A model generated the notes under the pieces. The model was not told the DNA's origin. It did not search any database and was given only the letters and a program-made list of their open reading frames with translations. From Calditrichia bacterium (GTDB taxonomy: Bacteria; Calditrichota; Calditrichia; Calditrichales; J004): a DNA stretch of 64,000 nucleotides. Where the stretch lies: positions 286,234 through 350,233 of the forward strand of contig JACKAO010000004.1 in assembly GCA_020635035.1 (NCBI GenBank), in the 5' to 3' direction. Below are positions 1-64,000 of the stretch, in pieces. Made by a program: the position numbers and the translations under genes. The first letter of the stretch is position 1. Every line of letters starts with the position of its first letter.

Positions 1-2
1 AA

Positions 3-140
3 ATTGTAAAAGAATATATTGATCTTGTCAGCGAATGCGATTTAAAACAATTTGCAGGTATAGGCAGTTCGGAAAATGAAAAGATGATGACTATGAATAA
101 GGCGCGGACAATAATTACTAAAATGGAAAAACTTATATAG
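3..140 (+). CDS. C-terminal fragment of an unidentified protein, truncated by the window edge
   Basis: Frame 3 is open from the window edge to TAG at 138-140 (...NKARTIITKMEKLI*). It lies just upstream of a BatE-like gene, so it could be the preceding Bat-operon gene. That cannot be verified from 46 codons. Confidence 0.3.
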   Translation: MVKEYIDLVSECDLKQFAGIGSSENEKMMTMNKARTIITKMEKLI

Positions 141-151
141 TTTCTGCAAAT

Positions 152-907
152 ATGATCAGAATTAAATACTTAACAGCTATTTTCCTGTTATTCATAACGT
201 ATTCATTTGCCGCACAGGCTGAAGAAGATTTTGTTAAAGCGAACACCTTTTACTCGGCTGGAGAATTTTCCCGGGCAATTGAGCTGTATGAACAGATTTT
301 AAGTAATGGTTTTGAAAGCGGTGAAGTTTATTATAATCTTGGTAATGCCTATTATAAAACAGGAAATATAGGCCGTGCACGTCTAAACTATGAACGGGCT
401 CTTTTTTTTCTTGAAGGCGATGAAGCATTAAATCAGAATATTGAATTGTTAAAGTTGAAACTGGTTGATCAGGTTGAAGAACCGCCACGTTTATTTTTAA
501 GTGTCTGGTGGGACTATATATTAAATATTTTTGATATTAATACCTTTTCAAAAATTGTTCTTTGCCTGTTCTTTATTATGCTGATTTTCCTGGCTCTTTT
601 TATGCATTATAGAAGACGTGGCAGAACACGTTTGAAAAGAGTTTTGGTTGTAGCCATAGTGCTATGGCTATTTACCCTGATTATCTGGGGCAACAAGATA
701 TATTTATTTGAAACAGAAAAGTATGGGATTATATTAACCAGCACTGTGACAGTTTTTGCAGAACCTTCCGAAGATACAACCGAACTGTTTGTTATACATG
801 AAGGTACACGGGTCAAAGTTGAACGCAAAAGCAGTAACTGGCTCGAAATAAAACTTATTGATGGAAAAACAGGCTGGGTTACTCAAAAAAATCTTGAAAT
901 CATATAA
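152..907 (+). CDS. TPR plus SH3b membrane protein (BatE-like)
   Basis: ATG at 152. N-terminal signal/TM (LTAIFLLFITYSFAAQA), TPR-like repeats (AIELYEQIL...YYNLGNAYYKTGN), central TM helices, and a C-terminal SH3b-like motif (WLEIKLIDGKTGWV). The architecture resembles BatE of the Bacteroides aerotolerance operon. Confidence 0.6.
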   Translation: MIRIKYLTAIFLLFITYSFAAQAEEDFVKANTFYSAGEFSRAIELYEQILSNGFESGEVYYNLGNAYYKTGNIGRARLNYERALFFLEGDEALNQNIELLKLKLVDQVEEPPRLFLSVWWDYILNIFDINTFSKIVLCLFFIMLIFLALFMHYRRRGRTRLKRVLVVAIVLWLFTLIIWGNKIYLFETEKYGIILTSTVTVFAEPSEDTTELFVIHEGTRVKVERKSSNWLEIKLIDGKTGWVTQKNLEII

Positions 908-915
908 GGCGTACT

Positions 916-1413
916 ATGAAGTTTTTTCTCATCTTATTAATATCTTTTACTCTTTTTGCCTGCTCTTCAACAAAACAAGTTCAACAACCTGATGATAATG
1001 TTAGCAGTGAAAAGTTTGATGAGACATTCGATCCAAACAGTTTGGATGATGATGATATTATCATTGCCAAACATGAAGAAACTGTTTCCAAAACGGAAGC
1101 AGATAAAGTTAAAACAAATCCGTTGGATGAAAAAATCAGCTACCGTGAAGCAAATGGATTCAGGGTACAAATCCTGGCCACAAAGAATATTGAAACAGCC
1201 ACTTTAACCGAACAGGAAGCTAAAGATCTTTTTGCAACAATGGAGCATAAAGTCTACCTGATTTTTGATGCGCCGCTTTACAAAATCCGTGTAGGTGATG
1301 TAACCGACCGTAATGATGCCGAAGAAATCCGAGACACTGCCAAAGATTATGGTTACCGCGAAGCTTTTATTGTTCCCAGTAAAGTTAATATCCCTGAGAC
1401 AAAATCATACTAA
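916..1413 (+). CDS. SPOR-domain lipoprotein
   Basis: Lipoprotein-type signal (TLFAC), acidic linker, and a C-terminal SPOR-like segment (GFRVQILATKN...YKIRVGDVTDRNDAEEIRD...GYREAFIV). Confidence 0.7.
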   Translation: MKFFLILLISFTLFACSSTKQVQQPDDNVSSEKFDETFDPNSLDDDDIIIAKHEETVSKTEADKVKTNPLDEKISYREANGFRVQILATKNIETATLTEQEAKDLFATMEHKVYLIFDAPLYKIRVGDVTDRNDAEEIRDTAKDYGYREAFIVPSKVNIPETKSY

Positions 1414-1550
1414 AAATTTTCACTTTATAAATCCGCTATTACATCAAAAGACTGTCGTTTTTTCAACCATTTATATTTTAATTTCTTATATTTATATCTA
1501 CTTCCAGTTTAAATATAAACCATAATATTTTAATTATATTGAGGTACGAT

Positions 1551-3647
1551 ATGAATAAATTAGTATTTGTTTTACTTATCGGAGCAATGTTTTTTATGTA
1601 TGCCAAGCAGGATTCAAACAATCCATTTTACAGCGAATGGAAAACACCTTTTCAGTCACCACCTTTTGAAGAAATTAAAGATGAACACTACATGCCTGCT
1701 TTTAAACTTGGCATGGAGGAACACCTGAAAGAAATACAGGCAATTGCATCTAATGATGCTTCCCCTTCATTCGCAAATACAATTGAAGCGATGGAAAAGA
1801 GCGGCAAACTGCTGGATAAGGTCTCCTATGTCTTTTTTAACCTTTCATCGGCAAATACAAATGATGAAATGAAAGCAATACAAAAAGAAGTAAGCCCGCT
1901 TCTTTCCACGCATAATGATGATATCAATTTAAATCCCAAGCTGTTCAAAAGAATAAAGACACTTTATGAACAAAAAGATAAAATAAACTTAACCACCGAA
2001 CAGCAGCGTCTTCTTGAAGATTATTATAAGGGATTTGTACGTGGTGGGGCAAACCTTACAGATGAGCAAAAAGATCAGCTGCGTAAGATAAATGAAGAGT
2101 TGACTGTTCTCTCTGTGCAGTTCAGTGAAAATGTACTTAATGAAGATAATGCTTTTCAGATGGTTTTAGATAATGAAGAAGATCTTGCAGGATTACCGGA
2201 AAGCGTGCGAAATGCTGCTGCTGAAGCTGCAAATGATAAGGGATACAACGGAAAGTGGCTGTTCACAGTTCATAAACCAAGTCTGATTCCTTTTATTCAG
2301 TATTCTGAAAGGCGTGATCTGCGGGAAAAGCTCTACAAAGGTTATATAAATCGGGGTGATAATAACAACGAGAACGATAATAAAGAAATCATTAACAAGA
2401 TAGTTAATCTGCGGATACAAAAAGCACAATTGCTGGGTTATAACACACATGCTGATTTTGTACTTGAAGAAACAATGGCGAAAACACCGGAAAATGTTTA
2501 CGGACTGCTGGAAAAAGTATGGTCCCCGGCTCTTAATAAAGCCAAAGAAGAACGTGATATGATGCAAAAAATGATTGATGAAGAAGGCGGTGATTTTAAA
2601 CTCGCGTCCTGGGACTGGTGGTATTATGCAGAAAAGATCCGTATTAAAAATTATGATTTGAATGAAGACGAAATACGTTCGTATCTGAAGATTGACAACG
2701 TTATTAACGGATCTTTTACCCTTGCAAACCGACTGTTTGGGATCACCTTTGAAGAGCGTAATGATATACCCAAATATCATCCGGATGTGAAAACATATGA
2801 AGTAAAAGATGCTGATGGTTCTGTTATTGGCTTATACATGTCCGACTGGTTCTATCGTGACAGTAAAAGGGGTGGTGCCTGGATGAATGCTTTCCGTAAG
2901 CAAAGTGCAATGGATGGAAAAGCCGTTCTGCCAATCATAACCAATGTCGGGAATTTTACAAAACCGACTGCAGAGACACCTTCATTGATCAGCCTTGATG
3001 AAGCAAAAACTCTGTTCCATGAATTTGGCCACGCTTTGCACGGCTTGCTGTCTAAATGCACCTATCCTTCCATTTCCGGGACAGATGTACCAAGAGATTT
3101 TGTAGAATTTCCATCGCAGGTTATGGAAAACTGGGTTCTTGAGCCGGAAATGCTTAAAGCCTATGCCTTTCACTATAAAACAGGTGAAGTTATGCCGGTT
3201 GCACTTATTGAAAAAATAAAAAAAGCCGGTACCTTTAATCAGGGTTTTGAAACCGTAGAATATCTCGCTGCTTCTTACCTTGATATGGCCTGGCATACAC
3301 TGGATAACGTTGAAGACCGTGATATCAATGCTTTTGAAGAAGCAGCACTCAATAAAATCGGACTGATCCCTGAAATTATCAGTCGTTACCGCACGACCTA
3401 TTTTCGTCATATTGTAGGCGGATATTCATCCGGATACTACAGCTATATCTGGTCGGAAGTACTTGATGCCGACGCATTTGAAGCGTTTAAAGAAAATGGT
3501 ATTTTTGATAAAAAAACCGCAAAATTATATCGTGACAACATTCTTGCTAAAGGCGGAACTGAAGAAGGTATGAACATGTACAGGGCTTTCCGCGGACATG
3601 AACCGGAAATAGAGCCTTTGCTGAAACGCCGCGGTTTGCTGGATTAA
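1551..3647 (+). CDS. dcp: M3-family peptidyl-dipeptidase (Dcp-like zinc metallopeptidase)
   Basis: HEFGHALH zinc motif, length of about 698 aa and the overall M3 layout. A signal peptide is present. SD gaggt lies 5 nt before ATG 1551; the track ORF starts at an upstream TTG at 1539. Confidence 0.9.
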   Translation: MNKLVFVLLIGAMFFMYAKQDSNNPFYSEWKTPFQSPPFEEIKDEHYMPAFKLGMEEHLKEIQAIASNDASPSFANTIEAMEKSGKLLDKVSYVFFNLSSANTNDEMKAIQKEVSPLLSTHNDDINLNPKLFKRIKTLYEQKDKINLTTEQQRLLEDYYKGFVRGGANLTDEQKDQLRKINEELTVLSVQFSENVLNEDNAFQMVLDNEEDLAGLPESVRNAAAEAANDKGYNGKWLFTVHKPSLIPFIQYSERRDLREKLYKGYINRGDNNNENDNKEIINKIVNLRIQKAQLLGYNTHADFVLEETMAKTPENVYGLLEKVWSPALNKAKEERDMMQKMIDEEGGDFKLASWDWWYYAEKIRIKNYDLNEDEIRSYLKIDNVINGSFTLANRLFGITFEERNDIPKYHPDVKTYEVKDADGSVIGLYMSDWFYRDSKRGGAWMNAFRKQSAMDGKAVLPIITNVGNFTKPTAETPSLISLDEAKTLFHEFGHALHGLLSKCTYPSISGTDVPRDFVEFPSQVMENWVLEPEMLKAYAFHYKTGEVMPVALIEKIKKAGTFNQGFETVEYLAASYLDMAWHTLDNVEDRDINAFEEAALNKIGLIPEIISRYRTTYFRHIVGGYSSGYYSYIWSEVLDADAFEAFKENGIFDKKTAKLYRDNILAKGGTEEGMNMYRAFRGHEPEIEPLLKRRGLLD

Positions 3648-3652
3648 TTTTT

Positions 3653-3784
3653 TATAGAAGCTGTTTCAAAAGAAGCAATTATTAACATCCTGAATGTGTT
3701 TCAGGATCTAATAAGAAATGGATTTAAAATTCCGGAATCAAATCGGAATGAAATGTTTGATGGTTTTTGAGACAGCTTCTTATA
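3653..3784 (+). promoter_or_regulatory. Structured intergenic element: a long closing helix enclosing two hairpins
   Basis: 3653-3671 pairs with 3765-3784 (15 contiguous pairs including one G-U, plus 4 more after a 1-nt bulge). Inner hairpins lie at 3687-3707 (8 bp) and 3729-3749 (6 bp). A T5 run follows at 3788-3792. I do not recognise the class. Confidence 0.35.
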
Positions 3785-3792
3785 TAGTTTTT

Positions 3793-4566
3793 ATGGAATA
3801 TTTCATAATTGGTATAACAGCACTGCTGGCATCTGCCTTAACTTTATTCTCAGGTTTTGGATTAGGAACAATTCTGCTTCCGGCATTTATCTTTTTCTTC
3901 CCGGTTGATACTGCCATCGCGATGACTGCTATTGTTCATCTTTTGAACAATATTTATAAATTTTTTCTGGTTGGCAGGTATGTAAACAAAGAAGTTGTAT
4001 TAAAATTTGGAATTGTCGCATTTATTGCTGCTTTTCTTGGTGCCTGGTTGCTGCTGCAATTTTCCGGAATGTCATCGATTTATAATTATACATTGAATGG
4101 TAAAAGCTTCGCGATTCATCCTGTAAATCTTGTTATTGGGATTCTGATTATGCTTTTTGCAGTTCTGGATTTTATGCCGTCGTTTACAAAAATGGCGCTT
4201 CAACCCAAATGGTTACCTTTGGGTGGACTGCTCAGCGGGTTCTTTGGCGGATTATCGGGGCATCAGGGGGCTTTTCGAACAGCATTCCTGATAAAATGCG
4301 GTCTGAGTAAGGAGTCATTTATTGCAACAGGTATAACCATTGCAATGATAATCGATGTCTCACGGTTGTTTATGTACTCTTCACGATTTAGTCTTGAACT
4401 TAGCGCTGCTAATACAAGTATTCTGATAACCGCTATCGTCGCTGCGTTTACCGGGGCTTTTATCGGAACACGGCTTATGAAAAAAATAACCATGAAAAGT
4501 GTGCATTTGCTTGTAGGTATTTTATTGTCACTAATCGGGCTCGGACTGATCAGCGGCTTAATTTAA
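3793..4566 (+). CDS. TauE/SafE (TSUP) family anion exporter membrane protein
   Basis: Polytopic membrane protein with two GxxGG-type repeats (FSGFGLGTILLP; LLSGFFGGLSGHQGAF), typical of the TSUP family. The start at ATG 3793 (MEYFIIGITALLA) is preferred over the track start at 3718, which would place the structured element inside coding sequence. Confidence 0.75.
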   Translation: MEYFIIGITALLASALTLFSGFGLGTILLPAFIFFFPVDTAIAMTAIVHLLNNIYKFFLVGRYVNKEVVLKFGIVAFIAAFLGAWLLLQFSGMSSIYNYTLNGKSFAIHPVNLVIGILIMLFAVLDFMPSFTKMALQPKWLPLGGLLSGFFGGLSGHQGAFRTAFLIKCGLSKESFIATGITIAMIIDVSRLFMYSSRFSLELSAANTSILITAIVAAFTGAFIGTRLMKKITMKSVHLLVGILLSLIGLGLISGLI

Positions 4567-4572
4567 ATATCG

Positions 4573-5649
4573 CTAAATCCACTTTTTCTTTTTAAAAAAG
4601 AGCATAAATCCTGCTGCGACTAAAAAAGTTAAAAACCAGAATAAAAGATACCCGTAGCGATATTCCAGCTCAGGCATATTAAAGGGGCTGATTCCTGTAT
4701 CAAAGTTCATCCCATAAACACCTGCAAGAAATGAAAGCGGAATGAAAATGGTTGCTATAATAGTAAGCACCTTCATAACTTCGTTCATTTTTATACTCAT
4801 TGATGACATATACAAATCTAAAAGCGATGTTACAATATCCCTGGTACTTTCAATTGCGTCGATAATCTGGATAGTGTGCTCGTATAAATCCCGGATATAC
4901 TGCCGCGTTGATTTTTTTACCAGATTCGGCTGCGATTGCTGCAGGGTTGTAATGGATTCTCTTAACGGATAAACCGAACGGCGCAGGTATAAAATTTTAC
5001 GCTTCAGAAAGTGAATTTTTTCAACCAGGTCATCAGTTGGCTTTTTCAGGACCTTATCTTCCAGGTTTTCTATTTCTTCACCAATGCTTTCAATTACAAT
5101 AAAATAGTTATCTACAATAACGTCCATCAGGGCATAAGCAAGGTAGTCTGCACCGCTTTTACGAATCCTGCCCATACTGTTCTTTATCCGGGCACGAACC
5201 GGATCAAATAAATCGCCTTCGGTTTCCTGGAATGTCAGTAAGAAGTTTTTTCCAAGGATCATGCTGACCTGCTCGGTCTGAAGAGAATTGTTTTTATAAT
5301 TAAGCATCTTTAGGATAATGAGAATGTAATGATCAAATATCTCAATTTTGGGTCTTTGATGCGTGTTAAGAATATCTTCAATAGTTAATGGATTTATCTC
5401 ATATTGTAACCCTATTTTTTCCAGGATAGATGTATCATGCAAACCATCTATATTAATCCAGGAAATGGTTTCTCTGGATCTGTAAATCTCAGTCTCATCT
5501 ATGCTGTTTAATACAGCCGTGTTAAACTGCTGCTGGTCGTAATCAATCGCACTGATTTTTACCTGTTCCACTCTCTTTTGACCAACATAAACATAACTTC
5601 CGGGTGGCATCCCCACCTTGGCAGATCGTTTTTCATTGAGTTTTTTCAT
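4573..5649 (-). CDS. corA: CorA magnesium/cobalt transporter
   Basis: C-terminal GVYGMNF (GMN) motif followed by two TM helices, with a long soluble N-terminal domain. Start chosen at MKKLNEKRS; 5673 is an alternative. Confidence 0.9.
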   Translation of the reverse strand: MKKLNEKRSAKVGMPPGSYVYVGQKRVEQVKISAIDYDQQQFNTAVLNSIDETEIYRSRETISWINIDGLHDTSILEKIGLQYEINPLTIEDILNTHQRPKIEIFDHYILIILKMLNYKNNSLQTEQVSMILGKNFLLTFQETEGDLFDPVRARIKNSMGRIRKSGADYLAYALMDVIVDNYFIVIESIGEEIENLEDKVLKKPTDDLVEKIHFLKRKILYLRRSVYPLRESITTLQQSQPNLVKKSTRQYIRDLYEHTIQIIDAIESTRDIVTSLLDLYMSSMSIKMNEVMKVLTIIATIFIPLSFLAGVYGMNFDTGISPFNMPELEYRYGYLLFWFLTFLVAAGFMLFFKKKKWI

Positions 5650-5711
5650 AAAAGAAAAACCTTCCTGTAACAAGATTAAACCGGTTATTAAGTTGTTATT
5701 TTTTGTTTTAC

Positions 5712-6671
5712 TTAATCTTTCGATGGCTTTATCAGTATTGAAGCCATTATTCCTGCTAAAAGTAATAAAAAGATTACAATCAGTGAAACCCAGGCTGCAA
5801 TATGAAGCCAGGCAGATATAAGCATTTTAACACCGACATAAGCCAATATAAAGGACAGGCTTAATTTAATAAACCTGAATTTTGCAAGCATTGCTGAAAG
5901 TGCAAAGTAAAGCGAGCGCAATCCAAGGATAGCGAACACATTTGATGTAAATACTATGAAAGGATCAAGGGTTACCGCAAAAATTGCCGGGATAGAATCC
6001 ACAGCAAATAACAAATCACTGCTTTCGATAACAACTAATGCAATAAACATGGGTGTTACTGCGTGTTTTCCATTCACAGCTGTGAAGAATTTTTCACCAT
6101 CCAAAGTTTTACTGACCGGGTAAATTCTTCGTACAAATTTTACAAAAATATTGCGATCAGGATCGATGTTCTCCTCCTGTGAAGTGATCATTTTAATTGC
6201 CGTGAAAATCAGAAAAGCACCAAAAACATAAATCATCCAGCCAAATTTGGTGATAAGTGCAATCCCCCCGCCAATCATTAATCCGCGCATTATTAAAGCA
6301 CCCAGGATACCCCAGAACAAAACCCGGTGCTGATAAATATCCGGAATTTTGAAGTAAGTAAAGATGAGTGCAATTACAAAAATATTGTCCAGGCTTAATG
6401 ATTTTTCTATAAAATAACCTGTTAAGAACTGCAGGGCTGCTTCTTTTCCGGAAAGGGTGTGACCAATAGCTTCACCGATTCCCAGCCAATGGTGTTCGTA
6501 CATGAAATAAATGAGTATGTTAAAAAGAAGTGATAAAAAAATCCAGAAACCTGTCCAGAGCATAGCTTCTTTAATACTTATCGCATGTAGTTTTCTATGG
6601 AATACACCGAGATCCAAGGCAAGCATTGCCATTACAAATACCAGGAAACCAACCCACAACCAGATTGTCAT
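5712..6671 (-). CDS. TerC family integral membrane protein (Alx/TerC-like)
   Basis: About 319 aa and polytopic. It has the duplicated TerC-type pattern (EKSLSLDNIFVIALIF ... ESSDLLFAVDSIPAIFAVT). It is co-directional with corA downstream. Confidence 0.8.
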   Translation of the reverse strand: MTIWLWVGFLVFVMAMLALDLGVFHRKLHAISIKEAMLWTGFWIFLSLLFNILIYFMYEHHWLGIGEAIGHTLSGKEAALQFLTGYFIEKSLSLDNIFVIALIFTYFKIPDIYQHRVLFWGILGALIMRGLMIGGGIALITKFGWMIYVFGAFLIFTAIKMITSQEENIDPDRNIFVKFVRRIYPVSKTLDGEKFFTAVNGKHAVTPMFIALVVIESSDLLFAVDSIPAIFAVTLDPFIVFTSNVFAILGLRSLYFALSAMLAKFRFIKLSLSFILAYVGVKMLISAWLHIAAWVSLIVIFLLLLAGIMASILIKPSKD

Positions 6672-6835
6672 TTACGTATCACTTTGTTAGATTTGAATAG
6701 TTTTCAATAAATTTAATTTTAGATTAAATTTTAATTATTTTTAGTGTTTCAGCACATTAAAGACATTATACAAATCTAATTTTATTAAACCCTTATTCGC
6801 AATTTTAAAATTTTTAATCAATTATAGGACTAAAA

Positions 6836-7636
6836 ATGAATACCCCGAAAGATTATCCGTGGGGATCGTATGATTTAAATGCCGGTGAATCAGTCTTCTG
6901 GCGATTGGGTCCGTTAAACCTATGGTGCAAAAAAGTGGAAGATGAGCTTTGGATTGGGTTTTTGTACGATCAGGAAGGTGAAGAAAACAACGATCCCAAT
7001 GATAACCCTGCTCCGCCTGATAATTTAAATTGGGAGCGCTGGCTTTTAAAAAAGGGATCGGGAAAGCTTGAGCTAAAACCTGCTTTCCCTGATTTACCGG
7101 TTGTGGTGAAACCTGAATACGCATTCAGGGTTGGTCCAAACGCTGCTGCAAAAGTGTTTGTAAGAGTCCCGCTTTGGGTGCAATTAAATCACGGCAATTT
7201 TAAAGTAACTGAAATCCCTACGGTTAAATTAAGCAAAACATGGTTTGGGAACTTCAGGAAAGGTGAACTTTGTTATTGGATTTCTTCTTCTGCACGGCGC
7301 AGTGTAACCGAAGATCTTATCAGGATATACCGCGCTGTATGTCCTATTGATATTCGTAATAAATCAGATGATGAAATGCTGATTGATAAGATTTGTTTAC
7401 GTGTTTCACGACTGGCAATTTTTAAAGCAGCAGATCAGTATTGGGGCAGTGAAACAAAAGCACACTTTCGCGGCCATGATGATATGAGTGATTTAGAAGT
7501 ATCTAAAAAGCCGCCAGCGGATGCACCAAAAGCTGTTCTGGTAGCAACTGCCAGGGAAGAACATCATATGAGTTTTACCGCCAAAACATTTATGTCATTA
7601 AAGGAACTTTCAGGTATCGATTTTTTTAGCTGGTAG
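6836..7636 (+). CDS. Hypothetical cytoplasmic protein, family not recognised
   Basis: Clean 266-codon ORF with no TM or signal peptide and an acidic insert (DQEGEENNDPNDNPAPPDN). It ends 8 nt before the MscS-family gene. Confidence 0.65.
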   Translation: MNTPKDYPWGSYDLNAGESVFWRLGPLNLWCKKVEDELWIGFLYDQEGEENNDPNDNPAPPDNLNWERWLLKKGSGKLELKPAFPDLPVVVKPEYAFRVGPNAAAKVFVRVPLWVQLNHGNFKVTEIPTVKLSKTWFGNFRKGELCYWISSSARRSVTEDLIRIYRAVCPIDIRNKSDDEMLIDKICLRVSRLAIFKAADQYWGSETKAHFRGHDDMSDLEVSKKPPADAPKAVLVATAREEHHMSFTAKTFMSLKELSGIDFFSW

Positions 7637-7644
7637 GAGAAGGT

Positions 7645-8499
7645 ATGGAAAATATTCTAAACTGGGATTTTAAAGGTCTGATATCGGTTGAACGCATCGG
7701 GCTGATTATCCGGGTATTGGTAATGCTGATTGCCGGAATGCCGCTGATTTATATCCTAAGTCGCTGGAGCCGCAGATTTGTTACAAAAAAGCTAACAGCA
7801 CAACGCGGGATGATAACGGGGAAGATTGTTAATTATACCGGTCAAATTATCATTATAATTATGGCTTTGCGTGAACTTGGTTTTGAGCTGACACCGCTCC
7901 TTGGTGCTGCCGGTATCCTTGGTATTGCTATTGGTTTTGCTTCACAAACCAGCGTATCAAATGTAATAAGCGGAATATTTCTGATCGGAGAACAACCTTT
8001 TGTAGTTGGCGATGTGATCCGCGTCGGACAAACAATTGGTGAAGTTTTGTCGATTGATATTCTCTCGGTAAAACTGCGTACCTTTGATAATCAGTTTGTA
8101 CGGATACCCAATGAGAATATTCTTAAGAGTGAAGTTGTTACATTAACCCGTTTTCCAATCCGAAGAGCTGATTTGCTGATTGGTGTGGCCTATAAAGAAG
8201 ATATTGCCAGGGTACGTGAAATTTTAATGCAGATTGCCCATGATAATCCTTTATGTCTGCAGGAGCCCGCTCCTTTGATAATTTTTGAAGGTTTTGGTAC
8301 TTCGTCTATCGATTTAAAGTTTGCTGTCTGGGCTGCAAGGGAAGATTGGCTTACAATGAGAAATGAAATTTATGAAGAAATCAAAATCCGCTTTGATCGC
8401 GAAGGTATTGAAATCCCTTTCCCGCACGTATCAGTATATAAGGGAGCTGCGAGTGAACCTTTTAATGTAAAAGTTGTCGATCCGGATAATAAAAACTGA
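7645..8499 (+). CDS. MscS-family small-conductance mechanosensitive channel
   Basis: Three N-terminal TM helices followed by the MscS beta-domain signature (ISGIFLIGEQPFVVGDVIRVG...GEVLSIDILSVKLRTFDN). SD aggaga lies upstream. Confidence 0.85.
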   Translation: MENILNWDFKGLISVERIGLIIRVLVMLIAGMPLIYILSRWSRRFVTKKLTAQRGMITGKIVNYTGQIIIIIMALRELGFELTPLLGAAGILGIAIGFASQTSVSNVISGIFLIGEQPFVVGDVIRVGQTIGEVLSIDILSVKLRTFDNQFVRIPNENILKSEVVTLTRFPIRRADLLIGVAYKEDIARVREILMQIAHDNPLCLQEPAPLIIFEGFGTSSIDLKFAVWAAREDWLTMRNEIYEEIKIRFDREGIEIPFPHVSVYKGAASEPFNVKVVDPDNKN

Positions 8500-9270
8500 T
8501 TATTTATTCTTAATACTTTGAATAAGCTTGCTGATAGTTGTCCTTGTTGGTTGTGACCACCACTGATCCATAAAAGTGGCAAGTGTCCGGTCCCAATCAA
8601 TTTGCATGGATCGAATCAGTTCCCGTCTGAAATTAAGTTTGCTTGTTTGGAAAACTTCAGGGATTAGCGCCAGGTAATGAGCAAGTTTTTGTTCTGCTAA
8701 GAACAGCAATTCGTCACTACTGCATTTCTGGTCAACCAACCCGCACTTTAATGCTTCGTCCACAGATAATAGTTTTCCTTCCAGCAAGTATTGATAGGCT
8801 TTGTGTTTTCCAATCCAGAATGCATACATATGGAAAAAGTTTTCTGGTACGATAATTCCCAAAGGAATCTCATTCAGGCCGATTGTGTAGTCGCCGGCGA
8901 CCATTAATCGGTAATCAGCCGGTATCGCTAAAACGCATCCACCAGCAGGAGCATGCCCGGATATTGCTGCAATAAGCGGTTTGGGGAATTTTGCCAGTTT
9001 GACCATGATCTGAATAAGTGAAGACCAGAATTTTTCTGTCATATCGTGATCATAATCGAAAACTTCCATCACATCAACACCAACCGAAAAATAATCTTCC
9101 TTCCCTGTAAGAATTACTCCTTTTACTTCGGGGTCATCTGTTATTTCATTGAAGCAGATGTGCAGTTCATCCAGCATGTCCAGATTTATAGGATTGGCTC
9201 TTCCACGATCTAAGGTGACCAGAGCATAGTGGTGCTTCAACTCAATTCTCAGGTATTTAAATTCAGTCAT
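8500..9270 (-). CDS. Enoyl-CoA hydratase/isomerase (crotonase) family protein
   Basis: Crotonase-fold pattern (ANPINLDM...VILTG...YFSVGVD...AAISGHAPAGGCVLA). Start chosen at ATG 9270, which gives an ATGA overlap with the upstream SDR stop. The track ORF extends to 9348. Confidence 0.8.
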   Translation of the reverse strand: MTEFKYLRIELKHHYALVTLDRGRANPINLDMLDELHICFNEITDDPEVKGVILTGKEDYFSVGVDVMEVFDYDHDMTEKFWSSLIQIMVKLAKFPKPLIAAISGHAPAGGCVLAIPADYRLMVAGDYTIGLNEIPLGIIVPENFFHMYAFWIGKHKAYQYLLEGKLLSVDEALKCGLVDQKCSSDELLFLAEQKLAHYLALIPEVFQTSKLNFRRELIRSMQIDWDRTLATFMDQWWSQPTRTTISKLIQSIKNK

Positions 9271-10124
9271 GGAAGTCTCCTTAACTTTAATGTTTTTTGA
9301 ATAATGATATCCAATATTCTGGCAGGAAGAAGTCTTGGCAAAAGCCAATTTTTTATATAATTATTAACAACAGGGTAGTGCACTCTAAAGTTCTTATTGT
9401 TATGAATTTTCCAGATTTTTTCAGCGATCCGGTCAGCTTTCATAAAAGTATTTTCATCGACATTAAATTGTTTTAACGCGCCAGCCCAATCCGTGCTCCC
9501 GTATTTTTTTATGATCAAATCGAACGAGTTCTTTTTCCATATTTCAGATTGTACAGATCCCGGAGCCACAACTAAAACATTTATTCCATAGATAGCTAAT
9601 TCTCTGCGGAGTGCAGCAGATAATGCTTCCAGGGCATGCTTCGAAGCAGCATAAGGACCCAGAAAGGGATAGGAAATTTTACCGGAAACAGAACTTACAT
9701 TTATAATCTTACCAGGTTCAAAAGAGCACGGTTTTTCAGCTCCAAGTAATGGTAAAAATGCCCTGGTAACGTTCATAGTTCCCAAAACATTGGTTGCAAA
9801 TTGTTTTTCCATATCTACGCCCGATATATGCATTAAGGGACCACTGACAGCCACACCGGCGTTGTTGATTAAACAGGCCACTCCGGCACCATTTATTTTT
9901 TGTTTTACAATTTCGGCTGCATGTTTAACAGAATCTTCATCTGTAATATCTAAAATTAACGGATGAAATAGCCCGGATTTGAAAAGCTGTTTTGCAGATT
10001 CAGAGTCTTCAGGTTTTCGAACACTTCCAAAAACAGTATAACCTTTATTAATGAAACGCTTTGTACAAGCAAACCCAATACCGCTTGAAACACCAGTTAT
10101 AACTATGTTGTTTGATCGATTCAT
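9267..10124 (-). CDS. SDR-family short-chain dehydrogenase/reductase
   Basis: TGVSSGIGFA cofactor motif, NNAG, and the YAASK catalytic motif. Confidence 0.85.
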   Translation of the reverse strand: MNRSNNIVITGVSSGIGFACTKRFINKGYTVFGSVRKPEDSESAKQLFKSGLFHPLILDITDEDSVKHAAEIVKQKINGAGVACLINNAGVAVSGPLMHISGVDMEKQFATNVLGTMNVTRAFLPLLGAEKPCSFEPGKIINVSSVSGKISYPFLGPYAASKHALEALSAALRRELAIYGINVLVVAPGSVQSEIWKKNSFDLIIKKYGSTDWAGALKQFNVDENTFMKADRIAEKIWKIHNNKNFRVHYPVVNNYIKNWLLPRLLPARILDIIIQKTLKLRRLP

Positions 10125-10260
10125 TTGTCTTTAAAAAAATGATTTTTTTGTAATCTAATCATAAATAAAATGGCAGAAAACTAATACTGTGTTGTGAGAA
10201 TAGGTAATGTTATCTAAATTTTATTTCATATAAAAGACTGTAATTAACATTAAAAAATAT

Positions 10261-11178
10261 ATGAATATGTCCAATACAACAAAAGCAGTCATACTTACAT
10301 TTTTAGCGATTATTTTTTGGGCAGGTGCTGCCACTGCATTTAAACTGGCCCTGAAGCATTTAAGTCCGCCAAACCTGCTTTTTTATTCCGTACTGATATC
10401 AGCTCTTGCGCTAAGCTTAATAGTGGTATTTAGTGGAAAAGCTTTAAATCTGTTAAAAATGGACAGACAATTTTTTATCCATTCAGCCATAGCCGGGTTT
10501 TTAAATCCATTTCTGTATTATACTATCCTGTTTAAGGCATATGATCTGTTGCCCGGTCAGTTGGCAATGGCATTAAACTATGGCTGGCCGGTAACGCTTA
10601 CTGTTTTAGCAGTTCCGCTTCTTAAGCAACGTTTGACTGTAATTCAGGGGATATCAGTATTTATAAGCTTTACAGGCGCAGTAATTATCGCTACCCGGGG
10701 ATCTTTCATAAGTTTAGCCGGAGTCGATAACACCGGTATTTTTCTGGCATTATCAAGTACCCTGGTATGGGCAATCTATTGGCTTATAAACACAAAGGAC
10801 AAATACGATCCGGTATTAAAACTGATGGTGTCATTTCTTTTTGGATTTGTATACATCTTGGTTTCTCAGGTTGTTTTTGACGAATTGGTTTTCCCTGCAC
10901 AGGAATCCTGGCCTGCTCTTGGCTATATTGGTTTGTTTGAAATGGGAATCACATTTGTGATATGGCTGACTGCTTTAAAAGTAACCCCCAGTGCAGCAAG
11001 GATAAGTAATCTGATATATATAACCCCTTTTTTGTCTCTCCTGGCTCTTTTCTTAATTATTGGAGAGAAAATATTTTTTTCAACTTTTGTGGGACTCGTG
11101 CTAATCGTAAGTGGGATACTTATGCAGGAATTATATTCCAGAAAAAAGAGACTCCCTGACCAAACCATCAGGGAGTAA
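10261..11178 (+). CDS. EamA/DMT-superfamily transporter
   Basis: Ten predicted TM helices arranged as two EamA-like halves, about 300 aa. Confidence 0.75.
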   Translation: MNMSNTTKAVILTFLAIIFWAGAATAFKLALKHLSPPNLLFYSVLISALALSLIVVFSGKALNLLKMDRQFFIHSAIAGFLNPFLYYTILFKAYDLLPGQLAMALNYGWPVTLTVLAVPLLKQRLTVIQGISVFISFTGAVIIATRGSFISLAGVDNTGIFLALSSTLVWAIYWLINTKDKYDPVLKLMVSFLFGFVYILVSQVVFDELVFPAQESWPALGYIGLFEMGITFVIWLTALKVTPSAARISNLIYITPFLSLLALFLIIGEKIFFSTFVGLVLIVSGILMQELYSRKKRLPDQTIRE

Positions 11179-11186
11179 ATTAGTTC

Positions 11187-11867
11187 TTAACGGGAAACTT
11201 CAATTGTTTTAATAATTACAGGATTTAACGGAAGATTGTTTTTGTTTGTTTTTGTTGTTGCAATTTTATCAACAACATCCATTCCCTTAACAACTTCTCC
11301 GAATACAGTGTATTGCCCGTCGAGACTCGGATAATCCTTGTGCACAATAAAAAACTGGGAACCTGCTCCGGCATTCGGATCCGGTGTTCTCGCAGTAGAT
11401 AAAATACCACGTTTATGACTGATTCCATTAAATTCGTTGGGGATATTAACAATGGGGCCGCCCGTTCCATACGAGCTTGTGTTTTTTGTTTTAGTGTTGG
11501 GATCGCCCCCCTGTATCATAAAATCTTTCATTACACGATGAAATTGTGTGTTATCGTAAAATCCGCATTCTGCCCGAGTGATAAAATTAAAACATTGGAT
11601 TGGGGCTTCTTCAGGGAAAAACTTTAAATCTATATTACCCATATTTGTTATGATGCGGGCTTTAACACCGGAAAGTTTTGATGCCAGGAACATAAGTTTG
11701 TCATCACTGGAGCGCATTCGTTCCATGATTGTTTTTTGTTGTGTGATTTGCTCTTTAAGATTGTTTACTTGTTCTTTTAATTGTGAATTTTGTTCAGCCA
11801 ATTCACTATTAGAACATGATATAAAAAACAGTCCGGACATCAGCATTATGAACTTAATAAACTTCAT
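11187..11867 (-). CDS. Cyclophilin-type peptidyl-prolyl cis-trans isomerase, exported
   Basis: FHRVMKDFMIQGGDP and GAGSQFFIV cyclophilin signatures. N-terminal signal/lipobox (FFISCS) plus a coiled-coil linker. Confidence 0.9.
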   Translation of the reverse strand: MKFIKFIMLMSGLFFISCSNSELAEQNSQLKEQVNNLKEQITQQKTIMERMRSSDDKLMFLASKLSGVKARIITNMGNIDLKFFPEEAPIQCFNFITRAECGFYDNTQFHRVMKDFMIQGGDPNTKTKNTSSYGTGGPIVNIPNEFNGISHKRGILSTARTPDPNAGAGSQFFIVHKDYPSLDGQYTVFGEVVKGMDVVDKIATTKTNKNNLPLNPVIIKTIEVSR

Positions 11868-11998
11868 TGCGTTTTCTCCTAATTGTTAAAATTACGGAAG
11901 CGAACTTAAATGAGCCGTTATAATATTGCAACATTAAGTTATTTCAACGTACTAAATTTATGAATATATTTTATAAGCTATTCTGAGTCGGAGATGTT

Positions 11999-12595
11999 AT
12001 GAAATTAACCACGAAAATTGGTTTTCTGATTTTGATAATTACAACGGGATGTGACATCCAAATAAACAAAAACATAAATATTAATGACAATTCATCAATT
12101 AACTCAGATCTTATCGCTGTGAATGGTGATATTCATATTGGAAATGACTGTGAGATACAAGGGGATATTAACACGGTAAACGGTAATATTTATATCGATA
12201 AAAACTGTAATGTTAAGGGTAATGTTTTGTCATTAACCGGATTAATAATTATCAATGACAGTACTGAAATATCTGGAAATGTATCCGGATTAAGCGGACA
12301 GATAAAAACACGGGGTGTTAAAATAACCGGGGATGTTGTAAAAAACTATGGAAATATTTCGGCATTTAATACAAGAGTAGAAGGTTCGATTGTTATAGAA
12401 GAGAATGCAGATATCCCTGAAAAGTTGAGAAAAGTTAAAGTTTCTTTGGGCAAAAACAGTATAATATCGGGTAATTTACAAAACAATAATCGCCAGGTTC
12501 TGGCCCTTGTGTATATCGAACCGGGAAGCGTGGTTAATGGGGAAATGATTGATTTTGATATTTCAGAATCATTGGAAGATTTTCAGAATGAATAG
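11999..12595 (+). CDS. Exported beta-helix-repeat lipoprotein (bactofilin/DUF583-like repeats)
   Basis: Signal with Cys (IITTGC). Reiterated G-D/N-I/V units (NGDIHIGNDCEIQGDINTVNGNIYIDKNCNVKGNV...). The family assignment is tentative. Confidence 0.5.
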   Translation: MKLTTKIGFLILIITTGCDIQINKNININDNSSINSDLIAVNGDIHIGNDCEIQGDINTVNGNIYIDKNCNVKGNVLSLTGLIIINDSTEISGNVSGLSGQIKTRGVKITGDVVKNYGNISAFNTRVEGSIVIEENADIPEKLRKVKVSLGKNSIISGNLQNNNRQVLALVYIEPGSVVNGEMIDFDISESLEDFQNE

Positions 12596-13463
12596 GCTGT
12601 ATCTTTTTTCAGAAAAAAAAACAGACTTTACATTTATTGCCAGTATGATTGGAATAATCTGTCTTTCTGTTTATTTGTTTATCAGCAAATTTGGTGATAA
12701 GAATATTTCTGATTATTTACAACAAACAGGACAGGAGTTGTTGGCTAAAGTAGCCAGCCAGCAACAACGTGAACAACTTCAAGCTTCATACGCGGAGTTG
12801 TTAAAAAAGATAGATAACAAAGAAGTAAATCCTGAAGATGTAAAGTACCTGGCATCGAGTCTGATTAATCTGAAACAACTTCAGCCGACTCTTGATCCCA
12901 AACAAATAGAAATTATTCTTAAAACAACGCTGGACAGTATTAAGTCCAGGGAAAAAAATATTTCTACGATGGATGAAAAAAAATGGTCTGATTTGAAAAA
13001 AAAATTGTCCAATATCACGGGTGTGGAGAATCAACTTAATAAAAACGAATTTAAATATCCTGATGATCAGCTTTCTGGTACAAAAAGTTTCTCTTATGCA
13101 GTTGACGACAGTCTTAATGTATTAGTAAACCAGTCAGTTCAAAAAGTGTTTTCTGTCAGTCAGACAGAGCTTGTGAGAGAATTACAAATGCTTGAAAAAG
13201 ACAATCAAATTAAATTCGATCAGAATTTTAAAATTAATCTTGATAGACATAATGATGAGCTTAGAGTTAAAATATTAAAACTAAATAAAGAAATCGAACA
13301 ACTAAAAAATCATGCTTCTTCCGTTAACGCAAGTGCTGTCATTTTATCAAATCCTGTAAATACGATCAAATCATCAAATTCAATAAATCCGATTAATAAT
13401 GAAGCTTCCGATACAATAACTATTCATGTACCTGAGCCAATTTTACCACCTAAAGCCCCCTAA
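12588..13463 (+). CDS. Hypothetical single-pass membrane coiled-coil protein
   Basis: One TM (FIASMIGIICLSVYLFI) followed by a long K/E/Q-rich helical region. ATG 12588 overlaps the upstream stop by 8 nt. Confidence 0.55.
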   Translation: MNRLYLFSEKKTDFTFIASMIGIICLSVYLFISKFGDKNISDYLQQTGQELLAKVASQQQREQLQASYAELLKKIDNKEVNPEDVKYLASSLINLKQLQPTLDPKQIEIILKTTLDSIKSREKNISTMDEKKWSDLKKKLSNITGVENQLNKNEFKYPDDQLSGTKSFSYAVDDSLNVLVNQSVQKVFSVSQTELVRELQMLEKDNQIKFDQNFKINLDRHNDELRVKILKLNKEIEQLKNHASSVNASAVILSNPVNTIKSSNSINPINNEASDTITIHVPEPILPPKAP

Positions 13464-13722
13464 AAGTAAAATTTGTTTATACTGTTGGGCAAATTTTCGC
13501 AAAAATATAAATTTGTTTAGTGTGTCATAAATCACGCTGTAAAAAAGTCGCCTCATTATATTCTAACAAAAATTTAACACAAGAAGTATCTGAAGTCTGA
13601 AACGCCTTCAATGCTTTAACTGACAAAACAATAAAAATTACATTTTTAATGCAGGTTATTTTTGATAATCTGTGCTATTTATTGTATTAACCTGGCGAAG
13701 CTAGATCAAGAACGGAAAAATC

Positions 13723-14325
13723 ATGCCTAAAAACCTTTTATACCCACTTGTTCTTATTGTACTCGTCTTTGCAGCCAAATCTAATGCTGAACAACTTATT
13801 CCAGGAGACGGAGTCAGACTTACCTTTTATAATATCTCTCAGGAAATAACAGGTGATTATTTCATAGACGAAAATGGTATAATACAATTTCCATATATCG
13901 GATTTATAAATACCAAAGACAAAGATTATCGGGTTATTAAACAACAGGTTGAAGCAAAATATGATTCATTATATCGTGGGGTTGAACTTATCATCGCCCC
14001 ATTGTATAGAATCAGTGTTTTAGGTGAAGTAGGAAATCCGGGAGTTTATTTTACGACTGGTGTAGAAAAAGTGCTGGATGTAATTGCGATGGCAGGCGGT
14101 GAAACGGAAGATTCAGATCTTAACGAAGTTTTGATAAACAGGAATGGTGAAATTATTGTATTTGATGCTGAAGAAAGTTTTGAAAATGAAGTCAATGATT
14201 TCTATTTGAAATCCGGAGACAGAGTTTTTGTAACCCGTAAATGGTGGGTAACAGGACAAAACACAACATTTTTATTTACAGCCGCAGGGTTAATTGTAAC
14301 CATTTATGCTGTATTAAGCCGATAG
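13723..14325 (+). CDS. Polysaccharide export protein (Wza/GumB-like; Poly_export plus SLBB)
   Basis: Signal peptide, PGD...L motif (LIPGDGVRLTF), I...G.V..PG motif (ISVLGEVGNPGVY), and an SLBB-like region (LDVIAMAGG). First gene of the glycan locus. Confidence 0.8.
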   Translation: MPKNLLYPLVLIVLVFAAKSNAEQLIPGDGVRLTFYNISQEITGDYFIDENGIIQFPYIGFINTKDKDYRVIKQQVEAKYDSLYRGVELIIAPLYRISVLGEVGNPGVYFTTGVEKVLDVIAMAGGETEDSDLNEVLINRNGEIIVFDAEESFENEVNDFYLKSGDRVFVTRKWWVTGQNTTFLFTAAGLIVTIYAVLSR

Positions 14326-14347
14326 ATTGAGAAAATTGGAAGTTTAA

Positions 14348-16819
14348 ATGGAAAAACAGCTCGATTTTAATTTAAATGATATCATAAATACAATAAATCG
14401 CAGGAAGATAGTCTTGATTTCTTTTGTTGCGGTTATTGTATTATTTACAGGTATTTATAGTTTTTTGGTTGATCCTTTATATGAGTCATCTGTGGTTTTG
14501 AAAAAAGAAAGACTTTATAACGATCGAAATCCGGATACTTTTAATCAGATGATAGTATTTCAATCTTCAGATGAAATTGAAAATGAAATAGAAACTGTAA
14601 AATCCAGAACAGTCCTCGAAAGTGTAATTAATGATTTTGCTCTGTTTTTTAATATCCAGGAACTTGATTTAAAAAACACAGATATTCAATTGAAAGACAT
14701 TGGATTATTTGAATATGAAACATATCTTGATTACAAAATATCTAACATTGATGGTAGGTATCCAAAGTTTTCAGCTTTTAATATTAGTCAATATGCAGAA
14801 CCAGGTAGTTTTTATTTAAAAATTGGTGAAAACAAAGAGTTGACTATATATGATGCAACCAATGATTCAAAAGTATTCACTCAGCCTTTTTATCAAAAAT
14901 GGAAAGCAGAATTCAGAGGAATAAAGTTTACAATCGATTGGAAAGGTGCTATTGCAGGAGATAAATTATACTTTGATATTATTCGTCTTCAGAAAGCGCA
15001 AAAAAACTTAAGTGAGAACATATCTGTTGCTAGAATTGGAGCAACAAATCTTTTTAAGATATCCTATCGTTCAAAATCTCCTATAAATGCCCAGAAAATA
15101 GTTAATTCTATAGCAGAAAATTTTCGTTCAAGCAGACTGAATCAAAAGAAACAATCCATACAATATTCCTATAAATTTGTAGATCAGCAATTGCAAGATA
15201 TATCTGTAAAATTAGATAGTGCTGAAACACGTTTAAGTAGTTTTAAAAGCAAGAATAAGATTATTAATATCGATGAGACATCGAATGAAGTTGTGAAGTT
15301 TCTAAGTCAATTGGAAACAGAAAAAATAAAAGCTGAACTGGAGTTAACAGAGTATCAGAATAAAGTTTCTGAAATGAAAGGAGAATTGAAGAAACAAGGA
15401 TATTTTGACCAAACCTACCTCAATCCAAGCAGAACAGGAGATTCAAGAACTCCGTTTGCAGCTCTTCTTGAACAACTCTCTGATCTTGAAATTGAAAAGC
15501 TTCAGTTACTTCAACGCAGAAAAGAAACTCATCCTGATATAGTTTCGATTAACGAGCAAATCAATCAAATACAAAATAAGTTAACTGAATACAATCAAAA
15601 TACGATCACATCATATTCTATAATAATAAATTCTTTAAAGAAAAAAAGGAATGATCTTAACAGCCTTATTGATAAATATGCTGCCAGAATTGGTAACTTA
15701 CCTGCTCAGGAGAGTACTTTACTTAACCTTATGCGGGAAAAGGATGTATATGACAAAATGTTTCAATTACTTCTTGACAAACGTGAAGAATTACGGATGG
15801 CAGAGTTATCTAAAATTCAGGACATTGTTGTTGTAGAGTCAGCTTCTTTGCCAATTGAACCTGTTTCTCCTAAGAAGAAACTAAATATAATGCTTGCAAT
15901 GATACTCGGATCAGTTCTTGGCATGATAACAATTTTCTTTCAGGAGGTCTTTGATAAGAAAATTAATAATGTTGATAGTTTATCCAACTCCTACTCTCTG
16001 CCGGTTCTGGCTATGATCCCAAGATATGAAACTGGTTTATTCGAACAACTAGATAATTCAAATAATATCAAGAATAAACTGGTAACCCTTATGGATGACA
16101 AGCATGAGTTTTTGGAATCATATCGTTTATTAAGAACTCAGGTGTTTAATATTTCGAAAAATATCAAAAAAAATATTTTTATTTTTACCAGTTCGGATGA
16201 AAATACCGGTAAAACAACCATTGTGGCGAATTTAGGAGTTAGCCTGACGCGAAGTGGAAAAAGTGTTTTATTAATAGATTGTGATTTAAAAAAAGCAGGT
16301 CTTTCCAGATTGTTTTCAGTTCCTGCAGACCATTATTCAATATATAACTACCTGACCGATAATAGAAGCACCCCAGTTCTTTTTAAACCAATGAAGAACA
16401 TGGATAAAAAGTTCAATCTTTCTTTGCTGGCAGCTTCGGATTCATACATAGAAGATTCAAGTGAATTGTTAGAAAATGAAAAAATGACAACGCTTTTGCA
16501 GTATGCCGCAAATAAATTTGATTATGTTTTAATAGATACTGCACCAGTTACCCAAGTAGTGGATACTCTTATTCTCAGTAAGTACATACCTAATGTTTTC
16601 TTTATTGTTAAACCCAAACATTCATTTAAAGATGGAATTAAATATGCCTTTGATGTTTTCAAAGAATCATCTATTAATGTAAATGGGTTTATTATCAACG
16701 CATATGATGCCAAGAGTTCGTCATATTACTATAAATATGGTTATGGTTATGGATATGGGTATGGCAAAGAAAATGGTAAAGCAAAGAGTAAAGGGATTTT
16801 TAATGGCAAACTTAACTAA
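14348..16819 (+). CDS. Polysaccharide co-polymerase / BY tyrosine autokinase (Wzc/GumC-type)
   Basis: Two TM helices flank a long coiled-coil Wzz-like periplasmic domain. The C-terminal P-loop domain has Walker A (TSSDENTGKTT), A' (LLIDCDLKK) and B (YVLIDTAPV). A terminal Tyr cluster YYYKYGYGYGYGYG is present. Confidence 0.9.
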   Translation: MEKQLDFNLNDIINTINRRKIVLISFVAVIVLFTGIYSFLVDPLYESSVVLKKERLYNDRNPDTFNQMIVFQSSDEIENEIETVKSRTVLESVINDFALFFNIQELDLKNTDIQLKDIGLFEYETYLDYKISNIDGRYPKFSAFNISQYAEPGSFYLKIGENKELTIYDATNDSKVFTQPFYQKWKAEFRGIKFTIDWKGAIAGDKLYFDIIRLQKAQKNLSENISVARIGATNLFKISYRSKSPINAQKIVNSIAENFRSSRLNQKKQSIQYSYKFVDQQLQDISVKLDSAETRLSSFKSKNKIINIDETSNEVVKFLSQLETEKIKAELELTEYQNKVSEMKGELKKQGYFDQTYLNPSRTGDSRTPFAALLEQLSDLEIEKLQLLQRRKETHPDIVSINEQINQIQNKLTEYNQNTITSYSIIINSLKKKRNDLNSLIDKYAARIGNLPAQESTLLNLMREKDVYDKMFQLLLDKREELRMAELSKIQDIVVVESASLPIEPVSPKKKLNIMLAMILGSVLGMITIFFQEVFDKKINNVDSLSNSYSLPVLAMIPRYETGLFEQLDNSNNIKNKLVTLMDDKHEFLESYRLLRTQVFNISKNIKKNIFIFTSSDENTGKTTIVANLGVSLTRSGKSVLLIDCDLKKAGLSRLFSVPADHYSIYNYLTDNRSTPVLFKPMKNMDKKFNLSLLAASDSYIEDSSELLENEKMTTLLQYAANKFDYVLIDTAPVTQVVDTLILSKYIPNVFFIVKPKHSFKDGIKYAFDVFKESSINVNGFIINAYDAKSSSYYYKYGYGYGYGYGKENGKAKSKGIFNGKLN

Positions 16820-18071
16820 CAATAAGTTTAAAAATATTTATAAAAGATATTTTATTAAAGAAGCGCAAAAATCTCTTGAATGGTTTTCAAAAAAGGAATT
16901 TTACTATCGGGTTGATCTGGAAGTTAAGAGAAGCTATAGAACCGGCTCATCTTTAACCCTGGCACGAATTGAGTTTTTAGATCTCTTAACATCAAAGCTT
17001 AGTGAAATAAATAAGATTCAGGAAACAATTGATTTTATTGCCAGAAATGTAAGAGAGTGTGATATAAAATCATGCACAGAATCAAGGGTGATAGAAATTA
17101 TATTACTTGATACTTCAATAGATGGAGCAAAACAGTTTGCTCAAAAGATGAAAACACTTTTAAAGGATTTCTTTTTTGATGAATTTAATTTCTCAAGAAA
17201 CCTGGTAAACGACGGTGTTAAAATTCAGTTATATCCTTTGAATCAAATTCCGGATGACAAAGATAAAAATTCATCTGAAACTGTCGTTACAAATAAACCA
17301 GTAAATGATTCATCAAATGTCTATGAAAATATGCTTGATGATGAATTGAATGGTATTGAATATAATGGTTCTGCATTAGCAGTTTCCTATTACATACCGG
17401 ATAATCTTATTTACAAAGATATTTACACGTACTTATTTCATTTTTTTAAGAGAATAATTGATATTCTTGGTGCGCTAACAGGTATAATATTATTCTCACC
17501 AATAATGTTCCTTATTGCAGTACTTATAAAACTTGAATCAAAAGGTCCCATAATATTTCGGCAAAAGCGAATTGGCTACAAAGGAAAAGAATTTACGTTC
17601 TTTAAATTCAGATCAATGTCTAACAATAATGATCCAAAAATACATCAACAATATGTTGCTCAATTAATAGATGGTAATCATGAAAATCTGAACCAGGGAG
17701 ATGACACTAAGCCTGTTTATAAAATTACTGCTGATCCGCGTGTTACAAAAATCGGCAAGATACTTCGTGTAACAAGCCTTGATGAGTTACCCCAATTTTT
17801 TAATGTCCTTTTAGGTAACATGAGTCTTGTTGGGCCCAGACCCCCTATAGGATATGAGCTGGAGCATTATCAGAGCTGGCATTTAAGACGGGTTTTAGAA
17901 GTAAAACCAGGTATTACTGGTATTTGGCAGGTTCATGGCCGTAGTCTGACTACTTTTGATGAAATGGTCAGAATGGATCTGTTTTATGTTAAAAATCAAA
18001 GTGTATTTCTAGATATTAAAATCATCATAAAAACAATCACTGCTGTTATTAATTTCAGGGGTGCTTACTAG
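16803..18071 (+). CDS. Initiating polyprenyl-phosphate sugar-phosphate transferase (WbaP/EpsB-like bacterial sugar transferase) with an extra N-terminal domain
   Basis: C-terminal PF02397-like core (KRIIDILGA...IIFRQKRIGYKGKEFTFFKFRSM...DELPQFFNVLLGNMSLVGPRP). Start at ATG 16803 overlaps the Wzc end by 17 nt; the track start at 16683 reads the Tyr-cluster repeat out of frame. The N-terminal ~170 aa look like a degenerate GGDEF domain. Confidence 0.85.
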   Translation: MANLTNNKFKNIYKRYFIKEAQKSLEWFSKKEFYYRVDLEVKRSYRTGSSLTLARIEFLDLLTSKLSEINKIQETIDFIARNVRECDIKSCTESRVIEIILLDTSIDGAKQFAQKMKTLLKDFFFDEFNFSRNLVNDGVKIQLYPLNQIPDDKDKNSSETVVTNKPVNDSSNVYENMLDDELNGIEYNGSALAVSYYIPDNLIYKDIYTYLFHFFKRIIDILGALTGIILFSPIMFLIAVLIKLESKGPIIFRQKRIGYKGKEFTFFKFRSMSNNNDPKIHQQYVAQLIDGNHENLNQGDDTKPVYKITADPRVTKIGKILRVTSLDELPQFFNVLLGNMSLVGPRPPIGYELEHYQSWHLRRVLEVKPGITGIWQVHGRSLTTFDEMVRMDLFYVKNQSVFLDIKIIIKTITAVINFRGAY

Positions 18072-18098
18072 CAGGCAAAATTCAGGGAAGGAAAATCA

Positions 18099-19106
18099 AT
18101 GATTAATGTTGGTGTTATTGGTGTTGGCTATTGGGGGCCAAACATTATACGTAATTTTTATGCTCACCCTAAAACTAATGTTGTTAAATGTTCTGATTTG
18201 AGAGATGAGCGTCTGGCATATGTGAAAAAAACATATCCGGTTATAGAAACTACCAAAGATGCAAATGATGTAATTAACGATCCACGAATTGATTTAATCG
18301 CAATTATTACTCCGGTTTATACCCACTATGAATTGGCTAAAAGGTGTTTAGAAGCAGGAAAGCATGTTCTTATTGAAAAGCCTATGACCAGTAATAGTGC
18401 CGATAGTGAAAGGTTAATTGAATTAGCAAAAAGTAAAAATCTACAAATATTTGTAGACCATACTTTTGTGTTTACGGGTGCTGTTGCAAAAATAAAGGAA
18501 ACTATAAGCAGCGGTGAACTCGGTGATTTGTTTTATTTTGACTCCGTCAGGGTGAATTTAGGATTATTTCAACATGATATTAACGTGTTGTGGGATTTGG
18601 CACCACATGATATTTCCATAATGCAGACACTGTTGAATTTAAAACCGGAAAGTGTTGTTGCTACGGGATCGGACCATCTTAAAAATGGTATAGAAAATAT
18701 TGCCTATTTATCTGTTTATTATCCGGATAATGTTATCGGTCATATCCATGCTAATTGGTTGTCGCCCGTAAAAGTAAGGCAAACTCTTATAGCCGGTACT
18801 AAGAAAATGATTGTATGGGATGATATTGAACCAACAGAAAAAATTCGTATTTATGACAAAGGAATTGATGTTATTGAGACAGCCAATCAGGTATATGATA
18901 TGCTAATACAATACAGAACAGGGGATATGTATTGTCCCAAAATTAATTCGGCAGAAGCCTTAACTGTTGAAGTCGATAATATTGTTGCATGTCTTGAAGA
19001 AAATCAAAAAAGTTTAGCAAATGGTGAAGATGGTTTAATGGTAGTAAAAATTTTAGAAGCAGCTGAAAAGTCCCTTAAAAATCGTGGCCAAGAGGTAAAA
19101 ATATGA
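18099..19106 (+). CDS. Gfo/Idh/MocA-family sugar-nucleotide 3-dehydrogenase (WbpB/GnnA-like)
   Basis: N-terminal Rossmann motif (VGVIGVGYWGPN) and EKP motif (LIEKPMT). The context with an LbH acetyltransferase and a DegT aminotransferase supports the call. Confidence 0.75.
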   Translation: MINVGVIGVGYWGPNIIRNFYAHPKTNVVKCSDLRDERLAYVKKTYPVIETTKDANDVINDPRIDLIAIITPVYTHYELAKRCLEAGKHVLIEKPMTSNSADSERLIELAKSKNLQIFVDHTFVFTGAVAKIKETISSGELGDLFYFDSVRVNLGLFQHDINVLWDLAPHDISIMQTLLNLKPESVVATGSDHLKNGIENIAYLSVYYPDNVIGHIHANWLSPVKVRQTLIAGTKKMIVWDDIEPTEKIRIYDKGIDVIETANQVYDMLIQYRTGDMYCPKINSAEALTVEVDNIVACLEENQKSLANGEDGLMVVKILEAAEKSLKNRGQEVKI

Positions 19107-19576
19107 AATATGTAAGCATTGCAGATGATGTAAAACTTGGTAACAATGTTAAGATTTACAATTTTGTGAATCTATATGGCTGTGAAATCGGAGATGAAAC
19201 GAAAATCGGAACATTTGTTGAAATCCAAAAAGGTGTAAAAATAGGAAAGAATTGTAAGGTATCGAGTCATTCATTTTTATGTGAAGGTGTAACTGTAGAA
19301 GACAATGTTTTTATAGGTCATAACGTTACATTCATTAATGATATGTACCCAAGGGCAACAAATGATGATGGTGCACTGCAGACAGAAGATGATTGGGAAT
19401 GCATTGAAACGTTTGTCAAAAAGGGTGTTTCAATTGGTTCGAGTGCCACAATACTTGCTGGAATTACAATAAATGAGGGTGCAATGATTGGTGCCGGAAG
19501 TGTTGTAACAAAAGATGTTCCTGCAAATACAATTGTTGCCGGTAATCCCGCAAGAATAATCAGAAAAGTTAAATAG
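19103..19576 (+). CDS. Left-handed beta-helix (hexapeptide) N-acetyltransferase (WbpD-like)
   Basis: Hexapeptide repeats throughout (IGDETKIGTFVEIQKGVKIGKNCKV...). ATGA overlap with the upstream gene. Confidence 0.8.
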   Translation: MKYVSIADDVKLGNNVKIYNFVNLYGCEIGDETKIGTFVEIQKGVKIGKNCKVSSHSFLCEGVTVEDNVFIGHNVTFINDMYPRATNDDGALQTEDDWECIETFVKKGVSIGSSATILAGITINEGAMIGAGSVVTKDVPANTIVAGNPARIIRKVK

Positions 19577-19586
19577 GAATTAGAAC

Positions 19587-20696
19587 ATGAAAATACCATT
19601 TCTTGATTTAAAATCTCAATATTTAAGTATTAAAGATGATGTAAACCCAGCTATTCAGAATGTTTTAGATAACACAGCCTATGTCTTAGGTCCGGCTGTT
19701 AAAAATTTTGAAGATGAATTTGCATCAAAGCATCAAACAAAGCATTGTGTTGCAGTGAGTTCTGGAACTGATGCAAACCATCTTGTATTATGGGCTTTGG
19801 ATTTAGGGCCCGGAGATGAAGTAATAATACCTGCAAATACCTTCATTGCAACAGCCTGGGGAGCAACACTATGCGGTGCTACTCCAGTTTTTGTCGATTG
19901 TGAGAAGGATAGTTATAATATTGATCCGCAAGCTGTTGAAAAAGCGATCACACCCAGAACAAAAGCAATAGTAGCTGTTCATTTATATGGCCAGCCTGCT
20001 GATATGGATCCATTAATTAGGATTGGAAAAAAACATAATATTCCGGTGGTTGAAGATGCCGCTCAGGCGCATAATGCTGAATACAAAGGTAAGAAAATCG
20101 GTGGACTTGGATTAGCAACATCTTTTAGCTTTTATCCGGGAAAAAACCTGGGTGCCTATGGTGAAGGTGGTGCAGTATTAACCAATGACGACACTATTGC
20201 CAATAAAGCTAAAAGTATGCGGGATCATGGGGCCCTTGAGAAATATAACCATGAAATATATGGCCATAATTATAGAATGGAAGGTATTCAGGGAGCTGTT
20301 CTTGGAGTTAAACTTAAACATTTAGACTCATGGACGGACAACAGACGTCGCGTTGCCAATTTATATAATTCTGAGTTGTCTCAAATTAAACAGATCAAAA
20401 TTCCTCGTGAGATGGATTACGCTAAACATGTTTATCATTTATATGTTGTGCGGGTTGAAGAAGGCAAACGCGATCAATTGCGCGATTATCTGGCAGAAAA
20501 AGATATTGCAACAGGACTGCATTATCCTATTCCATTACACCTTCAAAAATGTTTCTCTTCTCTTGGGTATAAACAGGGAGATTTTCCTGTTAGTGAGAAA
20601 TTAGCATCAACAGGTCTTTCATTGCCAATATATCCAGAGTTGACAGATGAGATGGTTTTATATGTCTGCAATGCCATTAAAAGCTTTTATCTGTAA
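19587..20696 (+). CDS. DegT/DnrJ/EryC1/StrS-family PLP sugar aminotransferase (WbpE/GnnB-like)
   Basis: Typical family pattern (AVSSGTDA...EDAAQAHNAEYKGKKIG...SFYPGKNLGAYGEGGAV). Confidence 0.9.
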   Translation: MKIPFLDLKSQYLSIKDDVNPAIQNVLDNTAYVLGPAVKNFEDEFASKHQTKHCVAVSSGTDANHLVLWALDLGPGDEVIIPANTFIATAWGATLCGATPVFVDCEKDSYNIDPQAVEKAITPRTKAIVAVHLYGQPADMDPLIRIGKKHNIPVVEDAAQAHNAEYKGKKIGGLGLATSFSFYPGKNLGAYGEGGAVLTNDDTIANKAKSMRDHGALEKYNHEIYGHNYRMEGIQGAVLGVKLKHLDSWTDNRRRVANLYNSELSQIKQIKIPREMDYAKHVYHLYVVRVEEGKRDQLRDYLAEKDIATGLHYPIPLHLQKCFSSLGYKQGDFPVSEKLASTGLSLPIYPELTDEMVLYVCNAIKSFYL

Positions 20697-20713
20697 CAGG
20701 TTGTGGTTATAAG

Positions 20714-21634
20714 TTGATAAACAAAATCTTCTATCTGATTAAACCTGTTATTCCGCGTGTTGTGCAGATTTGGCTTAGGCGAATTTTAATTTCATATAAA
20801 AGGCAAAAATATGATGACATCTGGCCAATTGATTTTAACTCAGCAAAAAAACCTGCAGGTTGGAAAGGGTGGCCAGAAAATAAAGATTTCGCAATAGTTT
20901 TAACACATGATGTAGAGTTACAAAAAGGACATGATGTAAGTGTTAAATTAATGCGGATCGAAAAAGAATTAGGCTTTAAGTCTTCTTTTAATTTTGTACC
21001 GGAGAGATATATTGTTTCAGAAAAAGTGAGATCGGAGCTCTGTGAGAACGGCTTCGAAGTTGGAGTACACGGTTTAAATCATGATGGCAAACTCTTTTCC
21101 TCCAGGGAAGAATTTGATAAGAGAGCTTTAAAAATAAATAAATATATCAAGGACTGGAACGCGAAAGGTTTCCGGGCACCTGCAATGCACCATAACCTTG
21201 AATGGATTTCAGAATTAGATATAAAATACGATTTATCAACATTTGATACCGATCCCTTTGAACCGCAATCAGATGGCGTTGGGACAATATTTCCATTTTA
21301 TTATAAAAGTCAGATAACGGGTCGGGAATATCTTGAGATGCCTTATACCCTACCGCAGGATTTTACAACTTTTGTATTAATAGGTGAGAAATCTGCTGAT
21401 ATTTGGGTTAAAAAACTTGAGTGGTTAGTTGCGAATAACGCCATGGTTTTGGTAAATGTGCATCCGGATTATATCTGTTTTGAAGGTGATAAGAAAGGTG
21501 TAGAGCAATTTCCTGTTAAGATATATATTGATTTTCTTCGATATGTTAAAAACAATTATAAAGATAAATACTGGAATCCGTTACCGGATGAATTAGCAGA
21601 ATTTTGGAAAGAGAATTTTAATAATAAGAATTAA
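20714..21634 (+). CDS. Putative polysaccharide deacetylase-like (CE4-related) protein
   Basis: TTG start. LTHDVE and GVHGLNHD motifs are reminiscent of NodB/CE4-type metal sites. The assignment is tentative. Confidence 0.45.
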   Translation: MINKIFYLIKPVIPRVVQIWLRRILISYKRQKYDDIWPIDFNSAKKPAGWKGWPENKDFAIVLTHDVELQKGHDVSVKLMRIEKELGFKSSFNFVPERYIVSEKVRSELCENGFEVGVHGLNHDGKLFSSREEFDKRALKINKYIKDWNAKGFRAPAMHHNLEWISELDIKYDLSTFDTDPFEPQSDGVGTIFPFYYKSQITGREYLEMPYTLPQDFTTFVLIGEKSADIWVKKLEWLVANNAMVLVNVHPDYICFEGDKKGVEQFPVKIYIDFLRYVKNNYKDKYWNPLPDELAEFWKENFNNKN

Positions 21635-21715
21635 CTATTTATTCGCACCAAATCAAAAACATGATATATCAAAGCATATGCAGTTCTTGGCGAATATTTT
21701 TAAAGGTTTCTATAA

Positions 21716-22942
21716 ATGTATGAATCAGAAATAAACGGAATTAATAAAAAAAACCGAACTCCAATGGCGGTTATTGTTTATTCGTCTTTTCCCAGGGATG
21801 TTCGAGTTCGAAGAGAAACCGAAACGTTGCTTGGTGCCAATTATAAAATTGATTTATTTTGTCTTAGGCGTAAAGGCGAAGGGCAGTTAGCCAGAGAAAA
21901 GGGTGAAAATTTAAATATTTACAGGTCGCTTCCTGTTGGCAGTAGGGGGTTCCCGCTTCGTTATGTATTAGAATATTTTTATTTTACTCTGGCAACATTT
22001 CTCAAAGTTTCCTTTCTGTTCTTTAGAAGCAGATATAAATTGGTACATGTTCATAATATGCCTGACTTTCTGGTATTTGCAGCTTTAATCCCAAAACTTT
22101 TTGGTGCAAAAATACTGCTTGATCTGCATGATCCGACACCCGAAGTATTTATGGCAAAGTATAATGTTGATGAAAAAAATATTTTTATAAAGGTATTAAT
22201 TTTAATTGAAAAAATTAGTCTTGGATTTGCTGACTTTATTGTAACACCAAATCTGGCATTTAAAGAATTATTTGTGGCACGAGGCTGCCCTGCTTCTAAA
22301 ATCGATATTGTAATGAATGTACCTATGGAAAAAATTACAGATAGGTATGAAAATACTATACATAGTAAAATTCAACCCAGACCAAATCCTTTTGTGATTA
22401 TGTACCATGGTACAATTGTAAAGCGTCATGGACTTCTCACCGCGTTGGAGGCTATTCATATTTTAAAAGATAAAATATCTGACCTGAAATTTAATGTTTT
22501 CGGAAGAGGAGACTTTTTACCAGCATTCCTAAATGAGATTGAAACCCAAAATTTATCCGGTTTGGTAGAGTATAAAGGTTCTGTATTCAATGAAAAGATT
22601 TTCGACTATATTAATGAATGTAATTTGGGCGTTATTCCTAACCTAAATACAACTTTTACAAATTTAAATCTTCCGGTTAGAATATTTGAATATTTAGCAT
22701 TGAAAAAACCAGTAATCGTCCCCAAAACAAAAGGTATTACTGATTATTTTGACCAGAACAGCATTAATTATTTTGATGCCGGAGATGCGGAAAGTTTAGC
22801 GGAAACGATATTAGATGTTTATGAAAATTCAGAAAAGCAAAATAAGATAATTGAAAAAGGATTTGAAATATATTCCAAACATAAATGGTCTGAAGAAAAA
22901 AATGTATTAATCAGATCCGCAAATCAACTATTAGAAAAATAA
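21716..22942 (+). CDS. GT4-family (GT-B) glycosyltransferase
   Basis: C-terminal GT1/GT4 nucleotide-sugar-binding pattern (FGRGDF...PVRIFEYLALKKPVIVPKTKGITDYF). Confidence 0.8.
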   Translation: MYESEINGINKKNRTPMAVIVYSSFPRDVRVRRETETLLGANYKIDLFCLRRKGEGQLAREKGENLNIYRSLPVGSRGFPLRYVLEYFYFTLATFLKVSFLFFRSRYKLVHVHNMPDFLVFAALIPKLFGAKILLDLHDPTPEVFMAKYNVDEKNIFIKVLILIEKISLGFADFIVTPNLAFKELFVARGCPASKIDIVMNVPMEKITDRYENTIHSKIQPRPNPFVIMYHGTIVKRHGLLTALEAIHILKDKISDLKFNVFGRGDFLPAFLNEIETQNLSGLVEYKGSVFNEKIFDYINECNLGVIPNLNTTFTNLNLPVRIFEYLALKKPVIVPKTKGITDYFDQNSINYFDAGDAESLAETILDVYENSEKQNKIIEKGFEIYSKHKWSEEKNVLIRSANQLLEK

Positions 22943-22963
22943 CATTCAGACAAGGATTAGTGT

Positions 22964-23902
22964 ATGAAAAAAGCCAAAATATTAATTGCAAGTAAAATAG
23001 ATGCTTCAGCTATTACAAAACTGGAAGAAAAGTTTGATGTGATCTGTGCTTTTAATGCGGATAGTGAAACACTTAAAGAGAAAATAAAAGAATGTTCTAT
23101 TCTTGTTTTTAGAAGTGGAGTACAAATTACCAGAGAAGTGATGCAAAGCTCGGATAAGCTGCGATTAATCCTAAGGGCTGGTTCAGGCGTTGATAATATT
23201 GATATGAATTATGTTGCAGAAAATCCTTCAATTAAACTTGTTCGGATACCACAACCAGGCGCCAGGGCAGTAGCCGAGTTAAGTTTTGCCTTAATGTTGG
23301 CTCTCAGTCGGTCACTAATCGTTGCCAATCAGTCTGTTCAGGAAGGCAGATGGATAAAAAATCAGTTAACTGGATATCTTTTAAAAAACAAAGTCTTGGG
23401 GATTGTTGGAGCTGGCAATATTGGATGTACGGTTGGTCAGATGGGGCACAGTTGGGGAATGAATGTAATTGGATGTATTGACGAGGCAACCCATCCTGCG
23501 GATGTTAAACCCGCAGATTATGGAGTTGAGCTGATGAGTCTCGAAGAAGTAATGAAACGATCGGATTATGTTAGTATTCATGTTCCTAAAACAGAGAAAA
23601 CAATCTATATGATTAACAAAGAAAATTTATCTCTAATGAAACCTGGTGCTTTTTTGATGACTTTGGCAAGAGGTAAAGTTGTAAATGAAAAAGATCTTCT
23701 TGGAGCATTAACAAAGGAAAATGGCCTGGGTGGGGCCGGTCTGGATGTACACGAAGTTGAAGGCGAAGGAATGAAATCGCCTTTAGCAGGTTTACCAAAT
23801 GTAATTTTAACACCACATATTGGTGCTGCTACCTATGATTCAATGTACGAAATTGGTCAAATTGTAATTAAGCACGCCAATGAATTTTATAATTCATTAT
23901 AA
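22964..23902 (+). CDS. D-isomer-specific 2-hydroxyacid dehydrogenase (SerA-like, no ACT domain); candidate phosphonopyruvate reductase
   Basis: NAD site GIVGAGNIG. Catalytic Arg/Glu/His contexts ([21 protein letters not shown]). It ends 14 nt before pepM. The family call is firm; the substrate is an inference. Confidence 0.8.
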
Positions 23903-23916
23903 AAAAGGGAGAAATT

Positions 23917-24789
23917 ATGTTAAGAAAAACTACACAGTTTAAAAATATGCTGACATCTCCGGATCTCGAATTTATAATGGAAGCTCATAACGGGCTAAGT
24001 GCAAAAATCGTTGAAGAAGCAGGTTTTAAAGGAATCTGGGGAAGTGGTCTTTCCATTTCTGCTGCACTCGGTGTACGGGATAATAATGAAGCTAGTTGGA
24101 CACAGGTTCTGGAAGTTATAGAATTTATGAGTGATGCAACCACCATACCTTTACTATTAGATGCAGATACAGGTTATGGAAATTTTAATAATGCACGCAG
24201 GCTTGTTAAAAAACTTGAGCAAAGAAATATTGCTGCAATGTGTATTGAAGATAAAATTTTTCCTAAAACTAATTCTTTTATTAATGGTGAACAGCAACAA
24301 TTAGCCGAGGTTGATGAGTTTTGCGGAAAAATTAAAGCATCTAAAGACAGCCAATCAGATTCTGATTTTTGCGTTGTGGCACGGGTTGAAGCATTAATTG
24401 CCGGATGGGGTGTTGGTGAAGCCTTGAAAAGGGCGGAAGCCTATCACAATGCAGGTGCAGATGCTATACTCATGCATAGTAAAATAGCCACTGCTGATGA
24501 AATACTAGCGTTTATGAAAGAATGGAAAAATACTTGTCCAGTTGTAATTGTACCAACAATGTATTACCAGACACCCACTAATGTATTTGCAGAAGCAGGG
24601 GTAAGTCTGGTTATTTGGGCTAATCATTTGTTAAGAACAAGTTTGACAGCTATGCAACAAACAGCGGCAACAATTTTTAAGGAACGGTCTTTAAATTCTG
24701 TTGAAGGCAAAATCGCATCTGTAAAAGATATTTTCAGAATACAGAATGCAGATGAATTAAAGCAGGCTGAAAAAAAATACTTACCTTAA
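23917..24789 (+). CDS. pepM: Phosphoenolpyruvate phosphomutase (PEP mutase)
   Basis: PepM-diagnostic EDK-X5-NS motif ([10 protein letters not shown], nt 24247-24276), DADTGYG site and GSGLS motif. Length of 290 aa fits a stand-alone PepM. Confidence 0.85.
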
Positions 24790-24799
24790 GATTAAAATA

Positions 24800-25975
24800 A
24801 TGATTGATAATACACTACCACATGCGGTCCTTATCAGTATTGATAGTATGCCGGGGCTACAGGCAGCCCGTATTTTGGCAGCCAAAAAAATTCCGGTAAT
24901 TGCTATCGCGAAAGATAAAAATCATCACAGTTGCAGAACAAATGTATGCGAAGAAATTGTAATTACAGATACTGAATCTGAAAAATTGATTGAAAAACTG
25001 CAGGAATTAGGGCCAAAATTTCAAAAAAAAGCAATACTTTTTCCATGTCAGGATACTGATGTTTTATTGGTTTCCCGAAATAGATCCAAACTTTCATCCT
25101 GGTATGAAATAGCACTGCCTGAAGAAAATATTGTAGAGATGCTTATGGATAAAATGAAATTTTATTCATTTGCAGAAGCTAACTCTTTTCCGGTGCCCAA
25201 AACACTTATTATAAATAATAGTCGGGATCTTGATGGAGTTAAGAGTGAGTTGAATTTTCCGGTTCTGTTAAAACCTACAATCAGGACGCCTGAATGGATA
25301 GCGAATTCATCGATAAAGGCTTTTAAAATTGAAGATTTTGAACACCTTGTTTCTGTCTATGAAAAACACAGGAATTGGACTGAATCATTTGTTGTTCAAC
25401 AATGGCTTGAAGGTGATGATACTACCTTGTATTCTTGTAATTGCTATTTTGATAAGAATTCAAAGCCACATGCGGCATTTATTGCAAGAAAATTAAGACA
25501 GTGGCCACCAAGAACAGGGCAAAGCTGTCTAGGCGAAGAGTGCAGGAATGACGAAGTCCTTAATGTTTCGCTTGAAGTCTTCAAAAAAGTCAATTTTTTT
25601 GGATTGGGTTATCTGGAAATGAAGTTTGATCAAAGAACGCGTAAACATTATATAATTGAGCCAAATATTGGAAGACCCACCGGCAGATCAGCAATTGCAG
25701 AAGCCGGTGGCGTAGAGTTGTTATATAGCAAATATTGTGATTTAGCCGGATTGCCAATCCCTGAATCAATACAAAAATATGGGCATGCAAAATGGATTCA
25801 CATATTGCGTGATTTACAGTCTGCCTGGTTTTATTATAAAGAAGGAGAATTGACTTTTTCTCAGTGGGTTAAATCAATCCGTGGGAAAAAATCATATGCA
25901 ATCTTTTCATGGAAAGACCCGAAACCATTTTTAAGTGCTGCAAAAGCCGGGTTTTTTGAAATAATTAAAAGTTAG
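24800..25975 (+). CDS. ATP-grasp carboxylate-amine/thiol ligase family protein
   Basis: ATP-grasp hallmarks: FPVLLKP, VVQQWLEG, and GLGYLEMKFD...YIIEPNIGRPTG. Confidence 0.75.
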   Translation: MIDNTLPHAVLISIDSMPGLQAARILAAKKIPVIAIAKDKNHHSCRTNVCEEIVITDTESEKLIEKLQELGPKFQKKAILFPCQDTDVLLVSRNRSKLSSWYEIALPEENIVEMLMDKMKFYSFAEANSFPVPKTLIINNSRDLDGVKSELNFPVLLKPTIRTPEWIANSSIKAFKIEDFEHLVSVYEKHRNWTESFVVQQWLEGDDTTLYSCNCYFDKNSKPHAAFIARKLRQWPPRTGQSCLGEECRNDEVLNVSLEVFKKVNFFGLGYLEMKFDQRTRKHYIIEPNIGRPTGRSAIAEAGGVELLYSKYCDLAGLPIPESIQKYGHAKWIHILRDLQSAWFYYKEGELTFSQWVKSIRGKKSYAIFSWKDPKPFLSAAKAGFFEIIKS

Positions 25976-25980
25976 AATTA

Positions 25981-27024
25981 ATGAAAGATAAACTTAATTA
26001 CACCATTATTAATCCAATAGAACTTGATGATTGGGATGCAAAAGTTCAGAACTTTAAAAATTTCTCAATCTTTCATTCTTCGAATTGGATAAAAGTTCTT
26101 GTAAAAACGTATGGTTTTTATCCAAAATCGTTTGTGTTTGAAAAAAATAACGTCATTAAGGCAATCATTCCAATTCTTGAAGTAAACAGTATTATAACGG
26201 GAAAACGCGGAGTTTCTCTTCCATTCTCAGATCATTGTGATATTTTAACAAATGGGGATTTGCAGTCAGATGAAATTATTGAACATGTTCTCCTTTTTGC
26301 AAAAATGAATAAATGGGACTATGTGGAGTTTAGAAGCCTTAATAATAGCTTCAAAGGTAAGGATTCACATTTTTATCTAGGGCACATTCTCAAATTATCA
26401 GAAGACATTGATGCGCTTTATTCTGAAATGAAAAGTGCAAACAAACGTAATATCAAAAAAGCTATTAAAGAAAATGTAAAGATAGAGTTTTTAAATTCTT
26501 TGGATGCAATGAAGCAATATTACAGGCTACATAGTATGACAAGAAAGCGTCAGGGGGTACCACCCCAATCCTTTGAATTTTTTAAGAATATTTATGAAGA
26601 AATAATTTTAGACAATAAAGGACACATAATTCTTGGCTCCATTCAGGATAAAGTTGTGGCAGGTGCTGTTTTTATTTTCGCAGGTGAGAATGTTGTTTAT
26701 AAATTCGGGGCTTCAGATTATAGATTTCAAAACAGCAGAGCTAATAATTTACTTTTTTGGGAAGCCATTAAATTTTATTCAGAAAAAGGCTTTAAAACGC
26801 TGGATTTTGGAAGGACAGATCATGAACAGGATGGATTACGACAATTTAAACTAAGTTGGGGAACTGACGAAAAGAGAATATCATATTTTCGGTATAATCC
26901 GGACACGAAATCTGTTATTGATAATTCTCACACGAATGGAAAATTACAAACCAAAATTTTTAATATGATGCCGGAAAGCATGCTTAAGCTTATTGGCTCT
27001 AAATTATATAAACATATGGCCTGA
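25981..27024 (+). CDS. FemAB-like / GNAT (Acetyltransf_6-type) transferase
   Basis: Size and pattern fit FemAB/CelD-like GNATs (SANKRNIKKAIKENV...GAVFIFAGENVVYKFGASD...NNLLFWEAIKF). Confidence 0.65.
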   Translation: MKDKLNYTIINPIELDDWDAKVQNFKNFSIFHSSNWIKVLVKTYGFYPKSFVFEKNNVIKAIIPILEVNSIITGKRGVSLPFSDHCDILTNGDLQSDEIIEHVLLFAKMNKWDYVEFRSLNNSFKGKDSHFYLGHILKLSEDIDALYSEMKSANKRNIKKAIKENVKIEFLNSLDAMKQYYRLHSMTRKRQGVPPQSFEFFKNIYEEIILDNKGHIILGSIQDKVVAGAVFIFAGENVVYKFGASDYRFQNSRANNLLFWEAIKFYSEKGFKTLDFGRTDHEQDGLRQFKLSWGTDEKRISYFRYNPDTKSVIDNSHTNGKLQTKIFNMMPESMLKLIGSKLYKHMA

Positions 27025-27041
27025 AAAAATTTAGCTTTGAT

Positions 27042-28145
27042 ATGAATAAAATAGACTATGACATCCATGGTATTGTTGGAATCCGTTTAATAAACCCAAC
27101 ACAAACCGATGCTGATTTTATTGACGATAAATTAAACAAATTCAGAAAAAATCTTGAACGGGATCCTGATATTGTTTTTAGCTTTAAAGAAAACCTGGAC
27201 CTGGGGCCATTTAATTATCTGGGTCTGGATGCGTTGTTTACAGAAGATAGTTTTTATGCGGTTAGTAAAAAGGAAAACCTTAAAATTAAAATCCCCTTTG
27301 ATACTATAGGAGATAAATCAGAATTTATTGTTGAAAGTGGAAGTTACGATATCCCCTGGCTTTTTGATATTATAAATTTAACTTTTTTAAAAAAGAAATT
27401 TATCCCGATGCATTCTACCGCCTTTATGATGAATAATTCAGGGATTATGGTGATTGGCTGGTCCAAAGGAGGTAAAACAGAATCGCTGATGGCATTTGCA
27501 AACCATAATGCCCATTATGTAGGGGATGAATGGATAATGCTTTCCGGTGATGGCAGTAAAATGTACGGTATACCTGTTCCTATATGCTTATGGGAATGGC
27601 AATTTGAACACATACCAAAATTGCTTCCTAAAATAGGAATCCAAAGAAAAATACTTTTTAAAGGGATCCATTTTCTTAATTATATTCACAAACTTATAAA
27701 AAAATCCGCATTAGAAAGATCGTTTATTGCATCGATATTTAATAAGGCACTGCCACCTTTTAATAAGCAATTGAATATTCGCGTGACTCCTGAAAAAATA
27801 TTTCAGGAAAGGCAAAAGAGTTCTGCCAATCTTGATAAAATCATATTAAGCTTTAGCCATAATAGTCATGATTACAAATTGATAGAATCTGATTATAAGG
27901 AATTAGCTAAGCATGCTTTCTATTCGAATACTTATGAGCAATCTGAATTTTTAAATATGTACAGGGCGTATAAATTTGCATTTCCTGAAGGTAAAAATGA
28001 CTTTCTTGAAAACATTAATGAATTTCAATATTCTCTTATTATGGAAGCTTTTAAAAATAAAGAAACATATAAATTCTTTCATCCCTATCCTTTAAAATTT
28101 GAAGATATGTATAGCCATTTAAAGCATTTGGCAGATAATAATTAA
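27042..28145 (+). CDS. HPr-kinase-like P-loop protein (HprK-related kinase family)
   Basis: The segment MHSTAFMMNNSGIMVIGWSKGGKTESLMAFANHNAHYVGDEWIML parallels the HprK/P core (H-G-x-hh-G-x-S-G-x-GKSE...DD). The P-loop lies at nt 27456-27482. Confidence 0.55.
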   Translation: MNKIDYDIHGIVGIRLINPTQTDADFIDDKLNKFRKNLERDPDIVFSFKENLDLGPFNYLGLDALFTEDSFYAVSKKENLKIKIPFDTIGDKSEFIVESGSYDIPWLFDIINLTFLKKKFIPMHSTAFMMNNSGIMVIGWSKGGKTESLMAFANHNAHYVGDEWIMLSGDGSKMYGIPVPICLWEWQFEHIPKLLPKIGIQRKILFKGIHFLNYIHKLIKKSALERSFIASIFNKALPPFNKQLNIRVTPEKIFQERQKSSANLDKIILSFSHNSHDYKLIESDYKELAKHAFYSNTYEQSEFLNMYRAYKFAFPEGKNDFLENINEFQYSLIMEAFKNKETYKFFHPYPLKFEDMYSHLKHLADNN

Positions 28146-28168
28146 GAGTTGTAATTAAGGAGAGCTTA

Positions 28169-28852
28169 ATGGCCACGGTTGCTTTAATTGGTGCTGATGG
28201 AGCAGGAAAAACAACAGTTGCAAATACACTGGTTGCACAAAATCCTGATAAAATTAAATATATTTACATGGGTGGAAATTTGGAGTCAAGCAATATAAAA
28301 CTTCCTACAACCCACCTTATTGTGTTTATTCGCAGATTATTAAAGAAAAATTCTGATAAAGGTGTTTTTAATAAGTTAAATGAACAGCTAAAATCACCAG
28401 ATGAATGGTGGACCGGTGATAAAAGAGGTAGTTTTTTTGCGATTTTCAGGCTAATTAACCGAATTACTGAAGATTTCTACAGGATATTTGTTTCCTGGAT
28501 ATTTCAATTCAGGGGGTTTACAGTTCTGTATGATCGCCATGTGATGTTCGAAAAGATCAGAGATAAGAAGTTTAGAGATAATAAATTAAGATTAACTGAC
28601 AAAATTCATTTATGGATGATTAATAATATTTATCCTGATCCGGACTATGTAATTTTTCTTGATGCACCACCCGAAGTTCTGTTTAAAAGGAAAAAAGAGA
28701 CAACAGTTGAGTTTATCGAATATACGAGAAATATATATCTAAAAGCGGGTGAAAAATTAGACAATTTTTTTATAGTCAATGTAGATAAAGACCTGAATTT
28801 GATTTGTTCAGAAATAATTAATCTGCTTTTTGTTAAGCCTGTAAAAGCTTGA
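28169..28852 (+). CDS. NMP/dNMP-kinase-fold P-loop protein (thymidylate-kinase-like)
   Basis: N-terminal Walker A IGADGAGKTT (nt 28190-28216) and the late motif FLDAPPEVLFKRK, typical of this kinase fold. SD aggaga. Confidence 0.6.
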   Translation: MATVALIGADGAGKTTVANTLVAQNPDKIKYIYMGGNLESSNIKLPTTHLIVFIRRLLKKNSDKGVFNKLNEQLKSPDEWWTGDKRGSFFAIFRLINRITEDFYRIFVSWIFQFRGFTVLYDRHVMFEKIRDKKFRDNKLRLTDKIHLWMINNIYPDPDYVIFLDAPPEVLFKRKKETTVEFIEYTRNIYLKAGEKLDNFFIVNVDKDLNLICSEIINLLFVKPVKA

Positions 28853-28889
28853 ATAATGAGTATTAGAAATTATTGGAAATGATTGTAAA

Positions 28890-29744
28890 ATGAAATATGC
28901 ACTTTTTACTGCGGCAAAAAATGAAGAAGCTTTTATTAAAAAAACTCTTGAATCAGTGGTATCACAAACTAAGTTACCAGTCAAATGGATTATTGTTAGT
29001 GATGGGTCAACTGATCATACAAATGAAATAGTAGAAAATTATTCAGACAAATATAATTTTATTGAGCTAATTAGCATCTCAAAACAAGAACAAAGAAATT
29101 TTGGTTCAAAGGCAAAGGCATTAGAAACTGCTTATTCTAAATTGAAAATATTTGATTTTGAGTTTATTGGCAACCTTGATGCAGATGTTTCGTTTAACCA
29201 ACATTATTTTGAAAAAATTCTGTTAAAATTTAAAGAAAATCCACAATTAGGCATTGCAGGTGGAGTAAGATATGACTGGCATGGTGATCAATTTAGAATA
29301 GTGAAAAGTGCTCGTAATAGTGTTGGAGGTCCATTTCAATTCTTTAGGAAAAAATGTTATGATGAAATTGGTGGATATCTTGCTCTTCAATATGGTGGTA
29401 TTGATGCGGTTGCGGAAATCATGGCTCGTTATAAAGGATGGGAAGTAGAATCATTCCCAGAAATGCACGTTTATCATTATAGAAGAACTGGCTCTGCTAC
29501 CGGGAGTTTCATCAAAACCAGGTTCAGGTACGGTATAAAGAATTATATGATAGGATATCATCCAGTTTATGAGCTTATTAGGGCAATAAGGCAAAGTCCT
29601 ACCAAGCCAATAATTGTTGGCAGTATTTCACAATTGGTGGGATTTTTTTACGCAATGCACAAGAGATTAAAACGGCCTGTTAGTAATGAGTTTGTAAAGT
29701 TTTTAAGAACAGAAAATTTACAAACATTAAAAAAGTTAATATAA
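28890..29744 (+). CDS. GT2-family glycosyltransferase
   Basis: N-terminal GT-A pattern (TLESVVSQTKLPVKWIIVSDGSTDHT...LDADV). Confidence 0.8.
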   Translation: MKYALFTAAKNEEAFIKKTLESVVSQTKLPVKWIIVSDGSTDHTNEIVENYSDKYNFIELISISKQEQRNFGSKAKALETAYSKLKIFDFEFIGNLDADVSFNQHYFEKILLKFKENPQLGIAGGVRYDWHGDQFRIVKSARNSVGGPFQFFRKKCYDEIGGYLALQYGGIDAVAEIMARYKGWEVESFPEMHVYHYRRTGSATGSFIKTRFRYGIKNYMIGYHPVYELIRAIRQSPTKPIIVGSISQLVGFFYAMHKRLKRPVSNEFVKFLRTENLQTLKKLI

Positions 29745-29803
29745 TAATGTATAAATAATCTATTCTATAAAGGTAATAAATCGGATTCAGGCAAAGTTTT
29801 GTT

Positions 29804-30700
29804 ATGGTCTTATGTTCGGTATGTATTAATACTTTTAGGCGCCCGCAACTACTTACTATTCTTTTGGAAAGCTTAGTTAATCAGCACGTTCCAGAGTATT
29901 TGTCTTTTGAGATAATTGTTGTTGACAATGAACCAGAGCCAAAAAACCGCAGTATTGTCGAGAAATATTCAAATGAAAAGATAAAGGTTCATTATTTGCA
30001 TGAATGTACTAAAAATATAAGTTTAGCCAGAAATATGGCTGTAAAAAACGCTAAAGGAGATTACATTTTTTTTATCGATGATGATGAAATTGCGTGTTCT
30101 CATTGGATTTTTTATCTATATGATACTTTGGTTAAATATAGAGTTGATGCGGTTTTTGGTAGAATTATTCCCTACTTTGATGAGAATGCACCGGAATGGG
30201 TTAAAAACGCTTATATTTTTTATAGAGCTCAGAACAAGACAGGTACAAAAACAACCTACGGACGTACAGGAAATGCAATAGTAAAAAAAGAATGGTTAAA
30301 TAAAGTTGAAGGACCATTCGATGAAAACTTCGGTTTAACTGGAGGTGAAGATACCAATCTTTTTTCTAAATTAAACAAGCTTGGAGCAAAATATGTAGAA
30401 TGTTTTGAAGGATTTGTGAGAGAATATGTTCCGCCGGAAAGAACAGAAATAAGATGGATGCTCAATCGTGCAAAAAGAATGGGGATGATTTTTGTAAGAC
30501 GAAGCGTTTCAAATTCAAATTATCCTAGTCTAATAATATTAAAAATATTTGGAAAATCAATCATATTGTTTTTATTTAGTATAGTTTGTCTAACAATTTT
30601 TTATCCTGTAAAAAAGTACAGATTATTTTGGTTATTAAAAATTTCATCTTATTATGGTCACTTTGAGTCTATCTTTAAGCCTATTTCAATCGGTTACTGA
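29804..30700 (+). CDS. GT2-family glycosyltransferase with C-terminal TM helices (paralog 1)
   Basis: CINTFRRPQLL...IIVVDNE...YIFFIDDDE. The hydrophobic C-terminus is paralogous to the next gene. Confidence 0.8.
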   Translation: MVLCSVCINTFRRPQLLTILLESLVNQHVPEYLSFEIIVVDNEPEPKNRSIVEKYSNEKIKVHYLHECTKNISLARNMAVKNAKGDYIFFIDDDEIACSHWIFYLYDTLVKYRVDAVFGRIIPYFDENAPEWVKNAYIFYRAQNKTGTKTTYGRTGNAIVKKEWLNKVEGPFDENFGLTGGEDTNLFSKLNKLGAKYVECFEGFVREYVPPERTEIRWMLNRAKRMGMIFVRRSVSNSNYPSLIILKIFGKSIILFLFSIVCLTIFYPVKKYRLFWLLKISSYYGHFESIFKPISIGY

Positions 30701-30723
30701 CATATAACTAATAGCAGAAAAAA

Positions 30724-31650
30724 ATGAATATCGAAATTAATTCACAAATAGTTCTAAGTGTTTGTATTGCTACATTTAAAAGGTCAGAGCTTCTTAAAAA
30801 ATTATTAAAGAGTATTGAACAGCAAGAACTTCATGATAATATTCGTTTAGAGATAATTGTTGTTGATAATGATAAAAATGGTAGTGCAAGAAATATCGTA
30901 CAAGGATTTTCTGATAGCCAAAATATAAATTATTTCTATTTTATCCAACCGGAAAAGAATATCAGTCTTACAAGGAATTTAGGAGTTAAGAATGCTTCTG
31001 GCGAATATATTCTTTTTATTGATGATGATGAATATGCAGATAATAAATGGATTATGAATTTACTTAATACACTAATCTCTTTTAATGCAGATGGAGTTTT
31101 CGGAAAAGTAACTTCATATTTTTTACCAGAAGTTCCTTACTGGATAAAAAGTTGTTTTATATATAATCGACCTTCATTTGAAACAGGTTCTCCTGCCACT
31201 TTCACAAGAAGTGGAAACTGTTTAGTAAAATCATCATTATTGCATTCTGTTGATGGTCCTTTTGATCCATTGTACGGCATTACTGGAGGATCGGATACAA
31301 TGTTGTTTGGTTCATTAATAAAGAATGGAGCAAAATTTGTCAATTGTAATGAAGCTGAAACTTTTGAATTTGTTCCTCGACAAAGGGCAACCCTACAATG
31401 GTTGACTAAAAGGGCTTTTCGCACAGGCAATGGGTTTGCGAGGCGATTAATTCAGTTAAAAAAGAAAAATAAATTTTTATTTAAAATCAGATTTATTCTT
31501 ATAGGTATTTCTTATTCAATACTTAGCTTAAGCCTTATATTGATTTTATTTCCTTCCAAAAGTAAGAGAATACATTGGTTTTTGAAGCTTATTGCAAATA
31601 GCGGAAAATTTGCAGCAGTTTTTGGATATTTCCCCAGTGAATACTCTTAG
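30724..31650 (+). CDS. GT2-family glycosyltransferase with C-terminal TM helices (paralog 2)
   Basis: CIATFKRSELL...IIVVDND...YILFIDDDE. Collinear similarity to 29804-30700 along the whole length. Confidence 0.8.
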   Translation: MNIEINSQIVLSVCIATFKRSELLKKLLKSIEQQELHDNIRLEIIVVDNDKNGSARNIVQGFSDSQNINYFYFIQPEKNISLTRNLGVKNASGEYILFIDDDEYADNKWIMNLLNTLISFNADGVFGKVTSYFLPEVPYWIKSCFIYNRPSFETGSPATFTRSGNCLVKSSLLHSVDGPFDPLYGITGGSDTMLFGSLIKNGAKFVNCNEAETFEFVPRQRATLQWLTKRAFRTGNGFARRLIQLKKKNKFLFKIRFILIGISYSILSLSLILILFPSKSKRIHWFLKLIANSGKFAAVFGYFPSEYS

Positions 31651-31718
31651 TTTCTATCTTTGGTGGCTTATTCTCACGCTAAATTCATACTACATGGAAA
31701 TTTGATTTTTTAAACTTT

Positions 31719-33173
31719 ATGGATAAAAAATTTAAAAAAAATATTCTTAAGGGCTCATTAGCAACGTCTTTAGGTACCGTATCAGGTATGGTATTTCAGT
31801 TCTTAACTATTATGCTTATTGTCAGATATGTATCAAAGGATGAAATGGGCATTTATTCCCTTATCCTTATTGTTTCAAACATGTTCAGTTTGATAGCAGG
31901 CTTAGGTCTTGATCTTACAATGGTTAAATCTATTGCAAGTTCTAATGAAAGAGAGAATAAGGATGTGTTGGTACCGGTTTTAATTTTACGTGGTATTAGT
32001 GCTCTTTTATTTAGTGGAATATTTATATTTACAGGTAAATATATTCTTCATTTTTTTGATGATAGGATTTCACAATTTCTATTTTACATACCCATAATGT
32101 TTGTTTTAGAAAATTTTCGTGGATTATTTTATAATCTTTTACAAGGACTTAAATATTTTCGTCAATACTCAATTGTAAATGTTTCTTCATCATTTTTCAG
32201 GATTTTTGTGGTTTTAATATTTATATATTTTGACAAAATGGATATTGAAGCATTACTGATTATTGAGATCTTAGCGACAATACAACCTTTGGTGCATCAG
32301 ATTTTTGTGATCCCTTTTAAAAAATATTTAAATACTAACATTACTTTAGAAACATTTAAAAGTATTATTAAATTCAGTTTGCCTTTGTATTTAAATAATT
32401 TATTTGTTTTTATAAATGGAAGAGTAAATATTCTAATTATTGGATTCTTTCTTAAACCAGCAGATGTTGCAAGTTATTCTGTTGCAACAAAAGTACCAGT
32501 TGCTCTAAAAAAGGTTTTTTCATCATTTATTATCGTCTATTTTCCAAATCTTTCCAAATTGTTTTCAGAAGGGGATAATGAAACCGCTGCTAAATTTATA
32601 AACCGTTCTTTGGGGATATTTTCATTAGTGATGACCAGTCTCGTTTTAATTTCGTTTATTTTTAAAAATGAAATAATAACGTTGCTTTATTCGGATCTTT
32701 ATCTTGACACTGCATTGGTGGCCGCACTATTAATTTTAAATTTTCATATACGTGGAATTGCAGATTTAATGGGATACTCATTTACTCCGGCAGGACATCC
32801 TTCAATTCCTGCTAAAGTAAATTTCGTCTCTAGTATTATAAGTGTAGTGACAAGTTTGATTTTAATTCCTTCTTTAGGAATTATCGGAGCTGCTTTCTCC
32901 CTATTAATAATGAATGGGGTAAGTTCAGTAATGTATTATAAATATTTAGTTAAATATGATATCAAACCGGCTTTAAATGAATTAATCCGTCCTTTGGTCT
33001 TATTGGCAATAATCATTGGCGGATATTATTCTATTGGTTTGGAAGCCATAATAATTCAAATTGGTTTTACAATAGCATTTTTTGTTTTATCGTGGTTTTT
33101 TATAAAGGATGTGAGAATGTTTTATATTGCAGCTAAACGACAATTATCTAAATTAATTGCGCATAGAGTTTAA
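31719..33173 (+). CDS. wzx: Wzx-type oligosaccharide flippase (MOP superfamily)
   Basis: About 484 aa with 12-14 TM helices, and its position in the locus next to the polymerase. Confidence 0.75.
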   Translation: MDKKFKKNILKGSLATSLGTVSGMVFQFLTIMLIVRYVSKDEMGIYSLILIVSNMFSLIAGLGLDLTMVKSIASSNERENKDVLVPVLILRGISALLFSGIFIFTGKYILHFFDDRISQFLFYIPIMFVLENFRGLFYNLLQGLKYFRQYSIVNVSSSFFRIFVVLIFIYFDKMDIEALLIIEILATIQPLVHQIFVIPFKKYLNTNITLETFKSIIKFSLPLYLNNLFVFINGRVNILIIGFFLKPADVASYSVATKVPVALKKVFSSFIIVYFPNLSKLFSEGDNETAAKFINRSLGIFSLVMTSLVLISFIFKNEIITLLYSDLYLDTALVAALLILNFHIRGIADLMGYSFTPAGHPSIPAKVNFVSSIISVVTSLILIPSLGIIGAAFSLLIMNGVSSVMYYKYLVKYDIKPALNELIRPLVLLAIIIGGYYSIGLEAIIIQIGFTIAFFVLSWFFIKDVRMFYIAAKRQLSKLIAHRV

Positions 33174-33187
33174 AATCACTTTTATTT

Positions 33188-34474
33188 ATGTCAAAAAACA
33201 TAATAATCCCTGCTAAATATTCAGATTTGTTCGCTCAAATAGCTTTTTTGTTACTCTTGTTTTTTATCATTTTTGGTACTTCTCTTCCATTTAGAGAAAA
33301 AGGATTTGAGAATACCACCAATCCTGTAAATCAAATTGGTTTTAGTTTAATTATTGTACTTTCAGCCATAGCATTAATAAATCATAGAAATCTTTTAATA
33401 AAATTAATTTTAAAAGAAAAATTTATGGTTCTATTTCTAATATGGTGCATTGCCAGTTCTATGTGGTCACAAGATAGTTTTTTGACTTTTAAAAGATGGG
33501 TCCAAATTACTGCACCCTTTTTTGCGAGCACTGCCATACTATTTAGTAAAGAAAGTTCAAAGAATACATTAAAATATTTTGAATGGATATTATATCCGTA
33601 TTTAATTGCATCAGTATTAGCATCTTTATTTATCCCCCAGGCACTTGACCCACAATTTCATACATGGCGTGGTTTGACTTATACCAAAAATAATCTAGGC
33701 CAAGTTGGGGTAGTTGGTATAATAGTAAGTGCAATCGCCTTTCAGCAATCAGTATATAAAAGAAAAGTTTTAGCTTTGATTATGTTGATGTTGTCGGTAT
33801 TATTACTTCTTGGTTCCAGGAGTATGACATCAACCGCAACGCTGTTGATTGTCGTTGGTATTACAACAATAATGTTTGTAATAAATAAAATCTTTCCTTT
33901 TCCCAATATTGCTAAATTTTTAATAAGCTTTACTTTTGTTGGAATACTTTTTAGTCTTTTCTTTATTTTGTTATGGTACCCTGATTTTTTCGTACACTTG
34001 CCAGAATTAGCAGGAAAAGACCCTACCTTTACAGGGCGGACTCATATTTGGCGAATTATTGTAAATGAAATAAATAAACATCCATTTATAGGTTGTGGAT
34101 ATTCTTCTTTTTGGATTTTTGATAGTGCTGCTGTTGAATTGATGCAGGAAAAATTATTCTGGCTTCCAAACCAATCGCATAATGGATATCTGGATCTAAT
34201 AAATGAAACAGGTTTTATTGGTTTTTCTCTGGTTATATTAATGGTAGTTAAATATTTTTGGATTCTGTCAAAGAGTAAAATTGATAGTCAATGGAAATGG
34301 ATAATTGTTGCTACAATAGGGATTAATTTTCTGGAATCGGATTTGTTCCGACCAAAGCATCTTACAGGGACATTGTTTATTTTTTCATATTTAGCTTTTT
34401 ATAATGATTTAATGCTTCCCACAGATTCTGAGAATCTGGATTCTAATGCAGATTCAGATTTTCTGGGGCATTAA
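33188..34474 (+). CDS. O-antigen polymerase/ligase family membrane protein (Wzy-like)
   Basis: Polytopic, with a Wzy_C-like loop (RSMTSTA...) and NQSHNGYLDLINETGFIG. Confidence 0.7.
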   Translation: MSKNIIIPAKYSDLFAQIAFLLLLFFIIFGTSLPFREKGFENTTNPVNQIGFSLIIVLSAIALINHRNLLIKLILKEKFMVLFLIWCIASSMWSQDSFLTFKRWVQITAPFFASTAILFSKESSKNTLKYFEWILYPYLIASVLASLFIPQALDPQFHTWRGLTYTKNNLGQVGVVGIIVSAIAFQQSVYKRKVLALIMLMLSVLLLLGSRSMTSTATLLIVVGITTIMFVINKIFPFPNIAKFLISFTFVGILFSLFFILLWYPDFFVHLPELAGKDPTFTGRTHIWRIIVNEINKHPFIGCGYSSFWIFDSAAVELMQEKLFWLPNQSHNGYLDLINETGFIGFSLVILMVVKYFWILSKSKIDSQWKWIIVATIGINFLESDLFRPKHLTGTLFIFSYLAFYNDLMLPTDSENLDSNADSDFLGH

Positions 34475-36044
34475 TAATGCTTTTTTGATCTTCTGGAATA
34501 AATTTCCCTTTGTTAAATCGATCCTGAGCAGGTAAAAGGTTTGTATTTGGTGATACATCTCCTCCCAAAAATGGCCAAGGTAAACTTCCAAACCAAGTAG
34601 GTCTTTGTTTCAAATATAAAGAATTTGGAAAAACTCTTTCATTGATACCTGGATCCCATGAAACTAATCCTTCATTATAATTATAATTTCCATGAATAAT
34701 TTCATTAGTCGATTTAATAATAATAGCTTCTTGGGATGAAGTGGATGCAATGCCTAACTCGTTTCCTATTATATTTTGAAAGGGGTTGTTTTCTTCAATT
34801 TTAATAAATGCAAACTCTTCAGAATCATCTAAATAATGACTTACATCTTTTTCAATTCGATTTCTAAAAAAAGTGGTCGGACCATTTGTTCCCCAAACAT
34901 TATCAACAAGTATATATTGGATGGTATTACCTTCGAATAAATTTTGATAAGAATATTGGCCATGAACGGCAACATCTGACATTAACCAATCATTACCTTC
35001 TTCAAAAAACGGATCCTTGGAATAATTATATCCAAAAACATTTCCTGTTGCTCCCATTTGCAGAGCCATTGAATGCCTTAACCTTTCAAAGATGTTGTTT
35101 TCGATGAGATTGTCAGTTGATTGTGCCTCTATTGTTATGCCATAGCCTTGGCCACCAGAACCGAAAACATGTGAATCATGAAAAAAATTCTCTCTGATTT
35201 CACTCTTATATGTTCTTCTCAGCATAACATGAGAAGTTAATGTCTTTTCAGACCAAACATTTTTTATCCAACAATATGCTGCATTTGTAAGAATTATATT
35301 ACTTCCCCAATCATTATTATTAACACGCTCGATATACATATTTTCTATCCCCGCATACTCAACCATATCTATTGCGCGTATTCTTGGCTTCATGTCTGGA
35401 TTATATGAATAATACAAAGCCTTATTTAGTGTTATTGTATTTCCTGAAATACCAGACACTTTTAATATTTGCCCGACAGATTCATCATCCCAGGAGCCAT
35501 TCCTTCCTTCTGTATAAACGTCAGGGTCATTATCCTGCAGAATTTGTACGATTCCACCAATTTTTAAATTTGAGTTGTTTTCAACCTCAATAGTATTTGA
35601 ACCTTTTAAATACCCATCTATTATATTAGTCCAACCTGATTCATCCCAACTTTCAATAGAAATACAATTTGCACCATCATTAAAATTGAAATTTATTTTT
35701 GTTTTTGAAAATCCTTCACCTCTTAAAACAATTCCTTTTTTTATTTTTAATGTTGATGTTATCAGGTAAGTCCCTTCAGGAATAAACAGAGCATTACCCT
35801 CTGCAGTAGCACTTATTGCATTTTTAAAGGCTTGAGTATCATCGCTTACACCGTTTCCGGAAGCACCAAAATCTTTGACATTTGTTTGTACCGGATAAAC
35901 AGGAATTGTGACTTCCAATCCGGGATTCCATTCAATTCTTCGTTCAGAAGGAATAATAGTATCTATCGATGTTTGCAGATGGGATTTTTGATACAGCACT
36001 ATAAGAAAAAAAAATATTAATAAATACAATCTCTTTCCTGTCAT
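34443..36044 (-). CDS. Secreted right-handed beta-helix protein (pectate-lyase-3 / GH28-related fold)
   Basis: Signal peptide (start chosen at ATG 36044) and the NVKDFGASGNGVSDDTQAFKNAI motif typical of Pectate_lyase_3 domains. Its 3' end overlaps the Wzy-like gene by 32 nt in a convergent arrangement. Confidence 0.75.
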   Translation of the reverse strand: MTGKRLYLLIFFFLIVLYQKSHLQTSIDTIIPSERRIEWNPGLEVTIPVYPVQTNVKDFGASGNGVSDDTQAFKNAISATAEGNALFIPEGTYLITSTLKIKKGIVLRGEGFSKTKINFNFNDGANCISIESWDESGWTNIIDGYLKGSNTIEVENNSNLKIGGIVQILQDNDPDVYTEGRNGSWDDESVGQILKVSGISGNTITLNKALYYSYNPDMKPRIRAIDMVEYAGIENMYIERVNNNDWGSNIILTNAAYCWIKNVWSEKTLTSHVMLRRTYKSEIRENFFHDSHVFGSGGQGYGITIEAQSTDNLIENNIFERLRHSMALQMGATGNVFGYNYSKDPFFEEGNDWLMSDVAVHGQYSYQNLFEGNTIQYILVDNVWGTNGPTTFFRNRIEKDVSHYLDDSEEFAFIKIEENNPFQNIIGNELGIASTSSQEAIIIKSTNEIIHGNYNYNEGLVSWDPGINERVFPNSLYLKQRPTWFGSLPWPFLGGDVSPNTNLLPAQDRFNKGKFIPEDQKSIINAPENLNLH

Positions 36045-36443
36045 ACTAAAATCCTTTTGTTTTTTATAAATATATATCAACTACTTACAACTAATATGCC
36101 AACATTGGTTTTTTTTAACCAGCGAAAATAAGTTTTAAAGAAAGAGCTATAAACTGAAAAAATTGAGATTTTGTATAACGTCTTTTTTTTAATCTGTTTA
36201 TTTTGTAATTTCAATTAAATTATTGGAATAAATTTAGTAATATTTCTCTTTTGTGTATTAGTACATCCGTTAATTATAGTATTAAGCGTAAATGATTATT
36301 CTTTTGATGTATTTTGAGTAGTTAATTTAATCATTTATAATACAAATGTGACAATTGACAAATAAATTTTAGCTTTTAAATATAGATTAAAGCTTTTTCT
36401 AATTCTGTTGTTAAAACATGGATTTTTTTACAATGGTAAAATT

Positions 36444-37991
36444 ATGCACAAGAAAAGTTTAGTAGTATTTTTCTTTTTACTATCATTTAAATTGGTTGCC
36501 CAACCAATAGGCTCCTGGACTTACATTGATGAATACCAAACTTGGGATGCAAATCCCAGAATTATTCCTTCTACGGACCCTGCAGGTATTTGCTGGAATC
36601 CTGACGATGGTAAATTTTATATTGTTGATTCTGAAATAAATGAAGATACAGGCAATAATAGCCCATGGGATCTTTTTGGTAGCAATGTTTTTACTACAAA
36701 TGGCAGTGGTTCAATTCTTTATGGAAGTTATCATACTACAATTAGCACGTCATCAAGAGAACCAACAGGTATCGTATATAATCCACAGGATCAAAGTTAT
36801 TATATAACAAATGACGACACACATGCTTTGTATAGATATACATTTGTGATGGGGGTTTTTACAAGACAAGACACATGGATTTTGGATAATGATGGACCAC
36901 TTCCAAATATGGATGATCCTGAAGGGATAACATTGAATCCATTTACGCAACATTTTTATATAGTTGATGGGAATCACGTGAGCGGTGGTACTAAAGTAAT
37001 TGCTTTTGAAATTGGGGTATCTAATAATTTGATATACATTCCAGAAGAATCATTTGATCTACCTGCTGAAATGACGGATGGAGAAGGTATTGCTTATAGA
37101 TTTAGCAGTGGTGCAAATGGTAATCTGTTTGTTGTTAGCAGTAGTAATGAAGCAATATACGAATTCGATTTAGGAGGTAGCGGGACTATAATTAATAAAT
37201 ATGATATGTCCGGGTTAAACTCTATAGCAATTCAAGGGTTAACTTTTGGCCCAAGAAGTACCAATAGCTCTCTTGAATCATTATACATTGCTGATGCGGA
37301 ACTTGATAACAATGACACCAATAATTGGGAAGATGGAAGAATTTATGAAATAAAAATTGGTTTAAATGATACATCTCTGCCTATTGAATTAAGCAGTTTT
37401 GCAGCAGAAGTTGTTGATAATGCCGTTAATCTAAACTGGGTTACGGCCAGTGAGCTTAATAATGTTGGATTTGAACTTCACAGGGCAACAGAAGAATTTG
37501 GTGATTATCAACTTGTTTCCAGTTACAGATATAATAATGATTTGGTTGGGCAAATAAATTCTAACACTTCACACGAATACAGCTTTATTGATACAGAAAT
37601 AGAGCCAAACACAACATATTGGTATAAACTTGCTGATGTTGATATAAATGGATTAAAAACCTTCCAAAGTCCTGTTTCCATATTTGTACCTGAATTTTCA
37701 GTTCAGCCAGTAGCATTTAAGCTTTATCAGAATTATCCCAATCCATTCAACCCAAGTACGACAATTAAATTTGATCTCAATGGGGATACTTATGTAAATC
37801 TCGAAATTTTTAATAGTGCAGGCCAGTTAGTTAAAACGCTTATTAACGATGAACTATTTAATTCGGGATCACATGAAAAAGTTTGGAATGGTGATAATAA
37901 CTTCGGTGAGCACATGCCTGCAGGTTTTTATATTGCGAGAATTACAGCAAATTCTAATACACAAACTATTCGAATGATTATGTTGAAATAA
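36444..37991 (+). CDS. Secreted beta-propeller-like protein (SdiA-regulated/YjiK-like repeats) with a T9SS C-terminal sorting domain
   Basis: Signal peptide at ATG 36444. Repeated P-x-G-I-x-x-N/P...YIVD blades (DPAGICWNPDDGKFYIVD, EPTGIVYNPQDQSYYITND, DPEGITLNPFTQHFYIVDG). T9SS CTD at the end. Confidence 0.7.
   Translation: MHKKSLVVFFFLLSFKLVAQPIGSWTYIDEYQTWDANPRIIPSTDPAGICWNPDDGKFYIVDSEINEDTGNNSPWDLFGSNVFTTNGSGSILYGSYHTTISTSSREPTGIVYNPQDQSYYITNDDTHALYRYTFVMGVFTRQDTWILDNDGPLPNMDDPEGITLNPFTQHFYIVDGNHVSGGTKVIAFEIGVSNNLIYIPEESFDLPAEMTDGEGIAYRFSSGANGNLFVVSSSNEAIYEFDLGGSGTIINKYDMSGLNSIAIQGLTFGPRSTNSSLESLYIADAELDNNDTNNWEDGRIYEIKIGLNDTSLPIELSSFAAEVVDNAVNLNWVTASELNNVGFELHRATEEFGDYQLVSSYRYNNDLVGQINSNTSHEYSFIDTEIEPNTTYWYKLADVDINGLKTFQSPVSIFVPEFSVQPVAFKLYQNYPNPFNPSTTIKFDLNGDTYVNLEIFNSAGQLVKTLINDELFNSGSHEKVWNGDNNFGEHMPAGFYIARITANSNTQTIRMIMLK
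37710..37988 (+). other. T9SS (Por) C-terminal sorting domain
   Basis: YQNYPNPFNPSTTIKFDL...AGFYIARITANSNTQTIRMIMLK. Confidence 0.75.
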
Positions 37992-38000
37992 CTAGTTGAA

Positions 38001-39323
38001 TTATTTCTTTATTTGGAGATTACGGGGTGCTGAAATAATTTTGCCTTCAGTAAACTCATATGCTCCAATATCATATAATTTTTGTTGTGGCCTTGATGTA
38101 CCATTAATATCAGTGGTAACTCCTACAGTAGACAAATTTGCTCCTGCATCAATGGCAGGAGAATTTTGCATGATTTTGCCATTTTCTGTTAATAATGGAT
38201 TTGCATTTATACCATGAATATCTCCTCCTTTGGATTGCCATTCACTAAAACTCATTGTTCCACCATTTTCAGGAGCATAAATCACATCGTTTCCTGTCTC
38301 TGTTTCACGATAATAGAGATTGTAATCTATATTGCTCAGATCGTTAATTTTAAGATAAAACCTGACATGTGCATGGGGGCCAGTGGTTACAAAAATATTG
38401 TTTTTTACAACGGTCTGGGGATCATCATTAATAAAAACATTCTTATCACCTCCAACAATAGTATTATTATATGCTCTAAGCGTACCTGATCCAATATCAA
38501 AGTTTTGAAATGCTACGACATTACTATTACCGGTATTGGGGACAATCACAACATTATTGTAGTAAACATGAAGGCCAGCTCCTTCTTTATCAAAGATACC
38601 TTGGGAGTTTTCCGTTTTATCATTGATTTGCTCTAAGTAGTTATTACGTATTATACAACTGTTTTCCTGTTGTAGCTGAATGCAATCACAATGGGGATAT
38701 GAATCCTGATTTAAAATGATAATATTATTATTTTCATAAACATTGTCAGTGTTTTGCGAAGCATAGATTCCATCTGTTTGTGTGGGTGTGTTTTCGTGAG
38801 TTGTTAGCACATTTTCTCTTATAATACAATTAAAACTATTATAGATTTTTACACATGATCCATATCCAAGGATTTTGTTTTTTTCAATAACAGAGCCAAT
38901 TGAATTTTCAACTCTAATGCTCCCTCCCCCTGTGAATCGTCTTATTTCAAAATTTGATATTTTAAGAAAATTTTTGTCTTCAATGTGGAATGCGGTAGTT
39001 TTTTCATTGTTAAGCCCTTCAATTATAACCCTTCCGTTATGTCCGGGATCGATTCCTTTTGTTATCGTAACAAGATTTGATTCAACCCCAGAAGCGCCAA
39101 TTTCCATAAAATCTGTATAAATCACTGAATCAGTGCCTCCGGATACAAAAATTGTATCACCTGGTTTTATGGAATCCCAATTTATGTTTTGAAAATTTTC
39201 CCAAGCATCTGACCACGAACTACCATTGTCACTTCCACTTGCATTCTTATCTATATAAAAATTTCCTGCATTTAATCTAAAAGCAAGTGTAAAAAAAATA
39301 AGTATTAAAAATCTTTTATACAT
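38001..39323 (-). CDS. Secreted right-handed parallel beta-helix repeat protein
   Basis: Signal peptide and an N-terminal FYIDKNASGSDNGSSWSDAW...PGDTIFVSGG motif, followed by repeated N-x-I/V beta-helix rungs. Confidence 0.7.
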   Translation of the reverse strand: MYKRFLILIFFTLAFRLNAGNFYIDKNASGSDNGSSWSDAWENFQNINWDSIKPGDTIFVSGGTDSVIYTDFMEIGASGVESNLVTITKGIDPGHNGRVIIEGLNNEKTTAFHIEDKNFLKISNFEIRRFTGGGSIRVENSIGSVIEKNKILGYGSCVKIYNSFNCIIRENVLTTHENTPTQTDGIYASQNTDNVYENNNIIILNQDSYPHCDCIQLQQENSCIIRNNYLEQINDKTENSQGIFDKEGAGLHVYYNNVVIVPNTGNSNVVAFQNFDIGSGTLRAYNNTIVGGDKNVFINDDPQTVVKNNIFVTTGPHAHVRFYLKINDLSNIDYNLYYRETETGNDVIYAPENGGTMSFSEWQSKGGDIHGINANPLLTENGKIMQNSPAIDAGANLSTVGVTTDINGTSRPQQKLYDIGAYEFTEGKIISAPRNLQIKK

Positions 39324-39725
39324 TTTGTCTCCTGATAATCAATATAATTAATGAAAAGTGGTGGGATCTTTTAAAACATAAAAAATATATATAAATAAAT
39401 GATTATGAATTATGAACAAAAGGTTTCCAAATTTTCTAAACGTTCTTTTAAACAACAAGTTTAATGCCAAAAGATATTGCATTATTTCTATACATTGATA
39501 ATTGTATTAAAAAGTTTAAAATGTTTTTAATGTATAGATTAGCATACTACAAATTGCCCATCTTTTGGTAAAAATATGCACAAGAATCAGAGTGATTGAA
39601 GAGTTACAATTTTAAAGCTCAATACTTTTTAATCTTCATTGAATTGTGTTACAAAAAGAATTAAAATTATTTTCAAATAATCTACAAATTGTTTTCTGAA
39701 GAGAATTTTAAAACAATTATTGATC

Positions 39726-41387
39726 ATGCAATCTAAATCTTTTAAAACCGCCCTCAATATTTTCATAATAGTCTTTGCTTTTTTTGCAGGATTTTCTTTG
39801 AATAACTCTGATTTTTCTGTTAAGGACATTGCTTCTGCAGCAAAAATAATCGGTCTGGAATATACTCCTGCAGAAATGGATTCCATGCAAAGTGAATTAA
39901 AAGACAACCTTGGTTCTTATCAAAAAATCCGCTCATCTGAAATTCCAAATTCTATTTTACCGGCTTTAAGTTTTAATCCACTACCGGTTGGAATTAAAAT
40001 TTCAAATCAGAATCAACCATCCGTGTTCACTGAATCAGAAAACAAAATCTTACCTGAAAACACTGCAGAACTCGCTTTTTATTCTGTTGGTGACCTTGCT
40101 CAACTGCTAAAATCACAGAAGATTTCTTCAGTTGAATTAACAAAAATGTATCTTGATCGGCTAAAAGAGTTTGGTCCCAAACTTGAATGTGTTGTTACCC
40201 TTACCGAAGAACTGGCGCTGAAACAGGCAAAGAAAGCAGATGAAGAAATCAGATCCGGCAAGTATCGCGGACTGCTGCATGGTATTCCGTATGGCGCTAA
40301 AGATTTACTCGCGGTTAAAGGCTACAAAACAACCTGGGGAGCCGTTCCATACAAAAACCAGGTGATCGATGAAGATGCGACGGTGATAAAAAAGCTTGAA
40401 GAAGCAGGGGCTGTTCTTGTTGCTAAACTCACTCTTGGGGCTTTAGCCTGGGGTGATGTCTGGTTTGGTGGGAAAACGCGTAACCCCTGGAACCTTGAGC
40501 AAGGATCGAGCGGTTCATCCGCAGGTTCTGCTTCGGCAACGGCAGCCGGTTTGGTGGCTTTTGCAATCGGAACAGAAACATGGGGCTCAATTGTTTCACC
40601 ATCCACCCGCTGCGGTACAACAGGATTGCGCCCGACCTATGGTCGCGTAAGCCGTCATGGTGCCATGGCTTTAAGCTGGTCAATGGACAAGATCGGACCT
40701 ATTTGCCGGACTGTGGAAGACTGTGCGATTGTGTTTGATGCCATCTATGGCAGGGATGATCTTGATCAAACGCTAATTGAAACTGCATTTGGATACAATC
40801 CGGATATTAATATTAATAATCTTAAAATCGGATATGTTAAAAGCGATTTTGACCATGACTATCCCGGCAAAGAAAACGATCTTGAAACTCTTGAAAAAAT
40901 AAAAAACATGGGGATCGAACTTATTCCAGTAAAATTACCTGATATGGATGTTAATGCACTTGGCTTTATTCTGAGTGCAGAAGCTGCAGCTGCATTTGAT
41001 GATCTGACACGTTCGGGAAAAGATGATTTAATGGTTCGGCAAATAAAAAATGCCTGGCCCAATGTTTTTCGTGCATCCAGATTTATACCTGCCGTGGAAT
41101 ATATACAGGCAAATCGTTTAAGATATAAGTTGATTCAGGAAATGGCTACTTTGATGGAAACGGTTGATATTTATATTACGCCATCTTTGGAAGGAGATAA
41201 CCTGTTGCTCACAAATCTGACGGGCCACCCTTGTGTTGTATTGCCCAATGGATTCAATGATAAGGATTGTCCTGTAAGTATAACGTTTACCGGAAAACTT
41301 TTCGACGAAGCAAAATTGCTGGCATTTGCAAAAATATACCAGGATGCTACAGATTTTCACCTAAAACATCCGCCAATCTTTCAATAA
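39726..41387 (+). CDS. Amidase-signature family amidase, exported
   Basis: Signal/TM at the N-terminus. AS motif GSSGSSAGSASATAAG with the upstream catalytic-Lys context (YGAKDL). Confidence 0.85.
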   Translation: MQSKSFKTALNIFIIVFAFFAGFSLNNSDFSVKDIASAAKIIGLEYTPAEMDSMQSELKDNLGSYQKIRSSEIPNSILPALSFNPLPVGIKISNQNQPSVFTESENKILPENTAELAFYSVGDLAQLLKSQKISSVELTKMYLDRLKEFGPKLECVVTLTEELALKQAKKADEEIRSGKYRGLLHGIPYGAKDLLAVKGYKTTWGAVPYKNQVIDEDATVIKKLEEAGAVLVAKLTLGALAWGDVWFGGKTRNPWNLEQGSSGSSAGSASATAAGLVAFAIGTETWGSIVSPSTRCGTTGLRPTYGRVSRHGAMALSWSMDKIGPICRTVEDCAIVFDAIYGRDDLDQTLIETAFGYNPDININNLKIGYVKSDFDHDYPGKENDLETLEKIKNMGIELIPVKLPDMDVNALGFILSAEAAAAFDDLTRSGKDDLMVRQIKNAWPNVFRASRFIPAVEYIQANRLRYKLIQEMATLMETVDIYITPSLEGDNLLLTNLTGHPCVVLPNGFNDKDCPVSITFTGKLFDEAKLLAFAKIYQDATDFHLKHPPIFQ

Positions 41388-41410
41388 TATCATCCAAGAA
41401 CGTTTGTTAT

Positions 41411-41878
41411 ATGTATACTCTTGAGACTTCGCAGGTAGTTAATACAACTATGGGAAATGCCTGGGATTTTATAAGTTCTCCCCGCAATTTAGATAAAATT
41501 ACGCCTGAAAATCTAAGCTTCAGTATAATTTCAAATGTGCCTGATGAAATGTATAATGGGCTGATTATTGAGTATAAGATTAAGATTCCGCTGATAGGAA
41601 AGCAAACATGGATCTCAGAAATAAAGCATATCCGGCCGGGTGTTTCTTTTGTTGATGAACAAAGACAAGGGCCGTATAAATTCTGGTACCATTATCATGA
41701 AATTCGAAAAGTTGAAAACGGCGTTTTGCTGATTGACCGTATAAATTATGAACTGCCTTTTCCTCCAATAGGAAGAGCAGTGCATTTGCTTTTTGTAAAG
41801 AATACTTTAAATAAGATATTTGAGTTTAGAAAGAAAAAATTTGATGAACTCCTTAACGGGAAGAGTTCATCAATGTAA
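41411..41878 (+). CDS. SRPBCC-superfamily ligand-binding domain protein
   Basis: About 155 aa with a pattern typical of COG4276-type SRPBCC proteins (AWDFISSPRNLDKITP...FVDEQRQGPYKFWYHYHEF-like). The start is moved to ATG 41411 to remove the overlap with the amidase. Confidence 0.6.
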   Translation: MYTLETSQVVNTTMGNAWDFISSPRNLDKITPENLSFSIISNVPDEMYNGLIIEYKIKIPLIGKQTWISEIKHIRPGVSFVDEQRQGPYKFWYHYHEIRKVENGVLLIDRINYELPFPPIGRAVHLLFVKNTLNKIFEFRKKKFDELLNGKSSSM

Positions 41879-41886
41879 AATCTGTT

Positions 41887-42951
41887 TCAACGTTTAACCA
41901 TATCTATCAAAGCTTCCAGTGCCCGATCGTCTCCTGATTCACCCAGCCAGAAGATTGCTTTCTTCCTGACTTTTGGATTGGGATGTTCTTTAGCCACTTT
42001 AATCAGTTTTTCTATCCCCTGACCTTTGTCAAGCTGTGATAAAGCAAAAACTGCTTTTTCCTGCAAATCAGTTTCATTCTCATCAAAAATGATATCTGAA
42101 AGAGTACTTTCCGCTTTTTTCCCTGCCAGTTGCCCCAGCCAAAAAATAGCTTTCTCTCTTACTTCATGGCTCTGCGCATTTTTTGCCAGGTCAATTATTG
42201 TATCCGTGGATTCATCAGATTTAATGTTATACAAAGCAAACACCGCTTTTTCTGCTACATTCTCGTCCTTGTCATTCAGAGCAATCCCTTTTAGAAAAGG
42301 TAATGCCTTTGGATTATCCAATTCGGCAATCCAGAAAACAGCATCTTCTCTTAACTCAGAAGAATTGTTGTTTTCAATAATTTGTTTTAAAAAGGTGTAA
42401 CTTTCAGGTGCGGATTTATGAAGTCCTGCTGCTGTGATGAAGTCTTTTTTTAAATCATCGGAATCTGTCTGTCCATACAGCTGTTGCACAAGGTTGATGC
42501 TCTCCGTCTCATTGGAGTGGCCAAGCCAGATAACATTCCTGTTTGCAAGGTCATAATGCACATCAATAGTGCTCATATCGACATCAATGACTGTTTCAGA
42601 CTTCATAATAAATATCATTGCCAGTTCTTTCATTACATTTTTATCTGAATGGCTGTCTTTCCCTTTCAGTGTTTCAAGATAGTTTACCGGTAGTTCCGGA
42701 TATAAATATTCCCCCAGTTTTTTTCTTCCCTCCCACTCGCTGTTAAAATGACCGATATAAGAGTTTTCCGGCATCATTCTCTCAAATGTGTAAATAATCA
42801 GATATTCGGAAGGGCTGTTTTTCTGTGTTTTAATGGCATCAGACCATCGTTGTTGCAGGTTCTGTTCTTTTGTTCCTGATGGGATTATTTCCTGTGCTGA
42901 AAGAAACGTATAACAAAAGATGACTATTAAGATTTTTGCTGATGTTTTCAT
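41887..42951 (-). CDS. Exported HEAT-repeat protein
   Basis: Signal peptide. The C-terminal half has five HEAT-like units with an alternating core (AVFWIAE, AVFALYN, AIFWLGQ, AVFALSQ, AIFWLGE). Confidence 0.7.
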   Translation of the reverse strand: MKTSAKILIVIFCYTFLSAQEIIPSGTKEQNLQQRWSDAIKTQKNSPSEYLIIYTFERMMPENSYIGHFNSEWEGRKKLGEYLYPELPVNYLETLKGKDSHSDKNVMKELAMIFIMKSETVIDVDMSTIDVHYDLANRNVIWLGHSNETESINLVQQLYGQTDSDDLKKDFITAAGLHKSAPESYTFLKQIIENNNSSELREDAVFWIAELDNPKALPFLKGIALNDKDENVAEKAVFALYNIKSDESTDTIIDLAKNAQSHEVREKAIFWLGQLAGKKAESTLSDIIFDENETDLQEKAVFALSQLDKGQGIEKLIKVAKEHPNPKVRKKAIFWLGESGDDRALEALIDMVKR

Positions 42952-42994
42952 GATATCTCCATCTCATCATTATTTTAGATGTTTAACTATTCCT

Positions 42995-44467
42995 TTATTT
43001 GGGCTGATTAAATAAAATATCTTCCAAAGCCTTTACGGCTTCATCCGCGCCGCTTTGGCCAAGCCAGAATATTGCTTTCTTACGAATTGCAATATTTTTA
43101 TGGTTTTTGGCGATATCGATTAAATCCTTTATTCCCGCATCATTGTCCATTTCATAGAGAGAAAACACGGCTTTTTCCTGTACTTTTTGTTCATTGTCGG
43201 TCAAAGCAATCTCTTTTAATTTTTTTAGTATTTCAGTGTTTGTTTCAAGCTGTGAGAGCCAGAAGACTGCTTCACTGCGTAAATCAGCATCTGTATGCTT
43301 TTCTGCAATTTCGATTAATCTTTTTTGAGCAACATTTTGCGGCAGCTGGGATATTGCAAAAATTGCTTTTTTACGAACCTTATATTCGGGGTCGTTGTTT
43401 GCAGCATAACTGATTGCAGCATAATGTTTTTCAGATCGGGCATTTTGCGAGAGCCAGAATAATGCATTTGAACGCAATTCAATATCCTGGAGATCTTTTG
43501 AAAGGCTGATCAGCAGATCCATAGCTTCTTCGTTATCTACCTGTGATATGGCAAAAATGGCTTTTTTCCTTACATTGAAATCTTTATCGTTGATAGCATA
43601 TTCTTTAAGTTTCTTCAAAGCTTCTGTTTTATTTTTTGCATTCTCTCCAATCCAGAAAACAGCATTCTCTCGTAGTTCACTGTTTTTATGATTCTCAGCA
43701 ATTTCATACAGGTATTGCATGCCTGTATCATCTGCCATTTCACTCAGTGAAAAGAGTGCTTTCTTCTGAACTTTTTCATCCGGATCGTTTAAAGCACGGT
43801 CTTTTATGAATTCGGCAGTATTTTTATCTGTTCTGTTCTGTGCCAGCCAAAACAGGGCATCTGCGCGCATCTCAACCTGGTTGTCAGATTTTGCAATACT
43901 GATCAGTTTTTCCCGGGCCTGATTGTCTTCAAAACTTCCAATGATGTAAACCATCTTTTTGCGGATATTTTCGTTTTTTGTGCTGTCAAAAATCTTAAGA
44001 ACGGCTTCCAGCGCTTTTTCATCGCCGCGCGATTGAAGGGCATGCAAAACAGCAAGAGATACTTCATCGGACTCTTTGTTTTCAATCATTTTAAGACGTT
44101 CGCGGTAAACCGGTTTATCCTGTTTGTCCAGCTCTTCTGCCAAGCGTACCATATTCTGCATAGCATCATCATGCCATTTCGATTCCGGATATTTTTCAAT
44201 GAACCGGCTGTAACAATCAAAGGAAGCTTCTAAGTTTTGTTCGGATTTTTCAATCGAATAGCACAGCCAGAATTGTGCATCATCTGCCCATGAACTGGAC
44301 GCATATTTACTGAGCAATTCATTAAAGATATCCGATGCTTTGGCCCAGTCTTTCTCAAGAACAAGTTTATAACCTTTTTCGTAAAGCTCATTGGCTTTTT
44401 CATCCGGGCTTACAGCCGCACAGAGAAACCCTGAGAGTAACAGTGCTAATAGAATAACTTTTTTCAT
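42995..44467 (-). CDS. Exported TPR (BamD/YbgF-like) plus HEAT-repeat protein
   Basis: Signal peptide at ATG 44467. N-terminal TPR-like region (ANELYEKGYKL...AQFWLCYS...YPESKWHDDA), then nine alternating HEAT-like units (ALFWLAQ / ALFSLSE / AVFWIGE / AIFAISQ ...). Confidence 0.7.
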   Translation of the reverse strand: MKKVILLALLLSGFLCAAVSPDEKANELYEKGYKLVLEKDWAKASDIFNELLSKYASSSWADDAQFWLCYSIEKSEQNLEASFDCYSRFIEKYPESKWHDDAMQNMVRLAEELDKQDKPVYRERLKMIENKESDEVSLAVLHALQSRGDEKALEAVLKIFDSTKNENIRKKMVYIIGSFEDNQAREKLISIAKSDNQVEMRADALFWLAQNRTDKNTAEFIKDRALNDPDEKVQKKALFSLSEMADDTGMQYLYEIAENHKNSELRENAVFWIGENAKNKTEALKKLKEYAINDKDFNVRKKAIFAISQVDNEEAMDLLISLSKDLQDIELRSNALFWLSQNARSEKHYAAISYAANNDPEYKVRKKAIFAISQLPQNVAQKRLIEIAEKHTDADLRSEAVFWLSQLETNTEILKKLKEIALTDNEQKVQEKAVFSLYEMDNDAGIKDLIDIAKNHKNIAIRKKAIFWLGQSGADEAVKALEDILFNQPK

Positions 44468-44480
44468 TATTTTTTCCTTT

Positions 44481-45254
44481 CTATGATTCTTCTCTTTTTT
44501 TACCGGTTGAATTTCCTTCCCGGTTTTCCATTCTTGCATCAAGAAGCATTTTCTCCATGTTAATCTTAAACATGATAGATTGCTCGTTGGCGCCATTCTT
44601 GATTATTTCAATTGAAGGCAGATCAAATTCATTTTCCAGGTTTGTTATCTGCATTAAAATCATCTCCAGATCTGATAATAAACTGATCACCCTTTTGTTT
44701 GGAGAATCTTTCAGCAATTGTTTAAGATCGGCCGTTTTCTTAAGCAGATCGCCTGAGATTTCCTTTTGAAAACTAAAATCAATTTTTCCGGCATCCGGAT
44801 TGTCAGAATCCAGATTTACAATTCCTAACAGCAGCACTTTTGAATCTTCAAGCAGATCAGCAGTTTCTCTGTTTAAAGCAATCTGCTGAATAGTATTGTT
44901 ATTTATCTGTTTGTTGTCGGCTGGCTTATCAAAAAGCAGGTAGCCAATAAAAATACCTGCTGCAATAAAGGCGGCAGCTTTGTAAATAACCGGCCAAACA
45001 ACCGCAGGCTTCTTATCCTGCCAGGTATTTAATTTTTGATCCAGTCGCTGATAGAAGGTTTCCCAATAATCTTCTCCCGGATCAGGAACTTTGTAATTAT
45101 GGGTAAGCTGCAAGGTTTTGTCCATTGAGTTAAACTTTTTTAAACAATCAGGATCATTTTCCAGCTCTTGCCGGATCCGTTCCTGTTCTTCTTTTGATAA
45201 TGCTTTAAAGCTTCCACTTGCCAGCAATTCCAGGTATTTGTTACAATTTTTCAT
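44481..45254 (-). CDS. Putative anti-sigma factor (single-pass membrane protein)
   Basis: ATGA-type 4-nt overlap with the ECF sigma gene. Short cytoplasmic N-domain, one TM (VWPVIYKAAAFIAAGIFIGYLLF), and a periplasmic C-domain. Confidence 0.6.
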   Translation of the reverse strand: MKNCNKYLELLASGSFKALSKEEQERIRQELENDPDCLKKFNSMDKTLQLTHNYKVPDPGEDYWETFYQRLDQKLNTWQDKKPAVVWPVIYKAAAFIAAGIFIGYLLFDKPADNKQINNNTIQQIALNRETADLLEDSKVLLLGIVNLDSDNPDAGKIDFSFQKEISGDLLKKTADLKQLLKDSPNKRVISLLSDLEMILMQITNLENEFDLPSIEIIKNGANEQSIMFKINMEKMLLDARMENREGNSTGKKREES

Positions 45255-45832
45255 TTTGCTTCCTCCAGCCCGAAGTCAGAACGATAAAAACTAAGTACCT
45301 GCTGCAACTTTTTAACACCCCTGAACAACAGGCTTTTAACCGTTCCTTCTGATGTTTCAATAATTTCGGCAATCTCCCGGATTGTGTGGTCTTCATAATG
45401 TCTTAAAATGAAGGCTGTTTTTTCGCGCGGAGATAATTGTTTCATTGCTTCATCCAAATGTTTTTTTATGAAATGTGATTCCAGGTTGTTATCTGCACCG
45501 GAATGTGTCAAAGCCGACTCTTCTGTCATATTCTGTGTATCATCTTTTACAGTCATAACAATCCGGTCAATTTTCTTTCTTTTGCTATCGATATGGCTGT
45601 TTACTGCAATTTTATACAGCCAGCTGATAATATTTGATTCCTGCCTGTAAAAGGCTATAGATTTAAAGAACTTAATAAAAACAACCTGGCTCAAGTCATC
45701 GGCATCATTGTGATTTCCGGTAAGACGGTAGGCAATCGTATACAGATGCTTTTTATGGTTCTCTACAAATTCCCTGAATGCATCACGTTCACCCAGTTTT
45801 ATGCGTCGAATTAGTTCCTGCTCGCTGTTCAT
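45251..45832 (-). CDS. ECF-type RNA polymerase sigma-70 family factor
   Basis: Region 2 (DADDLSQVVFIKFFKSI...SWLYKIAVN) and region 4 HTH (EKTAFILRHYEDHTIREIAEIIETSEGTVKSLLFRGVKKL). ATG 45832 is preferred over the TTG at 45856. Confidence 0.85.
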   Translation of the reverse strand: MNSEQELIRRIKLGERDAFREFVENHKKHLYTIAYRLTGNHNDADDLSQVVFIKFFKSIAFYRQESNIISWLYKIAVNSHIDSKRKKIDRIVMTVKDDTQNMTEESALTHSGADNNLESHFIKKHLDEAMKQLSPREKTAFILRHYEDHTIREIAEIIETSEGTVKSLLFRGVKKLQQVLSFYRSDFGLEEAK

Positions 45833-45863
45833 CGGTTCCTTTTTTTGGCCTTTCAAACAATAT

Positions 45864-45891
45864 GACGAGGGAATATAGCATTGGGTTTACA
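45864..45891 (-). promoter_or_regulatory. Candidate ECF-type autoregulated promoter
   Basis: The minus strand reads TGTAAAC-N17-CGTC (-35 AAC at 45885-45887, -10 CGTC at 45864-45867). This resembles the AAC-N16/17-CGT ECF consensus and sits about 30 nt upstream of the sigma start. Confidence 0.35.
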
Positions 45892-45961
45892 TTGTTTATA
45901 AATTTTAAAGAAAAATAAGTACATTTCGATCTTGTAAAAACAGATTCAAATCAGGAGTCAC

Positions 45962-48301
45962 ATGCGTCTCTTTATTGTTTTACTCACTTTTACGATGCTT
46001 TTAAATGCCCAGGATAACAGCTGGATGCTTTATGACGACAGCCAGGTTGCGGTTGTTGAAATTACCACGTCACCGGAAGCTGTGGATTTTATGTACACCA
46101 ATCCCTGGAGCGATTCTCTCCATTTAGCATCGGTACATTTTAAAAATGCCATGATTGATGAAACAATTGATTCAGTTGGAATCAGGCTTCGCGGAAACAC
46201 ATCGCGTGACTCGCAGAAAAAATCATTTAAGCTGGATTTTGAACATTTTGTTGATGGAAGGGAGTTTTATTCGGTTGATAAATTAAATCTGAATGGTGAA
46301 CATAATGATCCAAGTATTATGCGCTCAAAAATCTCCTGGGAAATGTTTCATCAGGCCGGATTGATTTCTTCACGTGCGGCTCATACAGCTGTCTATATAA
46401 ATGATAAGTATTACGGACTATACCTTTCAGTAGAGCATTATGACAAGGAATTCATCAGGAAAAATTTTAAAGATGCCAGTGGTAATTTATATAAATGTCT
46501 TTATCCTGCCGATCTGGTGGATCATAGCGACGATCCGGAGAATTACCCTGAATATCCTAAACATACTCCAAACTGGGATGCCGGCAGACGTGTTTATGAG
46601 CTTAAAACGAATGAAGCGGAAGACGATTATAGCAAGCTGGAACGATTTTTAGATATTGTCAATAATACCCCGTCCTATCGATTCAGTGATTCACTGGAAG
46701 CTGTTCTGGATGTTCCGGCTGCGATAAAAATGATGGCAATGGATGTTTTGCTCGGAAGCTGGGATGATTACTGGGCAAATATTAATAATTTTTATATGTA
46801 CCACGAACCTGAAAACGACAAATTCTATATTATCCCTTACGATTATGATAACACCATGGGGATTGACTGGTTTGCAGTTGACTGGGATCAGGCAGATCCT
46901 TATGAGTGGCCCAGGCTTAATTGGGACTTCAGGCCGTTAGTAGAAAATATCCTTGCAGTGCCCAAGTATCATGATTTTTATACACATTTTCTGGAATTTT
47001 ATTCGCAAAATGTGTTTGATTTAAGTCTCTGGGATGAACGTCTTACTGAGTTGAAAAATCAGGTATCAGTTTATGCTGAAGCGGATACTTTTAAATTCCG
47101 AGACTGGGGATTTACAAACGAAGACTTCAATAATTCTTACGATTCCTACTCAAATCAGCATGTCACCCGTGGTCTTCGTCAATATGTTAACAACAGGAAT
47201 GCATCACTTGGTTCGTACCTGTATTATCAAAACGGCGCACCGTATATTTACGCTTGTGACTATTATCCAAAAAATCCCACGGCTGATGACACTATTTATG
47301 TGGAAATTTCAGCTTTTGCACACCCGGGATTTTCGGCTCTCGAGTTGCAATACCAAATAGGTGAAAATTCTCCTTTTCTGAAGCAGGTTTTTACTCATCA
47401 ACCTGTTGCGGATTCCAAAAGGATTGAAGATGCGGACCGCTGGGTAGCTAAATTACCACCTTTAAAAGATGCTGCTTCATTGCGCTTTATAGTTTACGCC
47501 CTGGCAAATTCTCAAATACTTTTCTACCCGAAAGATGCGATCGCTGTTAATGTAACCGGTACAGGGCAGGAAGGTGTTTTAATTAATGAATTTTTAGCAT
47601 CTAATACTACTGTAAATGTGGATGAAAATGCACAATATGAAGACTGGCTGGAGTTATATAACAGTAACGAAGATACAGTGGATCTTTCCGGTTATTTTTT
47701 AACCGACAAGGACACAACACTTAACAAGTGGCGCATACCCGATGGTACAAAAATAGCTCCCAAGGGATTCCTGTTATTCTGGTGCGATGAAGACCAGTCA
47801 CAGGGACCATTGCATACCAATTTTAAAATAAGTGCCGGTGGAGAGTTTCTTGCACTGGTTGCCCCCGATGCTATAACTGTTTATGATTCCCTGTCATTTG
47901 GTCCGCAGGTTACAGATATATCCTATGGACGCAATCCTGATGGAAGTGCAAACTGGGAATTTGCATTACCAACACCGGGCTATACGAATGTTGTCACGGC
48001 TATTAAAGACAATACACTGCTTCCGGTAGCTTTTGAAATGCTTGCTTATCCTAATCCGTTTAACAACACACTAAGTATCAGCTATTCTTTACCCGTAGAA
48101 AATAATGTGGATGTGCAGATTTTTGATATCCTTGGCAGGCAGGTCTGGCAGAAAATGATATCCCATCAGCACCCGGGGAAATATGCGGTTAAATGGCAGG
48201 GGGCAGCTTCTTCAGGCTTAGCAGCAGGTTCAGGTGTTTTTATCGTAAAAATTTCTGCAGGAAAATTTCAAAAAACTCAAAAAGTTTTGTTGATCAAATA
48301 A
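45962..48301 (+). CDS. CotH-kinase-family protein with a lamin-tail (LTD) domain and a T9SS C-terminal sorting domain
   Basis: Signal peptide. CotH-like N-terminal two-thirds (IRLRGNTSR...KKSFKLDF...LNLNGEHNDPS...YYGLYLSVEHYD). LTD (LINEFLASNTT...EDWLELYN...GYFLTDK). CTD (YPNPFNNTLSISYSL...). Confidence 0.75.
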   Translation: MRLFIVLLTFTMLLNAQDNSWMLYDDSQVAVVEITTSPEAVDFMYTNPWSDSLHLASVHFKNAMIDETIDSVGIRLRGNTSRDSQKKSFKLDFEHFVDGREFYSVDKLNLNGEHNDPSIMRSKISWEMFHQAGLISSRAAHTAVYINDKYYGLYLSVEHYDKEFIRKNFKDASGNLYKCLYPADLVDHSDDPENYPEYPKHTPNWDAGRRVYELKTNEAEDDYSKLERFLDIVNNTPSYRFSDSLEAVLDVPAAIKMMAMDVLLGSWDDYWANINNFYMYHEPENDKFYIIPYDYDNTMGIDWFAVDWDQADPYEWPRLNWDFRPLVENILAVPKYHDFYTHFLEFYSQNVFDLSLWDERLTELKNQVSVYAEADTFKFRDWGFTNEDFNNSYDSYSNQHVTRGLRQYVNNRNASLGSYLYYQNGAPYIYACDYYPKNPTADDTIYVEISAFAHPGFSALELQYQIGENSPFLKQVFTHQPVADSKRIEDADRWVAKLPPLKDAASLRFIVYALANSQILFYPKDAIAVNVTGTGQEGVLINEFLASNTTVNVDENAQYEDWLELYNSNEDTVDLSGYFLTDKDTTLNKWRIPDGTKIAPKGFLLFWCDEDQSQGPLHTNFKISAGGEFLALVAPDAITVYDSLSFGPQVTDISYGRNPDGSANWEFALPTPGYTNVVTAIKDNTLLPVAFEMLAYPNPFNNTLSISYSLPVENNVDVQIFDILGRQVWQKMISHQHPGKYAVKWQGAASSGLAAGSGVFIVKISAGKFQKTQKVLLIK
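48026..48298 (+). other. T9SS (Por) C-terminal sorting domain
   Basis: LAYPNPFNNTLSISYSLP...GVFIVKISAGKFQKTQKVLLIK. Confidence 0.75.
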
Positions 48302-48521
48302 AAAACTTATCCGTTTTATCTTGCGAACTCCAAATTATGGTACTAATCCAATACTTTTTGATTAGTATAATTGGTGTTTCTAACATTGTGATTCAGAATA
48401 GTGTATTTCAAAGCTGTTCAGCCAAGCCTGTTTTTTTGCTGAATAAATCCATTTCAGTTTGTCCTATACATTCCTTAAATTAATTTTCATTAATTCACTT
48501 CGCATTAATAAAGCACTTTTT

Positions 48522-48872
48522 ATGCTGAAAATAAATCAGGAATTTGTCCGAAATTTAGTAATCCTTGAGCTTAAAGGGTTTTTGAACACTCGTTCGGATC
48601 TGGATGTGTTCAATCAAAGCATCGAGCGTCTTATAAATGCCGGGAAAAAATTTGTAATACTGGATTTGTATGACGTCCCCTGGATTAACAGTCTGGGACT
48701 TGGAAATATTATTGCAGCGATGTCATCATTGAGACATCGTGATGGTGAGCTAAAAATTGCCAATCCTTCACCAAAAGTAAACATGTTACTTACAATGACA
48801 TCCACTATTTTGATCCTTGAAACTTTCAATACTGTACGTGAAGCAGTAGACAGCTTTGAGAATAAGAAATAA
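48522..48872 (+). CDS. STAS-domain protein (anti-sigma-factor antagonist-like)
   Basis: About 116 aa with the pattern VILELKGFL...FVILDLYDVPWINSLGLGNIIAA...GELKIANPSPKV. Start at ATG 48522. Confidence 0.7.
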   Translation: MLKINQEFVRNLVILELKGFLNTRSDLDVFNQSIERLINAGKKFVILDLYDVPWINSLGLGNIIAAMSSLRHRDGELKIANPSPKVNMLLTMTSTILILETFNTVREAVDSFENKK

Positions 48873-48873
48873 T

Positions 48874-49437
48874 ATGCATATATATCTAATCAGGCATACG
48901 ACACCAGATATCGAATTGGATCATTGTTACGGCCAAAGTGATATAGATGTTAAAGACAGTTTTAATGATGAAGTGTCACGTATTAAAAATATTTTACCTG
49001 AACTGAATTCTGTTCAGGTATTCTCAAGCCCATTGCAACGTTGCCATAAGCTTGCCAATGCCTTACAGATTGGAAAAGTTCAAACCGATAACAGGCTCAA
49101 AGAAATTAATTTTGGTGAATGGGAATTGAAGAAATGGAAAGATATTGCTAAAGAAGAATTTGATTTCTGGATTGAAGATTTTGTTAACCGCAGGGCCGCG
49201 GACGGTGAATGCTACCGTGATGTGTCAAAGAGAATGGTGGGTTTTCTCAATGATGCGATAAAAATGGATTATGAAAATATTGTTATTGTAAGCCATGGCG
49301 GTTCATTACGCACATTGTTTGCCCATATATCTGAAGCCCCACTTAAAAATTTATTCAGGATTAATATTGATTTTGGTAGTGTAAGCCGGCTTTCTTATGA
49401 AAATAATAAGTTTAAGATAGATTTTATAAACCGTTGA
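48874..49437 (+). CDS. Histidine phosphatase family protein (alpha-ribazole-phosphatase-like)
   Basis: RHT catalytic motif (IYLIRHTTP), SSPLQRC, and a late SHGG motif. Confidence 0.75.
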   Translation: MHIYLIRHTTPDIELDHCYGQSDIDVKDSFNDEVSRIKNILPELNSVQVFSSPLQRCHKLANALQIGKVQTDNRLKEINFGEWELKKWKDIAKEEFDFWIEDFVNRRAADGECYRDVSKRMVGFLNDAIKMDYENIVIVSHGGSLRTLFAHISEAPLKNLFRINIDFGSVSRLSYENNKFKIDFINR

Positions 49438-49446
49438 GAGCAGAAT

Positions 49447-49818
49447 ATGAATGCAGGTGCAATGCTTGGACAGAAATGCCCGAAATGTAACAATGGAAAA
49501 ATGTTTTATGGTGTATTTAAGATGCATACGGAGTGTCCTGTTTGCGGTTTTAAATTTGAACGGCAGGAAGGATATTTCACATCTGCAATTTTTATAGGCA
49601 ATTTTTTATATGCTTTAATCGTTGCACCGACTTTAATGATAATGACTGCAGTGGATGCTTCTGTATGGAAAATTGCAGCTGTGTTGGGAAGTTTTAGCCT
49701 GATTGCCATTCCCGTAATATTCCGTTTTGCCAGGACAATATGGCTTCATGTTGATTTTATGATTCATCCTGATGAAGCCCTTCCGGCAAACAGAATAAAA
49801 AATCCGCAAAACGGATAA
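49447..49818 (+). CDS. DUF983-like zinc-ribbon membrane protein
   Basis: CPKC...CPVCG zinc ribbon followed by FERQEGYF and two TM helices. Confidence 0.6.
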   Translation: MNAGAMLGQKCPKCNNGKMFYGVFKMHTECPVCGFKFERQEGYFTSAIFIGNFLYALIVAPTLMIMTAVDASVWKIAAVLGSFSLIAIPVIFRFARTIWLHVDFMIHPDEALPANRIKNPQNG

Positions 49819-49824
49819 TTCTTT

Positions 49825-50631
49825 ATGAAATTAAAACTTCCTGTTCTTTTATTATTCCTGGTTACAATCTCCTGCAATAATGAAGCAGAAAAACAAAACA
49901 GCCAGATAGATGAAATTATCACAGCTCTTAATTTTGATAATGTCATTGGTTCAATTCAGCAAACAGTTTCTGTCCAGCTTTCCTCGTTACAAAATGCTGT
50001 TGGTGAAAAGGTTTATGATGGAATGCAAAGTGCCGCGCATAAAGCATACTCTAAAGACTCATTAAAAGTAAATTTTAGAAAATTTCTCCTTACCAAAGCT
50101 GATTCGCTCGATGTTAACAGTTTTCTGAAATGGTTAAGATCACCCTTGTATTTAAAGATTGATAAGGCAGAAAGCAGGCAACTTACTGAAAAGGATTATA
50201 ATAATATCCTGGAACTTAATTCTAAATATAAAAATGACTCCACGCTCTCTACACGGATCTTATATATCAAATCAGCACTACGCCGGGAAGAGACCGAATT
50301 GACCGCTGATGCCTATGCTTCAACCTTCAGGGCATTGATAGAAGCAAACCGGCGATTCGTCGATCAAATGCACAAAATTAAAGAGAGTGATGTAGATTTT
50401 ATTGTTGATACAGAACGTAAAAAGTTTATTAATGATATGTATGATCGGGCATTAGTTGAAAAATTATACCGATATGCAGATCTCAGTGATCAGGAACTGA
50501 TGCAGATAACCGATTTTAAACATTCGTCCACCGGAAAAACAGCCACACTTTTTATCCATAGAGCCATTCTTTACACTGTTAAAAAAGCGAATCTGGATTT
50601 TTTATACAGGGTCAGCCGTATATCAGCATGA
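49825..50631 (+). CDS. Hypothetical lipoprotein
   Basis: Lipobox (VTISC). The rest is a helical soluble domain. Family not recognised. Confidence 0.55.
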   Translation: MKLKLPVLLLFLVTISCNNEAEKQNSQIDEIITALNFDNVIGSIQQTVSVQLSSLQNAVGEKVYDGMQSAAHKAYSKDSLKVNFRKFLLTKADSLDVNSFLKWLRSPLYLKIDKAESRQLTEKDYNNILELNSKYKNDSTLSTRILYIKSALRREETELTADAYASTFRALIEANRRFVDQMHKIKESDVDFIVDTERKKFINDMYDRALVEKLYRYADLSDQELMQITDFKHSSTGKTATLFIHRAILYTVKKANLDFLYRVSRISA

Positions 50632-50673
50632 TATAAAAATACCCTGGCAAATAAATAATAAACAAGGAGTTTT

Positions 50674-51513
50674 ATGAACTGGATAACTCTGAACCCTGTT
50701 GACATGAAACGACTTAAAGATGCGCGGCTGCAGATACATCAGGCTGCTCAGCTTATTGCTTCCACAGCAATTTCTTTTATTCCGAAGAAAGAAGACGACA
50801 GTCATACCAACATGGAATGGATTCACGATTTATCAGCATTTGCAGGGAAAGAATTTGGAGACAGGAAAAAGTTTAAACTGGCTTTAAGGCCCGCAGATAT
50901 GTGTTATCTTTTTTTGAACCAGAATGGGCAGATTCTGGATGAATTAAAACTGGATAATAAAACAGGGCAGCAGGCTGTTTTATGGTTAAAAGAAAAGTTT
51001 AATCAAAACGATCTTGATTTCAGTCCTTTTACACTAAGTCGCCACTACGAAATTCCAGAAACCGAGCAGGCAGATGGCAAAAAATATCACCTTTTCAATG
51101 TTTCGGTTTTTTCAGAATTAAGTGCTCAATTTGCTAATGCAGAGATTTTGCTGCAAAAACTATCATCGAATTTTGAAAACAGTTCTCCCATTCGCTGCTG
51201 GCCCCATCATTTTGATCATGCGATGATGATATCGATCGATTCAAAATCCGATCCTGCTAAATCAATCGGAGTAGGTTTTTCACCCGGTGATGATAATTAC
51301 CAGCAACCCTATTATTATGTCTATCCCTGGCCGTATCCTGATGTGAATACTCTGGCAAAATATAAATTACCGGAAGGAACACACTGGCATACTGAAGGAT
51401 TTATTTCGGCAATTGTTACTTCGGAAACATATATCAACGCCACTGATACGCAAAAATATCTGGAAGATTTTCTAGGTAAAGCCACCAAAATAGCACAAAT
51501 AATTTTATCCTGA
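50674..51513 (+). CDS. Hypothetical protein
   Basis: Clean 279-codon ORF with SD aaggag. No motif recognised with confidence. Confidence 0.55.
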   Translation: MNWITLNPVDMKRLKDARLQIHQAAQLIASTAISFIPKKEDDSHTNMEWIHDLSAFAGKEFGDRKKFKLALRPADMCYLFLNQNGQILDELKLDNKTGQQAVLWLKEKFNQNDLDFSPFTLSRHYEIPETEQADGKKYHLFNVSVFSELSAQFANAEILLQKLSSNFENSSPIRCWPHHFDHAMMISIDSKSDPAKSIGVGFSPGDDNYQQPYYYVYPWPYPDVNTLAKYKLPEGTHWHTEGFISAIVTSETYINATDTQKYLEDFLGKATKIAQIILS

Positions 51514-51519
51514 TTTCTT

Positions 51520-52263
51520 ATGGTTACTTTTGATTCTGTTTTTTTTGCTTACAAAGACCAGCAAATTCTAAATAATTTTAACCTTAAAATTACCCCCAAT
51601 AAAACGACGGTCCTGATTGGGCCAAGTGGCTGCGGTAAATCCACCATTCTGCGCCTTGTCAATCGCTTGCTTATCCCATCATCCGGGACCATCTCCGTTG
51701 ATAACGAAATCATCTCAGAAAAAAATATACAGGCAGTACGCTACAAAACAGGCTATGTAATCCAGGATGGCGGCTTATTTCCAAATATGACCGCAGAACA
51801 GAATATCACTTTAATGGCGCGCCGTCTTAAATGGGAAAAATCTGCACTTAATAAAAGGTTGCAGGAACTATTAGAGCTTACCCATTTTTCACCGGACTTT
51901 TTAAAGCGCTACCCGGCTCAGCTTTCAGGGGGACAACAACAACGTGTCAGCCTGATGCGTGCGCTGATGCTTGATCCAAAGTTATTGCTTCTCGATGAGC
52001 CTTTTGCCGCATTAGACCCGCTTATCCGTGCAGATTTGCATGAAAGCATGATAGGGATTTTTAAGAAATTACAGAAAACGGTTTTAATGGTAACACACGA
52101 TTTACACGAAGCGGCTTATCTCGGAAATCAGATCATTCTTCTCAGCAAAGGTGAAATTATCCAAAGTGGTCAAATAAAGGAGCTAATATCTAAACCGGCA
52201 AATACTTTTGTCACACAATTTATAAAAGCCCAGCGCAGTCATTTACCGGAGCTTGATGAATGA
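51520..52263 (+). CDS. ABC transporter ATP-binding protein (osmoprotectant/choline-betaine type)
   Basis: Walker A GPSGCGKST, signature LSGGQQQR, Walker B LLLDEP. The context is a betaine-type SBP-permease fusion. Confidence 0.85.
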   Translation: MVTFDSVFFAYKDQQILNNFNLKITPNKTTVLIGPSGCGKSTILRLVNRLLIPSSGTISVDNEIISEKNIQAVRYKTGYVIQDGGLFPNMTAEQNITLMARRLKWEKSALNKRLQELLELTHFSPDFLKRYPAQLSGGQQQRVSLMRALMLDPKLLLLDEPFAALDPLIRADLHESMIGIFKKLQKTVLMVTHDLHEAAYLGNQIILLSKGEIIQSGQIKELISKPANTFVTQFIKAQRSHLPELDE

Positions 52264-53726
52264 AAATATTATTAATCATTTTAGTATTGGTATTTAGCAC
52301 CCAGGCAAGTGACATAGTAGTTGCTTCAAAAAAATTCACAGAAAACATTATTCTTGCTGACATCGCCGGTATGCTTCTGAAAGATAAAGGTTTTAATGTT
52401 GATCACCGTGCCGGACTGGGTGGTACCCGTGTGTTGTGGAACGCCCTTCTGAAAAGTGAAATTGATTTGTATCCTGAATATAGCGGAACAATAAGCCAGG
52501 AGATTTTTGCAGCAGAAAAGTTGTTTGATTTCAGCGAAGTTTTAAATAAACTGGACAGCCTTGGAATTGCTGTAGTTGGTCCGTTGGGTTTCAATAATAC
52601 TTATGCATTGGGTATGCTGAAAAACCGTTCCGGGGAGCTTAGCATTAGTGAAATTTCTGATCTGAACAAACATCCGCAATTGGTTTTGGGTTTTACCAAC
52701 GAATTTATGGACAGGGCAGATGGTTGGCCGGCTTTACAAAGATCATATCAATTGCCACAAAAAAACGTTCAGGGCCTGGACCATGATCTTGCTTATCGGG
52801 GATTGGCATCGGGTGCATTGGATGTGATTGATCTCTATTCCACAGATGCTGAAATCCTTTATTATGATCTGCAGGTTCTTAAAGATAATTTAAACCATTT
52901 CACTGAGTATCAGGCACTGTATCTTGTCCGAAAAGATCTCCTTCAACAGGATCCGGCAATCGGCAAAACATTGCACCTGCTTGCTGGCCAAATCAATGCA
53001 GCAGAAATGGTTAAAATGAATGCCCGGGCAAAAATTGACAAAATTCCTTCTATGGATGTTGCCGGTGATTTTGTTAATACCCATTTTGGAATTTCTGTTT
53101 CAAGCAATAAAGTTACGTTCCGGGACCGTTTGATTAAAAGAACTCTGGAACACTTGCTTCTTGTCTCTTTGTCACTGTCTGCAGCAATAATTATAGCTCT
53201 GCCACTTGGTGTTTTGGCTGTAAAATTAAAAAGAACAGGACGGATCATTTTAAGTATTGCCGGTATTATTCAAACAATCCCATCGCTGGCGATCCTTGTT
53301 TTTATGATTCCATTGTTGGGTATTGGCGCCGAGCCGGCAATGATGGCTCTTTTTCTTTACAGTCTTTTGCCGATCATTCGTAACACTTACAGCGGCATTC
53401 AGGATATTCCGGTTTCGATATCAGAATCAGCGGTTGCTATTGGTCTGACGCGATGGGAGAAACTGCGTTTTGTTGAGCTTCCGCTGGCTGCACGATCAAT
53501 TCTTGCCGGAATTAAAACAGCATCCGTGATCAATGTGGGTACCGCAACATTGGGAGCTTTGATTGGTGCAGGTGGATATGGCCAGCCTATTCTGACAGGG
53601 ATCAGGCTTGATGATTTGGGACTTATTCTTGAAGGAGCAGTTCCTGCTGCTTTACTTGCATTGGCTGTACAGGGAATTTTTGATGTTCTTGAAAAGTGGG
53701 TCATTCCTGTAAAATCTGAAGGCTAA
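52260..53726 (+). CDS. Fused substrate-binding protein plus permease of an osmoprotectant ABC transporter
   Basis: The N-terminal ~280 aa are an OpuBC/OpuCC-like SBP (VASKKFTENIILADI...PEYSGT...NTYALGM). The C-terminal ~200 aa are a BPD-type permease with an EAA-like loop (ESAVAIGLTRWEKLRFVELPLA). ATGA overlap with the ATPase gene. Confidence 0.8.
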   Translation: MKILLIILVLVFSTQASDIVVASKKFTENIILADIAGMLLKDKGFNVDHRAGLGGTRVLWNALLKSEIDLYPEYSGTISQEIFAAEKLFDFSEVLNKLDSLGIAVVGPLGFNNTYALGMLKNRSGELSISEISDLNKHPQLVLGFTNEFMDRADGWPALQRSYQLPQKNVQGLDHDLAYRGLASGALDVIDLYSTDAEILYYDLQVLKDNLNHFTEYQALYLVRKDLLQQDPAIGKTLHLLAGQINAAEMVKMNARAKIDKIPSMDVAGDFVNTHFGISVSSNKVTFRDRLIKRTLEHLLLVSLSLSAAIIIALPLGVLAVKLKRTGRIILSIAGIIQTIPSLAILVFMIPLLGIGAEPAMMALFLYSLLPIIRNTYSGIQDIPVSISESAVAIGLTRWEKLRFVELPLAARSILAGIKTASVINVGTATLGALIGAGGYGQPILTGIRLDDLGLILEGAVPAALLALAVQGIFDVLEKWVIPVKSEG

Positions 53727-53734
53727 TAAAAAGG

Positions 53735-53758
53735 AAAGGCTGCCAGAGCAGCCTTTTT
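53735..53758. terminator. Bidirectional rho-independent terminator
   Basis: GGCTGC (53738-53743) / loop CAGA / GCAGCC (53748-53753), flanked by an A-run upstream and T5 downstream. It lies between convergent genes. Confidence 0.6.
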
Positions 53759-53775
53759 GTGGGGGATGTAGAAGT

Positions 53776-54261
53776 TTACTCGTCCATCATGCGTTTGCCG
53801 TGGGGGCCTTTATCTTTTCCGGGACCGTGGGGGCGAAATCCCGGTTGTGCATCAAATTTTACACGTTGTTCATCGGTTAATAAAGCACGCACTTTTTGTT
53901 TTGTCTGGGCATGCATTTTTTCCATTTTAGTTCTTAAACTGCCAATTTCATCGATCACTTTATTAATTTTGTCCAAGTCTGCCTTGTCTGCTGTTTCAAG
54001 AGTGCGCAGCTGGGCTTCTTTTTCACCAATCTGGTTGCCGATCTGTAAAGATTCTTTCATGTTTTCCGTATGAATCTTTTCTATTTCCGCTTTTTGCTCA
54101 TCGTTTAATCCGAGATTTTCCATCATCTGTGCATGACGCGGACCGCGTTTCTCATCATACCGTTGACGCATATCTCCGTTTCGCGGACCCTGTTGAGCGA
54201 AAATACTGCCTGCTAAAAACAAACTTATTATTGATGCTGATAAAATCTTTGTTACTTTCAT
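53776..54261 (-). CDS. Spy/CpxP-family periplasmic chaperone-like protein
   Basis: Signal peptide at ATG 54261 and two LTxxQ-type motifs (LNDEQKAEIEK, LTDEQRVKF). Confidence 0.7.
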   Translation of the reverse strand: MKVTKILSASIISLFLAGSIFAQQGPRNGDMRQRYDEKRGPRHAQMMENLGLNDEQKAEIEKIHTENMKESLQIGNQIGEKEAQLRTLETADKADLDKINKVIDEIGSLRTKMEKMHAQTKQKVRALLTDEQRVKFDAQPGFRPHGPGKDKGPHGKRMMDE

Positions 54262-54374
54262 GATGTATCCTTTCTTTTTAAATTGCCGTTTAATTATTCT
54301 TGCCATGGCCTTTATTATCTCAGACAAAATGAAATTCAAAAAACTTGCAAAATAATTTTAAGGATATGTTAACA

Positions 54375-55061
54375 ATGAAATACAGCTGGCTTTTGTTTGA
54401 TGCGGACGGTACCCTGTTTGACTTTGAAAAAGCACAAGAACAAGCACTTAGAAACACTTTTAAAAATCTTCGCATAAACTTCAGGGAAAGTTACTATCAA
54501 AGTTATCAGGAAATAAATACCTTTCTTTGGAAGCGTTATGAACGTGCTGAGATTAAACAGGATAAAATTCCGTACCAGCGTTTTTATAATTTTTTTGAAG
54601 AGAATAATATACTGGCGGATGCGCAAAAAGCCAGTGAGCTTTACCTGGAATACCTGGGCAGGGAACATGAGCTTCTTGATGGTGCGGAAGAACTGATTAA
54701 AAAACTGGCCACAGAATATAAGCTTGTTTTAATAACAAACGGGCTGAAGTCTGTACAACGCCCGCGTTTCCTGAGTGCAGTAATTACGCCCTATTTTGAA
54801 GAGATAATAATATCTGAAGAAGTCGGGTTTGCAAAACCGCAGAAAGAAATATTTGATATTACTTTTGAAAGAATTAACAATCCGCCAAAGGAAGTTGTAA
54901 TGATAATTGGTGATAATCCCGGATCGGATATTCTTGGTGGCATTGAATATGGCATTGACAGCTGCTGGTATAATCCTTCGGCAGAAGAATTGTATGATGG
55001 CATTATTCCCACATATGAAATCCGTAATTATGATGAATTAATAGAACTTTTAGAAGATTAG
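54375..55061 (+). CDS. HAD-superfamily hydrolase (YjjG-like nucleotidase subfamily)
   Basis: DxDxT motif (LLFDADGTLFDF), a TNG motif, and a late GDN..SDI motif. Confidence 0.75.
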   Translation: MKYSWLLFDADGTLFDFEKAQEQALRNTFKNLRINFRESYYQSYQEINTFLWKRYERAEIKQDKIPYQRFYNFFEENNILADAQKASELYLEYLGREHELLDGAEELIKKLATEYKLVLITNGLKSVQRPRFLSAVITPYFEEIIISEEVGFAKPQKEIFDITFERINNPPKEVVMIIGDNPGSDILGGIEYGIDSCWYNPSAEELYDGIIPTYEIRNYDELIELLED

Positions 55062-55076
55062 AAACGGCAGGTGAAA

Positions 55077-55616
55077 ATGCTTAATAAGGAAAAAACAGCG
55101 CTGGTAGTTGTGGATATTCAGGGAAAGCTTGCACAACTTGTCTATGAACATGAAAAGCTTTTCAATAATGTAAAAAAAACGATAAAAGGTGCCCGTATTC
55201 TGGGTTTACCGATTATCTGGCTTGAGCAGAATCCTGACGGATTGGGTCCTACAGTCCCTGATATTGCTGAAGAGTTAAACGGAATTGAACCGCTGGCAAA
55301 GATGACTTTCAGTTGTGCAAAACACAAACCCTTTTTGAAAAAGCTTAAAGATACCGGATGTGTCCAGGTTTTGATTGTCGGTATTGAAACTCATATTTGT
55401 GTTTATCAGACAGCAATGGAACTGTTTGATCTGGGGTATGAAGTTGAGATTGTAGCGGATGCAGTTTCATCGCGGACTTTGGAAAATAAAAATATTGCAC
55501 TGCAAAAAATGCGCGATACGGGAATCAAATTAAGCAGTGTGGAAATGTGTCTTTATGAGCTGCAGGAGGTAGCTGAAGGTGATGTTTTTAAACAAATCCT
55601 GAAGTTGATTAAATAG
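55077..55616 (+). CDS. Isochorismatase-family cysteine hydrolase
   Basis: ALVVVDIQ N-terminal motif and the catalytic Cys context (VGIETHICV). Confidence 0.75.
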   Translation: MLNKEKTALVVVDIQGKLAQLVYEHEKLFNNVKKTIKGARILGLPIIWLEQNPDGLGPTVPDIAEELNGIEPLAKMTFSCAKHKPFLKKLKDTGCVQVLIVGIETHICVYQTAMELFDLGYEVEIVADAVSSRTLENKNIALQKMRDTGIKLSSVEMCLYELQEVAEGDVFKQILKLIK

Positions 55617-55771
55617 CTTAAATAATAGGCAAAACTTTCAAAGATTCAGCTCATTTTAAAGATATTCATTAATTATTAAGAAAATGGCAGGTAAATATCT
55701 TATTTAATTTTGTTTAGGGATTTTATCTGCATAAATTTGCCGGATGAATTGAAACATAAAGGGGAAAACCA

Positions 55772-57025
55772 ATGGCCAAAGAAAAAGTGATTTTAGCCTA
55801 TAGTGGCGGGCTTGATACGTCTGTCATATTAAAGTGGCTGATCAATAAAGGTTATGATGTAATATGTTATGTCGCAAATGTCGGCCAGCGCGAAGATTTT
55901 GATCTCATTCGCGAAAAAGCAGAAAAAACCGGCGCTCTGAAAACATACATTGAAGATTTACGTCATGAATTTGTTACGGATTTTATTTACCCCGCATTGC
56001 GCGGGAATGCAGTATACGAAGGCCGTTATCTGCTTGGTACAGCTTTAGCCCGTCCGCTAATTGCCAAACGGCAGGTAGAGCTTGCTCAGGTTGAAGGCAC
56101 CAATCTTGTATCACACGGATCAACCGGCAAAGGAAATGATCAGGTACGATTTGAACTAACTTATTATGCATTGTTTCCAAATGTTAAAATCATTTCTCCC
56201 TGGAAAGACCGCGAATTTCTTGATCAGTTTAAAGGCCGCAGCGATATGATCGCTTATGCGGAAGAGCAAAATATTCCTGTAAAAGCTACTCTGAAAAAAC
56301 CTTACAGCGAAGATGAAAATCTTTTTCATATCAGTCATGAAGCCGGTATTCTTGAAGATCCGCGTTTTATTGCAACAGAAGATATATACAGCATCACCAA
56401 ATCTCCCAAAAATGCTCCGGATAAAGAAACAGTTATTGAAATTGAATTTAAAGACGGCTATCCGGTGCGTGTTTATAACGCCGAAGATGATACTGAAAAA
56501 ACCGATCCGCTTGAGCTGTTCATGTATCTAAACGAATTGGGCAGTGAAAATGGAATAGGTCGTATTGATATTGTTGAAAATCGCTTTGTTGGCATTAAAT
56601 CACGTGGTATTTATGAGTCTCCGGGTGGAACAATTCTTTGGAAAGCGCATGAAGATCTTGAAGCGATTGCTATGGACAAAGAAGTTATGCGTCTGCGTAA
56701 TATGCTTGGACCAAAATTTTCTGAACTGATTTATAATGGATTCTGGTATTCTCCGGAGATGGACTTTATTTTCAGCTCATTTGAAAAAAGCCAGGAAGCT
56801 ATTGATGGTAAAGTGACCATGTCTTTGTACAAAGGCAATGCCTATGTGATTGCGCGTGAATCGCCGACATCACTTTATAACCAGGAATTGGCGAGTATGG
56901 AAGTCGAGGGTGGTTATAACCAGGAAGATGCGCGTGGCTTCATAAATATCAACTCGCTGCGTCTTAAGGCGCATAATATTGTTCTGCGTAAGAAAGCTCC
57001 TTACGAGTGGAGAAATCAGGAATAA
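55772..57025 (+). CDS. argG: Argininosuccinate synthase
   Basis: [12 protein letters not shown]-binding motif, [13 protein letters not shown], and [13 protein letters not shown]. Confidence 0.95.
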
Positions 57026-57053
57026 ACATCAGTTATCATTTCGGGACCGTTTG

Positions 57054-58250
57054 ATGAAATTATGGCAAAAGGGCATAGCACCTGCAAAAAATGTTGAAGA
57101 ATTTACAGTTGGGAATGATTATGTTTTAGATCAGCAACTGTTAAAATACGATTGTATTGCATCAGCAGCGCATGCCCGTATGCTTCATAAAATTAAAATT
57201 TTGTCGGATAACGAACTTGAGAGTTTGCTTCAAGGATTAAAAAAAATTACTGAGCTTGATGCTTCAGGAAAGTTTAAGATAAAAGCTTCAGATGAAGACT
57301 GCCATACTGCTATAGAAAATTATCTTACAGCTAAACTTGGCGATGTTGGTAAAAAAATCCATACCGGAAGATCTCGCAATGACCAGGTTTTAACAGCCTT
57401 AAGATTGTATTACCGTGACGAATTAAATGAAATTGATATATTGATAGATGGCCTGCAAAAAGCATTCAGAAACTTTGGTGGCAAATACGAAAATGTTGCA
57501 ATTCCGGGATTTACTCATACTCGAAAAGCTATGCCTTCCGGCATAAAAATGTGGTCGGATGCATTTGCCGATGCTGCTGAAGACAACAAGCTGCTGGTTC
57601 AAACTGTCCTGAAGACAATAAATCAATCACCGCTGGGAACAGCTGCAGGTTATGGCGTTCCATTAAATCTGGACCGTGAATTTACCGCAAATGAGCTGGG
57701 GTTTGATAAAGTACAGCAAAACCCGGTTTATGCGCAGCTGAGCCGTGGAAAATTTGAATCCTTAATTTTGCATAGTTTAAGTCAGATCATGTTTGATCTG
57801 AATCGTTGTGCAGCAGACCTGATTTTCCTGAGTATGCCTGACTGGGGCATATTTTTGCTTCCGGCAGAATATTGCACAGGAAGTTCAATTATGCCGCAAA
57901 AAATGAATCCGGATGTTTTGGAGTTGGTCCGCTCCAATTACCATATAGTTAACAGCTACCAGAATCTTCTGCAAAATATTACAGCAAATTTAATAAGCGG
58001 TTACCATCGCGATATTCAGAACAGCAAAGAAGCTGTTTTAAAATCATTCCAGCTTACAAAAGATTGCCTGACAATAATGACATCATTGATTGCTGAATTA
58101 GCTGTGGATACTAAACGTGCGAAGGAACATATGACCGATGAATTATATGCCACGGAAAAAGCTTATAAACTTGTTGAGCAGGGTGTTCCGTTTCGTGATG
58201 CATACAGGCAGGTAGCCAAAGATATTTTTAAGGATAAAAGTTCAGACTAA
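57054..58250 (+). CDS. argH: Argininosuccinate lyase
   Basis: Fumarate-lyase superfamily signature (GSSIMPQKMNPD) and TGRSRNDQV. Start at ATG 57054 (MKLWQKG). Confidence 0.9.
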   Translation: MKLWQKGIAPAKNVEEFTVGNDYVLDQQLLKYDCIASAAHARMLHKIKILSDNELESLLQGLKKITELDASGKFKIKASDEDCHTAIENYLTAKLGDVGKKIHTGRSRNDQVLTALRLYYRDELNEIDILIDGLQKAFRNFGGKYENVAIPGFTHTRKAMPSGIKMWSDAFADAAEDNKLLVQTVLKTINQSPLGTAAGYGVPLNLDREFTANELGFDKVQQNPVYAQLSRGKFESLILHSLSQIMFDLNRCAADLIFLSMPDWGIFLLPAEYCTGSSIMPQKMNPDVLELVRSNYHIVNSYQNLLQNITANLISGYHRDIQNSKEAVLKSFQLTKDCLTIMTSLIAELAVDTKRAKEHMTDELYATEKAYKLVEQGVPFRDAYRQVAKDIFKDKSSD

Positions 58251-59578
58251 CTTCGTGCTGCAGCTGTTTCTTTGATTTTTTTAGCAAGCCCCGGATGCTT
58301 TGCTAAAACCATCTCAAATACTTCTCTTTTTAATACATATACATCAGAATAAGTAATCGATTGAACATTGGCATTGCGCGGTTTATTGTTCAGTAAGGCG
58401 AGTTCACCAAAAAAATCACCATCTTTGATCAGAAATTGTTTTTCGGGATCTTCATTTTTGTAGACTTTTAAACGACCCTTAATTACCAGGTACATTTCCT
58501 GACCTTCATCACCTTCATGAATGATTATATCTCCGGGCGTATAGATTGCCGGTTTTAAATGCTGGGCGATGTCATCTAAAAAGGCATTGTTTGTCTCTTT
58601 AAATAAGGGGATACGATCGATGATTCGGCGTTTCAAATGCATCTCAACTTCGCGTTTTAGACCGGATGGTAAATTATTCAGGAAATAAAGTTCGTCATAA
58701 CCAAGTCTTTTTTTCCAAAGATATGCATAATAGTCGCGAATCCGGTTTTGCAAACCCATCGGCAATTCACGGTAACGTACAAAAGCTTTCAGATTATCCA
58801 TATTTTTCTGGAAAGCAACTTTTGCAGGATCACGTTTAGATAAAATGTTGGCAATATTACCAATAACATAACCATAGATACCAACACCAAACAGCATTAC
58901 CAGCATCGAATAAGCCGTTTCTGCATTATTAATTGGTACGATATCGCCATAACCAACGGTAGTTAAAGTAACAACACTCCAGTATAAGGAACGAATGTAA
59001 AGTGTCAGGTTGTCTGAAATTCCTGCATAGGTGTGCAGTGAAAGCCATCCACAGGACATCCAGTGTGTAATAATCATGATCCAGAAAGCAAAAAAAGCCA
59101 GACGCTGGTAATCAGAAAAACGAATAGCCTTTTTGTTCCAAAAGGATTGATATTGTCCTATCCGGATAATTTTTATCAGTTGGATTAATCCAAAAGTTGA
59201 TGTATCACTTAGTAAGCCGAAAGGAATTGTAGCAATAAGATCAATTGTTAAAAGAAAAATATTATGTTCCTGGTCCAGAACTTCTGCTTTATCCGGAAAT
59301 TTCATCCTGTATTTATATTCACGCAGGTTGTTCAGAAAATCAGCAAAAAATACAATAGTTGCTGAAATATAAATAACAAATACAACATGCTGGTCAATAT
59401 TCAGAACGAGATTCAGCGGTAGTTCGAATGCAATTACAGCCATAGCAAGGCTGCTGAGACCATGTAATGTGAGTGTTAAGCTTCTTGTTATTTTCATAAA
59501 AACTTTTTCTGGGTTGCGAAAGAACCATGCTAAATTTAAGAATAACAATAATATATGTGTAAAATATACATACCACAA
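58247..59578 (-). CDS. Cyclic-nucleotide-gated potassium channel
   Basis: TTVGYGD selectivity filter after the TM helices. The C-terminal cNMP-binding domain has FFGELALL...PRNANV. Confidence 0.85.
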   Translation of the reverse strand: MWYVYFTHILLLFLNLAWFFRNPEKVFMKITRSLTLTLHGLSSLAMAVIAFELPLNLVLNIDQHVVFVIYISATIVFFADFLNNLREYKYRMKFPDKAEVLDQEHNIFLLTIDLIATIPFGLLSDTSTFGLIQLIKIIRIGQYQSFWNKKAIRFSDYQRLAFFAFWIMIITHWMSCGWLSLHTYAGISDNLTLYIRSLYWSVVTLTTVGYGDIVPINNAETAYSMLVMLFGVGIYGYVIGNIANILSKRDPAKVAFQKNMDNLKAFVRYRELPMGLQNRIRDYYAYLWKKRLGYDELYFLNNLPSGLKREVEMHLKRRIIDRIPLFKETNNAFLDDIAQHLKPAIYTPGDIIIHEGDEGQEMYLVIKGRLKVYKNEDPEKQFLIKDGDFFGELALLNNKPRNANVQSITYSDVYVLKREVFEMVLAKHPGLAKKIKETAAARS

Positions 59579-59637
59579 ACCATAAATTTAAGCTAATAAC
59601 AAAAAAAATATTTTGATATTTGATTTCTAAAAACTAT

Positions 59638-59657
59638 ATTTAACCAATTGGTTAAAT
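59638..59657. promoter_or_regulatory. Perfect 20-bp palindrome, candidate TetR operator
   Basis: ATTTAACCAATTGGTTAAAT is its own reverse complement. It ends 24 nt upstream of the TetR ATG (59682). Confidence 0.5.
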
Positions 59658-59681
59658 TATATAGTTAATCCGGATGGATAA

Positions 59682-60290
59682 ATGAGCACGGAAGAAAAAA
59701 TTTTACAGGCTGCAATGGATATATTTCTTGAAAAAGGATTGCATGGAACAAAAATGCAGGAAATAGCAGACAAAGCAGAGATTAATAAAGCGATGCTTCA
59801 TTATTATTTTCGAAGTAAGGAAAAACTTTATGCGCATGTTTTCGAGATAGTTTTTAAACATGTTTTTGAAGAGTTGCATCAGATCTTTACATCCGAAGAA
59901 TCGTTCGAAACGCAAGTACACACGTTTGTGAATAAATACATTGACCTGATAAAAAACAATCCGCGTATTCCACTGTTTATTATTCGCGAACTTGGCCAGG
60001 GCGGTGAAGTAGCTGCAAATACCTTTAAAAATGCAATTGCTGCGGAAAATTATATGTTGCCACATAGCTTTATAGTTGCCGCAAAGAACGCTGTAGAAAC
60101 AAAGCAAATCAAGCCTGTCGATCCCAGGCATCTGCTTATCACACTTTTAGGATCCTGTGTTTTCTTTTTTATTGCCGAACCAATGATAAGTGTTTTTTTA
60201 AACAATGATCCTTCTTTTAACAGGGAAATGTTTATCAATCAAAGAAAAAATGAAATTATTAACGTTTTATTAAATGGGATTAAACCTTAG
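59682..60290 (+). CDS. TetR/AcrR-family transcriptional regulator
   Basis: N-terminal HTH (ILQAAMDIFLEKGLHGTKMQEIADKAEINKAMLHYYFRSKEKLY). Confidence 0.9.
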   Translation: MSTEEKILQAAMDIFLEKGLHGTKMQEIADKAEINKAMLHYYFRSKEKLYAHVFEIVFKHVFEELHQIFTSEESFETQVHTFVNKYIDLIKNNPRIPLFIIRELGQGGEVAANTFKNAIAAENYMLPHSFIVAAKNAVETKQIKPVDPRHLLITLLGSCVFFFIAEPMISVFLNNDPSFNREMFINQRKNEIINVLLNGIKP

Positions 60291-60298
60291 GAAAGCTT

Positions 60299-61585
60299 AT
60301 GAGAATTATTAAGATTCTATCTATGTTATTCCTTGTGGTGAATGTTGCTCAGCCACAATCACTCAATGAAGCCATTCAATTGGCTCTGGACAATAACAAT
60401 ATAATTAAGGCGGTACAAGATGAAAGTGCAGCGGCGCGGCAGGAGTGGGATGCATTAAAAAAAGATGCGCTTCCATCAGTTTCTTTTGATGCTTCTTACA
60501 GACATGTTACTGATGTGGCGACCATCAATTTCCCGGCAACGCCTATTAGTCCTGCCCGCGATATATCATTAGGTGTTTATGATACGTACGAAAGCAGCAT
60601 AAACGCTAAGTATATTTTATTCAGTGGATTTGCCGAAACAGAAGCACAACGGGTTAAAGAATTTGAATATAAAATTTCAAAAACAGATCAACTGCAAACA
60701 GAAAAGGATATTGCTTATAATACCATTGAGGCTTACCGAAACGTGCAGTTTTTTATACTGAATATTAAAACATTAAATGATGCTCTAAAAAGAAATGATG
60801 TGCAGGCGGGCCGGGTTAAATCTTTGTTGAATAATGGAATGGCATTAGCCTTAGATACATTATCCCTTTCACTGGCACGAACAAATATTAAACAGCAATT
60901 AATACGCAGTGCCACCATTTTAGATAACTGGCGGCAGATACTTAAATCTTTAACAGGGGCTGATATCAAACCGCAGGAATCTGCAGAAAATGTGAATCCG
61001 CATTACGCAGACTATAGCTTTGAAGCACAAAATTCGTTTCAATCATTAAAATTTCGTCAGGACATGCTTGCGTCAGTGGAGTCGCTGAAAAAATCAGAGT
61101 TCTATCCTAAAGTGTTTATTGGCGCTTCCTTGAAATATGGTAAACCGGGTGTTGATTTTATAAATAATGAATGGATGGCATACGGTGTTTGGAATGTTGG
61201 CTTATCCTGGGATTTATGGAGCTGGGGTGCTGACCAGGCGCGTGTAGATGCTGTTAAATTACAGAGAAGTGCTCTAAAATATCGTGAACAATCTTTAAAA
61301 GATCAGCTGGATCTGAAGTACAATAAAGCAGAAAGAGACTATAAATCATTAAACGAACAATATGTAGTGGCTAAAAAAGCTGTTAGAGTGGCCAGCGAAA
61401 AAATGCGCATTATTGAAATAAATGCTGAAAAAGGCCAACTGTCTGTCAGCGATTTTAATGATGCCAATCTGGAATTGTCACAAGCCGAGTTAAACCAACA
61501 GCAGAGTCTGATTATGCTAAATCTTAAAGCAAATGAAATTGATTATTTAAGTGGACAACCTATTTCAAACTGGAGTATAAACTAA
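60299..61585 (+). CDS. TolC-family outer membrane efflux protein
   Basis: Signal peptide and two OEP-type repeats. The context is TetR-HlyD-ABC. Confidence 0.8.
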   Translation: MRIIKILSMLFLVVNVAQPQSLNEAIQLALDNNNIIKAVQDESAAARQEWDALKKDALPSVSFDASYRHVTDVATINFPATPISPARDISLGVYDTYESSINAKYILFSGFAETEAQRVKEFEYKISKTDQLQTEKDIAYNTIEAYRNVQFFILNIKTLNDALKRNDVQAGRVKSLLNNGMALALDTLSLSLARTNIKQQLIRSATILDNWRQILKSLTGADIKPQESAENVNPHYADYSFEAQNSFQSLKFRQDMLASVESLKKSEFYPKVFIGASLKYGKPGVDFINNEWMAYGVWNVGLSWDLWSWGADQARVDAVKLQRSALKYREQSLKDQLDLKYNKAERDYKSLNEQYVVAKKAVRVASEKMRIIEINAEKGQLSVSDFNDANLELSQAELNQQQSLIMLNLKANEIDYLSGQPISNWSIN

Positions 61586-62469
61586 TGAAAAATTTAATCA
61601 TCTTTATTGTAGGCATTGTGTTAGCCGGTTGTTCGGATAATAATGAAAATGCCTTTAAATTTAACGGTCGGCTGGAAGTTGATATAATAAAAGTGGCAGC
61701 AAAAACAAATGGTGAGATTGACTCGCTGTTTGCAGATGAAGGCGATCGTGTTATTGCAAACCAGGACTTGGCAGTAATTGAGAAGGACCGTTTACATATC
61801 CAGGAACAACAGCAAACTGCACAACTCGGAGAATTGGAAGCCAATGTTAGAAGCATGCAGGCGCAGGTAAAGCAATTAAACGCCCAGCTAAAATTGAATG
61901 AAGATTTAATTATAAAAACTAAAGATCTTGTTAGCAATGGAGCAGCAACAACACAGAAACTGGATGAGCTAACAACGCAAAATGAAGTTTTAAAATCGCA
62001 GATAGAATCGGTTAAAGCCAGTATTGACGCCATGTCTGATAAACGGGCACAAATTAATGCCGCGATTAACCTTACTAAGCTAAACCTTAACGATAGTCGA
62101 ATTGTCGCACCCGTAAACGGAATCATTCTTAATCGTTACCGCAATCTTAAAGAGCTAGTTGGTCCGGGGTCGGTTATGTTTGATGTAGCCGATTTAGACG
62201 AAATGGATGCTACAATCTATGTGCCGTTGGCAGATTTAAATCGGGTAAAATTAGGGCAATCGGTCTCTGTCCAGGTCGATGGGATATCTGAAGACCTGAA
62301 TGGTACAGTTAAATGGATTTCCAGTGAAGCAGAATTTACACCAAAAACTATTTTAACGGATGAAACACGCACCAGCCTGGTGTATGCTGTAAAAATCAGG
62401 ATAGACAACAAAGACGGTCGTTTGAAGATTGGAATGCCGGTGGACGTAATTATCGGGCAGGATAGCTGA
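61585..62469 (+). CDS. HlyD-family membrane fusion (periplasmic adaptor) protein
   Basis: Lipobox (LAGC), a coiled-coil hairpin, IVAPVNGII and a beta-barrel C-terminus. TAATG overlap with the upstream gene. Confidence 0.8.
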   Translation: MKNLIIFIVGIVLAGCSDNNENAFKFNGRLEVDIIKVAAKTNGEIDSLFADEGDRVIANQDLAVIEKDRLHIQEQQQTAQLGELEANVRSMQAQVKQLNAQLKLNEDLIIKTKDLVSNGAATTQKLDELTTQNEVLKSQIESVKASIDAMSDKRAQINAAINLTKLNLNDSRIVAPVNGIILNRYRNLKELVGPGSVMFDVADLDEMDATIYVPLADLNRVKLGQSVSVQVDGISEDLNGTVKWISSEAEFTPKTILTDETRTSLVYAVKIRIDNKDGRLKIGMPVDVIIGQDS

Positions 62470-62470
62470 T

Positions 62471-63397
62471 ATGATTCCTATAAAGGTAGAAAATATCCAT
62501 AAAAATTATGGTGAAATAAAAGCCTTAAAGGGGGTTGGTTTTCAGGTAAATGAAGGTGAAATCTTTGGTTTGATCGGACCTGACGGGGCTGGCAAAACAA
62601 CGCTGATGCGCATGATTGTATCGTTACTTTTTCCTGATGAAGGCAATATCCTTTTTATGGACAGGGATGTGGTTAGCAATAATGCTTTTGTCCGCAGCCA
62701 TGTCGGGTATATGCCGCAGCGTTTCAGTTTATACCAGGATTTAAGCGTTGAAGAAAACCTGTTGTTCTTCGGTGATCTGTTCAATGTTCCCAAAGAAAAG
62801 CAGCATCAGCGGCTGGAACGGTTATATAATTTTTCAAGACTGGGACCTTTTAAAAAACGGTTTGCCGGTGCGCTTTCGGGCGGGATGAAGCAAAAGCTGG
62901 CGCTATCTTGTATGCTGATGCACGAACCGGAAATAATGATTCTCGATGAACCAACTTTTGGTGTCGATCCGGTTTCCCGGCTTGAATTCTGGAACATTCT
63001 CGGTACCCTGCGCGATCAGGGCATTACACAGGTTATCACTACACCATATATGGATGAAGCAGCACGTTGCGACAGAATTGCACTTATTTATGCAGGCAAT
63101 ATTCTGGCACTGGATGCTCCCGATAAAATTATTGCTGATTTTCCTTATAACATTTATAAAATCGCTTCAGAAGTCCCGCATATTTTGTTTAATAATTTAA
63201 AATCAGTTATGGAAGAAAAAGATATCCAGTTGTTTGCAGACGGCGTTCATGTAATTGATCGTAATAAAATGGGGATCAATGAAATGCGCAATTTCCTTAA
63301 AGCATATCTGAAAGATGATGAAGAGCCTGCACAGTCCAATGCAAATCTTGAAAATATTTTTCTTGATTTGATGCACGAACAGAAGGAGCAGGTATGA
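62471..63397 (+). CDS. ABC transporter ATP-binding protein (ABC-2 type exporter)
   Basis: Walker A GPDGAGKTT, signature LSGGMKQK, Walker B ILDEPT. Confidence 0.9.
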   Translation: MIPIKVENIHKNYGEIKALKGVGFQVNEGEIFGLIGPDGAGKTTLMRMIVSLLFPDEGNILFMDRDVVSNNAFVRSHVGYMPQRFSLYQDLSVEENLLFFGDLFNVPKEKQHQRLERLYNFSRLGPFKKRFAGALSGGMKQKLALSCMLMHEPEIMILDEPTFGVDPVSRLEFWNILGTLRDQGITQVITTPYMDEAARCDRIALIYAGNILALDAPDKIIADFPYNIYKIASEVPHILFNNLKSVMEEKDIQLFADGVHVIDRNKMGINEMRNFLKAYLKDDEEPAQSNANLENIFLDLMHEQKEQV

Positions 63398-64000
63398 GAA
63401 GCAACGGTTACGCAGTTGAAGTTGAAAATCTGACAAGAATTTTTGGGGACTTCAAAGCAGTAAATGATATTTCGTTCCAGGTTGAAAAGGGTGAAATATT
63501 TGGATTCCTGGGGGCAAACGGTGCCGGTAAGACAACCACAATCAGGATGCTTTGCGGTTTGTTACTGCCATCATCGGGACAAGCAACTGTTGCGGGGTTT
63601 GATATTTATAAAGAATATGAAAAAATAAAACAGCACATTGGCTATATGAGTCAAAAATTCTCCCTGTATGAAGATTTAACAGTACGTGAAAATATTGAAT
63701 TTTATGGTGGTGTTTACGGATTGTCACGTAAAGAAATATCTGATCGTACTAAAGAGCTTTTGGATTACTTAAATCTCAATCAACAGGCCGACCACCTGAC
63801 AAAATCTCTGCCTGTTGGCTGGAAACAGCGCCTGGCTTTGAGTACTGCCTTACTTCATAATCCGCCAATCATTTTTCTTGATGAACCAACAAGTGGTGTG
63901 GATCCTGTCTCGCGAAGAAATTTCTGGTTATTGATTTATGAGTTAGTGGAACAGGGAAAAACAGTTTTTGTTACGACGCATTTTATGGATGAAGCAGAAT
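63394..64000 (+). CDS. Second ABC transporter ATP-binding protein, 3'-truncated by the window edge
   Basis: Not in the ORF track because it is open at the window end. My own translation from ATG 63394 (ATGA overlap) gives MRSNGYAVEVENLTRIFGDFKAV...GANGAGKTTTIRML...LPVGWKQRLAL...FLDEPTSGVDP. Confidence 0.85.
   Translation, partial: MRSNGYAVEVENLTRIFGDFKAVNDISFQVEKGEIFGFLGANGAGKTTTIRMLCGLLLPSSGQATVAGFDIYKEYEKIKQHIGYMSQKFSLYEDLTVRENIEFYGGVYGLSRKEISDRTKELLDYLNLNQQADHLTKSLPVGWKQRLALSTALLHNPPIIFLDEPTSGVDPVSRRNFWLLIYELVEQGKTVFVTTHFMDEAE

Follow-up and report, generated by a model that had tools for sequence, protein, structure and literature searches.

A predicted dehydrogenase–PEP mutase–ATP-grasp module within a Wzx/Wzy polysaccharide locus of a Calditrichia bacterium

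The polysaccharide locus and its PEP mutase gene

The window, by which we mean the whole 64-kb stretch of DNA analysed here, carries a 20.8-kb Wzx/Wzy-dependent polysaccharide locus (13723..34474, + strand), all genes of which lie on one strand with intergenic gaps of -137 to 81 nt. The family scan covered 29 ORFs, 19 of the locus and 10 flanking it. Pfam assignments within the locus included the flippase Wzx (PF01943), the polymerase Wzy (PF04932), an initiating phosphoglycosyl transferase (PF02397), the Wza/Wzc pair (PF02563 and PF02706/PF13807/PF13614), a 3-amino-sugar module, one GT4 and three GT2 glycosyltransferases. Mid-operon, with the GT4 on one side and the three GT2s, Wzx and Wzy on the other, sits a module of three genes encoding a dehydrogenase, a PEP mutase (PepM) and an ATP-grasp protein; the gaps around it are 5–37 nt.

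The GT4 gene (21716..22942, + strand; Pfam GT4/GT1 domains) lies directly upstream of the dehydrogenase and is a recurrent partner of the module. Its product shares 48% identity with the GT4 encoded first in the stand-alone operon L087 (GT4-dehydrogenase-PepM-ATP-grasp), and 46% and 33% with a GT4 each of L085 and L004. A BshA-like GT4 using a malate analogue as acceptor is a low-probability idea; the L087 GT4 scored a negligible 16.5 bits (E 0.0032) on the BshA model, whose cut-off is 273.7. Further upstream, the gene at 20714..21634 (+ strand) encodes a NodB-type polysaccharide deacetylase (PF01522 at 1.3e-4, just under the cut-off), with a 63% identical orthologue in L019. Deacetylase genes flank the module in 10 of the 27 dehydrogenase-type loci; in L007, L009, L012, L013 and L023, which are of the Chloroflexota type, and in the metagenomic contig L088, the dehydrogenase gene comes directly after one. 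The NodB-type enzyme is a candidate source of a free amine acceptor.

By sequence, the ORF at 23917..24789 (+ strand) is a bona fide PEP mutase in its enzyme identity, in a stand-alone form of 290 aa. The equivalog model TIGR02320 of NCBIfam gave it 401 bits, above the cut-off of 319.55, and PF13714 gave 3.1e-61; with the sister models for phosphonopyruvate hydrolase, methylisocitrate lyase and CPEP mutase it remained under every cut-off. The identification as PepM rather than a methylisocitrate-lyase-type relative, made in a preliminary description of this DNA, therefore held. Its best match among solved structures was the Mytilus PEP mutase 1m1b (E 5.9e-136), and the suggested comparison with characterised PepM enzymes, carried out for Mytilus, gave an end-to-end alignment. 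The diagnostic EDK-X5-NS motif lies at nt 24247-24276 (aa 111-120) and DADTGYG at nt 24160-24180 (aa 82-88). All seven Mg2+/substrate residues of the Mytilus enzyme are conserved in the gap-free alignment with 1m1b, by our own offset count of +3; D55, D82, D84, E111, K117, N119 and S120 presumably correspond to Mytilus D58, D85, D87, E114, K120, N122 and S123. Because full-length similarity to this crystallised and catalytically characterised enzyme is strong, the product would be expected to convert PEP to phosphonopyruvate. The equilibrium of this reaction favours PEP more than 500-fold (PMC12871164).

A PGDH-type dehydrogenase and the distribution of phosphonopyruvate decarboxylase

The ORF at 22964..23902 (+ strand) encodes a short D-2-hydroxyacid dehydrogenase of the phosphoglycerate dehydrogenase (PGDH) type, 312 aa long and a predicted phosphonopyruvate reductase. 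It is separated from pepM by 14 nt (AAAAGGGAGAAATT), which include an RBS-like GGGAG. The protein matched 2-Hacid_dh_C (PF02826) at 6.9e-50 and also 2-Hacid_dh (PF00389), and its top NCBIfam and PDB matches were phosphoglycerate dehydrogenases (1wwk, 3.3e-57). It fell under every NCBIfam cut-off; on TIGR01327, where it reached 243.6 bits, this was because the C-terminal part of the model was unmatched. The motifs GAGNIG (23408-23425), LARGK (23663-23677), DVHEVE (23744-23761) and PHIGAAT (23813-23833) were located, and in 21 orthologues GAGNIG and the R236/E266/H285 triad are near-invariant. Hence, the preliminary description of a PGDH-type dehydrogenase with an NAD site and catalytic Arg, Glu and His agrees with the domain matches, the best hits and the conserved triad. 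The two ORFs, the 14-nt gap, all six motifs, including the two of PepM, and the coordinates given for EDK-X5-NS were likewise as first described. Near-invariance among the 21 orthologues extends to the PGDH-type residues R50-S51, R71 and K132. Of the PGDH-specific anion-binding residues, R50-S51 and K132 align with R51-S52 and R132 of the Mycobacterium tuberculosis PGDH, and an aligned glyoxylate reductase lacks R50-S51, R71 and K132.

The enzymes of the AEP route were sought by two approaches. Among the 29 ORFs scanned, no TPP-enzyme, NTP-transferase, LicD or AEP-transaminase family was found; the sole Aminotran_5 match was weak and secondary, on the DegT-type sugar aminotransferase that is the only aminotransferase in the locus. 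A tblastn search of the whole 64-kb window was also empty; its queries were real sequences from the related loci L060 and L027, namely two Ppd (phosphonopyruvate decarboxylase) proteins, one nucleotidyltransferase of the PntC type and one Fe-ADH. Ppd, PntC or Fe-ADH genes hidden in the window were therefore rejected as candidates. The earlier statement that a ThDP-dependent decarboxylase, an AEP transaminase, a PntC/LicC-type cytidylyltransferase and LicD are absent from the locus is thus borne out by the Pfam and NCBIfam model searches it had called for and by tblastn. A Ppd could be encoded outside the window.

We then turned to other genomes and compared the 80 PepM loci closest to this one, a co-occurrence survey of the kind proposed earlier for FCB-group genomes. 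In 21 of these loci PepM is preceded by the dehydrogenase at a distance of about 1 kb, none with Ppd, and Ppd is present in 53, none with the dehydrogenase; six loci were uninformative. The mutual exclusion gives a Fisher p of 2.9e-14, which overstates independence because the loci form essentially one clade and the pattern reflects essentially one evolutionary event; apart from that in L087, the dehydrogenase-linked PepMs are a single clade. In all 53 Ppd loci the decarboxylase lies within ~2.5 kb of PepM, usually immediately downstream, and in 50 of them PepM is fused to a nucleotidyltransferase (fusions of ~535 aa). No Ppd was found within 10 kb in any dehydrogenase-type locus. The dehydrogenase as a conserved alternative to the decarboxylase, as the preliminary description had it, is therefore upheld by 21 against 53 loci.

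The position of the dehydrogenase about 1 kb upstream of PepM is fixed across phyla, and the remaining locus varies. Wza/Wzc, GT2, GT4, Wzy or deacetylase genes surround the module in Calditrichia, Ignavibacteria, Bacteroidota and Chloroflexota loci, so that it is embedded in glycan loci of four phyla with differing flanking glycan genes. Carriers belong to Calditrichota, Ignavibacteriota, Bacteroidota, Chloroflexota, Actinomycetota and Desulfuromonadota-type genomes, and the module has spread through the EPS loci of these six groups by horizontal transfer. In L026, L049 and L069 it lies outside an EPS locus; the divergent neighbour in L026 is the lipid II flippase Amj, with a homologue at the same position in L049. 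The stand-alone L087 operon has no Wzx or Wzy nearby. Different hosts may therefore modify different glycoconjugates, or the target may be a small glycoside.

The preliminary description had argued that phosphonopyruvate is the C-P isostere of 3-phosphohydroxypyruvate. This is loose: phosphonopyruvate lacks the bridging oxygen, is one atom shorter and is equally an analogue of oxaloacetate. Its proposal that reduction to phosphonolactate provides the thermodynamic pull fared better than that argument and stands as the best reading, because Ppd is absent, dehydrogenase and Ppd are mutually exclusive, and the PGDH-specific residues are retained. On this best reading, the dehydrogenase would reduce phosphonopyruvate to phosphonolactate and act as the coupling enzyme of PepM. 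The predicted PepM and reductase steps, from PEP through phosphonopyruvate to phosphonolactate, are well supported by the sequence comparisons.

The ATP-grasp protein and the facultative neighbours

The third member of the module, at 24800..25975 (+ strand), is a predicted ATP-grasp carboxylate-amine ligase, assigned from its fold match and its co-occurrence. It had no Pfam match at the default threshold, its NCBIfam ATP-grasp matches were weak and all under cut-off, and phmmer against the PDB returned only weak Ddl matches. The AF2 model (pLDDT 91.6) matched PurK, biotin carboxylase, RizA and PylC in Foldseek at E ~1e-17 and TM 0.55-0.65, which confirms a three-domain ATP-grasp fold for the modelled protein; no subfamily was singled out. 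Source labels are 'D-aspartate ligase' or 'carboxylate--amine ligase', and many JGI homologues bear the former. Aslfm of Enterococcus faecium is an ATP-grasp enzyme that activates a carboxylate of D-Asp, a small C4 acid, and joins it by an amide bond to a cell-wall precursor that carries a free amine. The label likens the window protein to Aslfm; unlike there, the partners here are PepM and a dehydrogenase, not aspartate racemase.

The gene is present in 25 of the 27 dehydrogenase-type loci, and the two without it are contig ends. Conversely, all three of the homologues sampled (53-61% identity) directly follow a dehydrogenase-PepM pair. The pairing described earlier is hence sound, and as a unit it was drawn too narrowly, since it omitted the ATP-grasp gene and the recurrent, specific GT4. 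The co-occurrence in 25 of 27 loci points to phosphonolactate as the ATP-grasp substrate. The enzyme could instead form an ester at the 2-OH of phosphonolactate, by analogy with VlpF, which attaches valine to an alcohol in this way (PMC12723261), or its substrate for ligation could be an amino acid.

Three further genes follow the module and are facultative. The first (25981..27024, + strand; PF13480, PF02388) encodes a FemAB-family transferase of the aminoacyl-tRNA-dependent type, which scored 129.6 bits on TIGR03019, under the cut-off; such a gene occurs in 9 of the 27 loci. A relationship to FemAB was considered for c41, a 288-aa ORF that follows the module in L026 and L049, and was dropped as BLASTP and NCBIfam gave no support.

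The second (27042..28145, + strand) encodes a P-loop protein of PEP-carboxykinase/HprK-like fold. Pfam, NCBIfam and phmmer against the PDB returned no match, so that family assignment by sequence was abandoned and only structure prediction with Foldseek was informative. The AF2 model (pLDDT 92.6) matched ATP-PEPCK over both domains at E 2e-6, a loose similarity (TM 0.5, 10-12% identity), followed by HprK/P. Residues H124, G143-G144-K145 and D162-E163 are invariant; a weak hhalign alignment (E 0.041) placed H124 and K145 on H232 and K254 of Escherichia coli PEPCK, and the protein, with 367 aa against 540 aa for PEPCK, is probably a member of the superfamily without being a PEPCK itself. There are 324 homologues, and the source names shown are all 'hypothetical protein'.

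The third (28169..28852, + strand) encodes a thymidylate-kinase-like P-loop kinase (PF02223 at 9.4e-07, 29.1 bits against a cut-off of 27; P-loop at residues 4-26), which occurs in 17 of the 27 loci, the window and 16 related ones. We rejected the two P-loop proteins as dedicated phosphonate enzymes: they are absent from about half of the module loci and occur in EPS loci without PepM, L084 having both genes and L086 the PEPCK-like one. Both are probably facultative EPS-locus kinases that phosphorylate something else, and the pathway model below gives neither a role. A PepM without Ppd that adjoins a thymidylate-kinase-like gene also occurs in GCF 540 (PMC8942020); no dehydrogenase is mentioned in the part of that source that treats GCF 540.

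Proposed pathway, alternative readings and known systems

We propose, with a probability of about 0.6, that the three-gene module in the Wzx/Wzy operon converts PEP through phosphonopyruvate to phosphonolactate and ligates the latter to a glycan amine. PepM would form phosphonopyruvate from PEP. The PGDH-like dehydrogenase would then use NAD(P)H to reduce phosphonopyruvate at its 2-oxo group to phosphonolactate, pulling the unfavourable mutase equilibrium and replacing Ppd; this step is proposed because gene order is conserved, exclusion with Ppd is strict and the phosph(on)ate-binding residues are retained. The ATP-grasp enzyme would activate a carboxylate as an acyl phosphate and join it to an amine, a ligation chemistry suggested by universal co-occurrence and the chemistry of the family. 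Most simply, the carboxylate would be C1 of phosphonolactate, as for PnaB with phosphonoalanine. The most plausible acceptor would be an amino sugar, freed by the NodB-type deacetylase or made by the DegT module; alternatively, an amino acid added by the FemAB-type enzyme may serve. GT4, the GT2s, Wzx and Wzy would build and export a repeat unit with an amide-linked 3-phosphonolactoyl group, and nucleotide activation would play no part. Gene context suggests the phosphonolactoyl-bearing repeat unit, the attachment to polysaccharide and phosphonolactate as the final form. More tentatively, the module may define a cross-phylum class of envelope phosphonate decoration, in which an ATP-grasp enzyme amide-links 3-phosphonolactate to amino sugars of EPS and possibly, at the Amj-adjacent loci, to lipid II-linked precursors.

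Several other readings share part of this evidence. With the same early steps, attachment might proceed through phosphorus: the P-loop enzymes would phosphorylate phosphonolactate to an activated donor (a pyrophosphonate or a 2-phospho derivative), transfer of which to a hydroxyl of a sugar would leave a phosphonate ester or a phosphodiester, and the ATP-grasp enzyme would amidate, for example, a uronic acid. Such amidation is known from Campylobacter jejuni, where ATP-grasp amidoligases act on capsule glucuronate. The two kinase genes do directly follow the module in the window operon and accompany it in 13-17 of the 27 loci, and a PEPCK-like fold suits a C3 phospho-acid ligand. We nevertheless regard this route as unlikely, as the kinases are missing from 10-14 dehydrogenase-PepM-ATP-grasp loci, including the minimal operons L087, L026, L049 and L069, the pair recurs in the PepM-less EPS locus L084 and the PEPCK-like member in L086, and Pfam found no LicD-type or similar transferase in the locus. 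Those same four stand-alone operons, which have no Wzx or Wzy, would fit a diffusible small molecule, with the polysaccharide-locus position incidental or regulatory. 3-Phosphonolactate is an analogue of malate or 3-phosphoglycerate. The product could then be a pseudo-peptide or depsipeptide of phosphonolactate (from the ATP-grasp and FemAB-type enzymes) or a sugar-phosphonolactate glycoside comparable to GlcNAc-malate or glucosyl-3-phosphoglycerate. The characterised PnPy-reductase and PnPy-transaminase pathways all lead through ATP-grasp ligases to small phosphonopeptides (PMC11867202, PMC12723261), and tRNA-dependent GNAT-type enzymes make other phosphonopeptides (PMC11867202). Against this, the window module lies mid-operon, 5–37 nt from its neighbours, between the GT4 and the GT2s, Wzx and Wzy, the embedding recurs in four phyla amid differing glycan genes, and Pfam revealed in the window locus neither an exporter nor a self-resistance gene of the sort usual in antibiotic clusters, which makes a small molecule improbable.

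The dehydrogenase might also serve the glycan, as an enzyme of the SerA or glycerate type, with a Ppd and AEP transaminase elsewhere pulling PepM towards an ordinary AEP phosphonoglycan. This is very unlikely: the genome view here spans 64 kb and a protein under every NCBIfam cut-off has a substrate undefined by sequence, but Ppd lies within ~2.5 kb of PepM in 53 of 53 Ppd-type relatives and within 10 kb in no dehydrogenase-type locus, across phyla the dehydrogenase keeps its place ~1 kb upstream of PepM in otherwise changing loci, and neither a cytidylyltransferase (nucleotidyltransferase tblastn, 64 kb) nor LicD to install AEP was found in the locus. Least probable of all is a catabolic direction, from environmental phosphonolactate through phosphonopyruvate downhill to PEP. 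The >500-fold equilibrium towards PEP (PMC12871164) would make it thermodynamically easy, yet Pfam found no phosphonate transporter or regulator in the operon, the pair is embedded among glycosyltransferases, and an ATP-consuming ligase universally coupled to it would be senseless for catabolism.

The branch point of the proposed pathway is already known from valinophos, of which the module in polysaccharide loci is a variant. PMC8942020 catalogues the reduction of phosphonopyruvate by VlpB, an accepted branch point, and VlpB has been used as a 'PnPy reductase' (PMC11867202); these two papers and PMC12871164 give the precedent for VlpB as PnPy reductase and coupling enzyme of PepM. Non-AEP phosphonoglycans are known as well, a 2-hydroxyethylphosphonate conjugate having been purified from an exopolysaccharide (cited in PMC8942020). 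These precedents remove part of the novelty initially claimed; what stands is that the searched literature (on phosphonolactate, phosphonoglycans and pepM with a hydroxyacid dehydrogenase) held no description of this module. As in the valinophos cluster of Streptomyces durhamensis (VlpA, a PepM, and VlpB), PepM is coupled to a reductase of the D-2-hydroxyacid-dehydrogenase family that replaces Ppd, phosphonolactate (here predicted) is the first committed product, and the cluster includes an ATP-grasp ligase, VlpF in valinophos (PMC8942020, PMC12723261, PMC11867202). Unlike that small-molecule cluster, to which it is likened by family and gene context, the module here belongs to a Wzx/Wzy operon and occurs in Calditrichota and other non-actinobacterial phyla. 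The window locus also differs in lacking the functions of VlpC-E: neither its 19 ORFs nor the gene tables of L084-L089 showed an amino-acid-kinase, semialdehyde-dehydrogenase or alcohol-dehydrogenase family. The pathway therefore probably retains the carboxylate and does not reduce it to a diol. VlpC-E, a kinase and reductases, reportedly convert phosphonolactate to 2,3-dihydroxypropylphosphonate, in work of Zhang et al. from 2022.

The three-part logic, with a non-decarboxylating enzyme acting at C2, is shared with the phosphonoalamide pathway (PnaD, a PepM; PnaA, an aminotransferase; PnaB/PnaC, ATP-grasp enzymes), in which PnaB activates the C1 carboxylate of a 3-phosphono C3 acid (PMC11867202). 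Here, in contrast, coupling would fall to a dehydrogenase, whose product would bear a hydroxyl at C2 in place of an amino group, and a glycan amine replaces the dipeptide as predicted acceptor; the ATP-grasp protein, likened to PnaB by pathway logic, has no Pfam match at the default threshold. As in AEP phosphonoglycans such as Bacteroides fragilis polysaccharide B, PepM lies within a surface-polysaccharide locus and the phosphonate is presumably surface-displayed (PMC6697681, PMC8942020). Unlike in those systems (PepM-Ppd-AEPT-PntC-LicD), Ppd, transaminase, nucleotidyltransferase and LicD are absent and nucleotide activation is not evident, and the stand-alone 290-aa PepM differs from the ~535-aa PepM-nucleotidyltransferase fusions of most Ppd-type relatives.

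The prevailing view is that surface phosphonates are nearly always AEP-type head groups, put in place via Ppd and CMP activation (PMC6697681). If true, the cross-phylum class of decoration suggested above would be an exception to the rule that nucleotidyl activation predominates. The segment 21716-25975 offers a concrete construct of three or four genes. The module, reductase-coupled, carboxylate-retaining and with its own ligase, would if confirmed bring to glycans a new substituent, anionic and resistant to hydrolysis, together with a new way of attaching phosphonates. It would also represent a sink so far left out of the environmental C-P cycle, the carrier phyla being abundant in sediments, soils and bioreactors, and would mean that the phosphonolactate branch point is used well beyond Streptomyces antibiotics.

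The PEP mutase, the dehydrogenase and their operon

Both open reading frames of the preliminary description, together with every motif cited for them, were found at the claimed coordinates. The ORF at 23917-24789 scored 401 bits on the NCBIfam equivalog of PEP mutase (PepM; cut-off 319.55) and stayed below the NCBIfam models of the sister enzymes, which bears out its earlier reading as a PepM and not a lyase relative. The crystallised PEP mutase of Mytilus edulis aligns to it gap-free (E 5.9e-136), and, in our offset count, every residue that serves catalysis or metal binding in the Mytilus enzyme is kept. By sequence criteria, the ORF is shown to be a PepM. The ORF at 22964-23902 encodes a D-2-hydroxyacid dehydrogenase (DH) of 312 aa with short phosphoglycerate dehydrogenases (PGDH) as best matches, and ends, as described previously, 14 nt upstream of PepM, with a GGGAG within the spacer. 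In residue-level alignments, DH retains the PGDH-type residues R50-S51, R71 and K132, which are absent from the aligned glyoxylate reductase. Their aligned counterparts in the PGDH of M. tuberculosis are R51-S52 and R132, which we take to be phosphate-binding positions.

PepM and DH sit in a tightly packed 20.8-kb operon on one strand, which also encodes Wza, Wzc, a phosphoglycosyl transferase, a 3-amino-sugar module, a GT4 and three GT2 glycosyltransferases, Wzx and Wzy; identical proteins at NCBI are labelled as a Calditrichae MAG. The usual partners of PepM had been described as absent from the locus, and this held in the searches performed. Family scans of 29 ORFs in and around the locus gave no match to ThDP enzyme, nucleotidyltransferase or LicD families, and Aminotran_5 was matched only weakly, as a secondary hit of the DegT sugar aminotransferase. 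Likewise, tblastn of the 64-kb window with queries from related loci (two genuine phosphonopyruvate decarboxylases (Ppd), a PntC-type nucleotidyltransferase and an Fe-alcohol dehydrogenase) returned nothing; in this MAG, a Ppd may be encoded outside the window.

Several other features of the region were recorded. A GFO/IDH/MocA oxidoreductase, a left-handed-beta-helix acetyltransferase and a DegT aminotransferase follow each other at 18099-20696 (+), the first two with a 4-nt start/stop overlap; together they form a module of the WbpB/D/E or GnnA/B type, which makes a 3-amino-3-deoxy sugar. The locus showed no UDP-GlcNAc 6-dehydrogenase. Within 14348-18071 (+), the listed phosphoglycosyl transferase ORF (16683-18071, 462 aa) overlaps Wzc by 137 nt; NCBI calls the identical protein at 422 aa, so that translation probably begins about 120 nt further downstream. 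Directly past Wzy and convergent to it lies a pectate-lyase/RhgA-epimerase-like beta-helix protein (34443-36080, -), followed by a T9SS C-terminal-sorting-domain protein with NHL/phytase-like repeats (36408-37991, +) and a choice-of-anchor Q protein (38001-39323, -). The three may modify the EPS or be secreted proteins of the cell surface.

Comparison of PepM loci and a third conserved gene

The 80 closest PepM loci (69-83% identity, one genome per species scanned) were compared, 6 of which were truncated or uninformative. In 21 loci, PepM is preceded at about 1 kb by a DH homologue of 47-56% identity; in a 22nd (L038), the two genes are 9.3 kb apart. None of the 21 DH loci has a Ppd, nucleotidyltransferase or Fe-alcohol dehydrogenase within 10 kb. 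Conversely, Ppd lies no further than about 2.5 kb from PepM in 53 loci, in 50 of which PepM is fused to a nucleotidyltransferase; none of the 53 has a DH of the window's type. The mutual exclusion of DH and Ppd gave a Fisher p of 2.9e-14. In a neighbour-joining PepM tree, the DH-linked PepMs form essentially one clade, with that of locus L087 outside; what the statistic captures is therefore a single ancient change of the coupling enzyme and its subsequent lateral spread, not many independent events. Carriers of the DH type are labelled Chloroflexota, Calditrichia, Ignavibacteria, Bacteroidota, Acidimicrobiia, Pelobacter, Desulfuromonas and Pedobacter. Their PepMs are stand-alone proteins of 290-310 aa, whereas the Ppd-type relatives are mostly fusions of about 535 aa, joining PepM to a MobA/PntC-like nucleotidyltransferase domain with Ppd directly after (L060 9995-11602, L027 10004-11602 and about 50 other loci).

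In a clustering of all ORFs of the DH-type loci, the ORF at 24800-25975 was nearly as conserved as DH and PepM, being present in 25 of the 27 loci of the presence table, with a contig edge right after PepM in the two exceptions. Pfam gave no match at default threshold. Its AlphaFold model (pLDDT 91.6) has a canonical ATP-grasp fold and matches PurK, biotin carboxylase, the L-amino-acid ligase RizA and PylC (E about 1e-17), and the public names of its homologues are 'carboxylate--amine ligase' or 'D-aspartate ligase'. Three homologues with 53-61% identity, picked only for their long contigs, all lie directly after DH-PepM. One of the three, L087, is a stand-alone four-gene operon, GT4-DH-PepM-ATP-grasp, whose GT4 is 48% identical to the one preceding DH in the window. 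The preliminary description, which took the DH-PepM pair as the unit, was largely right on the first two steps of the pathway but incomplete on the unit, as it missed the universal ATP-grasp and the recurrent GT4. The ATP-grasp family also has unusually many invariant or near-invariant cysteines (C45, C50, C83, C213, C215, C243 and C313 in alignment A2), which may serve a metal site or a redox function.

Other partners were facultative: a thymidylate-kinase-like (TMK-like) P-loop protein (17 of 27 loci), the family of ORF 27042-28145 (13), NodB-type deacetylases (10) and FemAB-family transferases (9). Glycan assembly genes were likewise frequent around the module. For ORF 27042-28145 (+), no sequence-level annotation was found in Pfam, NCBIfam or PDB, and all source names shown for its 324 homologues are 'hypothetical'. 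The P-loop GWSKGGKTE, H124 and D162-E163 are invariant in the family. Its AF2 model (pLDDT 92.6) resembles ATP-dependent PEP carboxykinase (PEPCK) over both domains (E 2e-6, TM about 0.5) and HprK/P across the P-loop domain, and a weak profile alignment places the invariant H124 and K145 on PEPCK H232 and K254. The ORF was not assigned to phosphonate chemistry, because its family, often accompanied by a TMK-like gene, recurs in EPS loci with and without PepM alike; further members lie at 9001-10194 of L084 and 9001-10185 of L086.

A predicted route through phosphonolactate

In the proposed mechanism, PepM would make phosphonopyruvate and DH would reduce it to phosphonolactate, giving the pull that Ppd supplies elsewhere; we strongly infer that DH is a phosphonopyruvate reductase of this kind. 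Such a coupling role is established for VlpB of the Streptomyces valinophos pathway, and NAD(P)H-driven reduction is among the accepted coupling reactions (PMC8942020, PMC11867202, PMC12871164). By the chemistry of its family, the ATP-grasp would then form an acyl phosphate and pass its acyl group on to a nucleophile. Most simply, it would act on the C1 carboxylate of phosphonolactate, just as PnaB of the phosphonoalamide pathway activates phosphonoalanine (PMC11867202). Amines are plausible acceptors: the neighbouring deacetylase could expose them, the DegT module could make them, or a FemAB-type enzyme could add them. Based on the operon embedding, and on the same embedding in several phyla, the host locus would assemble and export the decorated unit.

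The module also occurs outside EPS loci, in the group of L026, L049 and L069, where Amj, the alternative lipid II flippase, adjoins it in L026 and, by homology, in L049; L087 has no Wzx or Wzy nearby. Because of these loci, the acceptor may vary from host to host; alternatively, a small glycoside or a pseudo-peptide may be produced. The operons of this Pelobacter/Desulfuromonas-type subgroup (L026 6720-12690, L049, L069 5948-11632) have the order ATP-grasp-DH-PepM plus a membrane protein of about 215 aa, and those of L026 and L049 also hold a 288-aa protein; neither protein had a family match. The operon is divergent to Amj, with PEP carboxylase nearby, in L026, and triose-phosphate isomerase is near in L069, which points tentatively to peptidoglycan or a lipid-linked molecule as the target in this subgroup.

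Two further neighbourhoods were noted. A recurrent EPS gene set (L084 1-19194, L086 1-11248, L089 4628-12584) has DUF4956 in all three loci, along with a VTC-like polyphosphate-polymerase domain protein and a CotH-kinase/beta-helix protein of about 1000 aa, and further includes a GHMP kinase and SIS isomerase in L084 and L089 and sulfotransferases in L084; it suggests heavily phosphorylated or sulfated polysaccharides; the L089 version has the PepM module plugged in. On the Bacteroidota-type contig L085, pyruvate kinase is represented by two neighbouring fragments and ATP sulfurylase by one (1500-2535 and 3088-3726), all a few kb upstream of DH-PepM; these sequences from PEP and sulfate metabolism could be either split genes or pseudogenes.

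Relation to known phosphonate systems

The window module lacks every enzyme that defines AEP phosphonoglycans after PepM. It is not a DHPPA route either, because the downstream kinase and reductase genes reported for valinophos are missing. The title of the 2022 valinophos paper claims broad conservation. The preliminary description somewhat overstated the novelty of the chemistry, as phosphonopyruvate to phosphonolactate is a catalogued branch point that makes up, with the FrbC-type clusters included, 5.3% of the pepM neighbourhoods of complete genomes, with Streptomyces, three Proteobacteria and one Firmicute as examples (PMC8942020). In full-text searches of the literature on phosphonolactate, phosphonoglycans and pepM with hydroxyacid dehydrogenases, we found no description of a DH-PepM-ATP-grasp module in polysaccharide loci. 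This module is well supported by comparative genomics, and its product is experimentally accessible.
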